DNA from: Macrostomum lignano | Lineage: Eukaryota | Direction of reading: 5' to 3' | DNA: 64,000 nt | Assembly (NCBI GenBank): GCA_002269645.1 | Contig: NIVC01000255.1 | Span: 496,001-560,000, forward strand | Shown: positions 1 to 64,000 of the stretch, one piece after another | Layout of the letters: each line of letters opens with the position of its first letter | How positions within the stretch are numbered: the stretch's first letter is position 1 | Position numbers and translations under genes: made by a program | Notes under the pieces: model-generated | Databases searched by the model: none | What the model saw: only the letters and a program-made list of their open reading frames with translations | What the model was told of the DNA's origin: nothing

Positions 1-269
1 TGCGTGTAACAAATTTTAGAAAAAGTTGTTAAATTCATCGCGACAGTTTGTTACGAGTTTTTTTATTACTATACGAGGGTACAGATTGGAATGCTTCAAT
101 GCTTCAAATTGAAAAACCCAACGGCATGTTTTAGACTTATTTTTGTTATAAAGGTAAGAAACGATAAATATATGTATGTAGTAGTGGGACTATCACTGTT
201 GACATTTTTAAATTTCGTGAAAATTTTGCACGACGTACATTTCCGTGTCCCTTTTCCTGGTTTGACATC

Positions 270-752
270 TTGGAGGACCTGTCGCCGGGGCTTTCCCTTC
301 CCAGCTTGCACTCTGGGACTTCGCTACAAGAATTCCGTGCTACTCCGCCTGGTTTCCGGAACCCCGAGTGTGCATCCCCCTTCTGCATCAAGCATTTAAT
401 CATTTTTGTTATTTTGTTTATTCCGCTCTTGGGACTACTGTACGTCCCACTAAAGGATTACCCACTTCCCATACTTCGAATTTGCTTAGCGGAAGAGATG
501 GAGAGGCCAGAGAGAGAGGGAGGAGAAGTAGCGATCGATAATAGTAACGGAACTGAACAGGGGAAGAGAGAAGGCGCGCATGCGGGCCGCATCGAAAATG
601 GGGATACGCTAGACAAAGAGAGTAATAAAACTATTTGGGTATACAACACACGCAGCCGCACTAGGCCACCCGTCAGATACCAGTGTTATCTAAAAAAAGC
701 AACCTACTATATGGAATTTGTTAGAAAACCTAAACTTATAGCAATCCAATAA
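270..752 (+). CDS. Unknown ORF with one hydrophobic segment and a basic tail; possibly the 3' coding end of an upstream retroelement
   Basis: Hydrophobic run HLIIFVILFIPLLGLLYV, then an acidic linker and YNTRSRTRPPVRY, which resembles the basic tail motif at the end of many gypsy Pol proteins. The start is uncertain. Confidence 0.3.
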   Translation: MEDLSPGLSLPSLHSGTSLQEFRATPPGFRNPECASPFCIKHLIIFVILFIPLLGLLYVPLKDYPLPILRICLAEEMERPEREGGEVAIDNSNGTEQGKREGAHAGRIENGDTLDKESNKTIWVYNTRSRTRPPVRYQCYLKKATYYMEFVRKPKLIAIQ

Positions 753-861
753 GAATGCAGTTGCAGTTTATTGCGCAACGGCCAGAAAAATTACGAATAA
801 TTCTCGTAAATTAAAACAAGTCAGTTTGTTTGAAATAACTCACAGTGGGGGGGGGCAAAAC

Positions 862-869
862 TATATAAA
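862..869 (+). promoter_or_regulatory. TATA box upstream of the orphan ORF at 938
   Basis: TATATAAA right after a G10 run, ~70 nt before ATG 938 (ACAATGG context). Confidence 0.4.
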
Positions 870-937
870 TAAGACACTTGAGACAGGAACGAGGCAAGAG
901 AGAATTTAGAAGCTAGAATTAAGGAACAAATTTTACA

Positions 938-1866
938 ATGGACGAGATAGAATTATTCGCTGATTTTGAAGATCTATTAATCCAATTTACGTTACCAAGC
1001 CCAGGAGAAGCGGTGAACGCCCCAAGTATAGGAAACTCAGGAGAGGCGGTGAACGCCCAAGAACCCAAGAAAGAGCCGAGAGAAATGAGAGCCAAGCAAA
1101 AGGAAGAGGCGCAATCTAATAGCAATCAAACCGGCAGCCAGATCTGCACCGGTGCCGCATGAGCTGGGCGCTCGTGCCGCCTTATTGCAAGCACAGGCTA
1201 CCAAACCGGTGGTTGTGGAATCAACCATGATGAAGCGCCAGCCTGAGGTCGCAACGGCCACACAGTACATCGCTGCCAAGCGTCCCCAGACGATAGCGCC
1301 CAAGAAAGGCCGGGTCAACGTTGCATTAGCTACGGCCACCGTCAACATCACGACAGCACCCGCGGCAATCGTCGACATCACGGCAGCCGCCGTTGTAGGC
1401 AAGTGCAAACCGACGGGGTTTACACCCCGAGGACGACCGAGTTCCGACCGATCTGCGCCTTGAGCTTCGAGATAGGCGAACTGCCCCGCAGCATCCCCAG
1501 ATGATGCCGGGAGCCAATTTTTCGGCCGTGCTAGACACCGTCCCGCAGTCGCGACAGGACTACTTCAAGAGTTGTATAGGACAGTTGAAAGGCTATCTAG
1601 TGAGAGTGGCGCAACTACGGGTAGATGGCCGAGGCTTCCTACCTCAAGCTGAAGAGCCGCGAGAGCTCATCAAGACGATGAAACTGAGCTTCAACTACGA
1701 GCAATGCATTGCTGCTTGGCGCCGAGCGGTCTGTACGCGCTGCAGACGATTCACCAGTCGGGCTGGGCGTACTACCAGGCACAAGTCCGACACGAAGTGT
1801 GTTGGATGCAGGCTACAGACCTTGGCTGGCCAGGGGCAGACCATCTTCCGACAGAATTCGCTATGA
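938..1866 (+). pseudogene. Orphan gene (~300 aa) apparently split by two frameshifts
   Basis: Three consecutive ORFs (938-1162, 1152-1463, 1501-1866), each shifted +1. Low-complexity Ala/Thr/Pro N-half, helical and Cys-containing C-half (CTRC...CVGC), followed by AT-rich sequence. Confidence 0.4.
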
Positions 1867-1926
1867 ATTAGAAAAATAATTAACGTCGCATTTATAAATA
1901 CTGATTAAATAAGACTCTTATATATA

Positions 1927-1930
1927 CTCG
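1927..1930 (+). repeat. 4-bp target-site duplication CTCG (left; right copy 22596-22599)
   Basis: tatata-CTCG-TGTGG at the left end; TAACA-CTCG-tgac at the right end. Confidence 0.9.
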
Positions 1931-3258
1931 TGTGGTGATCCAGCATAGCTAGCATAGGCTGCTCCTGGGATCCCCCCTTAGTCAGTTAGTGCTTGGGCTG
2001 CAGCAGTGGGAGCTGGGCATAGGGCTGTCCCTTCCCCTTCTTCCTTGTGCAGGCTCAGGTGTGCAGCTGTCGCGGGACAGGGAGAGAAATCTCTCCCCCT
2101 CTCCCCCTGGCGCAGTCTGCAATGGGCTAAAAATAGAAACATTAGTCAGTGGGATATTTCTCCCTTAGTACAGGCTTATTTAGTCAGCGGGAGTGAGAGC
2201 ATAGCTCTCCGCCCGGGGTAGGATCTCGTGGGGTCTTGGTTGCACTCCTTGCATGCGGCAACATGCAAGCAGTGTACCAGCAGGCCATGCGGAGGCTGCA
2301 TGATGAGGCAGATGTCTTATGGACATCTCCAAGATCGCTCCTGGCTCCGGGTAGTCCACGGAACTGCCATGGGATCTGCCACGGAACTGCCTCTGAGCTT
2401 CCCATTGGCCCTGAGACCCCCGAAATTTAGTATAAATACAGAATAGGTGAAGGCCCAAAGAGACCATCCTCTCGGAGACCGCCTGCTTGGCTTCGAGCAA
2501 AGGCTAGTATTCCTAGATGCTTTTCCTAGACGAACTAGCTTAGGCAGATCGCTAGACGTTTTTCCTAGGGATAACCTGCTAACAAATCCTTGTTGCAGCT
2601 GCCATTTGCTCATTAAGACTGCCGCAGGTCCTTGTGTCAGCAGCTCACCAGACCTTCAACACCGTCTGGACCTGGTCTCGTGGCCTACAACCTACACTGC
2701 TGGGCAACATCAACTGACGCACAGTACAGCTTAGGGCGTTTACTGCGACACCAGTTGAGCTACTAAACGATATTTTAGGATCGGCCTGTGACCGTTACTC
2801 ACATTAATAAACGATTAACTGACTTGTTTGTCTTATTTATTTTCTACTTATCAGTAGGCCTACCTAGGGGTAACCTGTCGAGGATATCACCGGTAGACCT
2901 ACAAGGTGGCAGCAACCCAACTACCAATACTCGGTTATTATCTAACTGTACTCAGTGGAGACTAAGAGGGGTTAATTCGGACCATAGTGCTAGACCACTC
3001 AGGCCAGCTACCGGCCGTGCTAGATAGCGAGGACAGACAGAGGAAGTAGTAGGCAACAACAGTAATCACCAAAGAGACGGGGATCCACAAGGCCATTACA
3101 TTGGTTACATTGGTGGGATCCGGCACCAGCATTACATTGGTGGCAGCGGAGAGCAAAAGGCACAGCCATTACACTGGTGGCAGCGGTGGGATATCAAGAC
3201 CTACCCGACCACCCAGGGAAATCCTTGTTCTATCTCGGGCGAAAGCCACGGCATAACA
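1931..3258 (+). repeat. LTR1 (1328 bp)
   Basis: TGTGGTGATC...GCATAACA; TATAAATA at 2431-2438; followed by PBS. Confidence 0.95.
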
Positions 3259-3259
3259 C

Positions 3260-3277
3260 TGGTGGCAGCGGTGGGAT
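3260..3277 (+). promoter_or_regulatory. Primer-binding site complementary to tRNA-Leu (also 11122-11139, 18986-19003)
   Basis: TGGTGGCAGCGGTGGGAT is the reverse complement of the 3' 18 nt of metazoan tRNA-Leu(AAG/TAG) (ATCCCACCGCTGCCA+CCA); it lies 1 nt after the LTR end. Confidence 0.88.
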
Positions 3278-3342
3278 CCGGTAAAACGACCACGTCAATC
3301 CTTCGTCCACCTACGTCTTAGTCTCACTTAGTAATCATAGCA

Positions 3343-4308
3343 ATGTCTATTGCCAGCAGTCGTGCTTCAATGGCACCACCTGATGATGGTGCTGGAGCCG
3401 GAGCTGAGGCACCGGTACTAGGCGAACGTCTCGATCGTCTCGCCGATGCACTGGAGCGCCAGCTTGGTATAGGCCAAGTCAGGCAGCATGTCAAGATGGC
3501 TAAATACACGCCGTCCCAAGACATCCGCACGTGGATCAAAGCCTTCGATCTTCGCTGCGATACCGAAGACATTCGTGCCTGCCACAGGAAGGCGGAGTTG
3601 CTCGCCAACCTTGACGTGCACACGGCGTATGCTTTGGTCCTGCGCCTGAACTTGCCAGACCATCTTGAGTACGAAGTGTTTAAGGAAGCGCTGATTGAGA
3701 GATTCTCAAAGAGAGGCGGCTCGCAGGAATTCCGAGAAGATTTCCGCTGCCGAACTCAGCGCAAGAACGAGGACATTGACGAGTTTGCAGATGCTCTCCG
3801 CGAACTCGGAGAACTCGCTTATCCTTATCTCTTGCCAGCTCAGCTCGAATCAGAACTTGTTGATCAGTTCCTGAAAGGTGTCAGAACTACAATTGAGGCG
3901 AGAGAACGGCTGTACTGGGGTCGTCCAGAGACTCTACAGGACGCCAAGTTCGCCTTCAAGCGCATTGAGACAGCGCGTGAGCTTGCTGCCCGCAGCAAAG
4001 ACGCACCCTGTCGCAGCCTTGGTGGGGACAAAGCTACGGTTCCCCGACAGGACGATGAGCTTAAGAATCTAATCAGGCATCAGAATGAGGTTCTGCAGCA
4101 GCAGCAGCAGATGCTTGAGCAGCTTCTCAAGCAGACGCCAGCCGCACCTGTCAGAGATAGGCTGCAAGGCATTGTGTGCCACGAGTGCGGTAAACCAGGC
4201 CACAAGAGGCCTGACTGTCCTAAGCTCAAGGCTCAGAAGCCGGGAAACGTCCGGGCGGGGGTTGCCAACCAGGACCCTCTCCAGGGCCAACCCCCGAAGT
4301 CGCACTAA
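3343..4308 (+). CDS. gag: Gag, copy 1 (321 aa)
   Basis: Gypsy capsid-like region and CCHC knuckle CHECGKPGHKRPDC; intact ORF. Confidence 0.92.
   Translation: MSIASSRASMAPPDDGAGAGAEAPVLGERLDRLADALERQLGIGQVRQHVKMAKYTPSQDIRTWIKAFDLRCDTEDIRACHRKAELLANLDVHTAYALVLRLNLPDHLEYEVFKEALIERFSKRGGSQEFREDFRCRTQRKNEDIDEFADALRELGELAYPYLLPAQLESELVDQFLKGVRTTIEARERLYWGRPETLQDAKFAFKRIETARELAARSKDAPCRSLGGDKATVPRQDDELKNLIRHQNEVLQQQQQMLEQLLKQTPAAPVRDRLQGIVCHECGKPGHKRPDCPKLKAQKPGNVRAGVANQDPLQGQPPKSH
4242..4295 (+). promoter_or_regulatory. -1 ribosomal frameshift signal (G GGA AAC + hairpin)
   Basis: Heptamer 4242-4248 is in the correct gag phase; 8-nt spacer; stem GGGGGTTG (4257-4264)/CAACCCCC (4288-4295); pol lies in the -1 frame. 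Confidence 0.8.
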
Positions 4309-7300
4309 AGCAGTCTGGAGAGTCTGGCGATACCGTAGACTCTTCCTTTGTAAATAATGTATATAACTCTGGTGCTGATCCTTATGTAACTGCGCTTATT
4401 TTCGGCCAACAGGTTCCCTTGCTTCTCGACAGCGGGAGCAGACTGAACCTGATGGGCCTTTCTACTTGGCGATTGTTATCGCGCAATACTGCACATGCAT
4501 GCGTAGTTACACCTACTTATTCCGATCGTATTCTAACCTATGATGGTTCTGAATTACAGCTAACCGGTAAGGTTATGCTTGATGTTGTCTTCGGAGATTT
4601 CTCAGCTGAAGCTGAATTCTACATTGTAAGCGGCGATCAGGAGAATCTCCTAGGCATTGATTTTATGAGGAAGCACTGTCGGACCTTGGAGTTCCAGACA
4701 GGAATGCTTACCCTCACTACTGGTACTTGTGTACCCGTGCGCTATACGCGCCGTGAGCCAACCTCGTGCAGAGTCTATGTTGCCGGAAAACATCAGATTC
4801 CTGCTCGAAGTTCTGGCCTCATTTCTGTGCAACTGGCACGTGGCAAAAATCGAATTATGGAGTGCCAGCAGTGGTTGAACCACTCAGATCTGGACTCCGC
4901 GCTGGGCTTTCCCAGGTCCGCGCCTCTGCTGCATTGGTAACGATGCATGAAGGCAAAGGCTGCATGGAAGTCGTTAATCCTAACAACTTTCCAGTTAATA
5001 TAGCCAAAGGAGCCTTGGTGGGCCTTGCCACACCGCTCCGGACGCAAGACCTCGAGTACTATCCAGAACTGAAAGCAACACCTGTGCGTAAGTTGCACCT
5101 AGACGATAACATCAATTCAGCCAGTGACGATTGGATCAATGAGATAGAGATAGGCGATTCGATCACGGAGGACCAGAAGTCCCAGGTTCGAGAGCTGATC
5201 AGAGAGTCACGTAATGCGTTCTCCACGCACACTCTTGATCACGGTCTGACTCACCTGGTGACCCATCAGATTGTCATGCGAGACGAGACTCCAGTTAGGA
5301 TTCCAGCTCGCAGGGTCCCCCCCGCACCTGCAAGATCAGGTCAATCAGCTGCTAGATGAGATGCTAGAGAAGGGCGTGATCAGGCCATCTTATTCAAGCT
5401 ACAGCTCTCCTATCTTAGTAGTACCTAAGAAGGATAAATCAGTCCGCATAGTCCACGACTATCGCGAGCTGAATGAGAGATGCAAATATCGTCCATATCC
5501 GTTGCCATCTATCCAGGAGACGTTTGCATGTCTCCGTGGATCTCAATGGTTCAGCAGCTTGGATCTTGCTCAAGGGTTCTATCAGATCCCGTTGCGTGAA
5601 GAGGATCGTTTTCGCACAGCCTTCTCAGTGATCAATCGAGGTCAGTTCGAGTTCAACGTCTTGCCTATGGGACTTCGCGATAGCCCCGGAGCCTTCCAGC
5701 GATGCATCAATATGCTGCTAGACGGTATCACTAAGTTCGCCTTAGGATACATGGATGACATTGTCATTCATAGTATTGCCTTCGAGGAGCACCTCGAACA
5801 TCTTCGCGAAATGTTCAGGCGGCTCATTGAAGCCAATCTTAAGCTAAAGCCACGCAAATGCCATCTGTTTAAGACAGAGTTGCACTATCTCGGACATGTA
5901 GTCGACAGACGAGGCATTAGGACTAATGAAGACAAGGTACAGCAGATACTAGACTGGCCGCGTCCTCAGACAGTCAAGCAGCTGCAGAGCTTTCTAGGTC
6001 TCTGTAACTACTATGCCAAATTCGTCAAGAATTACGCCGAAATTGCTGCCCCGTTGCATCAATTGACTCGGAAGAACCTTGTTGGGTTCAAGGGCTCTGG
6101 ACAGAGCAACACTCGAAAGCTTTCGATGAGCTCAAGAAGAAGCTGTGCTCTACTGAGGTCCTCGCGTACCCAGAGTACAACACAGACCCAGACACAGTCT
6201 TCGTCCTGGATTGTGATGCCTCCGGTTTCCGAATCGGCGCCTGTTTAGGCCAGCGCCAATCCGATGGTGCGGAGCGGCCTGTTGCCTATTTTAGTCGGAA
6301 ATTGCGCGAGCCTGAAACGAGGTACAACAACACCAAGCGGAGCTTTTGGCCGTTGTTGACTCGATGAGGCACTTTCGTTACTACTTAATCGGCAAGAGAT
6401 TTGAGGTTAGAACAGACCACAGGGCTCTTCTTTGGCTCATTCGCCAGACTGAAGCCGAAGAGATCTTGGGTCGTTGGGTTGAACGGCTAAGTGAATTCGA
6501 CTTTGCTGTCATTCATCGGAAGGGAAGTTTGCACCAGAACGCAGACAGCTTATCAAGAAAGCCGGACGGTCCGGAGTTCGATGACTGTCGTCCTGGAGCA
6601 CGGACACCCAACCAGACAGACAATGAGGCCACTGTACCCTCAGCCCTCCGATTAGTCGAAGACACCAGCCAAGTAACTTCCAGCAGTTCTGCCTCGCAGG
6701 AATCTCGTATTGCCGTCGCCGGCTCATCATGTTGTCCCTCAGTGGACCGATGTCCGACACCCGTTATTGCGGCCGTTTCTGCCGACTCAACATGTTGTTC
6801 CTCAGTGAACCGTTGTTCGGCGGAGCGTCCGAGGCTGTCTGCCAGGCTGATGCGACATGTTGTCCCTCAGTGGACCGCCGCTCGGAATGGGCAGCCAAGG
6901 TTGCTGGTTTAGCTGTGGACTTTGCCCCAGTTGGACGCCACACTACCGCACCTACGGCCATAGAAGCTGTTCGCCCTCGTGTCTCAGGTGACCTGACCGC
7001 AGAGATCCAGACCGACGACGCAGCAAGGCCATTATCTGCTTCAATAACGGAATCAGCGAACCGTAGCGTTAGTGAGGATGTTCCTCCACGCTGTCGTGTT
7101 CTGCTTAGTGATTTTCTGTCCGAACCTCTGAAGCGAGACCAACTGCTCCTCGAGCAGCAGAAGGACCCGGACATTGAGTTCGTCAGAAATCTTTTAGCGA
7201 CTAGTTCGCCCAAGCCGTCCTTTGACGCCCGACTACGTCTTAGTAGGGATACGCGCAACCTACTAGGCTACTTTGAGATGTTGCGGCTAGTAGACAACCT

Positions 7301-8777
7301 GCTCGTCTACGATGAAGACATAGCAGACCGTCCACCGCGCATTGTGCTGCCGAAGAGTCTAGATGACCAGGTGTTCAAAGAGCTCCATGATGCTCCCTTG
7401 AGTGGACACCTTGGCGAAACTAAGACCTATCTTCGGGTTAGACAAAGGTTTTGGAGGCCGTCTTTGAGCAAAGCGGTTAAGGCCTACGTGGCCCGATGTC
7501 GAGTCTGCCTGGAGAGCAAGACTCGCCGTCGCGAAGCTGTGCCCGTGCAGAGCTTCCCAGTCTGTGAAGTAATGGGACGGCTACACTGCGACGTTGTCGG
7601 CCCAATCTCGCAGCCTTCGCGAGCTGGCCACCGCTATATTCTGACTCTGTGCGATGCTACTTCAAAATACCCTTTTGCGTTCCCTATGCGGAACCAGAAA
7701 ACCAAGACCGTAGTCAAGATTCTTCAGGAGAGATTGTTTCCGGAGTATGGTGTACCAGCGTGGCTGCACACCGACCAAGGAACGAATTTCACTGGAAAGG
7801 ACTTTAAGAAGTTTTGTGAGCTGTACGGCATTAGGCACACGACCACAACGCCTTATAATCCTAGTTCGAATGGCCAGGTGGAAAATCTCAACAAGACAAT
7901 CAAGAGTGTACTCACGTGCTTGCTGGAGAAGAATCACCAGGATTGGGACACCTTCCTCCCAGCATGCATGATCGCTCTGCGATCTAGCGTTCACCTGGTA
8001 ACAGGGTTTACGCCCTACTTCTTGGTCTTTGGAAGAGAATACCGGATGCCCATTGATAATGAGCTTCGGGTCCCACCTGAATATCCGGACTTGCCAACGT
8101 ACGTCCAAGACTTCCAGAAGAGACTAGAGGAGGCTAATAAATTAGCCCAGGACCGTGTGAAGCTGCATCAAGAACTTCGCGATGAACATTATGAGAATCG
8201 CCCGAAGGCCAAGCAGCTCTCACCGGGTGACCTAGTCTTCCTGAACAATCCAGTCTTAGATCAGTCTTGGGAAGCGCAGAAATTTCACAGACCGCGCAAG
8301 GCTGTGTATGAAGTAGTAGAGCGCAAAGGAGAAGTTGTCTACAAGATCAGACCTCGCCTCCGGAATCCTAGGGCTCGTCGAGAGGAGTTGGTGGTGCACC
8401 GTCGCAATATGCTACCGGTTCCGCAAGCTGACTATCCAGAGCCGGCTGGCCGGGCAGCTGAGCACCGTGCTGGGCCGCCGCATAAGCGTCGCGTTGCCCT
8501 AGAAACCACTGCCTCTCAGAATACCGGCGAAGCCGCCGACGACGTTGACGAGCTCGATGACGATGATGACGACTGGGCCCCGCGCTACTTTCTGCGTCCG
8601 GCCGCAGCATTAGCAGCGATCCCAGAAGTCGCCGAACCTGAAATGAATGAGGATGGGGAAGCTGTTCATGAGCAACCTGAAGCACACAGGGAAATAGAAC
8701 AGCCCGAAGCGGTGCCCCGGACCCTCAGCCTGTCGCTGAGCGCCCACAGAGAGACCGCCGAGCCCCGGAGAGACTAA
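4242..8777 (+). pseudogene. pol: Pol (PR-RT-RNase H-integrase), copy 1, broken by single-base frameshifts
   Basis: LLDSGS protease, YMDD RT, VLDCDAS RNase H, H-x6-H...C-x2-C and D-D-E integrase (LHCDVVG, HTDQG, VENLNK). Confidence 0.93.
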
Positions 8778-9605
8778 TGCTAAATCCTAAAGCTAAATCC
8801 TATGTCTCTCGAATCAAGGATACCTTTGTCTCTACAATAAGGCACTATCTTCCGCATTCCAGCCTCATCATGAGCGATTCGGACATGCCTCTTGAGCAGC
8901 AGCTGTCGCTGTCTGCCTCGGACGAGTCATTTGACCCGAAGGACGTGTCGTCACCGCGCCCCGATGCGGGACGTGTAACGACGAAACCAGCGCCAGTGCC
9001 ATCGGGCCCACAGGTCGTGGCTCCCGTCGGGATAGTGAGAAGGGCGCTGCTTCAGGTCGACACGAACATACAGGCCGCAGCCGGACCTCAGACAGAGCCG
9101 GCGCAGCGAAGGACGGCCTTGCTGGACCGTCCCCCGTCTAGGGGACGAGGCCGGACGATCTCGGGCACCTCAAGGAGCCGCTCGGGCAGCGCGCAGCCAA
9201 TTGGCGGTCCACAGAGCATCTTTCAGTTCAGGAACGGCTGGGAAAGCACAGCGCCCCCCCCCGCGGGAGGCAGTGCCGACTCACGGCGGAACAGCCTGCC
9301 AGGCGCAGACAAACAAGCCACTAGAGAACATGCTTGTCTCCGTGTTGCTGAAGGCCGCCTACACCGGGGACATAACAGCTTGGCCCACGCCCCAGGTAGT
9401 AGCCTTAAAGGCCAAGACGGAGACAAAACGTCAGGCATTGATCAACAAAGCCTTCTGCCGGACTCGTACTCTTCTGTTGCCGTACCGGCACCACGCGGTT
9501 GCCCTAGAAGCTGCGGTACGTCGGGCTGCCCAAGACCTCGGCCGCATGGCGGTTCTCTCACCAGAGGCCTTGGCGCTGCTGAACACGGCGAAACCGGCTC
9601 ACTAA
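8777..9605 (+). CDS. Post-integrase ORF3 / Pol C-terminal extension, copy 1 (one frameshift near 9255)
   Basis: Equivalent to the open 276-aa frame in copy 2; second ATG at 8870. Confidence 0.7.
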
Positions 9606-9780
9606 TTCGGCAAGCGAGAACGACATTCTATGGCAGGCCTACGGCCTCGCCAGGTGTATTGGCGTAATGCCTTTCAACGACTATATCGATTACTTGTGCA
9701 TTGGCCTATGGCCTTTCTTTAATAAATACATTGACTTACCTTATTTGATGAAGAACCTCCTGGTGTCGCTTCTTCTTTTT

Positions 9781-9793
9781 CAGGTGGGGTGGG
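9781..9793 (+). promoter_or_regulatory. Polypurine tract (also 17645-17657)
   Basis: CAGGTGGGGTGGG immediately before the TG of the downstream LTR. Confidence 0.75.
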
Positions 9794-11120
9794 TGTGGTG
9801 ATCCAGCATAGCTAGCATAGGCTGCTCCTGGGATCCCCCTTAGTCAGTTAGTGCTTGGGCTGCAGCAGTGGGAGCTGGGCATAGGGCTGTCCCTTCCCCT
9901 TCTTCCTTGTGCAGGCTCAGGTGTGCAGCTGTCGCGGGACAGGGAGAGAAATCTCTCCCCCTCTCCCCCTGGCGCAGTCTGCAATGGGCTAAAAATAGAA
10001 ACATTAGTCAGTGGGATATTTCTCCCTTAGTACAGGCTTATTTAGTCAGCGGGAGTGAGAGCATAGCTCTCCGCCCGGGGTAGGATCTCGTGGGGTCTTG
10101 GTTGCACTCCTTGCATGCGGCAACATGCAAGCAGTGTACCAGCAGGCCATGCGGAGGCTGCATGATGAGGCAGATGTCTTATGGACATCTCCAAGATCGC
10201 TCCTGGCTCCGGGTAGTCCACGGAACTGCCATGGGATCTGCCACGGAACTGCCTCTGAGCTTCCCATTGGCCCTGAGACCCCCGAAATTTAGTATAAATA
10301 CAGAATAGGTGAAGGCCCAAAGAGACCATCCTCTCGGAGACCGCCTGCTTGGCTTCGAGCAAAGGCTAGTATTCCTAGATGCTTTTCCTAGACGAACTAG
10401 CTTAGGCAGATCGCTAGACGTTTTTCCTAGGGATAACCTGCTAACAAATCCTTGTTGCAGCTGCCATTTGCTCATTAAGACTGCCGCAGGTCCTTGTGTC
10501 AGCAGCTCACCAGACCTTCAACACCGTCTGGACCTGGTCTCGTGGCCTACAACCTACACTGCTGGGCAACATCAACTGACGCACAGTACAGCTTAGGGCG
10601 TTTACTGCGACACCAGTTGAGCTACTAAACGATATTTTAGGATCGGCCTGTGACCGTTACTCACATTAATAAACGATTAACTGACTTGTTTGTCTTATTT
10701 ATTTTCTACTTATCAGTAGGCCTACCTAGGGGTAACCTGTCGAGGATATCACCGGTAGACCTACAAGGTGGCAGCAACCCAACTACCAATACTCGGTTAT
10801 TATCTAACTGTACTCAGTGGAGACTAAGAGGGGTTAATTCGGACCATAGTGCTAGACCACTCAGGCCAGCTACCGGCCGTGCTAGATAGCGAGGACAGAC
10901 AGAGGAAGTAGTAGGCAACAACAGTAATCACCAAAGAGACGGGGATCCACAAGGCCATTACATTGGTTACATTGGTGGGATCCGGCACCAGCATTACATT
11001 GGTGGCAGCGGAGAGCAAAAGGCACAGCCATTACACTGGTGGCAGCGGTGGGATATCAAGACCTACCCGACCACCCAGGGAAATCCTTGTTCTATCTCGG
11101 GCGAAAGCCACGGCATAACA
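9794..11120 (+). repeat. LTR2 (1327 bp, shared between units 1 and 2)
   Basis: Same as LTR1 except C5 vs C6 near the start; PPT before it, PBS after it. Confidence 0.95.
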
Positions 11121-11204
11121 CTGGTGGCAGCGGTGGGATCCGGTAAAACGACCACGTCAATCCTTCGTCCACCTACGTCTTAGTCTCACTTAGTAATCAT
11201 AGCA

Positions 11205-12169
11205 ATGTCTATTGCCAGCAGTCGTGCTTCAATGGCACCACCTGATGATGGTGCTGGAGCCGGAGCTGAGGCACCGGTACTAGGCGAACGTCTCGATCGT
11301 CTCGCCGATGCACTGGAGCGCCAGCTTGGTATAGGCCAAGTCAGGCAGCATGTCAAGATGGCTAAATACACGCCGTCCCAAGACATCCGCACGTGGATCA
11401 AAGCCTTCGATCTTCGCTGCGATACCGAAGACATTCGTGCCTGCCACAGGAAGGCGGAGTTGCTCGCCAACCTTGACGTGCACACGGCGTATGCTTTGGT
11501 CCTGCGCCTGAACTTGCCAGACCATCTTGAGTACGAAGTGTTTAAGGAAGCGCTGATTGAGAGATTCTCAAAGAGAGGCGGCTCGCAGGAATTCCGAGAA
11601 GATTTCCGCTGCCGAACTCAGCGCAAGAACGAGGACATTGACGAGTTTGCAGATGCTCTCCGCGAACTCGGAGAACTCGCTTATCCTTATCTCTTGCCAG
11701 CTCAGCTCGAATCAGAACTTGTTGATCAGTTCCTGAAAGGTGTCAGAACTACAATTGAGGCGAGAGAACGGCTGTACTGGGGTCGTCCAGAGACTCTACA
11801 GGACGCCAAGTTCGCCTTCAAGCGCATTGAGACAGCGCGTGAGCTTGCTGCCCGCAGCAAAGACGCACCCTGTCGCAGCCTTGGTGGGGACAAAGCTACG
11901 GTTCCCCGACAGGACGATGAGCTTAAGAATCTAATCAGGCATCAGAATGAGGTTCTGCAGCAGCAGCAGCAGATGCTTGAGCAGCTTCTCAAGCAGACGC
12001 CAGCCGCACCTGTCAGAGATAGGCTGCAAGGCATTGTGTGCCACGAGTGCGGTAAACCAGGCCACAAGAGGCCTGACTGTCCTAAGCTCAAGGCTCAGAA
12101 GCCGGGAAACGTCCGGGCGGGGGTTGCCAACCAGGACCCTCTCCAGGGCCAACCCCGAAGTCGCACTAA
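11205..12169 (+). CDS. gag: Gag, copy 2 (1-bp C-run deletion near the 3' end)
   Basis: Identical to copy 1 until aaccccgaag (C4 vs C5). Confidence 0.88.
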
Positions 12170-15100
12170 AGCAGTCTGGAGAGTCTGGCGATACCGTAGA
12201 CTCTTCCTTTGTAAATAATGTATATAACTCTGGTGCTGATCCTTATGTAACTGCGCTTATTTTCGGCCAACAGGTTCCCTTGCTTCTCGACAGCGGGAGC
12301 AGACTGAACCTGATGGGCCTTTCTACTTGGCGATTGTTATCGCGCAATACTGCACATGCATGCGTAGTTACACCTACTTATTCCGATCGTATTCTAACCT
12401 ATGATGGTTCTGAATTACAGCTAACCGGTAAGGTTATGCTTGATGTTGTCTTCGGAGATTTCTCAGCTGAAGCTGAATTCTACATTGTAAGCGGCGATCA
12501 GGAGAATCTCCTAGGCATTGATTTTATGAGGAAGCACTGTCGGACCTTGGAGTTCCAGACAGGAATGCTTACCCTCACTACTGGTACTTGTGTACCCGTG
12601 CGCTATACGCGCCGTGAGCCAACCTCGTGCAGAGTCTATGTTGCCGGAAAACATCAGATTCCTGCTCGAAGTTCTGGCCTCATTTCTGTGCAACTGGCAC
12701 GTGGCAAAAAATCGAATTATGGAGTGCCAGCAGTGGTTGAACCACTCAGATCTGGACTCCGCGCTGGGCTTTCCCAGGTCCGCGCCTCTGCTGCATTGGT
12801 AACGATGCATGAAGGCAAAGGCTGCATGGAAGTCGTTAATCCTAACAACTTTCCAGTTAATATAGCCAAAGGAGCCTTGGTGGGCCTTGCCACACCGCTC
12901 CGGACGCAAGACCTCGAGTACTATCCAGAACTGAAAGCAACACCTGTGCGTAAGTTGCACCTAGACGATAACATCAATTCAGCCAGTGACGATTGGATCA
13001 ATGAGATAGAGATAGGCGATTCGATCACGGAGGACCAGAAGTCCCAGGTTCGAGAGCTGATCAGAGAGTCACGTAATGCGTTCTCCACGCACACTCTTGA
13101 TCACGGTCTGACTCACCTGGTGACCCATCAGATTGTCATGCGAGACGAGACTCCAGTTAGGATTCCAGCTCGCAGGGTCCCCCCCGCACCTGCAAGATCA
13201 GGTCAATCAGCTGCTAGATGAGATGCTAGAGAAGGGCGTGATCAGGCCATCTTATTCAAGCTACAGCTCTCCTATCTTAGTAGTACCTAAGAAGGATAAA
13301 TCAGTCCGCATAGTCCACGACTATCGCGAGCTGAATGAGAGATGCAAATATCGTCCATATCCGTTGCCATCTATCCAGGAGACGTTTGCATGTCTCCGTG
13401 GATCTCAATGGTTCAGCAGCTTGGATCTTGCTCAAGGGTTCTATCAGATCCCGTTGCGTGAAGAGGATCGTTTTCGCACAGCCTTCTCAGTGATCAATCG
13501 AGGTCAGTTCGAGTTCAACGTCTTGCCTATGGGACTTCGCGATAGCCCGGAGCCTTCCAGCGATGCATCAATATGCTGCTAGACGGTATCACTAAGTTCG
13601 CCTTAGGATACATGGATGACATTGTCATTCATAGTATTGCCTTCGAGGAGCACCTCGAACATCTTCGCGAAATGTTCAGGCGGCTCATTGAAGCCAATCT
13701 TAAGCTAAAGCCACGCAAATGCCATCTGTTTAAGACAGAGTTGCACTATCTCGGACATGTAGTCGACAGACGAGGCATTAGGACTAATGAAGACAAGGTA
13801 CAGCAGATACTAGACTGGCCGCGTCCTCAGACAGTCAAGCAGCTGCAGAGCTTTCTAGGTCTCTGTAACTACTATGCCAAATTCGTCAAGAATTACGCCG
13901 AAATTGCTGCCCCGTTGCATCAATTGACTCGGAAGAACCTTGTTGGGTTCAAGGGCTCTGGACAGAGCAACACTCGAAAGCTTTCGATGAGCTCAAGAAG
14001 AAGCTGTGCTCTACTGAGGTCCTCGCGTACCCAGAGTACAACACAGACCCAGACACAGTCTTCGTCCTGGATTGTGATGCCTCCGGTTTCCGAATCGGCG
14101 CCTGTTTAGGCCAGCGCCAATCCGATGGTGCGGAGCGGCCTGTTGCCTATTTTAGTCGGAAATTGCGCGAGCCTGAAACGAGGTACAACAACACCAAGCG
14201 GAGCTTTTGGCCGTTGTTGACTCGATGAGGCACTTTCGTTACTACTTAATCGGCAAGAGATTTGAGGTTAGAACAGACCACAGGGCTCTTCTTTGGCTCA
14301 TTCGCCAGACTGAAGCCGAAGAGATCTTGGGTCGTTGGGTTGAACGGCTAAGTGAATTCGACTTTGCTGTCATTCATCGGAAGGGAAGTTTGCACCAGAA
14401 CGCAGACAGCTTATCAAGAAAGCCGGACGGTCCGGAGTTCGATGACTGTCGTCCTGGAGCACGGACACCCAACCAGACAGACAATGAGGCCACTGTACCC
14501 TCAGCCCTCCGATTAGTCGAAGACACCAGCCAAGTAACTTCCAGCAGTTCTGCCTCGCAGGAATCTCGTATTGCCGTCGCCGGCTCATCATGTTGTCCCT
14601 CAGTGGACCGATGTCCGACACCCGTTATTGCGGCCGTTTCTGCCGACTCAACATGTTGTTCCTCAGTGAACCGTTGTTCGGCGGGAGCGTCCGAGGCTGT
14701 CTGCCAGGCTGATGCGACATGTTGTCCCTCAGTGGACCGCCGCTCGGAATGGGCAGCCAAGGTTGCTGGTTTAGCTGTGGACTTTGCCCCAGTTGGACGC
14801 CACACTACCGCACCTACGGCCATAGAAGCTGTTCGCCCTCGTGTCTCAGGTGACCTGACCGCAGAGATCCAGACCGACGACGCAGCAAGGCCATTATCTG
14901 CTTCAATAACGGAATCAGCGAACCGTAGCGTTAGTGAGGATGTTCCTCCACGCTGTCGTGTTCTGCTTAGTGATTTTCTGTCCGAACCTCTGAAGCGAGA
15001 CCAACTGCTCCTCGAGCAGCAGAAGGACCCGGACATTGAGTTCGTCAGAAATCTTTTAGCGACTAGTTCGCCCAAGCCGTCCTTTGACGCCCGACTACGT

Positions 15101-16639
15101 CTTAGTAGGGATACGCGCAACCTACTAGGCTACTTTGAGATGTTGCGGCTAGTAGACAACCTGCTCGTCTACGATGAAGACATAGCAGACCGTCCACCGC
15201 GCATTGTGCTGCCGAAGAGTCTAGATGACCAGGTGTTCAAAGAGCTCCATGATGCTCCCTTGAGTGGACACCTTGGCGAAACTAAGACCTATCTTCGGGT
15301 TAGACAAAGGTTTTGGAGGCCGTCTTTGAGCAAAGCGGTTAAGGCCTACGTGGCCCGATGTCGAGTCTGCCTGGAGAGCAAGACTCGCCGTCGCGAAGCT
15401 GTGCCCGTGCAGAGCTTCCCAGTCTGTGAAGTAATGGGACGGCTACACTGCGACGTTGTCGGCCCAATCTCGCAGCCTTCGCGAGCTGGCCACCGCTATA
15501 TTCTGACTCTGTGCGATGCTACTTCAAAATACCCTTTTGCGTTCCCTATGCGGAACCAGAAAACCAAGACCGTAGTCAAGATTCTTCAGGAGAGATTGTT
15601 TCCGGAGTATGGTGTACCAGCGTGGCTGCACACCGACCAAGGAACGAATTTCACTGGAAAGGACTTTAAGAAGTTTTGTGAGCTGTACGGCATTAGGCAC
15701 ACGACCACAACGCCTTATAATCCTAGTTCGAATGGCCAGGTGGAAAATCTCAACAAGACAATCAAGAGTGTACTCACGTGCTTGCTGGAGAAGAATCACC
15801 AGGATTGGGACACCTTCCTCCCAGCATGCATGATCGCTCTGCGATCTAGCGTTCACCTGGTAACAGGGTTTACGCCCTACTTCTTGGTCTTTGGAAGAGA
15901 ATACCGGATGCCCATTGATAATGAGCTTCGGGTCCCACCTGAATATCCGGACTTGCCAACGTACGTCCAAGACTTCCAGAAGAGACTAGAGGAGGCTAAT
16001 AAATTAGCCCAGGACCGTGTGAAGCTGCATCAAGAACTTCGCGATGAACATTATGAGAATCGCCCGAAGGCCAAGCAGCTCTCACCGGGTGACCTAGTCT
16101 TCCTGAACAATCCAGTCTTAGATCAGTCTTGGGAAGCGCAGAAATTTCACAGACCGCGCAAGGCTGTGTATGAAGTAGTAGAGCGCAAAGGAGAAGTTGT
16201 CTACAAGATCAGACCTCGCCTCCGGAATCCTAGGGCTCGTCGAGAGGAGTTGGTGGTGCACCGTCGCAATATGCTACCGGTTCCGCAAGCTGACTATCCA
16301 GAGCCGGCTGGCCGGGCAGCTGAGCACCGTGCTGGGCCGCCGCATAAGCGTCGCGTTGCCCTAGAAACCACTGCCTCTCAGAATACCGGCGAAGCCGCCG
16401 ACGACGTTGACGAGCTCGATGACGATGATGACGACTGGGCCCCGCGCTACTTTCTGCGTCCGGCCGCAGCATTAGCAGCGATCCCAGAAGTCGCCGAACC
16501 TGAAATGAATGAGGATGGGGAAGCTGTTCATGAGCAACCTGAAGCACACAGGGAAATAGAACAGCCCGAAGCGGTGCCCCGGACCCTCAGCCTGTCGCTG
16601 AGCGCCCACAGAGAGACCGCCGAGCCCCGGAGAGACTAA
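12104..16639 (+). pseudogene. pol: Pol, copy 2, frameshifted
   Basis: Same motifs as copy 1; ORF pieces 11947-13221, 13133-13582, 13573-14109, 14207-16639. Confidence 0.93.
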
Positions 16640-17469
16640 TGCTAAATCCTAAAGCTAAATCCTATGTCTCTCGAATCAAGGATACCTTTGTCTCTACAAT
16701 AAGGCACTATCTTCCGCATTCCAGCCTCATCATGAGCGATTCGGACATGCCTCTTGAGCAGCAGCTGTCGCTGTCTGCCTCGGACGAGTCATTTGACCCG
16801 AAGGACGTGTCGTCACCGCGCCCCGATGCGGGACGTGTAACGACGAAACCAGCGCCAGTGCCATCGGGCCCACAGGTCGTGGCTCCCGTCGGGATAGTGA
16901 GAAGGGCGCTGCTTCAGGTCGACACGAACATACAGGCCGCAGCCGGACCTCAGACAGAGCCGGCGCAGCGAAGGACGGCCTTGCTGGACCGTCCCCCGTC
17001 TAGGGGACGAGGCCGGACGATCTCGGGCACCTCAAGGAGCCGCTCGGGCAGCGCGCAGCCAATTGGCGGTCCACAGAGCATCTTTCAGTTCAGGAACGGC
17101 TGGGAAAGCACAGCGGCCCCCCCCCCGCGGGAGGCAGTGCCGACTCACGGCGGAACAGCCTGCCAGGCGCAGACAAACAAGCCACTAGAGAACATGCTTG
17201 TCTCCGTGTTGCTGAAGGCCGCCTACACCGGGGACATAACAGCTTGGCCCACGCCCCAGGTAGTAGCCTTAAAGGCCAAGACGGAGACAAAACGTCAGGC
17301 ATTGATCAACAAAGCCTTCTGCCGGACTCGTACTCTTCTGTTGCCGTACCGGCACCACGCGGTTGCCCTAGAAGCTGCGGTACGTCGGGCTGCCCAAGAC
17401 CTCGGCCGCATGGCGGTTCTCTCACCAGAGGCCTTGGCGCTGCTGAACACGGCGAAACCGGCTCACTAA
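16639..17469 (+). CDS. Post-integrase ORF3 / Pol C-terminal extension, copy 2 (276 aa, open)
   Basis: Open frame overlapping the pol stop (TAATG); disordered N-half and helical C-half; no signal peptide or TM segment. Confidence 0.75.
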   Translation: MLNPKAKSYVSRIKDTFVSTIRHYLPHSSLIMSDSDMPLEQQLSLSASDESFDPKDVSSPRPDAGRVTTKPAPVPSGPQVVAPVGIVRRALLQVDTNIQAAAGPQTEPAQRRTALLDRPPSRGRGRTISGTSRSRSGSAQPIGGPQSIFQFRNGWESTAAPPPREAVPTHGGTACQAQTNKPLENMLVSVLLKAAYTGDITAWPTPQVVALKAKTETKRQALINKAFCRTRTLLLPYRHHAVALEAAVRRAAQDLGRMAVLSPEALALLNTAKPAH

Positions 17470-17657
17470 TTCGGCAAGCGAGAACGACATTCTATGGCAG
17501 GCCTACGGCCTCGCCAGGTGTATTGGCGTAATGCCTTTCAACGACTATATCGATTACTTGTGCATTGGCCTATGGCCTTTCTTTAATAAATACATTGACT
17601 TACCTTATTTGATGAAGAACCTCCTGGTGTCGCTTCTTCTTTTTCAGGTGGGGTGGG

Positions 17658-18984
17658 TGTGGTGATCCAGCATAGCTAGCATAGGCTGCTCCTGGGATCC
17701 CCCTTAGTCAGTTAGTGCTTGGGCTGCAGCAGTGGGAGCTGGGCATAGGGCTGTCCCTTCCCCTTCTTCCTTGTGCAGGCTCAGGTGTGCAGCTGTCGCG
17801 GGACAGGGAGAGAAATCTCTCCCCCTCTCCCCCTGGCGCAGTCTGCAATGGGCTAAAAATAGAAACATTAGTCAGTGGGATATTTCTCCCTTAGTACAGG
17901 CTTATTTAGTCAGCGGGAGTGAGAGCATAGCTCTCCGCCCGGGGTAGGATCTCGTGGGGTCTTGGTTGCACTCCTTGCATGCGGCAACATGCAAGCAGTG
18001 TACCAGCAGGCCATGCGGAGGCTGCATGATGAGGCAGATGTCTTATGGACATCTCCAAGATCGCTCCTGGCTCCGGGTAGTCCACGGAACTGCCATGGGA
18101 TCTGCCACGGAACTGCCTCTGAGCTTCCCATTGGCCCTGAGACCCCCGAAATTTAGTATAAATACAGAATAGGTGAAGGCCCAAAGAGACCATCCTCTCG
18201 GAGACCGCCTGCTTGGCTTCGAGCAAAGGCTAGTATTCCTAGATGCTTTTCCTAGACGAACTAGCTTAGGCAGATCGCTAGACGTTTTTCCTAGGGATAA
18301 CCTGCTAACAAATCCTTGTTGCAGCTGCCATTTGCTCATTAAGACTGCCGCAGGTCCTTGTGTCAGCAGCTCACCAGACCTTCAACACCGTCTGGACCTG
18401 GTCTCGTGGCCTACAACCTACACTGCTGGGCAACATCAACTGACGCACAGTACAGCTTAGGGCGTTTACTGCGACACCAGTTGAGCTACTAAACGATATT
18501 TTAGGATCGGCCTGTGACCGTTACTCACATTAATAAACGATTAACTGACTTGTTTGTCTTATTTATTTTCTACTTATCAGTAGGCCTACCTAGGGGTAAC
18601 CTGTCGAGGATATCACCGGTAGACCTACAAGGTGGCAGCAACCCAACTACCAATACTCGGTTATTATCTAACTGTACTCAGTGGAGACTAAGAGGGGTTA
18701 ATTCGGACCATAGTGCTAGACCACTCAGGCCAGCTACCGGCCGTGCTAGATAGCGAGGACAGACAGAGGAAGTAGTAGGCAACAACAGTAATCACCAAAG
18801 AGACGGGGATCCACAAGGCCATTACATTGGTTACATTGGTGGGATCCGGCACCAGCATTACATTGGTGGCAGCGGAGAGCAAAAGGCACAGCCATTACAC
18901 TGGTGGCAGCGGTGGGATATCAAGACCTACCCGACCACCCAGGGAAATCCTTGTTCTATCTCGGGCGAAAGCCACGGCATAACA
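17658..18984 (+). repeat. LTR3 (1327 bp, shared between units 2 and 3)
   Basis: Appears identical to LTR2. Confidence 0.95.
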
Positions 18985-19068
18985 CTGGTGGCAGCGGTGG
19001 GATCCGGTAAAACGACCACGTCAATCCTTCGTCCACCTACGTCTTAGTCTCACTTAGTAATCATAGCA

Positions 19069-20034
19069 ATGTCTATTGCCAGCAGTCGTGCTTCAATGGC
19101 ACCACCTGATGATGGTGCTGGAGCCGGAGCTGAGGCACCGGTACTAGGCAAACGTCTCGATCGTCTCGCCGATGCACTGGAGCGCCAGCTTGGTATAGGC
19201 CAAGTCAGGCAGCATGTCAAGATGGCTAAATACACGCCGTCCCAAGACATCCGCACGTGGATCAAAGCCTTCGATCTTCGCTGCGATACCGAAGACATTC
19301 GTGCCTGCCACAGGAAGGCGGAGTTGCTCGCCAACCTTGACGTGCACACGGCGTATGCTTTGGTCCTGCGCCTGAACTTGCCAGACCATCTTGAGTACGA
19401 AGTGTTTAAGGAAGCGCTGATTGAGAGATTCTCAAAGAGAGGCGGCTCGCAGGAATTCCGAGAAGATTTCCGCTGCCGAACTCAGCGCAAGAACGAGGAC
19501 ATTGACGAGTTTGCAGATGCTCTCCGCGAACTCGGAGAACTCGCTTATCCTTATCTCTTGCCAGCTCAGCTCGAATCAGAACTTGTTGATCAGTTCCTGA
19601 AAGGTGTCAGAACTACAATTGAGGCGAGAGAACGGCTGTACTGGGGTCGTCCAGAGACTCTACAGGACGCCAAGTTCGCCTTCAAGCGCATTGAGACAGC
19701 GCGTGAGCTTGCTGCCCGCAGCAAAGACGCACCCTGTCGCAGCCTTGGTGGGGACAAAGCTACGGTTCCCCGACAGGACGATGAGCTTAAGAATCTAATC
19801 AGGCATCAGAATGAGGTTCTGCAGCAGCAGCAGCAGATGCTTGAGCAGCTTCTCAAGCAGACGCCAGCCGCACCTGTCAGAGATAGGCTGCAAGGCATTG
19901 TGTGCCACGAGTGCGGTAAACCAGGCCACAAGAGGCCTGACTGTCCTAAGCTCAAGGCTCAGAAGCCGGGAAACGTCCGGGCGGGGGTTGCCAACCAGGA
20001 CCCTCTCCAGGGCCAACCCCCGAAGTCGCACTAA
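19069..20034 (+). CDS. gag: Gag, copy 3 (321 aa, E28K)
   Basis: Intact ORF; G>A at 19150. Confidence 0.92.
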   Translation: MSIASSRASMAPPDDGAGAGAEAPVLGKRLDRLADALERQLGIGQVRQHVKMAKYTPSQDIRTWIKAFDLRCDTEDIRACHRKAELLANLDVHTAYALVLRLNLPDHLEYEVFKEALIERFSKRGGSQEFREDFRCRTQRKNEDIDEFADALRELGELAYPYLLPAQLESELVDQFLKGVRTTIEARERLYWGRPETLQDAKFAFKRIETARELAARSKDAPCRSLGGDKATVPRQDDELKNLIRHQNEVLQQQQQMLEQLLKQTPAAPVRDRLQGIVCHECGKPGHKRPDCPKLKAQKPGNVRAGVANQDPLQGQPPKSH

Positions 20035-21837
20035 AGCAGTCTGGAGAGTCTGGCGATACCGTAGACTCTTCCTTTGTAAATAATGTATATAACTCTGGTG
20101 CTGATCCTTATGTAACTGCGCTTATTTTCGGCCAACAGGTTCCCTTGCTTCTCGACAGCGGGAGCAGACTGAACCTGATGGGCCTTTCTACTTGGCGATT
20201 GTTATCGCGCAATACTGCACATGCATGCGTAGTTACACCTACTTATTCCGATCGTATTCTAACCTATGATGGTTCTGAATTACAGCTAACCGGTAAGGTT
20301 ATGCTTGATGTTGTCTTCGGAGATTTCTCAGCTGAAGCTGAATTCTACATTGTAAGCGGCGATCAGGAGAATCTCCTAGGCATTGATTTTATGAGGAAGC
20401 ACTGTCGGACCTTGGAGTTCCAGACAGGAATGCTTACCCTCACTACTGGTACTTGTGTACCCGTGCGCTATACGCGCCGTGAGCCAACCTCGTGCAGAGT
20501 CTATGTTGCCGGAAAACATCAGATTCCTGCTCGAAGTTCTGGCCTCATTTCTGTGCAACTGGCACGTGGCAAAAAATCGAATTATGGAGTGCCAGCAGTG
20601 GTTGAACCACTCAGATCTGGACTCCGCGCTGGGCTTTCCCAGGTCCGCGCCTCTGCTGCATTGGTAACGATGCATGAAGGCAAAGGCTGCATGGAAGTCG
20701 TTAATCCTAACAACTTTCCAGTTAATATAGCCAAAGGAGCCTTGGTGGGCCTTGCCACACCGCTCCGGACGCAAGACCTCGAGTACTATCCAGAACTGAA
20801 AGCAACACCTGTGCGTAAGTTGCACCTAGACGATAACATCAATTCAGCCAGTGACGATTGGATCAATGAGATAGAGATAGGCGATTCGATCACGGAGGAC
20901 CAGAAGTCCCAGGTTCGAGAGCTGATCAGAGAGTCACGTAATGCGTTCTCCACGCACACTCTTGATCACGGTCTGACTCACCTGGTGACCCATCAGATTG
21001 TCATGCGAGACGAGACTCCAGTTAGGATTCCAGCTCGCAGGGTCCCCCCCGCACCTGCAAGATCAGGTCAATCAGCTGCTAGATGAGATGCTAGAGAAGG
21101 GCGTGATCAGGCCATCTTATTCAAGCTACAGCTCTCCTATCTTAGTAGTACCTAAGAAGGATAAATCAGTCCGCATAGTCCACGACTATCGCGAGCTGAA
21201 TGAGAGATGCAAATATCGTCCATATCCGTTGCCATCTATCCAGGAGACGTTTGCATGTCTCCGTGGATCTCAATGGTTCAGCAGCTTGGATCTTGCTCAA
21301 GGGTTCTATCAGATCCCGTTGCGTGAAGAGGATCGTTTTCGCACAGCCTTCTCAGTGATCAATCGAGGTCAGTTCGAGTTCAACGTCTTGCCTATGGGAC
21401 TTCGCGATAGCCCCGGAGCCTTCCAGCGATGCATCAATATGCTGCTAGACGGTATCACTAAGTTCGCCTTAGGATACATGGATGACATTGTCATTCATAG
21501 TATTGCCTTCGAGGAGCACCTCGAACATCTTCGCGAAATGTTCAGGCGGCTCATTGAAGCCAATCTTAAGCTAAAGCCACGCAAATGCCATCTGTTTAAG
21601 ACAGAGTTGCACTATCTCGGACATGTAGTCGACAGACGAGGCATTAGGACTAATGAAGACAAGGTACAGCAGATACTAGACTGGCCGCGTCCTCAGACAG
21701 TCAAGCAGCTGCAGAGCTTTCTAGGTCTCTGTAACTACTATGCCAAATTCGTCAAGAATTACGCCGAAATTGCTGCCCCGTTGCATCAATTGACTCGGAA
21801 GAACCTTGTTGGGTTCAAGGGCTCTGGACAGAGCAAC
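19968..21837 (+). pseudogene. pol: Pol, copy 3, truncated after RT by a ~4.25-kb deletion
   Basis: PR and RT present; the sequence jumps from ...GGACAGAGCAAC into mid-LTR AGGCTAGTATT. Confidence 0.92.
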
Positions 21838-22595
21838 AGGCTAGTATTCCTAGATGCTTTTCCTAGACGAACTAGCTTAGGCAGATCGCTAGACGTTTTT
21901 CCTAGGGATAACCTGCTAACAAATCCTTGTTGCAGCTGCCATTTGCTCATTAAGACTGCCGCAGGTCCTTGTGTCAGCAGCTCACCAGACCTTCAACACC
22001 GTGTGGACCTGGTCTCGTGGCCTACAACCTACACTGCTGGGCAACATCAACTGACGCACAGTACAGCTTAGGGCGTTTACTGCGACACCAGTTGAGCTAC
22101 TAAACGATATTTTAGGATCGGCCTGTGACCGTTACTCACATTAATAAACGATTAACTGACTTGTTTGTCTTATTTATTTTCTACTTATCAGTAGGCCTAC
22201 CTAGGGGTAACCTGTCGAGGATATCACCGGTAGACCTACAAGGTGGTAGCAACCCAACTACCAATACTCGGTTATTATCTAACTGTACTCAGTGGAGACT
22301 AAGAGGGGTTAATTCGGACCATAGTGCTAGACCACTCAGGCCAGCTACCGGCCGTGCTAGATAGCGAGGACAGACAGAGGAAGTAGTAGGCAACAACAGT
22401 AATCACCAAAGAGACGGGGATCCACAAGGCCATTACATTGGTTACATTGGTGGGATCCGGCACCAGCATTACATTGGTGGCAGCGGAGAGCAAAAGGCAC
22501 AGCCATTACACTGGTGGCAGCGGTGGGATATCAAGACCTACCCGACCACCCAGGGAAATCCTTGTTCTATCTCGGGCGAAAGCCACGGCATAACA
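21838..22595 (+). repeat. LTR4, 3' 758 bp only
   Basis: Matches LTR1 2501-3258 with two substitutions (22003, 22247); ends TAACA + TSD. Confidence 0.93.
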
Positions 22596-24129
22596 CTCGT
22601 GACTAACTAGTAACGTATATGCTTAATTATTGGTGCTAATTTGCTTGATTAATATGTACAGCTATGCCTAGTGCTAACATATTTATATGCTTCATACCCA
22701 GTAAAAAAAGTAAAAAAGGTAGTCGGAATAAGATCGGGATGTCCGGTCGGAATTTGTCAGTAAAGTGGCTCGTGCAATCTAATCGTTTTCTGGTCGGAGT
22801 TTTCCTCCAGAGGTCGCTAATATTCGACTAAATTACGATTAGGTTGTATTTTTCAGAAATTTGCTTTTGCACTGGCTAGCTTGCATAAAAAGAAACAAAT
22901 TGGTTTTCAAAGTACCTAGCAAAATATTATATTATTTAAAATATTATTCTGCCTGAAGAGTGAAGCACAATAGTGATCGGCTATTTAATTTACTCAATGC
23001 ATAGCATATTATGCAATTATAAAGATTACAGTATGCAATTTCTGTTGGTCTGGAGCTCTTGCACTTTCAGAAGCTCTGGATGGCCTTTTGATGCAATCCA
23101 GAGAGAACTCGGAGGATAGGGTCCTGCATGGAGTAATTTAGAGAGTTAATGGCATGATCAGCAGACCAGTTGGGCACCTGCACTGTCATCAGAAAGATTT
23201 GGAAATAAAAAATAAAGACAATAGTTGTCTTTAGGCAATGCAAGAAAAAATGTTCGCGATCTTCTTTAGAACTGGTATAAAAGCAATTTGAATATACTAC
23301 GAGCGTATAAGAATAAAATACACAAAGAACACATACCTTTAAAGATCTCGCCAAAGTACGCATTGAAAGACAATTTGATCTTTGATCCTTGTCAGCCAGT
23401 CAGCCCTTCCAAGATCCTTTTCCCCAGTCTTGAACTGAACCTAGAGATCCACGTTATGAGCTTTTCCATCATGTAGCAAACCGACTGTGGCATCTTTGCA
23501 CTAATGCACTATATCTGGAGCAGCAGTGTCTGAAATAGAAGCAGCAGCCATTGATAAAATAATATAGCATGCTCAGTAAAGCTAAAACTAGGGGCCTACT
23601 CTTAGTCTAGCAGAGCCTTATGATGACTAGGAAAATTATATATTCTAAGGAAACAATGCTCTTTGTGGATAATCTATGCTTAATTATTTTGGCCGCTAAC
23701 CCATTATCTATTTTGCTATTATAACTTTAGTAAAAAGGAGCCTGCCAAACTGCTACCTTACTATTATCATTATTTTTTAAACCTGTGTTTATGCAAGGAC
23801 TTCTAGATAATAGGAACTGGACGGGAAAGCTGTTTTTATAGCGTACCAGAGGTGGCTTACTGTTTGTGGAGTTTAAGGCTAGTTTTACTACAAAATACCA
23901 ATTAAAATAACCTTTTGAGGTGAATTTCATTGAATAAATAGACAAATTAATGAACAGAGAAATTTTATTACTGAAGAGTAGATGCCAAAGTTATTCATTA
24001 TACGAGGTATAACGTTTTTCATAGAACTACAAGGTGCGCTGTTTTGAAAAGAACTACAATCGCAAGCATGCAGCATAAATGAAATTGATGAGGACGCACT
24101 TTTTCCCAAATCGGAGCACGCATCGGAGC

Positions 24130-24795
24130 ACGGTACGGAGCTGGCCTACTCCTGGGCCGACATCGATAACAGCCTATGGCGCGTAATTCTCGGCGAGGCC
24201 TACGAAGCGCTGAGCCGACACTTCCGCGAGGCTGAAAGTGCGGGTCCGTGGCCGACGGCGACGAGGTGGCCAAATCTAGCGGCTGGCGCCGCTGCAGCTG
24301 AGCAACCCAGGGCGGGCGGTCCTGTACCTGGCTCAGCTGCTCACCTTCCCCTGCCCGGCGGCGGTCGATTGCGGCTTGACTCCTGCGGCAACTGCTAATA
24401 TCATCTCCATGTTGAGCCGGCACGAAGTCCATCTGACGGCTCTGCAGATGGCCATGTACGCCCGACTAGTGCTGGGCTTACGTAGCGCCGACACTATCGT
24501 TTTCCACGATGGTTTGCTTGCGTTAGCTACCGACCCTACCCCAGCGCTGCTCATCTACGCGCCTCACCAAGCGGGTGAGTGGGCCGCGCAGCTGGCGCTG
24601 CAAGATTGCCTGGCGTCGACGGTGTTGTTTTTGGCGGTCGGCGAGGCCCCCGAGAATTTTTGTCATGCCGAAGCAAATTTCAGCCCCCTATTCTTTTCTT
24701 TTTGTGCTGCTATGCCCCTTGTAAATATATCCTCTTATTGCGTGAACTATTGCTTTCTCATATTATCTTTTGTATCCCCCCTGATTCCCCTGTAA
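24130..24795 (+). CDS. GC-rich orphan coding-like segment (probably frameshifted)
   Basis: GC island within AT-rich DNA; reads ELAYSWADIDNSLWRVILGEAYEAL... then in another frame LYLAQLLTFPCP...LHDGLLAL. No family recognised. Confidence 0.3.
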
Positions 24796-25534
24796 ATACC
24801 CCCCTGGTGCTTTGAAAATGCGTTTCTATATTTATATTCAATGTTGTGCTACTATTTATTTCCGCGTATTTATCTCTGTGTTGTCATTATTTTGCAAGCG
24901 CGTCAAATCAAAGTGCTTAATTTCTTGCTTGCTCATTTTATAAATGTCGTGTCATGCTATTTGTATCCATATCAGTAGCGTTTTGTGTATTTTGCTTATT
25001 TTTCGTGAAAAGTTCACCAAATGGTGGCGGAAATGGTGGCGGACGCATGTGTCGTGTGCGTGTACGTGACTGCTTGTTTATTTTGCCTAATTTGACATGA
25101 ATGCTCTTCAAAATTAAACATGCAATGGCAGCCTTGGAATTGATTCTTGGTCTGAGTTAAAATTGAAATTTAGGACTTCTCGTGTTACTAAACTCACTGA
25201 GCTGAAGCGAATAAACAAATTTAGTATAGGTCAGATAGGATAATTAAAATAGAAGAATACTAGGCATAGTTAAACTAATAAGGTCTTAAATAGACTTTTA
25301 AGTTTAATATTAATATTAATATAAGTGTACATGCCTAACGATAATATAAAGTTATGGCCGCTGTACACTCCTGTGTGAGTGTGTGCCTGCGTACGTATCC
25401 GCGCGCTTGTGTGCCTGCTCGGGGGAGTCGGCGGAATGGGCAGTAATGCCTCTCGCCGGTTGTGTGCCTATGTCGCTTAAAGTGCGCCAGGGTGCTCACA
25501 ACCCCCCTGCCTCTAATAAAAAAAGTCAGCTCTG

Positions 25535-26752
25535 TTGCAAGAAAAGTGGGCACTTCGTAAGTTCAACGAGGTGCTTTCAAGCAAGAACTACGCCTGCGAT
25601 CTGAATACAGCCGATATCGAACAGTTAGTCACTGGCTTGCGATTCTTCTATGCTTTTGTTTGTAAAATTGACGATGGCTTCTATGCCCCTGCTTCGTTGA
25701 TTACCAATCGAGCTGGTGTTTTCCGCTATTTGCTGCGTGTCCGTGACGTTAATATTATCGAGGATCCGCGCTTTGCAAAGGCCAACATGCAATTGAAGGC
25801 TACAGCCGCCATGTGCATCAGATCAGGCGGCACCGTCAGACAGTTCTGCGCCTTGGAGACAAAGGATCTAGAAAAGCTGCGCCGCTACTTCGATCGAAGT
25901 AGCCCGACCATTTTGCAGCAGGATGTCTACTATGTATTAGCCTTGCAGTTTGGCTTGCGTGGACGCGAATGGTTCCGTAAGCTAACTACGGATTCTATTG
26001 AGAGATGCAACATCAATGGGCGACGCGAATTCAGGCTGGCATCAATGGAAACCAAGACTGTTCGAGGAAGTTTAGAAGCGCGGACCTCAGAAGATAGGAA
26101 GCAGAGTGTGATTGTCGAAACCTTTGAAATATGATGCCCCTACGAGTGTGTTGAGCTTTACATGAGCAAGATCGAAGAGGCCAACAGAAAAGAGGGAGTG
26201 TCAAGCTCCGTTGTGTTCATACGTCCCCGAGTACGCGGCTTTGCAGAGTCGTGGTATTTTGCTAAGCAGGTTGTAGGCGTCAACACTCTTGGGAACATGA
26301 TGAGTGGCATCTCCAAAGCGGCTAATTTGAGCAAGATTTATACTGGCCACTGTCTAAGAGTCACCCTGGCAACCGAGTTGAGTGCAGCTGGAGTGTCCCT
26401 GAGGGATATCAGCGCTGTAACGGGACACAAAACTGAAACAGCTGCACAAAGGTACATTCGGAACAGCAGAAAGCGTGACGGAAAGATGGCTGGGCTGTCT
26501 GTAAGGATCAGTTCCATCGGCGAGGAAAAGAGCGCAAGGATAGAGAGCCCGCACGAAGAGGTGCGTCTGCCGACGCCCGGCTCAGAGGTACCGGCTGATG
26601 CGTTGCTACCGGAGACCAGTGCTCAGACCGATGTGCGACAGCAATCATCTACAGCCACCAAGGCTGGAATGGAGATGCAAACGTTGGCTACAGCTATATC
26701 GGGCACATTCAAAAACTGCCAAATCCACGTACATATTTCGAACGTGACTTGA
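25535..26752 (+). pseudogene. Crypton/DUF3504-type tyrosine recombinase with one in-frame TGA (26132-26134)
   Basis: N-domain KWA..F...LRFFY...DG.Y.P.SL...RA; catalytic R (GLRGRE), H-x-x-R (HCLR), H (GHK), Y (QRY). The two ORFs are in the same frame (EI*CPYECV). The true start is not seen. Confidence 0.85.
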
Positions 26753-27094
26753 TCCGGCGTACAGCTTGGACCGATTTATACTAAATCCGTTGATTGTTTT
26801 GTTCATATTAGGTTTTTATAATGTTACAAACTTGTTTTTTCATATTAAGTTTTTATAATGTTACAGCTGCTAAATATAGCATTAAGTAGTTAGCTCAGAC
26901 GTTGGCTTCGGCCATAGACATTCAAAGCGTGCAACAATCTGGCTTGATTGCTATACCCCTAAAAACCCCTCCAAAATGATACAATGGTCCAGCACAGTTT
27001 TCTCAGTCTTGTCAAATACTCGCTTGCATAGTTGACAAGTCTGCTGAAGCTTCTTGTTGGATTTAATATTGAGATATTCACTAGCAATCTACGC

Positions 27095-28560
27095 CCCCCG
27101 TTGGGGAGCCAAAGAAATGCAATACACGTTTTTTTAATAAGCTACATGTAGCCTTGAAATCTTAAAAAATCTACTGTCAAACTTCTAACCCTAACCAAAA
27201 CCCTAAATTCAATATTCTGTCTATGAGTTTTTGCATGATCGATGCTTCTATGATTTTTGGCATGACGCTTCCATTGTTTTTGCATGACGCTTCCATTATT
27301 TTTGCATGATGCTTCCATGATAAACATTCTTAATAAGGTACATGAGCTAAGTTATAAGCTCCTTAACCCTAACCCTAACCCAAATCTTAACATAATAACC
27401 CTGAACCTAACCTTAAACCTAAACCCTAATACCAACCCTAACACTAACCCTACAGCCTGACATCTGCATAAGTTTGTGAAGTGCTAGTAGTATTTTTTAG
27501 CTTAGTATCTTAGCGTTAGGGAGCCAAAAATGCAGTACAAGTTTTGTAATAAACTACATGTAGCATCTCTTAGCAACATACCTCAGAATTGTCCCTTGTA
27601 AGCCTTGAAATGTCAGTAATTCCCCCACAAGCTTTAACAAATCAACTTCCCCCCTTGACATCTCAGCGATGCCCCCAAAAAGCCTTGAAATCTAAAAAAA
27701 TCTGTCAACCTTCTAACCCTAACCCTAACCCTAGCCCAACCCTAACCCTAACCCTAACCCTAACCCTAACCCTAACCTAACCCTAAAGCATTGAAATTTC
27801 AGTTTTCTGAGTCATTATAGCACTACTACAGCATTATAGCGATTCCCTGCAAGCCTCGACATCGTAGGGATTCCCAAATGAATCTCTTAACTTCGACATG
27901 AAGCTTCTTTTATTTTTACATTACGCTTTTTCTATCAGCGAGCCCTGAGGAGTCAACAAATAATGTAATAAAAAGTTTTCAATAAACTACATGTAGCTTC
28001 TGACTTAAGCCTTGAAATCTCATTTATACCCCGTGAGCCTTGACATGTCAGCGATGCCCCCATAAATCTTGAAATCTAAAAAATCCCTTGTTAACCTTGA
28101 AACCCGATAAAATATAACCCTCAACCCACACTTGACCTAAACCTAACTTTAACCCAACCTAAAGCCTTGAAATCTCAGCAATTCTTCTCCCCTAAGCCTT
28201 GGAATTTTAGTGATTCCTTCTTTAAGAATCACAGCACTATAACGATTTCCACCAAGCTTTGACATCGTAGCAATTCCCAAATGAATCTTTTAACTTCGAC
28301 ATGACTTTTCTTTTATGTATACTTAGTGCTACTTTTATTTTTTACATGACTCTTCTTCTATCAGCGCCTCCCCCCGTGGCGAGCCAACAAAGAATGTAAT
28401 AAAAAATTGAGTAAAGTACATGAACTTTGAAGTAGCTTCTGACTTTTGCTTTGACATCTCAGAAACCCCCCCCTGTAATCTCAGTTATTCTCTGTGAGCC
28501 TTGACGTCTCAGTAATTCTCCCCAGCACAGCATTATAGCTGCATTTAATTTTTACATGAC
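27095..28560. repeat. Degenerate ~420-430-bp tandem unit (about 4 copies)
   Basis: Recurrent GAGCC-AAA..AATG..AATAA.CTACATGTAGC..CCTTGAAATCT blocks near 27105, 27520, 27945, 28380. Confidence 0.6.
27714..27786 (-). repeat. Interstitial telomeric repeat (TTAGGG)n, ~12 units; degenerate patches at 27185-27205, 27363-27452, 28120-28160
   Basis: (CCCTAA)n on the + strand. Confidence 0.9.
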
Positions 28561-28599
28561 ACCTTCATGTCTGACATGTCGCTTCCTTTATTCTACCAT

Positions 28600-29222
28600 G
28601 ATGCTTCTTAATTTTTTAAATGACACTTTCATTAGTCTTTAAATGAGGCTTCTATGATTTTTCATGACGCTTCTATGATTTTTACATGATGCTTCTATGA
28701 TTTTTTATATGACGCTTCTATGATTGTTCACACGACGCTTCTATGATTGTTTACATGACGCTTCTATGATTGTTTACACGACGCTTCTATGATTGTTTAC
28801 ATGACGCTTCTATGATTTTTACATGACGCTTCTATGATTGTTTACATGACGCTTCTATGATTTTTTACATGACGCTTCTTTGATTTTTACATGACGCTTC
28901 TATGATTTTTACATGACACTTCTATGATTGTTTACATGACGCTTCTATGATGTTTATATGACGCTTCTATGATTTTTACATGACGCTTCTATGATTTTTT
29001 ACATGACGCTTCTATGATTTTTACATGACGCTTCTATGATTTTTACATGACGCTTCTATGATTGTTTACATGACGCTTCTATGATCGTTTATATGACGCT
29101 TCTATGATTGTTTATATGACGCTTTTATGATTTTTTACATGACGCTTCTATGACTTTTTAGATGACGCTTCAATGATTGTTTACATGACGCTTCTATGAT
29201 TTTTACATGACGCTTCCATGAT
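28600..29222. repeat. Satellite A, 22-23-bp unit CATGACGCTTCTATGATT(G)TTTA
   Basis: About 27 tandem copies; a small patch also at 27240-27320. Confidence 0.95.
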
Positions 29223-29264
29223 TTTTTAGTTTTCTTGGCGTTAAAAAACTTTAATTAAAAAACT

Positions 29265-29332
29265 CTCTAAAAATTCGAACCATCGTCGCTGCATTTGGCA
29301 GTTCAGTTTGTTCACCTCTAGGCTAGTTCTCA
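29265..29332 (-). pseudogene. tRNA-derived segment (A box/B box) in Helitron-like copy A
   Basis: Minus strand TAGCCTAGAGGT (29325-29314) ... GGTTCGAAT (29281-29273); homologous to 49233-49292. Confidence 0.55.
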
Positions 29333-29819
29333 TCGTTTTGATAACATCAAATTTTGCACTTACTATAATTCAACACTTTAAAATCCAAGCATAGAGTAAA
29401 TCACACGAAGCAGTTATGACATAATCAGTTTCTCAGTCAGTCAGTATCAGTTAACAATATGGTTACGCAATTTAAATCAAGTCTGGTGCTACGCTTCCAC
29501 ACTGCATTTTCAATTCAAGTCGGAGTTACAATTCAGTTATGATGCAATCTATTTCAGAATCAGAATTCAACCAGTCAGTTTTTTCTCTAGCATTCTTACA
29601 ATGCATTTCAAGTCGAAAAGTTTGCTTGACCTTTGCAAAAAAGCATGTTTTTCGAATATTTAATCCCTTTAACATGGAGCAATTTCTTAGCCAAGATGCA
29701 TGTACCGTCCCAGGAAAATTTCTGATCGAACAGTGCAAGTCTCATGAAAATCGGTTAAGCTATTTTTTCTCTAATCGATTACAAGCAAGCAAGCAAGCAA
29801 GATTTTCATTTTTAGTATA

Positions 29820-30858
29820 TAGGATGTAGCAAGGGAGTAAACGTCTCAGTCTGAGCATGCAGACAAATCTCGCTGGCAATGGTTTGAAGTTTGCGTAAAA
29901 ACAGTCGAACACAATTCTCACCATGTGTTTGCGAGTAAATTACTCCACAAGGTTTTTTGTCGTTCATTCAAACTGCTGCATCCAGTCTTGTGTCAATTGC
30001 AAACCTTGGCAAGTTATCAGACGATAGGCCAAACAAATTGGTACGTGGACTTCAAGCGGCTTCGAATTACAAGTCTTCTTTACATTTGCTTCATTAGTTG
30101 CAGATGCACATAGACATTCCATGTCTGCGTACAAGACATACAACGAAGGCAGTTTTGCCTCGTCTGATTTAAATTTCAAAATTGCGTTTTCTGGTTTCGG
30201 CATTTCTTCTTGCGATTGATGGCGAATCTCGCGGAATTGAGGCACAAAATCCGAACTCCATTCAATATTAGAAGCTGACGATGATGACACGTTACCACCT
30301 TCACATCAATGCTCCTTGAGAATATAGTCCCACGAAGTTGAGCAAGGAAACGAAGCCGCGCACTCCGGACAATATCGTCGCTGTTTTCCTCGCTTGCTCA
30401 ATAAGTACCGGTTCAAATTGCGAATTGGTAAAAAATGACCAAATTCAAAATCGTCATACCGCTGCACAAACAGGCAGCTTGCAAAATAACGATCGCCATC
30501 ATATTTGCTTTTGTGCGAGTAAAATAATGTGCTCGTCTTGGTCTCTTGATCCCACACAAATACTCGTAAACTAACTCTCGGATTGCGTCGGCAGTTTGTA
30601 CGATCTACTTGAATGGCGAGCTGGCCCATTAGCATGTCGACCAAAATTAAATTCTCTCATCCATTGCACATAACTGTCTTTCCTTTTCGCATATTGCACA
30701 CAAGGATGAAATATACTCGCCAATATTGAGTAGCGAAAACAGTCGTACTGATTTGCTCTGTGCGGCTTTAGAAGCAGTACTGCTCCAGCTTTGCGCCCGA
30801 TTGAGACTGGAACTTTAAACACTCGCTGTTTAATCGGACAGGACCGGACTCCCCGCGC

Positions 30859-30890
<32 letters not shown>

Positions 30891-31642
30891 GCTGCCGCCG
30901 CCGCCGCCGCCGCCACCGCCACCACCGCTGCCGCCGCCACCGCCGCCGCCACCACCACCACCACTGCCGCCGCTCGCCCCCACACCACCGTGGGACGTAT
31001 TTGTTGACAGTTTACTTGCATGGCTTTTGCGATAAACGCAGAGCATCAAGTCTAGCTGCTTGATTGCTCTATATTGCCAATTACTACCTCGAGATTGAAA
31101 ATTGTCAATTTTTATTAACAACTGATTAATAACGCGTGCGAACCAGTCATTGTAGGCCTCGGGAGATAACAGCATGTCACTGTTTGCAATCGTCTCATCA
31201 AATGATATTGTCGCAATGTTGGTATTCAAATAGACCGAAATGATCTCTTCGCTGTTCGAGCCATTGTAGTCGTCTGCTGCTGCTTTCGGTCGAAATAGTT
31301 TCACTTTCAAGTGAAAGCAGAGTCTTATTAATAAACTGCGTGAACCAATTTTTTCTAATATTTAAAATATTGTTCTCTTAAAGACGCAATCAACTCGCCA
31401 GAGCTGTTGTCTTGTTGTTTAAGAGTGGGAGTAAATTCGACAAAATTTACCCGACCAAGATAAGCTGACTCGCGAAAAGCGATGGACCACACATCTGGTG
31501 GTTTTCCGATCAGATTTTGCAGCGATCCGGTCAGTAACCGTTGCGGCGAAAAACAATCACAATGCGAGTGAGCATGCAGCTCGGCTTGATTACTGAACTT
31601 TTTTCTGTAGATTTGGCATTGTGCACGCGGCATTTTGTGCAC
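29820..31642 (-). pseudogene. Fossil N-terminal part of a Polinton/Maverick/adintovirus-type protein-primed family B DNA polymerase
   Basis: C2H2-like CQIYRKKFSNQAELHAH; FQSRGSNW..AI..L.L...Y; CFRYSILA..HP; GHFLPIRNLNRYL..YCPEC..F; MP....LKF....L.YVLYADMECL (ExoI-like). Several stops and frameshifts; polymerase catalytic domain absent. Confidence 0.72.
30858..30973. repeat. (GCC/ACC)n trinucleotide microsatellite; poly-Gly on the minus strand
   Basis: About 38 triplets, in frame within ORF 30768-31310. Confidence 0.95.
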
Positions 31643-33027
31643 CTAGCTAGTGCACTCAACGAGCGTATCGAGCATAATACTAATAGATGATCCGGTTTGT
31701 CATTTGCGGCTGTAAGAAAAATGAGTTATAGGTATAGCTGACACGTTTACTATTAGAAAACAATTGGTAAATAAATGAAAAAACAAGACAAAATGTTTGT
31801 AAAATAATGCATCGCAACTGCGATTAGACAGCAATTGTTTACTTGTTAAGTTTAGTTATTAACAGAGATAAAAAATCCTTGACATGGTTAAGAATATTAT
31901 TCAATTCATGAGTGTTTTGAACGCCCATAATACCAAACTTTTTCGAAAAAAATATGTTACAAAAAAGCCTTGGTTCTGATGCTGATCTAACAGAAACTGC
32001 TTGTGGGAAATTTTCTGCGTCGTATCCAACCAGATAATTCGAATAGTAGCCTGCATATCTTTTTAGACTAGAGAAACCGAATTTTGGCCAAAGATGACCA
32101 ATAAAGCCGGCATAGGTACTGCTCTGAATTTTTACTGAATCAAAATCTACACAATTAATAGTGTCGTTGATAAATCGTAAAACTGAGACTATCGAAGAAT
32201 TTGATTTACAGCCATTCTAGTTAGTTTTCCTGCTGGATAAAGTTAGATTTTAGCGTTTGAATAAATTGTCTTTAGCATTGTTGGTCGGCTTAGGAATAGT
32301 TTGCAAAACCGATTTCTGGTCTGTAGCTTCTGTTTGGTCTGCTTTAAATCAAATTTTTCAAACGGGCGCAGCTTCACTCTAGTCACCCAGATTGCGTGAA
32401 AATTGGGAGAAATTGCAATTAGATTGACTAAATTATGACAATTGTAATTTTCTTATGAAGTGATTGAAAGAAGTGCATTACGATTGCGCAAGACTATTGC
32501 AATTTTTATATTTATCGTAAGGAGCAGTCTACATTACTAAAAGTAGAAAATGTTTAGCATTAGATTGCAGGAATTGCAATTTTAGTGTGGTGTGGTTTGG
32601 CGACTGAATTTAGCAATTTTGTAAAGAAAACTATCAAGAAAAAAATAATGAAGCTACTGTACTATAATTGAAGCGCACAAAGTACAAAAATTACGAAGTT
32701 AACCATTTTTATATTTTATTTGTTATGCTCATAGAAGCAGCTTTGTATTGAACAAAGCTAAGTTAGGAAAGTTTCACTGCACGTTAAACTACCCCGCGCC
32801 GCGTATAGTAGGCTGAATGAAATTTATAAATTAATGACATGACTTGTTACCTATTATCAGCTTGTTGGTTAATTTGGTTAAATCATAAATTTATCAATTG
32901 TAGTGGCTAGGCTATCTAAGGTTAGGCCTACCTAACTAAAGAAGACTATCTATGTCTACTTACTTAGGCCTATACTATGTTATATTTGTAACATAGGCCT
33001 AGATATTTATGGAAGATTATAAGTATT

Positions 33028-33932
33028 TGTAGTGACTGGCTGCTAACTGGTTATTCAGCAGCATTCACTAGCTTTCCCTAAGAGTGCTGTGGTCCGCTGC
33101 ACAGTAGCTCAGTCCACCTGATCTAGTGAGAGAGATACCCTGTGCTGGGCCTAAGTGTTTACTGCCCGATGACTCATCGCCTGAGCAGGCGCGGGCAGCC
33201 ACACTCAATGTCTTCCCACTCGCGCTAAGGAGGCGTAGCAGCATGACTCATCACCTGCGCGGAGTGTAATGGCTGCCTAGAGGGAGTAAACAGGATGACT
33301 CATCCGCCCATGTTCTATTTTTAGCACAGAAAAGCACGTGCCTGTGCACGCACACTGTGCGTGGCCACTGACCTTGAGTCCGCCACTGCTGCGTGACAGG
33401 GTTGCCTTATTTGGAAGTTGGCCTCGAATCACGCGTCGCTTGCATGATTTTTGTGACCAAATAAGGAAGTTTCACGCGCTCACCGCATGAAACTCACGTG
33501 ACTTTTGGGGGTCCGCTCGGCTATAAATACGAAGCATCTGGGAGCCATTTTTCTCCAGACTGCGTCGTCTCGCGGAGCATCGTGGCTGACTCGTAAAGCC
33601 TTTTCCGAGCTCTCCTCTCTCATTTCAGGTTTTTCAGGTTTTCAGGTTCGAGCAGCATTCTACCAAGACGATCGACTGTCGAGACATTTTTCAGATTTGC
33701 CTTTGCTCCGAGCGACTTCGTTATTTTATTTCAGGTGACGGATAGACAACTCTGCCGACGCGTCGAGTCCGCACATCAAGGTGGCAGCAACCCTACCAAG
33801 TCAAGGCTAACGTTTTAGGTTCATTATCAGGCAAATCGATAGGTAGTACAACGGTGCTATCTAGCTACTTCAGGAGCAGCGGGTTCTATTTCTAGAAACA
33901 TCTTCAAGAACCCGAGAAGGAGTAGTAATTCA
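33028..33932 (+). repeat. Putative 5' LTR (~905 bp) of the second gypsy element
   Basis: Starts TGTAGTG after AT-rich DNA; TATAAAT 33522-33528; ends TTCA 1 nt before the PBS at 33934-33951. The left boundary is inferred because there is no second copy. Confidence 0.65.
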
Positions 33933-33933
33933 C

Positions 33934-33951
33934 TGGTGGCAGCGGTGGGAT
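33934..33951 (+). promoter_or_regulatory. tRNA-Leu primer-binding site
   Basis: TGGTGGCAGCGGTGGGAT, identical to the array PBS. Confidence 0.85.
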
Positions 33952-33980
33952 TAAAGGAGTACTTCAATGGTGGCACAGCG

Positions 33981-34087
33981 GTGAGATTCGAGATTCGAGA
34001 TTTGGGATACGAGATTCGGGATACGACATTCGAGATTCGAGACAGAGGATTCGAGATCCGAGACACGAGATTCGAGATTCGGGATAC
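33981..34087. repeat. 7-bp (CGAGATT)n minisatellite in the 5' leader
   Basis: About 15 degenerate units between the PBS and gag. Confidence 0.85.
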
Positions 34088-34193
34088 AACAAGCAAGCAG
34101 GAGAACGTCACCGAATCGACGTCAACGTTACTCAACTATCACCCTTTCGGCAACGTCATCAGTCACGCCTACAACGACTAGGTCACCACCAAG

Positions 34194-35369
34194 ATGTCTC
34201 ATGACAGCGATCGAGAAGATTTCATCGGTGATCAACAGCACACGCGTCAGGACAACGGAAACTCCGCCGCAGCTGCTGCAGGTAAACCTGTACCATGCGG
34301 TAGAGGATTTAAATTTAGGGATGACTCAGGAGAAGAGGAAGAAGATCTATTATCAGGACTCAAGAACCTCGGACGCGACACCAACCCGGACATGATCCGC
34401 AGGATGCTGCAGGCAATGCAACGTCAGCTCGATCTACAGCCTAAGAAGCAAGTCAAGATGAAGAGCTATACGCCATTGCAGGACATCCGCGTTTGGTTAA
34501 AGGCTTTCGACCTGCGATGCGAGGCAGAAGATCTACAGGATGAAGACGACAGAAAGGCCCAATTGCTGGCGAATTTAGACTTAAATTCAGCCTACGCCGC
34601 GGTACTTCGCATTAGGCTGCCCGACCGCATCAGCTATCGACAGCTTCAGCAACGACTAATAGAGAGATTTGCACGACTCTCTGGACCAGACGAATATCGA
34701 GAAGAATTCAGAGGCCGCAGCCAGCGCAGGAACGAATCAACGGAAGATTACGCCGATGCTCTGCAGGAGCTAGGAGAGCAAGCCTTCCCTTGGCTCGAGC
34801 CTCGCCATCTAGAGCAAGAACTGATGGACCAGTTCCTGCGCGGGATCCGCACGTTATCAGACTGCCGCGAGAAACTTTTCTGGATCCAACCTACGACACT
34901 CAGCGAAGCCTTGCGAGCACTGAAGAGAATGGAACTAGCCAAAGACCTGGCTCATCGTTCGAAAGAGCCCCCGGTCAGAATGTTGGACGGGGAGGGACAA
35001 GCCTCAAAGGAGCCCAACAACAGCGCCCTCTCGAAGTTGGAAAAAGTCGTTGAACAAGCTGCAATGATGCAGCAGCAGCAGCATCTACTCAACACATTGG
35101 CACAGCAAGTCACAGCCAATCAAGTGATCGGTCAAGCGAACCGACCGCCGCACTACACGTGCTACGAGTGTCATCAAGAAGGACACAAGGCGAGAGATTG
35201 TCCGCACAAACCTCAATCAACTCAGCAGTTTACGGGAAACGGCCGGCCGGAGGACGTAAACGGCAACGCCCCCCGAGCTCCAGCCCAGGTTATGCAGCCG
35301 ACACCGAACACACCCCGGAAGAGTATGGCCCCGCAGCCGCGGCAGCTGACTCGTCCGAGTCGTCAGTAA
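34194..35369 (+). CDS. gag: Gag (391 aa)
   Basis: Homologous to the array Gag (YTPLQDIRVWLKAFDLRC); CYECHQEGHKARDC knuckle; G GGA AAC at 35234-35240. Confidence 0.92.
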   Translation: MSHDSDREDFIGDQQHTRQDNGNSAAAAAGKPVPCGRGFKFRDDSGEEEEDLLSGLKNLGRDTNPDMIRRMLQAMQRQLDLQPKKQVKMKSYTPLQDIRVWLKAFDLRCEAEDLQDEDDRKAQLLANLDLNSAYAAVLRIRLPDRISYRQLQQRLIERFARLSGPDEYREEFRGRSQRRNESTEDYADALQELGEQAFPWLEPRHLEQELMDQFLRGIRTLSDCREKLFWIQPTTLSEALRALKRMELAKDLAHRSKEPPVRMLDGEGQASKEPNNSALSKLEKVVEQAAMMQQQQHLLNTLAQQVTANQVIGQANRPPHYTCYECHQEGHKARDCPHKPQSTQQFTGNGRPEDVNGNAPRAPAQVMQPTPNTPRKSMAPQPRQLTRPSRQ

Positions 35370-38300
35370 ACGAGGAAACGTTGGATGGAGGTTTCGTGGA
35401 CACCTCCTTTGTAAATACTGTCCATGCGCGTGACGCCGATTCATTTATTACAGGACGAGTGGCTCGACGAGAGGTCGCCTTTCTGCTAGACAGCGGAAGC
35501 AGAAGAACTTCCTCGGAGCGTCCACTTGGGCCGCCATTAGGCGTCGTTCACTACGTTGTATAGTCGCACCTGCTTATCCTAACCGAGTCGCTATGTACGA
35601 CGGGACTGAGTTAAGTCTCGCCGCTAAGGTTATCCTATCAATCGAATTCGGGGACTATGTCGCGGAAACCGAATTCTTCGTCGCCGAAGGAGACTGTGAA
35701 AATCTTTTAGGAATTGATTTTATGCGGAGTCATTGCCAAGGACTGGACTTCCAGCAAGGAATGCTTACATTCCGACAAGGCACCCGACTTCCGGTACGCT
35801 ATTCAAGGAGAGAACTGAAGGCCCGCCGAGTGTACGTCGCTGAAAAATGCACTCTGCCGCCTCAATGTTCCTGCCTCGTCGCCATTAAACTAGCCGAAGG
35901 TCATCAGCAGAACTACGGTTCACCGATGATTATCGAACCGCTCAAATAAGGACTGCGAGCGAAGCATCACCAGTTAGACGCAGCCCCGGTCCTGCATACG
36001 ATGACAGAAGGTCGAGGAGTAATGGAAGTACTCAACCCATCAGACACAGGTTCGCTTGCGTCGCAACATGCTATTGGGAGTAGCCACGCCACTCAAGACC
36101 CAGGACCTCGAGTACTTCAGCGAGTCGAATGAGCCGGAAGTCCGTAGAGTGAAAACGACAGAAGAAACAACTGACAGTTGGATCAATGAGGTCGACATTG
36201 GAGACCAGCTGAACAGCCACCAGAGGAACCAGGTTCAAGAATTACTCAAGGAATGCAAGAAGGCATTCTCCCTAACTCCGTTGGACCACGGATTGACTCA
36301 CCTGGTAACTCATGAGATTGTGCTCAAAGACTCGACGCCAATCGCGATTCTTCCTCGCCGGATACTTCCGCATCTACGACCGCAACTGGATCAGATGCTC
36401 GACGATATGCTGAAGAAAGGCATCATTCGGCCAACGTACTCCAGTTACAATTCGCCGATGATCCTAGTACCAAAGAAGGACAGAACGATTCGCATTGTGC
36501 ACGACTTCAGAGCGATCAACGATGTGACGCTAAAGCACCCGTACCCGATCCCGCACATTCAGGAAACTTTCGCCAAACTCAAAGGAGCGCAGTGGTACTC
36601 AAGCCTCGACCTGGTACAAGGCTTCTACCAGATCCCTCTCCGTGAGGAAGACCAGGACATCACTGCCTTCTCCGTGCTCGATCGTGGACAATTCTGCTTC
36701 AAGGTGCTACCAATGGGACTCACCGACAGCCCCGGATCGTTCCAGCGTTGTATCAACCAACTGCTTGATGGAATAGCACCACAGCCCGCTCTTGGTTACA
36801 TGGACGATATCGTTGTACACGCAGTGACATTCGAAGATCACTTAGATCGTCTCCGATAAGTCCTAAATCGAATTATAGCCGCCAACTTGAAGCTAAAACC
36901 GAAGAAATGCCATTTATTCAAGAAGGAGCTCCATTATCTAGGCCACGTGATTACACCGGAAGGCCTACGAACTAGTGAAGACAAGATTGAGCAGATACGC
37001 AGTTGGCCAATGCCTCGGACTTTTCGTAAACTACGAAGCTTTCTTGGTCTAGCCAATTACTACAAGAAGTCCGTCGAGGATTACTCAGGCATTGCTGCCC
37101 CGTTACACGCATTGACACTCAAGGACCTGCAAGGATTCCAGCGTCATTGGACGCAGCAGCATCAGACTGCCTTTTAGACTCTGAAGAGCAAGCTATGCTC
37201 AACTGAAGTACTCGCCCTCCCAGAGTTCAATGAGGATCCGAAGGTCAAGTTTATCCTGGATACCGATGCATCCGACACCCGAATCGGTGCATGTCTAGGA
37301 CAACTACAATCCGATGGAATAGAACGACCGATTGCATTTTTCAGTCGAAAGCTCCGTGACCCGGAAGTTCGCTACACGGTCACCAAGCGGGAGCTACTGG
37401 CTATTGTCGATGCCATGCGACACTTTCTAGAATACTTAATAGGAAAGAAGTTTGAAGTAAGAAGTGACCATAAGGCCTTGCTCTGGCTGTTACGTCAGAC
37501 TGAATCTACAGGCATTTTCTAGGTCGATGGGTCCAGAGGATCAGCGAATTTAAGTTTACCATCTCCTATCGCAAGGGTACTGACCACACCAACGCCGACG
37601 CGCTATCAAGACGCCCGGACACGCCTCCGTTAGAATGCGATTACGGAGTACTCCAGGACGTCGACGCTGTCCTGGCTTGCCACCGCGAGGAGACAGGAGA
37701 CACCACTCAGCGTGAGTGTCGCCGCATTAAGGAAACTGATCCGGGCATCGATTCAGAGGCCACCGCACCAGCAGCCCTCTCAATCGAGACCCACAATCGC
37801 GATCCAGAGGCAGAGACCGACTTGGACAACGAACCAGAGGCCACCGCACCAGCAGCCCTCTGCCGAGTTCTCCACTGCTCGCGCCAACGCCAGGAAACAG
37901 TAAGCTTGGATGGAGACGCAGAGGCCACCGCACCAGCAGCCCTGTGCCCAGCCACCCACGCTCGCCGTCACTTCAAGGAGACCAGCCTGGATGAAGTTCA
38001 AGAGGCCACTGTACCCTCAGCCCTCTCCAACCACAGCCATCAGGTCTACCTACAGAGTTTGGAGACTGACTTGGACGAAGATTCGGAGGCCACCGCTCCA
38101 GCAGCCCTCCCAGTCGACCGCCACTGCTCAGATCTCGGTCGAAAATTTACCGATGAAGAGTCCCGCTGCTCTTCCATGAGCCGACAGACTCAGCAGGTCG
38201 AGCCGTCTCGTTGCTCTTCCATGAGCCTGCAGTCGACCACCCATTATCAACACGTGGACGATATGTCTTGCGCCATGACGCGCCTTCGTCCTACGCCGAA

Positions 38301-40310
38301 ACTGAGGCGTTCCTATGCAGAGGTGACGAAGTCTGCATACGAGGAAGACAGAGTACGTACAGCTGAAGCATCTCCCCAGCTCGCAACTTCTCAAAGTCTG
38401 CCGCGCTGCCGAGCATTGCTTACGGATCATCTGAATCCGCCATTGCCGCGCGACAAGCTTATCAAAGCTCAACAGGATGACCCAGCTATTGGCTACGTTT
38501 ACAAGTTGATCAAGGAGGATCAACCGAAACCAGCGTTTGACGATCGATTACGACTTAGCAGAGAGCAACGGAATCTGCTAGAATACTACGAGTTACTATT
38601 CCTCGAGCGAGATATACTCATGATCAACATGAAGGAAAAAGACACTCCACCGAAGATTGTCTTACCGGAAGCACTCGACGACGAAGTTTTTAACGAGCTC
38701 CACAATTCGCCTTTAGCAGGACACCAAGGACAGCGAAAGACCGCCCAACGTGTGCGCGAAAGATTCTGGCAAACAGGTTTAGTCCGAGCCATTGAGACCT
38801 ACGTCAGCAAATGCCGAACCTGCCTAGAGAGCAAGTCACGACGAAAACAGCAAGTGCCAGTGCAGAGTTTTCCAGTCTGCAAAGTTTTTTGAAGACTTTA
38901 CATGGATGTGATCGGACCGATTGCGCAACCGTCCAAAGGAGGTCATCGATACATTCTGACACTCTGCTGTGCGACATCAAAGTTTCCGATAGCTTATCCG
39001 ATGAGAAATCAGAAAGCTAAAACCGATATCCGAGTACTACAGGACCGATTCATTTCAGAATACGGAGTTCCAGCCTGGATACACACAAACCAGGGCACGA
39101 ACTTTACAGGAAACACCTTCAAGAAGATCTGTGATCTCTACGCGATCAGGCACACGACAACGACGCCGTACAATCCAGCATCCAATGGACTCGTGGAAAA
39201 TTTGAACAAGTAGATCAAGAGCATTCTGACATGTCTCCTCGAGCACGATCATCGCGATTGGGACACATTTCTGCCAGCGTGCATGATTGCTCTTCGATCC
39301 AGCGTTCATCCAGTCACAGGCTATACGCCTTACTTCTTAGTCTACGGCCGAGAATACCGGATGCCTCTCGACAACTCATTGAAGCTACTCCCGGAGTATG
39401 CCAACCTGCCTGATTACGTCGCAGAGTTTCAGCAACGCCTCAAGCACGCCACGGACCTCGCCAAGGAACGGCTAGGCCTGCATCAGCAAGCGCGAGACGA
39501 ACACTACGAGAACCGACCAGCAGCTAAGAAGCTACAGCCGGGAGATCTCGTCTTCTTGAACAATCCGGTCCTACACGAAGACGAAGCACCCAAATTTCAC
39601 AGGCCAAGAAGATCGTATATGAAGTGGTGGAAAGCAAAGGAGAAGTCGTCTACAAGATTCGACGGAAGGTTCGACACCGGGGGGCAGAAGGCAACTTAAA
39701 CCGAGGGACTCTGTGACATCCGCCAGCTTTTCGTTTTTCGTGGAGGCTTTTCCCCCTCCTTTTTCGCTTTGGCCTGGTGCGGAAGCGGCTAGCTTCCTCG
39801 TCTTGGTCTGCTGGTGGAGGACGGATCCCCCCTGCTACTTTTTTGCAGGGCAGGTGGCTGCTAAGTAGTTGGCTGCTGGCTAAGCGCCAACTACCCATCG
39901 ACAGCCCATAGTTGCAACTGGTACCACACGGGTTCTCGAGGGCCGCTACTGTGGGGGAGGGCTCGGGCGTCGGCTGTCAACCCGACCTGGCGCCTGTGTC
40001 CCAAGCCCGCAGCCGGCCTCCCGCCCCCTGATCTTGCAGAGTGTGGACCGGGGGCCCGCCGGAGCTTCGCCTGGGAGCAATCCTGGGATAAGACGGCAAC
40101 CCAAAGCTTCTCTGCTGTTTATCGTGGCAGAGGGTAGCTCCACGGAGCTGGCTGGGTGTATATCCAGTCCCCGAGCGGTTACCCCCCCATTTTTCTACAT
40201 TTCAATTTTTCCTTTTCAGCCTACTCTACATTGACAAGTCCATAACAAACACGGCTCGGGAGCCGTCAATTCCCGCGGCCGGGGGTCCGTCAATCCCCCA
40301 ACCCTCCAAC

Positions 40311-44895
<4,585 letters not shown>

Positions 44896-45653
44896 TCCTT
44901 GTGCTCTTTTACCTTGGGGTTGTGATAGGGCCTCGCGGCCTATTCGCGGCGCCTGCGCCCCCCGTCAGTAGTAAGTAAGTAAGTAAGGTTAGACACCCTC
45001 GAGAACGACCGGACGAGATGGTAGTTCATCGCCGGAACCTCCTCCTTGTGCCCACTTCAGACTATCCAATTGCAGATCTCGAAGGACCAGGGACCCGAAG
45101 AATCATCGCCGAGTTCGACAGGCTGACGCCGGGGAGCTGCGACACTCCCCGCCATCTCTGAAGACTCTGACGAAGAAGATGACGACCTGGACACGAGACC
45201 CGCCTATCGCTGGCGACTCCGATCAGCTGTTCAGCCAGGCGCGCGTCCAACCGAAGTCCGCATCCAGGAACATGAAGTTATGGAGTTGAGCTTGAGTCAC
45301 TGCCGTATGATTCTTGCGACGCTCCATCCGCTCCTACAGTCGAACCGTTGAGGCACCTGAAAATAGAAATAGCGATAGGATTAACCTAGACTCTGATAGG
45401 AATAATCAATGTAATAGTCATGTTATGTCGGTCAATTTTCCAAATAATAGTCATGTTTTGTCGGCCAATTTTCCATCAAATATTCAAATCAAATGGGCCG
45501 TCAATGACAGGCCAGTTAGGGCTCGAAAGGAACCTGACCGCTTGGTTCTTAAATCAAAGTCAAAGTCCTACTTGAGCCGGTTAATCAATTTTTTCCGCCG
45601 GCCTCGTGCCTGTTCCAGTGCTGAAAAGCAACATTAGAAACCGCAGCATCATC

Positions 45654-46779
45654 ATGACAGGCAAAGAAAACAGGAAGAAGCGCGATCGCGAGCCGTCCAG
45701 AACGCCCTCGCCGGCCAGTGGGCGCAAGCGGACCCGGCCTGCCCTACCATCCCGCGCGGCCTGTCATACCGACACCGGCGCAGGACCCGACGCGCAGGCG
45801 CCGCAGCCGATGGGATGCGCAGCCCCATCAACGGCCAACGGTGGAGGTAAGACGGCTGGCGCCGATCCAGCCCGCCCAGCTCAGCGACCGGCTAGCCATA
45901 GCCAGAGAACGCGCCGCGGCCATACGGCTCCGTCTGGACCCGCCAAGGGCCGTCTCGGCCAGCGACCGTCCACCGGCCTCTAAGAACCTCGAGGGAGCCG
46001 CGTCGCTATCCAGTCTGACAACCGATCGACCGGCCCTCAGCTCGCTAGCGCAGCCGCATAAGGCACCAGAGGCTGACCAATCGCCGGCTGGCGATCTACT
46101 TAATTTACTGGGCAGCTTGAGCAGCTCCCTACAAGAGGAGTCGGGCGACGATCTCCTGCCGCCGCTGCAGGACCTGCTGCCCCCACAAGAGCAGCCAGCC
46201 AGAGATCGTCTGAATCCGCAGATGGAGGTATTGCACACCCCGCTCCAACCGGTCTCGCCACCTCCGGCACACTATCTCGGAGTACTGACGCCGCCGCCGC
46301 AGCCGGATGTCTTCAACTTAGATGACATCCCCACGCCGCCCACTCCGCTGACGCCGCGTTTCCGCCATCCGTCGCCTGCCCCGTTGCCACCAAGGCTGTT
46401 TTCGAAAACTGAGCTGGTTGAGGCGATTAACCCAGCCATCAAGGCCAGGCCGCAGCAGGCTGACGTCTCGACTCAGGTAAATCACCTGACCTCGGTCCGC
46501 GAGGAGGTCGTCGGTCAGCTGACACGCTTGCTTGTGAAGGCTGGCCTGCACGGTCAACAGAGCCGCCGTTGGCCCCCAAATGTGCAAGAAACCTTCCAGG
46601 TGGCCACTGCAGACGCTCGACGACAGGCCATCACCGAAGTAGCCCGCCGCACCGTCGCCGCCCTACCGCCGCTGCCGCCGCACCCAACTACGCTGGAACT
46701 AGCCATTTTGAAGACCCTCTTCTTTTTAGGCCAAGCCGCCGAGGTGCCGAGCGAATTTGAAAAGTTTGTTCGCTATTAA
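45654..46779 (+). CDS. Post-integrase ORF3 of the second gypsy element (one frameshift in the N-part)
   Basis: ATG 45654 in ATCATCATG; Pro-rich N-half; helical C-half alignable to ORF3 of the array element. Confidence 0.7.
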
Positions 46780-47927
46780 CAAAATTAAAATTACATAACT
46801 ACATGACAGTGTGACAACATGTCTATTTTACTAAATAAGCAATTGCTCATTAAACAGGAGTCTTTACCATCAAAAGTTCAGTTATACTCAAAACTAAATC
46901 ATCTCTCAATATCCAATCAATCTAATACTTTTACGTAACATCGTTCATTCTGTTATTAATACTGTATATGCAAATATGTACGTAATTCACGCTGCCTTTA
47001 CGCCTAAAAGTACACCACCTTTTTGATTCGGCGTCATGTTAAACTTTTTCAAATATCGTTTTCTAGCCAACTTATTGCCAATAAATAACTGATGTAACCA
47101 CGCTCTGGTCGCGGCATAGGGCAGGGGAACTTTTTCGAAAGTGCCTCCTATCGCCGTGCACCCCCTGCACAGAGCTGTTGAGACTCGGCCAGGTCTTCGA
47201 CCAGGCCTGGAGACTCCCGCTCTGCTGCAACCCCCCTGCTGCCTTGGCTCCGTCTCCCCTGCCGCCACACTTGCCTTTCCGGAGCTCCCCCTCCCTCTTT
47301 GTACCTCTCCATCTACCTTATCTCCCCTGCGCGCCTCCCTATTCTCTATGCACTCTTCCTGTCTCCCCCCTTTTTGCCCCTTTTCGCCCTATTTTCCTGC
47401 GCTGTCCTCCCTTTCTCTGCGTCTACTTACAGTATTTTGTGCGCCCACCGTCACCCCATCCCCTCTCAAACTCCCAAACGGTGACGCAAGTCGTGTGACC
47501 CCTTCTTCCCCTCGATGACTCATCCCCCTTTCTTGCGCAACCTTTTCTCACGCCATTGTTCTCCTCCCCAAATTTTTCATGCGACACCCACTCCACCTCC
47601 GCTTCTATTGTTCTCGTTTTTGATTTTTTTGTTCTCTTTACCCCCACCAATTATCACATTTTCTCCGATTTTCTCTCTCTATTGTTCTCATTTTCGCACC
47701 TAATTATTACCTTTTCCCCAATGTTTGCTTTTCTATTGTTCTCAAATCTCCACAATTATCCCCGTTTTCCAATTCCTTTGTTCTCGACCCCAGCCCCATT
47801 GTTCTCAGTGTTTGCTTGCGCAACACTTTTGCGACCTCATGCTGCGCCAATTATCCCCACACCTCACCTCCGGATTTCGCAATTCTCCCATTTCTCATGT
47901 TGCTATGCCGGTCTCATGCTTTTCATC

Positions 47928-48019
47928 ATGACTCATTCTGACGTCATTCTGCCGGCAGCCAATCAGAGAGAGGGAGTCATGGAAACGACCTTGAAGCGGC
48001 GGCTGGGAAGGCTATATAA
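47928..48019 (+). promoter_or_regulatory. Compact Pol II promoter-like motif cluster
   Basis: ATGACTCAT 47928-36, TGACGTCA 47939-46, CCAAT 47959-63, TATATAA 48013-19; downstream GTAAGT donor at 48352. Confidence 0.5.
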
Positions 48020-49225
48020 GGAAGCGGTTTTCGGCATGAGAATCCTGAACCTTCGGGCTCCTCGTCTTTCTTTGGACTTGCTGTCAGACGTGGCTCTGAC
48101 CTATTCGTCTATAGGACGAACCTCTGCCGGTCCGCGGTCTGTTACCGCCAAGTTATCTTCAGCTCTCCAATTGAGCTCGCCTATCGGCCAGCGGTCTAAT
48201 ACCGCCCAGCATCATCAGCATCGCCTGATCTACATCAGCGCCTCGTCGCTTCAGCGCATCGCCGCTTCACTGTCCGCCTGACTGCAGCCTACAGCCGCCC
48301 TCGGTCACTCCGTCTCTCTCTCTCTCTATCTCTCTCTCTGTGCAGCTGCCGGTAAGTTCCTATTACTAATTTGTGCTCTAATCGCCTTGCTTATCCGGGG
48401 TTTGCCTATTTGCCATTGCTTAATTAGAGAGCTGAGCCAATTGTGATACCGTAACTTTTGCTGTATTTTACTCAATAGTGAAGCCGCCTAATTGCCTGAC
48501 TATTTGCCTAAGGGCCTAATTATTAACTATTAACTAACCTCATCATTATTCACTCCTTCACCATCATTTCACTCATGGCTTGCTAAGCCTTTCCCCCGGG
48601 GTGGCGAAGCATAAGGAAGTTTGGGTAAGCTAATGGCCTCTCCCCATGCAAAGCTCGCCTGTGAGTGCGTGCTGCGGGGCCGTGTGTGCGTGCAGTAGAG
48701 GGATTAGCGAGTCTTGGCGCAGAATGGCAGTAGGAAGGTTGCAACCCCATGCTGACGCGTCCCTTCGCCCTGAGCAATCTAAACTATAGACAGTACATGT
48801 TCGCCTCATACTACTCTTGGTAATCAAAGTCGCAAGTCAGCCACGCTCACAGTCACAAAGGATCCCCTGCTGAGAAATCCTCCAGATTGAGCCCAGAGTT
48901 CCCGATCATGCCCCAAGCAGAGTCCCTGTACTCGGCTGCGTGTACAAAAAAACAGAAAAAAACCTTACTGTGTAGAAAAACCTGACTGTGTAGAAAAACC
49001 TGACTGACTGAATTTCAATTCTGATAAAGATTGCATCACAGCAAGTTAAAAACAGTGCCAAAGAAATGCACACACGACTTGATTTAAATTGCGTAACCAT
49101 ACTGCTAACTTAAATTGAGACTGATACTGGCTGACTAAGAAATTGATTATGTCATAACTTTTTACTCTAACCGATTTGCTATAATAATTGAATTATAAGG
49201 GCCACAATTCATGTTCTCCAATCGA

Positions 49226-49297
49226 CAAGAGATAGCCTAGATGCGAACAGACTGGACTGCTAATTCAGCGACCTGGGTTTGAATCTTAGTGGTGCAA
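49226..49297 (+). pseudogene. tRNA-derived pseudogene (Gln-like 3' half)
   Basis: A box TAGCCTAG at 49233; anticodon arm CTGGA-CTGCTAA-TTCAG and T arm CTGGG-TTTGAAT-CTTAG at canonical spacing; acceptor stem does not pair. Confidence 0.6.
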
Positions 49298-49369
49298 AAT
49301 AATTTTTTTATTTAAATATCCTAAAAACAAAATGCTAAACATAAAAGAAGCACAATGTCAAACAAAAGT

Positions 49370-51030
49370 GGCACCATTTCAAACATTAAAGGCCACCATG
49401 TCAAACATATACGAGTATGTGACTCCATGTCTAACATTAAAGAGCCACCATGTCAAACATTAAAGAGCCACCATGGAGAACATTAAAGAGCCACCATGTC
49501 AAACATTAAAGAGCCACCATGTCGAACATTAAAGAGCCACCATGTCGAACATTAAAGAGCCACCATGTCGAACATTAAAGAGCCACCATGTCCCATGTCG
49601 AACATTAAAGAGCCACCATGTCGAACATTAAAGAGGCACCATGTCGAACATTAAAGAGCCACCATGTCGAACATTAAAGAGCCACCACGTCGAACATTAA
49701 AGAGCCACCATGTCGAACATTAAAGAGCCACCATGTCGAACATTAAAGAGCCACCATGTCGAACATTAAAGAGCCACCATGTCGAACATTAAAGAGCCAC
49801 CATGTCCCATGTCGAACATTAAAGAGCCACCATGTCGAACATTAAAGAGCCACCATGTCGAACATTAAAGAGCCACCATGTCGAAAATTAAAGAGCCACC
49901 ATGTCCCATGTCGAACATTAAAGAGCCACCATGTCGAACATTAAAGAGCCACCATGTCGAACATTAAAGAGCCACCATGTCGAACATTAAAGAGCCACCA
50001 CGTCGAACATTAAAGAGCCACCATGTCGAACATTAAAGAGCCACCATGTCGAACATTAAAGAGCCACCATGTCGAAAATTAAAGAGCCACCATGTCCCAT
50101 GTCGAACATTAAAGAGCCACCATGGAGAACATTAAAGAGCCACCATGTCGAACATTAAAGAGCCACCATGTCGAACATTAAAGAGCCACCACGTCGAACA
50201 TTAAAGAGCCACCATGTCGAACATTAAAGAGCCACCATGTCGAACATTAAAGAGCCACCATGTCGAACATTAAAGAGCCACCACGTCGAACATTAAAGAG
50301 CCACCATGTCGAACATTAAAGAGCCACCATGGAGAACATTAAAGAGCCACCATGTCGAACATTAAAGAGCCACCATGTCGAACATTAAAGAGCCACCATG
50401 TCGAACATTAAAGATCCACCATGTCGAACATTAAAGAGCCACCATGGAGAACATTAAAGAGCCACCATGTCGAACATTAAAGAGCCACCATGTCGAACAT
50501 TAAAGAGCCACCATGTCGAACATTAAAGATCCACCATGTCGAACATTAAAGAGCCACCATGTCGAACATTAAAGAGCCACCATGGAGAACATTAAAGAGC
50601 CACCATGTCGAACATTAAAGAGCCACCATGGAGAACATTAAAGAGCCACCATGTCGAACATTAAAGAGCCACCATGGAGAACATTAAAGAGCCACCATGT
50701 CGAACATTAAAGAGCCACCATGGAGAACATTAAAGAGCCACCACGTCGAACATTAAAGAGCCACCATGTCGAACATTAAAGAGCCACCATGGAGAACATT
50801 AAAGAGCCACCATGTCGAACATTAAAGAGCCACCATGTCGAACATTAAAGAGCCACCATGGAGAACATTAAAGAGCCACCATGTCGAACATTAAAGAGCC
50901 ACCACGTCGAACATTAAAGAGCCACCATGTCGAACATAAAAGAGCCACAATGTCGAACATTAAAGAGCCATCATTACAGACATTAAGGTGCCACCAGGTC
51001 AAACATTAAAGAGCCACCATGTCAAACACA
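49370..51030. repeat. Satellite B, 23-bp unit CCACCATGTCGAACATTAAAGAG
   Basis: About 68 highly homogeneous tandem copies with recurrent variants. Confidence 0.97.
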
Positions 51031-51054
51031 AAACAGCTACCATGTCAAACATAA

Positions 51055-51890
51055 ATGGGGTGCCTACTATCTTGGAGTGCTTGCTATCTGGGGGTGCTTG
51101 CTATCTGGGGATGCTTGCTATCTGGGGGTGCTTGCTATCTGGGGGTGCTTGCTATCTGGGGGTGCTTGCTATCTGGGGGTGCTTGCTATCTAAGGGTGCT
51201 TGCTATTAGGTGGATGCTTGCTATCTTGGGGTGCTTGCTATTAGGTGGATGCTTGCTATCTGGGGTGCCTGCAATCTTGGAGTGCTTGCTATCTGGAGAT
51301 GCGTGCTATCTGGGGGTCCTTGCTATCTGGGGGGGATGCTTGCTATCTTGGGGGTTCTAGCTATCTGGGGGTGCTTGCTATTAGGTGGATGCTTGCTATC
51401 TGGGGTGCCTGCTATCTTGGAGTGCTTGCTATCTGGAGATGCGTGCTATCTGGGGGTGCGTGCTATCTGGTGGTGCTTGCTATCTGGGGGTTCTTGCTAT
51501 CTGGGGGGTGCTTGCTATTAGGTGGATGCTTGCTATCTGGGGTGCCTGCTATCTGGGGGTGCTTGCTATCTGGAGATGCTTGCTATCTGGGGGTGCTTGC
51601 TATCTGGGGATTCTTGCTATCTAAGGGTGCTTGCTATTAGGTGGATGCTTGCTATCTAAGGGTGCTTGCTATTAGGTGGATGCTTGCTATCTAAGGGTGC
51701 TTGCTATTAGGTGGATGCTCGCTATCTGGGGGTGCTTGCTTTCTAAGGGTGCTTGCTATTAGGTGGATGCTTGCTATCTTGAGGTGCTTGCTATTAGGTG
51801 GATGCTTGCTATCTGGGGTGCCTGCTATCTGGGGGTGCTTGCTATCTGGAGATGCTTGCTATCTGGGGGTGCTTGCTATCTGGAGGGTTG
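51055..51890. repeat. Satellite D, 16-20-bp G-rich unit GGGGGTGCTTGCTATCT / TAGGTGGATGCTTGCTAT
   Basis: About 48 tandem degenerate units. Confidence 0.95.
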
Positions 51891-52412
51891 CTTGCTGTCC
51901 TGGGATGTTTTCTTTTTGCATTGCACTTCATTTGAGCAGTTTTTCTATTGTCTATGTGAAGGCTTTATTTGGCCTTTTTGATATTTGTAGAGAGCCAGAG
52001 ATTCTATCTAGATGCCCCCCATCGGGGGCAAAGATTGCTAGTAATGACTAGTTAAATAAAATTGTTGATTTCAGTTAAATCTTAAAATAATATAGCTAGG
52101 TTGAACTAAAAAGACTGAAAAGCTATTTTACTTTGTGCAAAATTTATACTAACTTATTAATTATAGATTTAAATTTAACAAAAAATCTATAATGACAATC
52201 ATATTGTGGTAGGGTCAAAATTAAAATGCTAACTAGTTTACTTATAGTAATATAATCTGCACATTTTATCCTAGCCAATCAGTAAATTTCTCCCGTTTTG
52301 TTTAAATGTATTAATATTTGTTAAAAACGCTACTTTGTTTAAATTTTTCCCAATAATACTTTGTTTTAATGTTTTATGCTTCCCCCCTCCTTTATCTACG
52401 ACTATATAAAAA

Positions 52413-55115
52413 GGCAACTGTAACGGTATCGGAGCTAGAACCACTGAGCTGGCCGTTGTCCTTGACCGGGAGAAACCCCACGCAGCTCTGCTACAAGAAA
52501 CCTTCCTCCGCCAGGACTCCCGCCCTCCGCGTTTTACTAACTACAATATCGCCGGCCGCATTGATTTTCGGAGCGACGGAAGAGCGACCGGCCAACCGAA
52601 CCAAGGCGGGATTCTTACGCTCACTTGGGATGATATCCCGTTCCAAGTGCTCCCATCTCCCTATCAACAACAGGGGGACGACCTGACCTTCTGCAGCGCT
52701 ATTACTATCTTCCCGGAGAACAGTCAACCGATTACGCTCGTTAATGTCTACGTCCCACCGGCTACCCGCGCCCTCCGCGACGGGAGTGCGGAATCGGCCT
52801 TCAATCCAGAGGCAGTCAGCGTCGGTAGACACACGATGGTTGCCGGAGATTTCAACGCCCACAGCAACGCATGGGATCCCTTCCAACGCGAAGACTCGCT
52901 GGGACGCAAACTCGAAGAATGGTGCACCCGCCTGAACCTTGACATCCTCAATGACGGCAGCTGTACCCGCATTAACCCGGCCACCGGAGGAAAATCCTCC
53001 CACGATATTACTTTCGCTACGAGTGATCTCTCCCGCAAGGTGACCTGGTCCACGGGCCCGAGCATTGGGTCCGATCATCTGCCCATCTGGATCACGTTAC
53101 TGCAGAGAGCCACTCCTTTCCAAAAAGCGGGGAAGAGCCGGTACAATTTTAAGAAAGCTGACTGGGGCTCCTATCGCCGCCACATTGACAAGTCTCTGGC
53201 TGGGCTCCCGGCCATCTATACATGCCTGCGCCGAGAAGATCCAACCCGCATTGGACCGTGTCGTCGCGTGGGCTAACAAATGGAAGGTGACGATGAGTCA
53301 CTCTAAATGCGTTTTCACCACCTTCACGCTTAATCCTAGTGAATGCGGCGGAAAGGTCCTCCCAACTTTGCACATTGAGGGCCAGGAGCTTAAGTACGAT
53401 CCAGCACCCACGTTCCTCGGCCTCCGCCTGGACGATCAATTGACCTTTGCTAACCACGTTGAAGTGGTACGCCAAAAGATGGCTTCTAGGCGGCTCTGCC
53501 TGCAAACTCTCGCTGGCAAGGTTTATGGCGCGCACCGGACTACGCTGCGCACCGCCTACACGGCCTACATCAGGTCGGTGTTCGACTACGGAGCCTCCAT
53601 CTACTTCAACCATGCCGCGCCCACCCTTAGGGACAAGCTGGAAGCTGAACAACACAAGTGCGCGCGCATCATCACCGGATGCCTTGGTGTCACGAACTGC
53701 CGCTCCCTGCTCGCCGAAGCGGACCTGCCGGCACTGCACCTCCGCGCCAAACAGCTCCTCAGTAATGAGTTCATCCGTATTATGAGCCTGCCCGACGATG
53801 ACCCAGCGCGCCAGCTGCTGTCGACCGCGCCACCGCCACGCCTTCGAAGCAGGGCCCATGAAGCCTGGAAGCGCGAGGTCGGTCCCGGGCTACCTGTCGA
53901 TATTCTAAAATGGGACGAAGACATCATTTTGAGCGCCAAACCTTGTTTCCGCCGTGTCGGACAGTGGCTATGCAACCTCGCTGGGTTCCACCTGGAGGAC
54001 CTCAGGCGCCCTGTCGAGCCTGCGCTCCCGCCTTGGCACTGGCTGGATAAGCAGGTGACCATTGCGGTCGACCTGGTCGCCGCCACGCGCCGTACAGACC
54101 CCCCAGACTTCCGCCGTGCGGCTGCTGAGAGGACGCTGGGCCTCCTCCATCCGGCTGACGTAATCATCTGGACAGATGGATCCACCCGACCGGACGGCAC
54201 CGCGTCTGGAGGAGGAGCTATTATTACCTCGGACCTCCTGAGTATATATGAAGATATCTGCGTGCCGGCTGGCCGCTGGCAAAGTAGCACTAGTGCGGAA
54301 CTCGTTGCGATCGAGGCGGCCCTGGCCCGCCTGGCCGAGTCCCTCCGTGCTGGCGGCAATCTGGCCATCACTGTCAGGCTGTGCACGGACTCCCGGGCCG
54401 GCCTCCAAACGATTCTGCGTGGCCCGACCGTCGCGGCGGATGACGTCACCCGGCGTGTCTGGGCCAACATTGCTGCCCTACCGAGTGGCTGCAGAGTCCA
54501 TCTCCAATGGGTCCCGGGACACGCTAACATCCCCGGGAACGAAGCGGCTGATGAGCTGGCCGGAAGAGCTACCGAAGCCCAGCAACAACCGAACACCGTC
54601 ACCCCTATCGCCGCTAGGACCGCCATCCACCACGTCCTCCGAGGTTGGCGGAGAACGCGAGATAACATGCACCCGCATCCGAGCCCGACGCCTGGCCACG
54701 ACGACCTCCCGAGATGGGGGCAGGTCACTCTCTGCCAGCTAAGGACGCGCAAGTCTCCGCTCACGCGCGATACGCTCTACCGTTTCGGCCTGACTACTGA
54801 CGACCGGTGCATCACTTGTGGAGAGCCGGACTCGGTCGAGCATCTGCTTCTTACCTGTTCAGGCTACCACCAGGCCCGCATCCGCACCTGGGGTGGCATC
54901 AGCGTCGACTGGACTACCGTGCTGGGGGGCGAGGGCAGCCTCCTCTGTGATTATCTGCGCAGGGTGGGCCGCCAGGAACCGCCTATCGACGATCCAGGTG
55001 GCAGAGCGGCCCCGGCCCGGCCACCCGCGGGCGGCCGTAGGTCGGAGTGAAGAGAGAGAGAGAGAGCAGCAGCAGAAGCAGAGCGAGCGCCAAGGGCAGC
55101 AGGAGCAGCAGCAGA
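52413..55115 (+). mobile_element. 5'-truncated I-group LINE (APE, RT thumb, RNase H, CCHC) with the RT core deleted
   Basis: NCNGI..LLQET, AGDFNAH, DITF, GSDHLP; jumps near 53210 to PSIHACAEKIQPAL; WTDGS, AELVAI, CTDSR, WVPGH..GNEAAD; CITC..DSVEHLLLTC; stop at 55050, then an (AG)/(AGC) tail. Confidence 0.88.
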
Positions 55116-55473
55116 AAAATTAAAATTAACTATAACTAAATTGACTTTATTCTAAACTATCTTAATCTTAATCATAATGTTATATATCTTAAATAAATTA
55201 TTAAATAAATTAAATAAATCTTGAATAAATTATCTTAAATAAATTTAATAGCTTAAATTGCTGCCTTTTGTGAAATTTTCTGAACAGTTTGCTTTCTGAA
55301 CTTTCTCTTTTGAATTAGTGTAGAGGCGCAGTCATTGGCGGAAACTAATATAGAACAAATTAAATCTTACTACATGTACTTACAGTAAAACACTGCAACC
55401 TGGAACTATCATATTGATGACTCACATAAATTTGTACATTTAAAGTAATTTAACTAACCGAAATATCAGAATG

Positions 55474-55726
55474 GCTACTGCGTGCAGACTTGAAATTGTA
55501 TTTGCGGAGAGCAAAATGTTCTTACAAGCGTCTGCGCACAATCAGGTTAAATAGGCCAACGCGCTAGTTAGTCAGTCAACCCCAACCCCCACGTAGATCA
55601 GGCTGGGTGGGCGAACCCCCACCCCGAATCTCCGGGGTTGGTGGCGCATAGACGCGGCGTGATGAGTAGGGAGCGCGAGGGCATCTAAACGGCCGTCTTC
55701 AGGTGTGCTTGCACTTGTCCGCCACA
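55474..55726 (-). repeat. 3' LTR (terminal 14 bp missing)
   Basis: Matches 59554-59805 with 2 substitutions and 1 indel. Confidence 0.92.
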
Positions 55727-58700
55727 CGGCTCCCCCCCAGCGGTGGCCTCCGGTACTCGACGGCAACGGCGGTGTGGCTGGCGGCGCCGCGGCGGGCGGC
55801 GGCGCAGCGGTTCGGCCGTCGCGGCGCCCGGGACGGTGGGCTTGCGCGGTGGGCGCCCCCTAGGCCGAATTTGAGGCGTCGAAACCGGGCTGGCAGGGTC
55901 AAGCGCCGCTGGCTTGAGCCGGTCCACCGACACGAAGTCCCGCCTAGTGACGAGGTCGAGGAGGAAAGCCTTAGCGCCGCGCTCCAGCACCTTGAAGGGA
56001 CCTAGATAAGGCGGTTGCAGCGCCGGTCGGTGCCCGTCGCGGCGGACGAAGACGTGCGTGCAGGTGTCCAAGACAGCAGGCAGGGCGGTGGGGCGGCGGC
56101 CATGCTGGGAGGTCGGTGGCGGGCGGAAAGCCTGCACGGCCTGGCGCAGGCGCGTGAGGAACCCGTCATGGCCCGTAGGCGAGCTGGCCTGCAGACACTC
56201 GCCCGGCACCGCCAGTGGGACTCCGTACACCAACTCCGCCGATGACGTGCCGAGATCCTCCTTGGGAGCGGTGCGGATGCCGAGCAACACCCACGGCAGC
56301 TCGGCAGTCCAGGACGGCCCCGTCAGCCGCGCCATCAGGGAAGCCTTGAGCTGCCGGTGGAACCGCTCCACAAGCCCGTTGGCCTGAGGGTGGAAGGCCG
56401 TCGTCTGGTGCAGCTGCGTGCCAAGCAAGCGGGACACGTTGGACCACAGCTCCGAGGTGAACTGCGGGCCGCGGTCTGACGTGAGGTCGCTTGGCACACC
56501 GAAACGGGCAATCCAGTGCGCGATGAATGCGGCCGCACAGGTAGCGGCGGACGTGTCTGCCAGCGGAATTGCTTCCGGCCAACGCGTGAACCGGCGACAA
56601 CGGGCAGCAGGTGCGAGCACCCTTGGCCCACCAGGTCGATGTGCACGTGCGCGAAGCGGTCGCGGGGCACCGGGATGCTGTCTGGCGGGCTGACAACATG
56701 CTGCTGGACCTTAGTCGTCTGGCAGGCGAGGCAGCTGCGAGCCCAACGGCCGACGTCGCGGTTGAGGCCGGGCCAAACGAAACGGTCTGGAACGAGGCGG
56801 CGGGAGCTGCGGATTGATGGGTGCGCGAGGCCGTGGATGGCGTCGAACACCGGCCGTCGGAATTCGGGCGGCACCAGCGGGCGGGGGTGGCCGGTGGAGA
56901 CGTCGCAGAGCAGCTCCAGGCCTGGGCGGAGGGTCACGCGCTCTAGTCGGAGGCCGGAGCCGGGCGGCGGCAACTCGGTCGGGGCATGCTGGGCCTGCGA
57001 CATCGCGACAAAATCGATGCCGGGTAGCACGCTGGCCACGGTGCAGCGGGACAGCGCGTCGGCCACCGGATTGTTTTTACCGGCGATGTGCTGGACGTCC
57101 GTGGTGAATTCGCTCACGTACGCCAGGTGACGCTGCTGCGAGCGGACCACGGGTCGGACAGCTTGGCCATGGCGGCGGCCAACGGCTTGTGATCCGTGTA
57201 GGCTGTGAAGTGGCGCCCCTCAAGGAGGTAACGGAAGTGGCGGACCGCTAGGTACAGTGCCAGGAGCTCGCGGTCGAAGGCACTGTACTTTACCTCCGCA
57301 GGTCGCAACTGCCGGCTGAACAATGCGAGCGGCTGCCAGGCGGGGCCGACATGCTGCTCGAGGACGGCGCCCACGGCGGTGTCAGAAGCATCTACGGTGA
57401 GGGCCAGCGGCGCGTCGGGCCTGGGGTGCGCCAGCATGGTTGCGTCGGCCAGCGCCTGCTTGGTCTTGTCGAAGGCCTCGGTCAGCTCCGGCGTCCACCG
57501 CACCAGCTTCTCCTTGCCGGCCATGGCCTGGTAGATCGGGCGCAGCAACCGGGCTGCGCGGGGCACGAAGCGGTGATAGAAGTTCATCATGCCGGCAAAC
57601 TCCTGGAGACCCTTCACCGTCGTGGGCGGCGCGAACCTGGCGACTGCGTCGACCTTGTCCGGCAACGGCATGGCGCCCGCAGCGCTGATCCTGTGGCCGA
57701 GGAAATCGATCTCGCTGCGGCCAAACTGGCACTTGGCTGGGTTGAGCAACAGGCCGTTGTCGGCAAGGTGCTGGAACAGCTTCCGCAGGTGCTCCTCGTG
57801 TTGCTCGGGGCTGCTGCTGGCGACCAGGAAATCGTCGATGTACGCGAAGACGGCCGGCAGGTCCTGGCAGATCGAATCTACTAACCACTGGAAGGCCTGT
57901 GCCGCATTTTTCAACCCGAACGGCATGCGGAGGAACTCAAACAACCCAAACGGTGTAATGACGGCGGTCTTCGGGATGTCCGTTTGCGCGACCGGGATCT
58001 GGTGGTAGCCCCGCACCAGGTCGATCTTCGAGAACACTGTGCAGCCGCTCAGGCGCGCTGAGAAATCCTGGATATGCGGCACGGGGTAGCGGTCGGGCAC
58101 CGCGCGTCATTGAGCCGCCGGAAATCGCCGCAGGGCCGCCAATCGCCGGAAGTCTTGGGCACCATGTGCAGCGGCGAGGACCAGGGGCTGCTGGACCGCC
58201 GCACAATGCCGAGCTGCTCCAGGTTGCGAAACTCTTCCTTGGCCGCGGCCAGCTTGTCGGGCGGCAGGCGGCGCGCTCTAGCGTGCACCGGCGGGCCCGT
58301 CGTCGGGATGTACTGCTCCACGCCGTGCCGCGGCGTGGCTTTGCTGAAGCTGGGCTCCGTGATGCTGGGGAACTCCGCCAGCAGCCGGCTGTACGGGTCC
58401 CTGGCAACCGCGGCGGCGAGCTGAGGCGCAGAACCGGAGCCAGCCAGCAATTGCACACTGGCCAGGGAGGCGGCGTCCAGAAGGCGGCGGTTGGGCAGGT
58501 CCACCAGCAGGCCGTGGTGGCGCAGGAAGTCGGCGCCGATCAACGGCCGGGAGACCTCGGCCAACACGAATGGCCAGGTGCAGGTCTTCAGGCCGACGTC
58601 CAGTGTGATGCTGCGGCCGCCGAAGGTTCGGATGCGGGTGCCGTTCGCGAACAGCGGCGGGCCAGTTGAACGGGCGCGGGCATCATCTGCAGAGGCTGGG

Positions 58701-58827
58701 AAAATGCTTACCTCGGCGCCTGTGTCCACCAGGAATGGCAGGAACCGCCGGCCGGATGGGACGTCGGGGATGAGCGCAGGTTGCCGGCCGCCGCGATGGT
58801 CACTGGCGGCCGGCCGGCCCGTTTCCC
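55685..58827 (-). pseudogene. pol: Pol, frameshifted
   Basis: FLVDTGA, YIDD, VDASD, H..AH..C..C, HIDLVG, TSDRG, VERFHR, GPF. Confidence 0.92.
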
Positions 58828-59503
58828 GGAAAGCTGCAGGGCTGCTCGCATTGCCTAGCCTTCGCGCCGAACTTGCGGTGGAAGTAGCACAGCTCCTGGG
58901 CGCGGGTGCCGCGGTGCCCAGGCCGGGGCGACGTGGTGCGGGGACGCGCAGCCTGACGCGCAGCGCAAACCTCCGGCGGACCTGCCAACTGGTCGGAAGC
59001 GGCCACTGGCTGGGGCCGGCTGGCCCAGAGCTGGTCGGCGAGCTGCGCGACTGCCCGGGGGTCTTCGAAGTCGGCGGATGCGAGCGCCATCCGGATGTCC
59101 ACGGGCAGCTGCTGGCGGAACAGCTCCTCAAAGAGCAGGCAAGGCCGGTGATCACCAAGCAGGGCCAGCATCTCGTCCATCATCTCGGACGGCCGGCGAT
59201 CTCCCAGGCCGGACATGCTGAGCAAACGGCTAGCTCGCTGCTGCCGGGTGAGACTGAAAGTGCCGAGCAGGCGCCCTTTCAGTTTGCCGTATTTGTCCTC
59301 GCTCGGAGGGCTTTCCAGAACGTCCAGCAGGCGCTCGGCGGTTTGTTGATCAGCGAGGCGACCAAGTGGTGATACTTGGTGTCGTCCTGGGTGATGCCGC
59401 GCAGCTGGAACTGGGCCTCTGCCTGGATGAAACACGCGCGTGGCTGCATGGCCCAAAACGTGGGCAGCTTGAGTGCAACAGTTGACTCAGTGGGTGGCGC
59501 CAT
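58800..59503 (-). pseudogene. gag: Gag (one frameshift)
   Basis: LKLPTFW...FIQAEAQF..RGIT; CYFHRKFGAKARQCEQPC (CHCC); G GGA AAC at 58827-58821. Confidence 0.9.
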
Positions 59504-59525
59504 GTGTTAGACGAAATGGCGGGTT

Positions 59526-59538
59526 GTCGGGCTCACCA
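59526..59538 (-). promoter_or_regulatory. PBS, tRNA-Trp-like
   Basis: TGGTGAGCCCGAC vs TGGTGACCCCGAC expected for tRNA-Trp (12/13). Confidence 0.7.
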
Positions 59539-59539
59539 A

Positions 59540-59805
59540 TGAAGCGGGCAGTAGCTACTGCGTGCAGACTTGAAATTGTATTTGCGGAGAGCAAAATGTT
59601 CTTACAAGCGTCTGCGCACAATCAGGTTAAATAGGCCAACGCGCTAGTTAGTCAGTCAACCCCAACCCCCACGTAGCTCAGGCTGGGTGGGCGAACCCCC
59701 ACCCCGAATCTCCGGGTTGGTGGCGCATAGACGCGGCGTGATGAGCAGGGAGCGCGAGGGCATCTAAACGGCCGTCTTCAGGTGTGCTTGCACTTGTCCG
59801 CCACA
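59540..59805 (-). repeat. 5' LTR (266 bp)
   Basis: TGTGG...CTTCA on the minus strand. Confidence 0.93.
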
Positions 59806-60239
59806 GGAGAGTTTTTAGCAGATTGAGTTGAATGTCTGAAGAATCAGAGCTTGTAAGTGCCTAACCAAACTTAATAGCAAGTTATTTATCAGGTCCTTGG
59901 GCTAGGCTATTGTTGTAAAAACTAAAAAATCGATAAGACATATACAACAGAGTCAGTGTGGGCTCTCCATTCCATGTATGTACATTCAGAAGCAGAGGGC
60001 TAGAAATGTACACTGGCCTGCCTCAAAATTGAGGGGGTAAGGGTTTGGGGTAGGAGCCAAGGTCGGCACAGTCAAGCCCAAATTTCAACATTTAATTAGT
60101 CTCAGGTCTGTGCAATAATATTGGCAGTACGAATAATTATCTAGCTGCTAATGGGGTGCACAGAGCTCTGAAATCACAATCACAAAAATTAACGGCAAAG
60201 TCTCTCGCTGCGCGCAAGCTGATACAATTTTACAATGAA

Positions 60240-60434
60240 AAAAGCTTTAATTAATAAAAAACTCTTCTCTCAGAAAACTCGAACTGTTCACCTGTCTGTT
60301 CACCTCTAGGCTAGCTCTCATTGTTTTTAATAAATGAATTTTAAAAGTTTCATTTAAGTAGTAGCATACCAATCACACGAGGCGTTTATGACATAATCAA
60401 TTTCTCAGTCGATCAGGATCAGTATCAGTATCAG
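60240..60434 (-). mobile_element. Third, partial copy of the Helitron-like family's conserved tRNA-adjacent region
   Basis: TTCACCTCTAGGCTAG, ATCACACGA, TTATGACATAATCA.TTTCTCAGTC shared with 29250-29450. Confidence 0.65.
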
Positions 60435-61040
60435 AAGAGATTCTTAGAATAAAAAGTAAAAGACATTCTTAGAATACAAAGTAGAAAACATTCTTAGAAT
60501 ACAAAGTAGAATTCATTCTAAGAATACAAAGCAGAAGAGATTCTTGGAATACAAAGTGGAAGACATTTTTAGAATGCAAAGTAGAAGACATTCTTAAAAT
60601 AAAAAGTAGAAGAGATTCTTAGAATACAAAGTAGAAGAGATTCTTAGAATACAAAGTAGAAGAGATTCTTAGAATACAAAGTAGAAGAGCTTCTTAGAAT
60701 ACAAAGTAGAAGAGCTTCTTAGAATACAAAGTAGAAGAGCTTCTTAGAATACAAAGTAGAAGAGATTCTTAGAATACAAAGTAGAATTCATTCTTAGAAT
60801 ACAAATTAGAAGACATTCTTAAAATACAAAGTAGAAGATATTCTTAGAATACAAAGTAGAATTCATTCTAAGAATACAAAGCAGAAGAGATTCTTAGAAT
60901 ACAAAGTGGAAGACATTTTTAGAATGAAAAGTAGAAGACATTCTTGAAATAAAAAGTATAAGAGATTCTTAGAATACAAAGTAGAAGAGATTCTTAGAAT
61001 AGAAAGTAGAAGACATTCTTAGAATACAAAGTAGAAGTCG
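60433..61040. repeat. Satellite C, 25-bp unit ATTCTTAGAATACAAAGTAGAAGAG
   Basis: About 24 tandem copies. Confidence 0.96.
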
Positions 61041-61679
61041 AAGACACTCCTAGAAGGGAAGGGAGAATTAGATGCTTGCTATTAGGGTACCAAAACTGCA
61101 ATTAAGTTATCAGTCCATCTATATCTTAAATAGCCCATATCCTAAATTTTAGTCTCCAAATTTGACTTACGCACCCAATTGGCATATTCATGCCAATGCC
61201 AATGCAGCAGGAATTTTAGCATGTAGGGCCAAGGTAGCAATTCTTTTTCCATGCTAAAATTTACTTCTGATGGCTTTTAAACACATGTGCTTCAATAACT
61301 CACTGATTTCTTGAACTGCCAGAGAAATCTTCGCATGACATTCTGCTTCTTTCATCAGCCTGCGTACTCCAGTCGATTCGTGTTGACTCGAATTGGCTCT
61401 CACCAGACGGCACCAGTCTGTATAGCTTCTGTAGAAAGGTAAAATAAATGAACAAAAATATACAAGTTTGCTTAAAACAGAATTTTATACATTCTTGACC
61501 GAGTACTATACAATACAGTAGTAAGTTAGAGTGCATAGATCTGTACTACAGAAAGATACTAAACATTAAATAAGTTACATGTACAATGAACACGCGCACA
61601 TTTATTCCTTCTCTAAAGTCCAAGACAATTTCGTCTACATCCCGGAAGGATTCGTGCGAAACCGGTAGTTGCATAACAA

Positions 61680-62851
61680 CTAGCCTGTTGTTCCCCTTTG
61701 GTCAGAAGAGCCGCCAACCGCGCCTGATGGACACGGAGCACCCAGCGGTTGAAACTCAGTATCGCTCTGCTTAGCATTCGTGTACCAGTCAGTCAAAGTC
61801 GTAACCTCGGTGTCGTCCGAGTTGCGCCGAACTTCAGAGCAAGTACATCCAAGAAGTACAACAGCGCCGGCGTACTCCTGTAATTTGCTCGTCGTATCGA
61901 CAAAATGTCGCCGACACTCCAATTGACAGCTTGATCGGAGGACGACCCCTAAAACGTGCAGGAGACAGAACGACAGGACTGGTCAACAATAATCACTTTG
62001 GCTACGTTTATCCGCTTCCCAGCCTTCGTCATGACTTCCTCGGGCGGCTGCAATGTGTCGATTAATGTCCAAAAATGTCCAAGGACATCGACATTTCTAA
62101 TATAAGGCAATGAAGAGGGGACAGTTTTAAAAGTCTTTTAAAACCTCAAAACGCTTTTTGAAGTTCATTTGAATCCTACCTACATCAATAGACGAATGAA
62201 TATAATGGACTGCTAGTCTAGCCAACATCAAGGGATGAAGACATAGAATGGATTGCTATTATTTTACAAAATAATTTATAAAAGCCGAACATACACTACA
62301 GTGCTATATAATTGCCTATACAATTCACATTTTCTATACTATTATGTCTATTGTACATATAATAATATTGTATACTGTCTGTCCATACAATACATACAGG
62401 TAGATAGATACAATGCAACTCACTCTTGCAGGCGTACGTTTTGAAGGTCGCTTATTCCCGTATAGTTACACGCCCGTTCACTAACAGCCGGAACTTCATT
62501 GCTTCGATATATTGATCCCTTGGAGTCAACTGAAAGAGACAACTCCATAGGATTATTCGTGCTGTTGTATCTCGGATCCGAAGTCTTTACCATACCGCCG
62601 GCTATGCGAACAGCATCGGCAGTATTGCAAACTTCCCAAATAGACCGCAGGTCCTTGCCGAAAACGCTGACTCTCATCTCAGCCGAGTCGTCCACCAATA
62701 CGAATGAAAAAACTTCGCCTCGAACATCGTTCTTCATGTAGGACCTGATCTCCTTCGACTCGGTTACAAGGCCAGTAACCGCTGTATTCATGTAGCCCAG
62801 TTTCAGGCCAGAGATTTTAGCCTTAATCTTCTTGGTGATTGTAGACGCCAT
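61680..62851 (-). pseudogene. RPA70 (RPA1)-like two-OB-fold ssDNA-binding protein, 2 exons (62851-62424, 62096-61680), disabled
   Basis: Exon 1 VTESKEIRSY...GEVFSFVLVDDSAEMRVSVF and YTGISDL resemble RPA70 DBD-A; the GT-AG intron 62423-62097 joins in frame; exon 2 VDVLG...VIIVDQS..VSCTF*G...LTDWY resembles DBD-B. TAG at 61951-61949 replaces a conserved Trp, followed by a frameshift. Confidence 0.78.
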
Positions 62852-64000
62852 TGTTGCTAAGTTGTTCAGTTTTAACAAAGTATAAACAAAACTTAGAAAA
62901 TAGAAATAGAAATAGCTTCTAGAAATGTTGCAGTGCAAAATACTTCAGTAGAAATGGCAGGTTAAAACCACAATTTGCAGTACATTTCGATTTAAATAGT
63001 CAAGCCCCCACCCCAATCACCAGCAGTCAACCCACACCACTAAACAGCCAATCAGAATGCAGATACCCCTCCCTCACATGTCTGCAATCTCTTCGTTTCC
63101 AGACTAAATCCGCTGGGGTGGGTGGGCTCTGAATCTTGTGGCGTGATCTCACGACGCTAATTGAACTACCACGGCCAACCCCTCTCAACGTTGTCTGCGA
63201 CTTATCGTTTTTCACACTCATGAAGAGCAGCATAAACTTTCTTAGTCATTTATCCAGTTAATCTGAACTTGTCTGTGTTTACTCCATTTTCTCACCCTCT
63301 TCTCTATCTAATTCAGTCTTCTTATTCTTTTCTCTGTTTGTAGCCGCCGTCTCATTAGCTATATAATCTCCCGCCTACCTCCACCACCCCTCCTAATTCT
63401 TACTTGCAATCAACCATAACCCCGGAGTTTACACCTGAGTCATTGCAATGACTAAGAAAGTAGCAACAATTAAAAAGTGCAGGGTATTCTGTGTTGTTTA
63501 CCGCTTCAAACTGGTTTTGATTCAATCTCCCCAGGCCCAGCTTGGCTTAAGTCACCCAACCAAAACTGCGCTCTCACCCCTTCTCTCTGTCCAGTGTGAG
63601 CTTCACCCCTAAGCCGTGCATAGCTCAGCCCCAACCCGTCCAGCCACTGCCGTCACTCTTGCTTAGCTTCATTTGTCCACCTCAGCCCTGAGTGGCTAAT
63701 CCCCACACGAAACGGCCAATCGTGTTGGGCCAGCACCAATCCACCCCAGAAAGTTTTGCTGTATATATTGTAGATTCTTACTCTACGCCAACTTAAGATA
63801 TCCAATATATATATATATATAGTAAATATATTATCAGTATTTATTTTAGTATATTGGATTTGGATATAGCTCGTACAATGAAAGTAACTATCGTAGAAAA
63901 GACTCACCAGCGCCGCCCGCCCCATCACCGAAAACGTAAGTATTGCATACATTGTTGGTTACTACTTTATCATTTAATTACCAACCTCCTAGAACTTGCT

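Follow-up and report, generated by a model that had tools for sequence, protein, structure and literature searches.

The window analyzed here is a stretch of 64,000 nucleotides from the genome of Macrostomum lignano. It contains a family A Ty3/gypsy element in a tandem array, with units of 7862 nt, and a single broken copy of a family B Ty3/gypsy element at 33900 to 46800 (Table 1). In both elements, gag with a CCHC knuckle is followed by pol in the order PR-RT-RH-IN. Full family A elements outside the window had TG..CA LTRs and 4-bp target duplications in all seven cases examined, and their LTR pairs were 99.9 to 100% identical (7 of 7), which together indicated that family A is young. By gene order, LTRs, primer site, polypurine tract, and target duplication, the carrier is an ordinary Ty3/gypsy LTR retrotransposon. 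The primer binding site of element A is presumably of the tRNA-Leu type.

Behind integrase, both elements contain an extra reading frame, which extends from stop to stop over 16543-17469 in copy 2 of element A and over 45658-46779 in element B; that of A copy 1 is split in two (8681-9667 and 9039-9605). The original prediction had described 270 to 370 extra codons with a Pro/Arg/Ser-rich N-half and a helical C-half. The frame and its composition were found as described, and the C-half comprises five predicted helices; the length had to be revised, as proteins initiated at ATG measure 245 to 247 amino acids (aa) in family A and 370 to 378 aa in family B. Frame breaks of the window copies lie close to 16576, in the interval from about 17045 to about 17117, and some 30 codons past the ATG at 45654. 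At several of the breaks in element A, contigs of sequencing runs (designated X1, X2, X3, and X17) and the assembly disagree by indels of one letter, and some breaks may therefore be assembly errors.

Table 1. Positions of element A and element B features within the window
Feature	Position	Strand	Evidence or remark
Family A ORF3, copy 1	8870..9605	+	Single internal frame break
5' LTR of element A copy 2 (also 3' LTR of copy 1)	9794..11120	+	TG..CA ends of sister copies, 4-bp duplications
TATA-like box in this LTR	near 10294		
Several primer-site-like repeats	close to the 3' end of the LTR at 9794..11120		
LTR trans-splice acceptor, AG ending at 10460	10448..10460	+	Leader-bearing contigs of X1 and X3
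Primer binding site, element A	11122..11139	+	
gag (one CCHC knuckle) and pol (PR, RT, RH, IN), element A copy 2, several frames	11184..16639	+	
GT-AG intron spanning the whole of ORF3	16500..17603	-	Joint in contigs of X1 and X3; consensus donor and acceptor
Conserved Pol C-terminal motif (the former "lead-in")	16606..16692	+	46/58 fetched loci, five families
Family A ORF3 acceptor, pyrimidine tract and CAG, ATG 7 nt on	16706..16724	+	16/17 family A loci
Family A ORF3, copy 2, 245 aa	16732..17469	+	
Family A ORF3 helical core, five predicted helices	17188..17454	+	
Polypurine tract and 3' LTR, element A copy 2	17646..18984	+	
Element B: primer site, gag, pol broken by stops and a non-LTR insertion	33934..45637	+	
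Non-LTR insertion within element B pol	about 39660-44990		
Family B ORF3 candidate acceptor, pyrimidine tract and CAG, ATG 35 nt on	45586..45618	+	Use suggested by conservation, 16/16 aligning loci
Stop of the element B Pol frame	45637	+	
Family B ORF3, about 375 aa	45654..46779	+	One frame break near start in window copy
U2AF-ligand-like motif of family B ORF3 (basic run, Ser-Arg-Trp-Asp)	45793..45816	+	
Family B ORF3 helical core	46513..46776	+	

Homology of the extra protein across families

The C-halves of the two families had been aligned by eye, and this alignment held when scored. With C-half borders chosen by eye, local alignment of A against B gave a score of 62, compared with a shuffle mean of 28.6 (standard deviation, 5.2), and none of 2000 shuffles reached 62. 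The whole extra frames aligned marginally (score matched by 24 of 2000 shuffles), and pairwise BLASTP of the A and B frames gave no match. Profiles were therefore compared as well, fed by sister copies (17 matches for A and 43 for B): alignment over about 80 columns yielded a P value of 5.8e-5, and a second comparison gave a P value of 3.7e-6 (score 37; shuffled-column controls ≤15). These profile comparisons settle the point that, at the level of sequence, the helical cores of families A and B are homologous.

An integrase search, in which 150 of 1579 candidates were scored, revealed at least three further families (C, D, and E; 57 to 75% identity), and the ORF3 slot behind the end of Pol is found in five Ty3/gypsy families of the M. 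lignano genome. The "lead-in" once assigned to the extra protein turned out to be the Pol C terminus, conserved in all five. Where this Pol-end motif was present, a CAG stood at the expected offset in 45 of 46 loci and was followed by an ATG 7 to 35 nt downstream in 42 of 46. The supposedly conserved string SIIMT occurred in 2 of 16 family B copies; conserved there instead is the acceptor, 21 to 35 nt 5' of the ATG in all 16 loci aligning over it. The case for core homology is firm for families A, B, and C and good for family D (leave-out profile E value, 6e-7). The putative core of family E was grouped with the others by position and a by-eye pattern; its profile scores were weak (leave-out E value, 0.61; profile pairs, P of 0.008 to 0.55). 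L153, L143, and L144 (broken or duplicate proteins) were omitted from the motif and profile comparisons, and L129 was omitted from the LTR and leader-AUG counts.

Two relatives were found beyond this assembly, one A-like and one B-like, with 34 to 45% identity. Matches in the representative library search were P0001 (E value, 3e-13), P0002 (2e-4), and P0003, the last of which was dropped as an unrelated repeat protein. Word-index searches found no homologue with one ORF3 or with the five-family profile and found only P0001 with the A+B profile, and an Atlas search with family A gave no usable match.

ORF3 is a gene separate from pol

The extra frame had been proposed as a possible C-terminal module of integrase, and this did not agree with its arrangement. 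In family B, the Pol stop precedes the ORF3 ATG and the Pol-ORF3 spacing occurs in all three frames; a stop separates the two in families B, D, and E. Families A and C have ORF3 in the Pol frame, with continuous Pol+ORF3 frames of up to 1798 codons (A) and about 2200 codons (C), and in family A the frame continues from Pol in 5 sister copies. A Pol-ORF3 fusion can thus also be formed in A and C, as judged from the reading frames. Despite the in-frame Pol, 16 of 17 family A loci retain an ATG that follows the CAG acceptor by 7 nt. At three loci, a C subfamily has a complete Pol end and no ORF3, and its acceptor is without a pyrimidine tract; ORF3 is therefore dispensable in cis. With its own acceptor and ATG in five families, the stop in B, D, and E, the leader-joined contigs of family A described below, and its absence behind an otherwise intact Pol, the frame is a gene of its own (ORF3) and more than an integrase tail.

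Contigs with a spliced leader joined directly before family A ORF3

An identical string of 20 foreign letters opens contigs of runs X2 and X3, which come from two studies, at 16724, and the X3 contig is unbroken from these letters through 400 nt of ORF3. The 20 letters equal the end of the published 35-nt M. lignano spliced leader (PMC8629364). The last 9 leader letters also precede 10460, within the LTR, in contigs of X1 and X3. Support for the leader joins amounts to one contig per run, the runs being presumed to be RNA. The leader letters occur 61 times in the genome; the leader gene is multicopy, and 3 of 3 array copies examined had a GTAAG donor, hairpins, and an Sm-like site. Rfam did not recognize the dispersed leader copies tried. 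The 18 genomic leader copies with a following C were all read, and none continues into the element; of 43 LTR copies found in the genome, 30 were read and none has leader letters at the LTR site. Because the join is absent from the genomic leader copies and LTR copies read, it is most simply an RNA event. The join in family A thus has the marks of trans-splicing (a YAG acceptor, joining on the RNA side, and absence from DNA). Most simply, the family A ORF3 message starts with the host spliced leader at the 16724 acceptor, and the leader-joined contigs identify it as a message of the processed, subgenomic kind.

No cis joint into 16724 was found among the 4 joints listed, and the rows listed for run X17, of unknown kind, included neither a leader end nor a joint. 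Runs X1 and X2 were without cover over most of the window allele of family A ORF3. For family B, four runs gave sparse cover at the acceptor and ORF3, with no leader end among the rows listed; the conserved acceptor suggests that ORF3 of families B to E would take the same trans-splice route. The terminal AUG of the leader was open in frame with ORF3 at 0 of 41 loci, and translation would therefore start at the internal ATG. Flatworm leaders are known to join internal cis acceptors opportunistically as well (PMC5832876).

Contigs of X1 and X3 moreover lack 16500-17603, which is bounded by a consensus donor and acceptor of the minus strand and points to an antisense RNA spliced around ORF3. The minus-strand donor is not crossed by any antisense reading frame that has an ATG.

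Structure and motifs of the ORF3 protein

In family A, the N-half is disordered and Pro/Arg/Ser-rich, with an RG/RS stretch and a conserved Trp ahead of the helical core. Two structure models gave five helices for the C-half, at a pLDDT of about 70. Pfam assigned no family to the extra frames or their relatives, and among 23 cores a weak match was shared by 3 at most. A PDB sequence search had a best E value of 0.023, and Foldseek against PDB and viral models returned nothing with an E value of <0.001. The best VIA matches (Z, 7.2 and 6.8) were unrelated helical bundles, and at a model pLDDT of about 70 these scores exclude no fold. The view of ORF3 as an uncharacterized non-Env protein was borne out, as these searches returned no known family or fold. 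None of 25 proteins has a hydrophobic N terminus, there is no signal peptide, and Pfam reports no Env match; hydropathy peaks at 1.07 in family A and at 1.6 to 1.8 in core helices of family B and two C copies. Pfam likewise finds no chromodomain, as had been stated, and no known integrase tail in the extra frames; a weak Pfam match to the integrase p58 C-terminal domain lies inside Pol, upstream of the extra frame. Rev and CERV were not among the fold or PDB matches of the core (models at pLDDT of about 70). A J-domain identity of the core found no support, with DnaJ profile matches in 0 of 23 cores at E values up to 1 and an alignment without the HPD motif.

The N-halves do not align between families and contain short motifs, for which all patterns were picked after the sequences had been inspected. 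Basic clusters were more frequent than in shuffles (17 of 24 proteins, against a mean of 6.8 and a maximum of 14), and export-signal-like matches were weak and not common to the families. In family B, a basic run followed by Ser-Arg-Trp-Asp/Asn, with variable flanks, was present in 18 of 30 loci (14 of 16 where the ATG had been mapped; 5 of 20000 shuffles). With its basic residues, Trp, Asp/Asn, and position in a disordered conserved stretch, this motif fits the pattern of a U2AF ligand motif (ULM), which is degenerate, chance matches being the majority (PMC5113200). Family A ORF3 matches neither this nor the basic-cluster pattern. The host U2AF65 domain retains its acidic helix and RxF motif; a complex prediction for the family B motif with this domain scored 0.21 against a mark of 0.34 and favors neither side.

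Two further motifs were given labels that reflect our own assumption, SUMO-binding-like and LC8-like. The strict SUMO-binding-like form was present in 6 of 7 family C proteins and in 6 of 24 overall (shuffle maximum, 1), and looser forms in B, E, and P0001 amounted to 9 of 24 (shuffle maximum, 2). The LC8-like motif was found in 11 of 24 (shuffle mean, 2.3; maximum, 8). Both motifs point to possible chromatin roles as well.

ORF3 is under purifying selection and behaves as an exchangeable cassette

The original prediction that the protein is kept under selection was confirmed: in 8 diverged intact ORF3 pairs, dN/dS was 0.09 to 0.21, i.e., purifying. Of the other pairs, one was saturated and one was near-identical (dN/dS, 0.33). 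Diverged pairs had a dN/dS of 0.10 to 0.18 in the disordered half, and the family B core had a dN/dS of 0.13 to 0.25 in 11 of 15 pairs. The ratios are rough because synonymous distances are near saturation. For ORF3 they were 0.65 to 2.4, whereas gag and integrase from these families gave 0.015 to 0.10. Between copies, sliding identity was about 55 to 77% in ORF3 and mostly 95 to 100% in the backbone and LTRs, with switch points near the acceptor, past the ORF3 stop, and within ORF3. Diverged ORF3 on near-identical backbones indicated that it is an exchangeable cassette with old alleles. LTRs and ORF3 alleles did not co-vary, and ORF3 was open in young copies (LTRs, 99.9 to 100% identical).

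Discussion

Our preferred reading is that ORF3 encodes a nuclear regulator, akin to Rev or CERV, that shields and exports the unspliced full-length RNA; we put its probability at roughly 0.45. The scheme builds on the acceptor and ATG in five families, purifying selection, and the family A leader joins at the ORF3 and LTR acceptors. The LTR transcript would be handled like a host operon, in which trans-splicing is the default and gives rise to the ORF3 message, read from the internal ATG. RNA bound for packaging and reverse transcription would have to avoid both acceptors, and the ORF3 protein would provide this escape in trans. In family B, the motif would dock on splicing factors of the U2AF65 type at the 3' splice site and the helical core would act as a scaffold; in families A and C, full-length RNA could also yield ORF3 as an extension of Pol.

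The nearest precedent would be the CERV protein of the Caenorhabditis elegans element Cer1. There, SL1 can be present on the accessory message but not on the 8 kb RNA (PMC3315495); CERV is needed for export (PMC10309623). A nuclear regulator is favored here because two trans-splice acceptors would pose the same problem as in Cer1, and no LTR copy read has a trace of the leader. Action in trans would fit the ORF3-less C subfamily, in which the acceptor is without a pyrimidine tract (three loci). CERV, compared by description only, differs in several respects. Its message is cis-spliced from five exons, three of them shared with gag, and has the leader at its 5' end, whereas here the leader is joined directly before ORF3, 7 kb into the transcript. 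CERV is 517 aa long and has a cysteine loop and three folded domains, where ORF3 has one 90-aa helical core, and the role of CERV has been tested, while that of ORF3 is inferred. In HIV-1 Rev, a motif directed at U2AF65 favors unspliced RNA (PMC6511859). Like Rev, ORF3 would be a small basic accessory protein made from a processed message, and in family B alone its Arg-rich stretch holds the U2AF-ligand-like motif; unlike Rev, its message would arise by trans-splicing. Rev did not come up in the PDB sequence and fold searches, and no response element was recognized.

Several observations weigh against the regulator reading. The ligand motif is limited to family B and RNA support to family A, and such degenerate motifs mostly match by chance (PMC5113200). 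The RNA support itself is one contig per run, presumed to be RNA, in a group where leaders join opportunistically (PMC5832876). ORF3 resembles neither Rev nor CERV in size or domain plan, and it carries SUMO-binding-like and LC8-like motifs. Finally, deeply diverged alleles swap freely, even intragenically, which is not obviously expected of a protein tied to one RNA response element.

Since the host leader joins directly before ORF3, the element must choose between message and genome, a choice that cis-splicing retroviruses solve with Rev. An extended version would make the locus a viral-operon feedback switch, in which the leader excises the regulator by default, the regulator mimics a spliceosome ligand and stops trans-splicing of the genome, ORF3 is a swappable cassette of ancient alleles, and antisense RNA skips exactly ORF3. 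We regard this full version as doubtful.

Among the roles suggested earlier for the protein, silencing suppression and targeting stay as rivals, while control of the element's own RNA processing fits best. The main rival to RNA protection is that ORF3 is a nuclear anti-silencing factor or transactivator directed against SUMO-dependent or small-RNA-guided repression, with alleles kept and swapped as the host target varies; we consider this possible, if on the whole improbable. It would account for the SUMO-binding-like motifs of family C (6 of 7), their looser forms in B, E, and P0001, the LC8-like motifs (11 of 24), the dispensability of ORF3 in cis, and the exchange of cassettes (synonymous distance, 0.65 to 2.4 versus 0.015 to 0.10 in gag and integrase). 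However, allele differences are under purifying, not positive, selection and do not co-vary with the LTRs, the SUMO-type motif is absent from families A and D, and the searches find no chromatin- or DNA-binding domain.

Integrase tails serve as targeting modules in other LTR elements, and the helical core might likewise be an integrase-attached module for integration targeting or nuclear import, the leader-joined RNA being a by-product. The stop-free frame from Pol into ORF3, as long as 1798 codons in A and about 2200 in C, is what such a module would look like. It is unlikely in view of the Pol stop in B, D, and E, the B spacing in all three frames, the acceptor and ATG retained even where in frame, and the three C loci with a complete Pol end and no ORF3. 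We think it quite unlikely that ORF3 is a self-restriction or particle-assembly factor, whose default short message limits or organizes particles of the element and its relatives. Default trans-splicing would indeed yield much ORF3 message, allele diversity would suit interference between self and nonself, and LC8-like motifs would dimerize the protein, but basic clusters and the splicing-factor motif point to the nucleus, and fold searches (low-confidence models, weak scores) show no likeness to capsid or nucleocapsid. A decaying remnant, e.g., of env, without a present role is very improbable: the env slot, the many broken copies, and the absence from one subfamily would suit it, but it is contradicted by dN/dS of 0.09 to 0.21 in both halves, open frames in young copies, relatives of 34 to 45% identity outside the assembly, and the lack of a signal peptide.

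Ty3/gypsy carriers and extra genes in the env slot are known already. The main text of PMC12801592 on M. lignano LTR families names the Ty3/gypsy clades Mag, CsRN1, Gmr1/Osvaldo, and Mdg3 and contains neither "ORF" nor "trans-splic". ORF3 of bdelloid LTR retrotransposons carries GDSL esterase or DEDDy exonuclease cargo (PMC5408684), likewise an extra, modular, and exchangeable gene in the env slot; that cargo consists of recognizable captured domains, whereas the core described here is without a Pfam, PDB, or fold match. In flatworm operons, the leader frees a downstream gene at a YAG acceptor near the upstream stop (PMC8629364, PMC12582326). The YAG acceptor close to the upstream stop and the leader ending in AUG recur here, but the position of the upstream gene is occupied by the pol of a retroelement, which overlaps with the acceptor, and RNA left unprocessed constitutes the genome of the element. 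Leader-bearing retroelement RNAs have already been suspected in flatworms (PMC12582326, PMC5832876). Apparently new are the ORF3 protein, a new protein family with a core of about 90 aa, and the leader join directly before it; no description of either the protein or a leader join before a retrotransposon ORF3 was found in the literature covered, chiefly the main texts of open-access papers.

Non-Env frames behind pol in LTR retrotransposons are mostly without a known function or mode of expression (PMC10309623), and unlike most of them, ORF3 comes with a testable expression route. It also provides a clear example of one gene's old alleles moving among near-identical backbones. Binding of the family B motif to U2AF65 would mean that splicing-factor mimicry as in Rev had arisen independently, here directed at trans-splicing and set in young elements of a tractable animal.

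Family A array and neighboring elements

Family A, the Ty3/gypsy family to which the tandem array belongs, is accompanied in the window by other elements (see the table). Units of the array have LTRs in common and are 99.9% identical, and LTR length differs among copies, ranging from 1,220 to 1,349 nt.

Features located in the window
Feature	Position	Description
Tandem array of family A	1931-22601	Two full units of 7,862 nt and a truncated third
Primer-site-like repeats	10973-11139	Four, consecutive, at the LTR end
Non-LTR retrotransposon	39660-44990	RT and RNase H; inserted in the integrase of element B, a broken family B copy
Second non-LTR retrotransposon	~52400-55050	Endonuclease and RNase H
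GC-rich element	55474-59805	Has direct repeats of 253 nt, and long frames on the minus strand

Related loci and leader copies in the genome

Three family C loci (L124, L155, and L158), 92 to 98% alike, have a complete C-terminal part of Pol, and the place of ORF3, the extra gene after pol, is taken by ∼500 nt of unrelated noncoding DNA, followed by the tract and then the LTR. At a family B locus (L086), strong acceptor-like sites are clustered 3′ of the TATA box in the LTR (8700-8820); this cluster is a likely counterpart of the trans-splice acceptor at 10460 in the family A LTR. The end of the host spliced leader also occurs, dispersed through the genome, in at least 56 copies that have no donor after them (L048 to L082). 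Several of these have one downstream sequence in common and look like leader-capped retrocopies or a leader-carrying mobile element.

Minus-strand intron spanning ORF3

Comparison of the family A unit with contigs from X1 and X3, presumed RNA sequencing runs from two studies, revealed that 1,104 nt (window 16500-17603) were skipped in one contig per run. The skipped segment is bounded by minus-strand donor and acceptor sites that match the consensus, and this intron spans the whole of ORF3. Among 16 family A loci, which lie on near-identical backbones, the acceptor was found in all and the donor in 12, the remaining 4 not aligning there. The spliced antisense contigs could have originated from one copy within a host transcript. 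An antisense RNA of family A from which this intron has been removed would pair to gag-pol RNA, but not to the coding part of ORF3.
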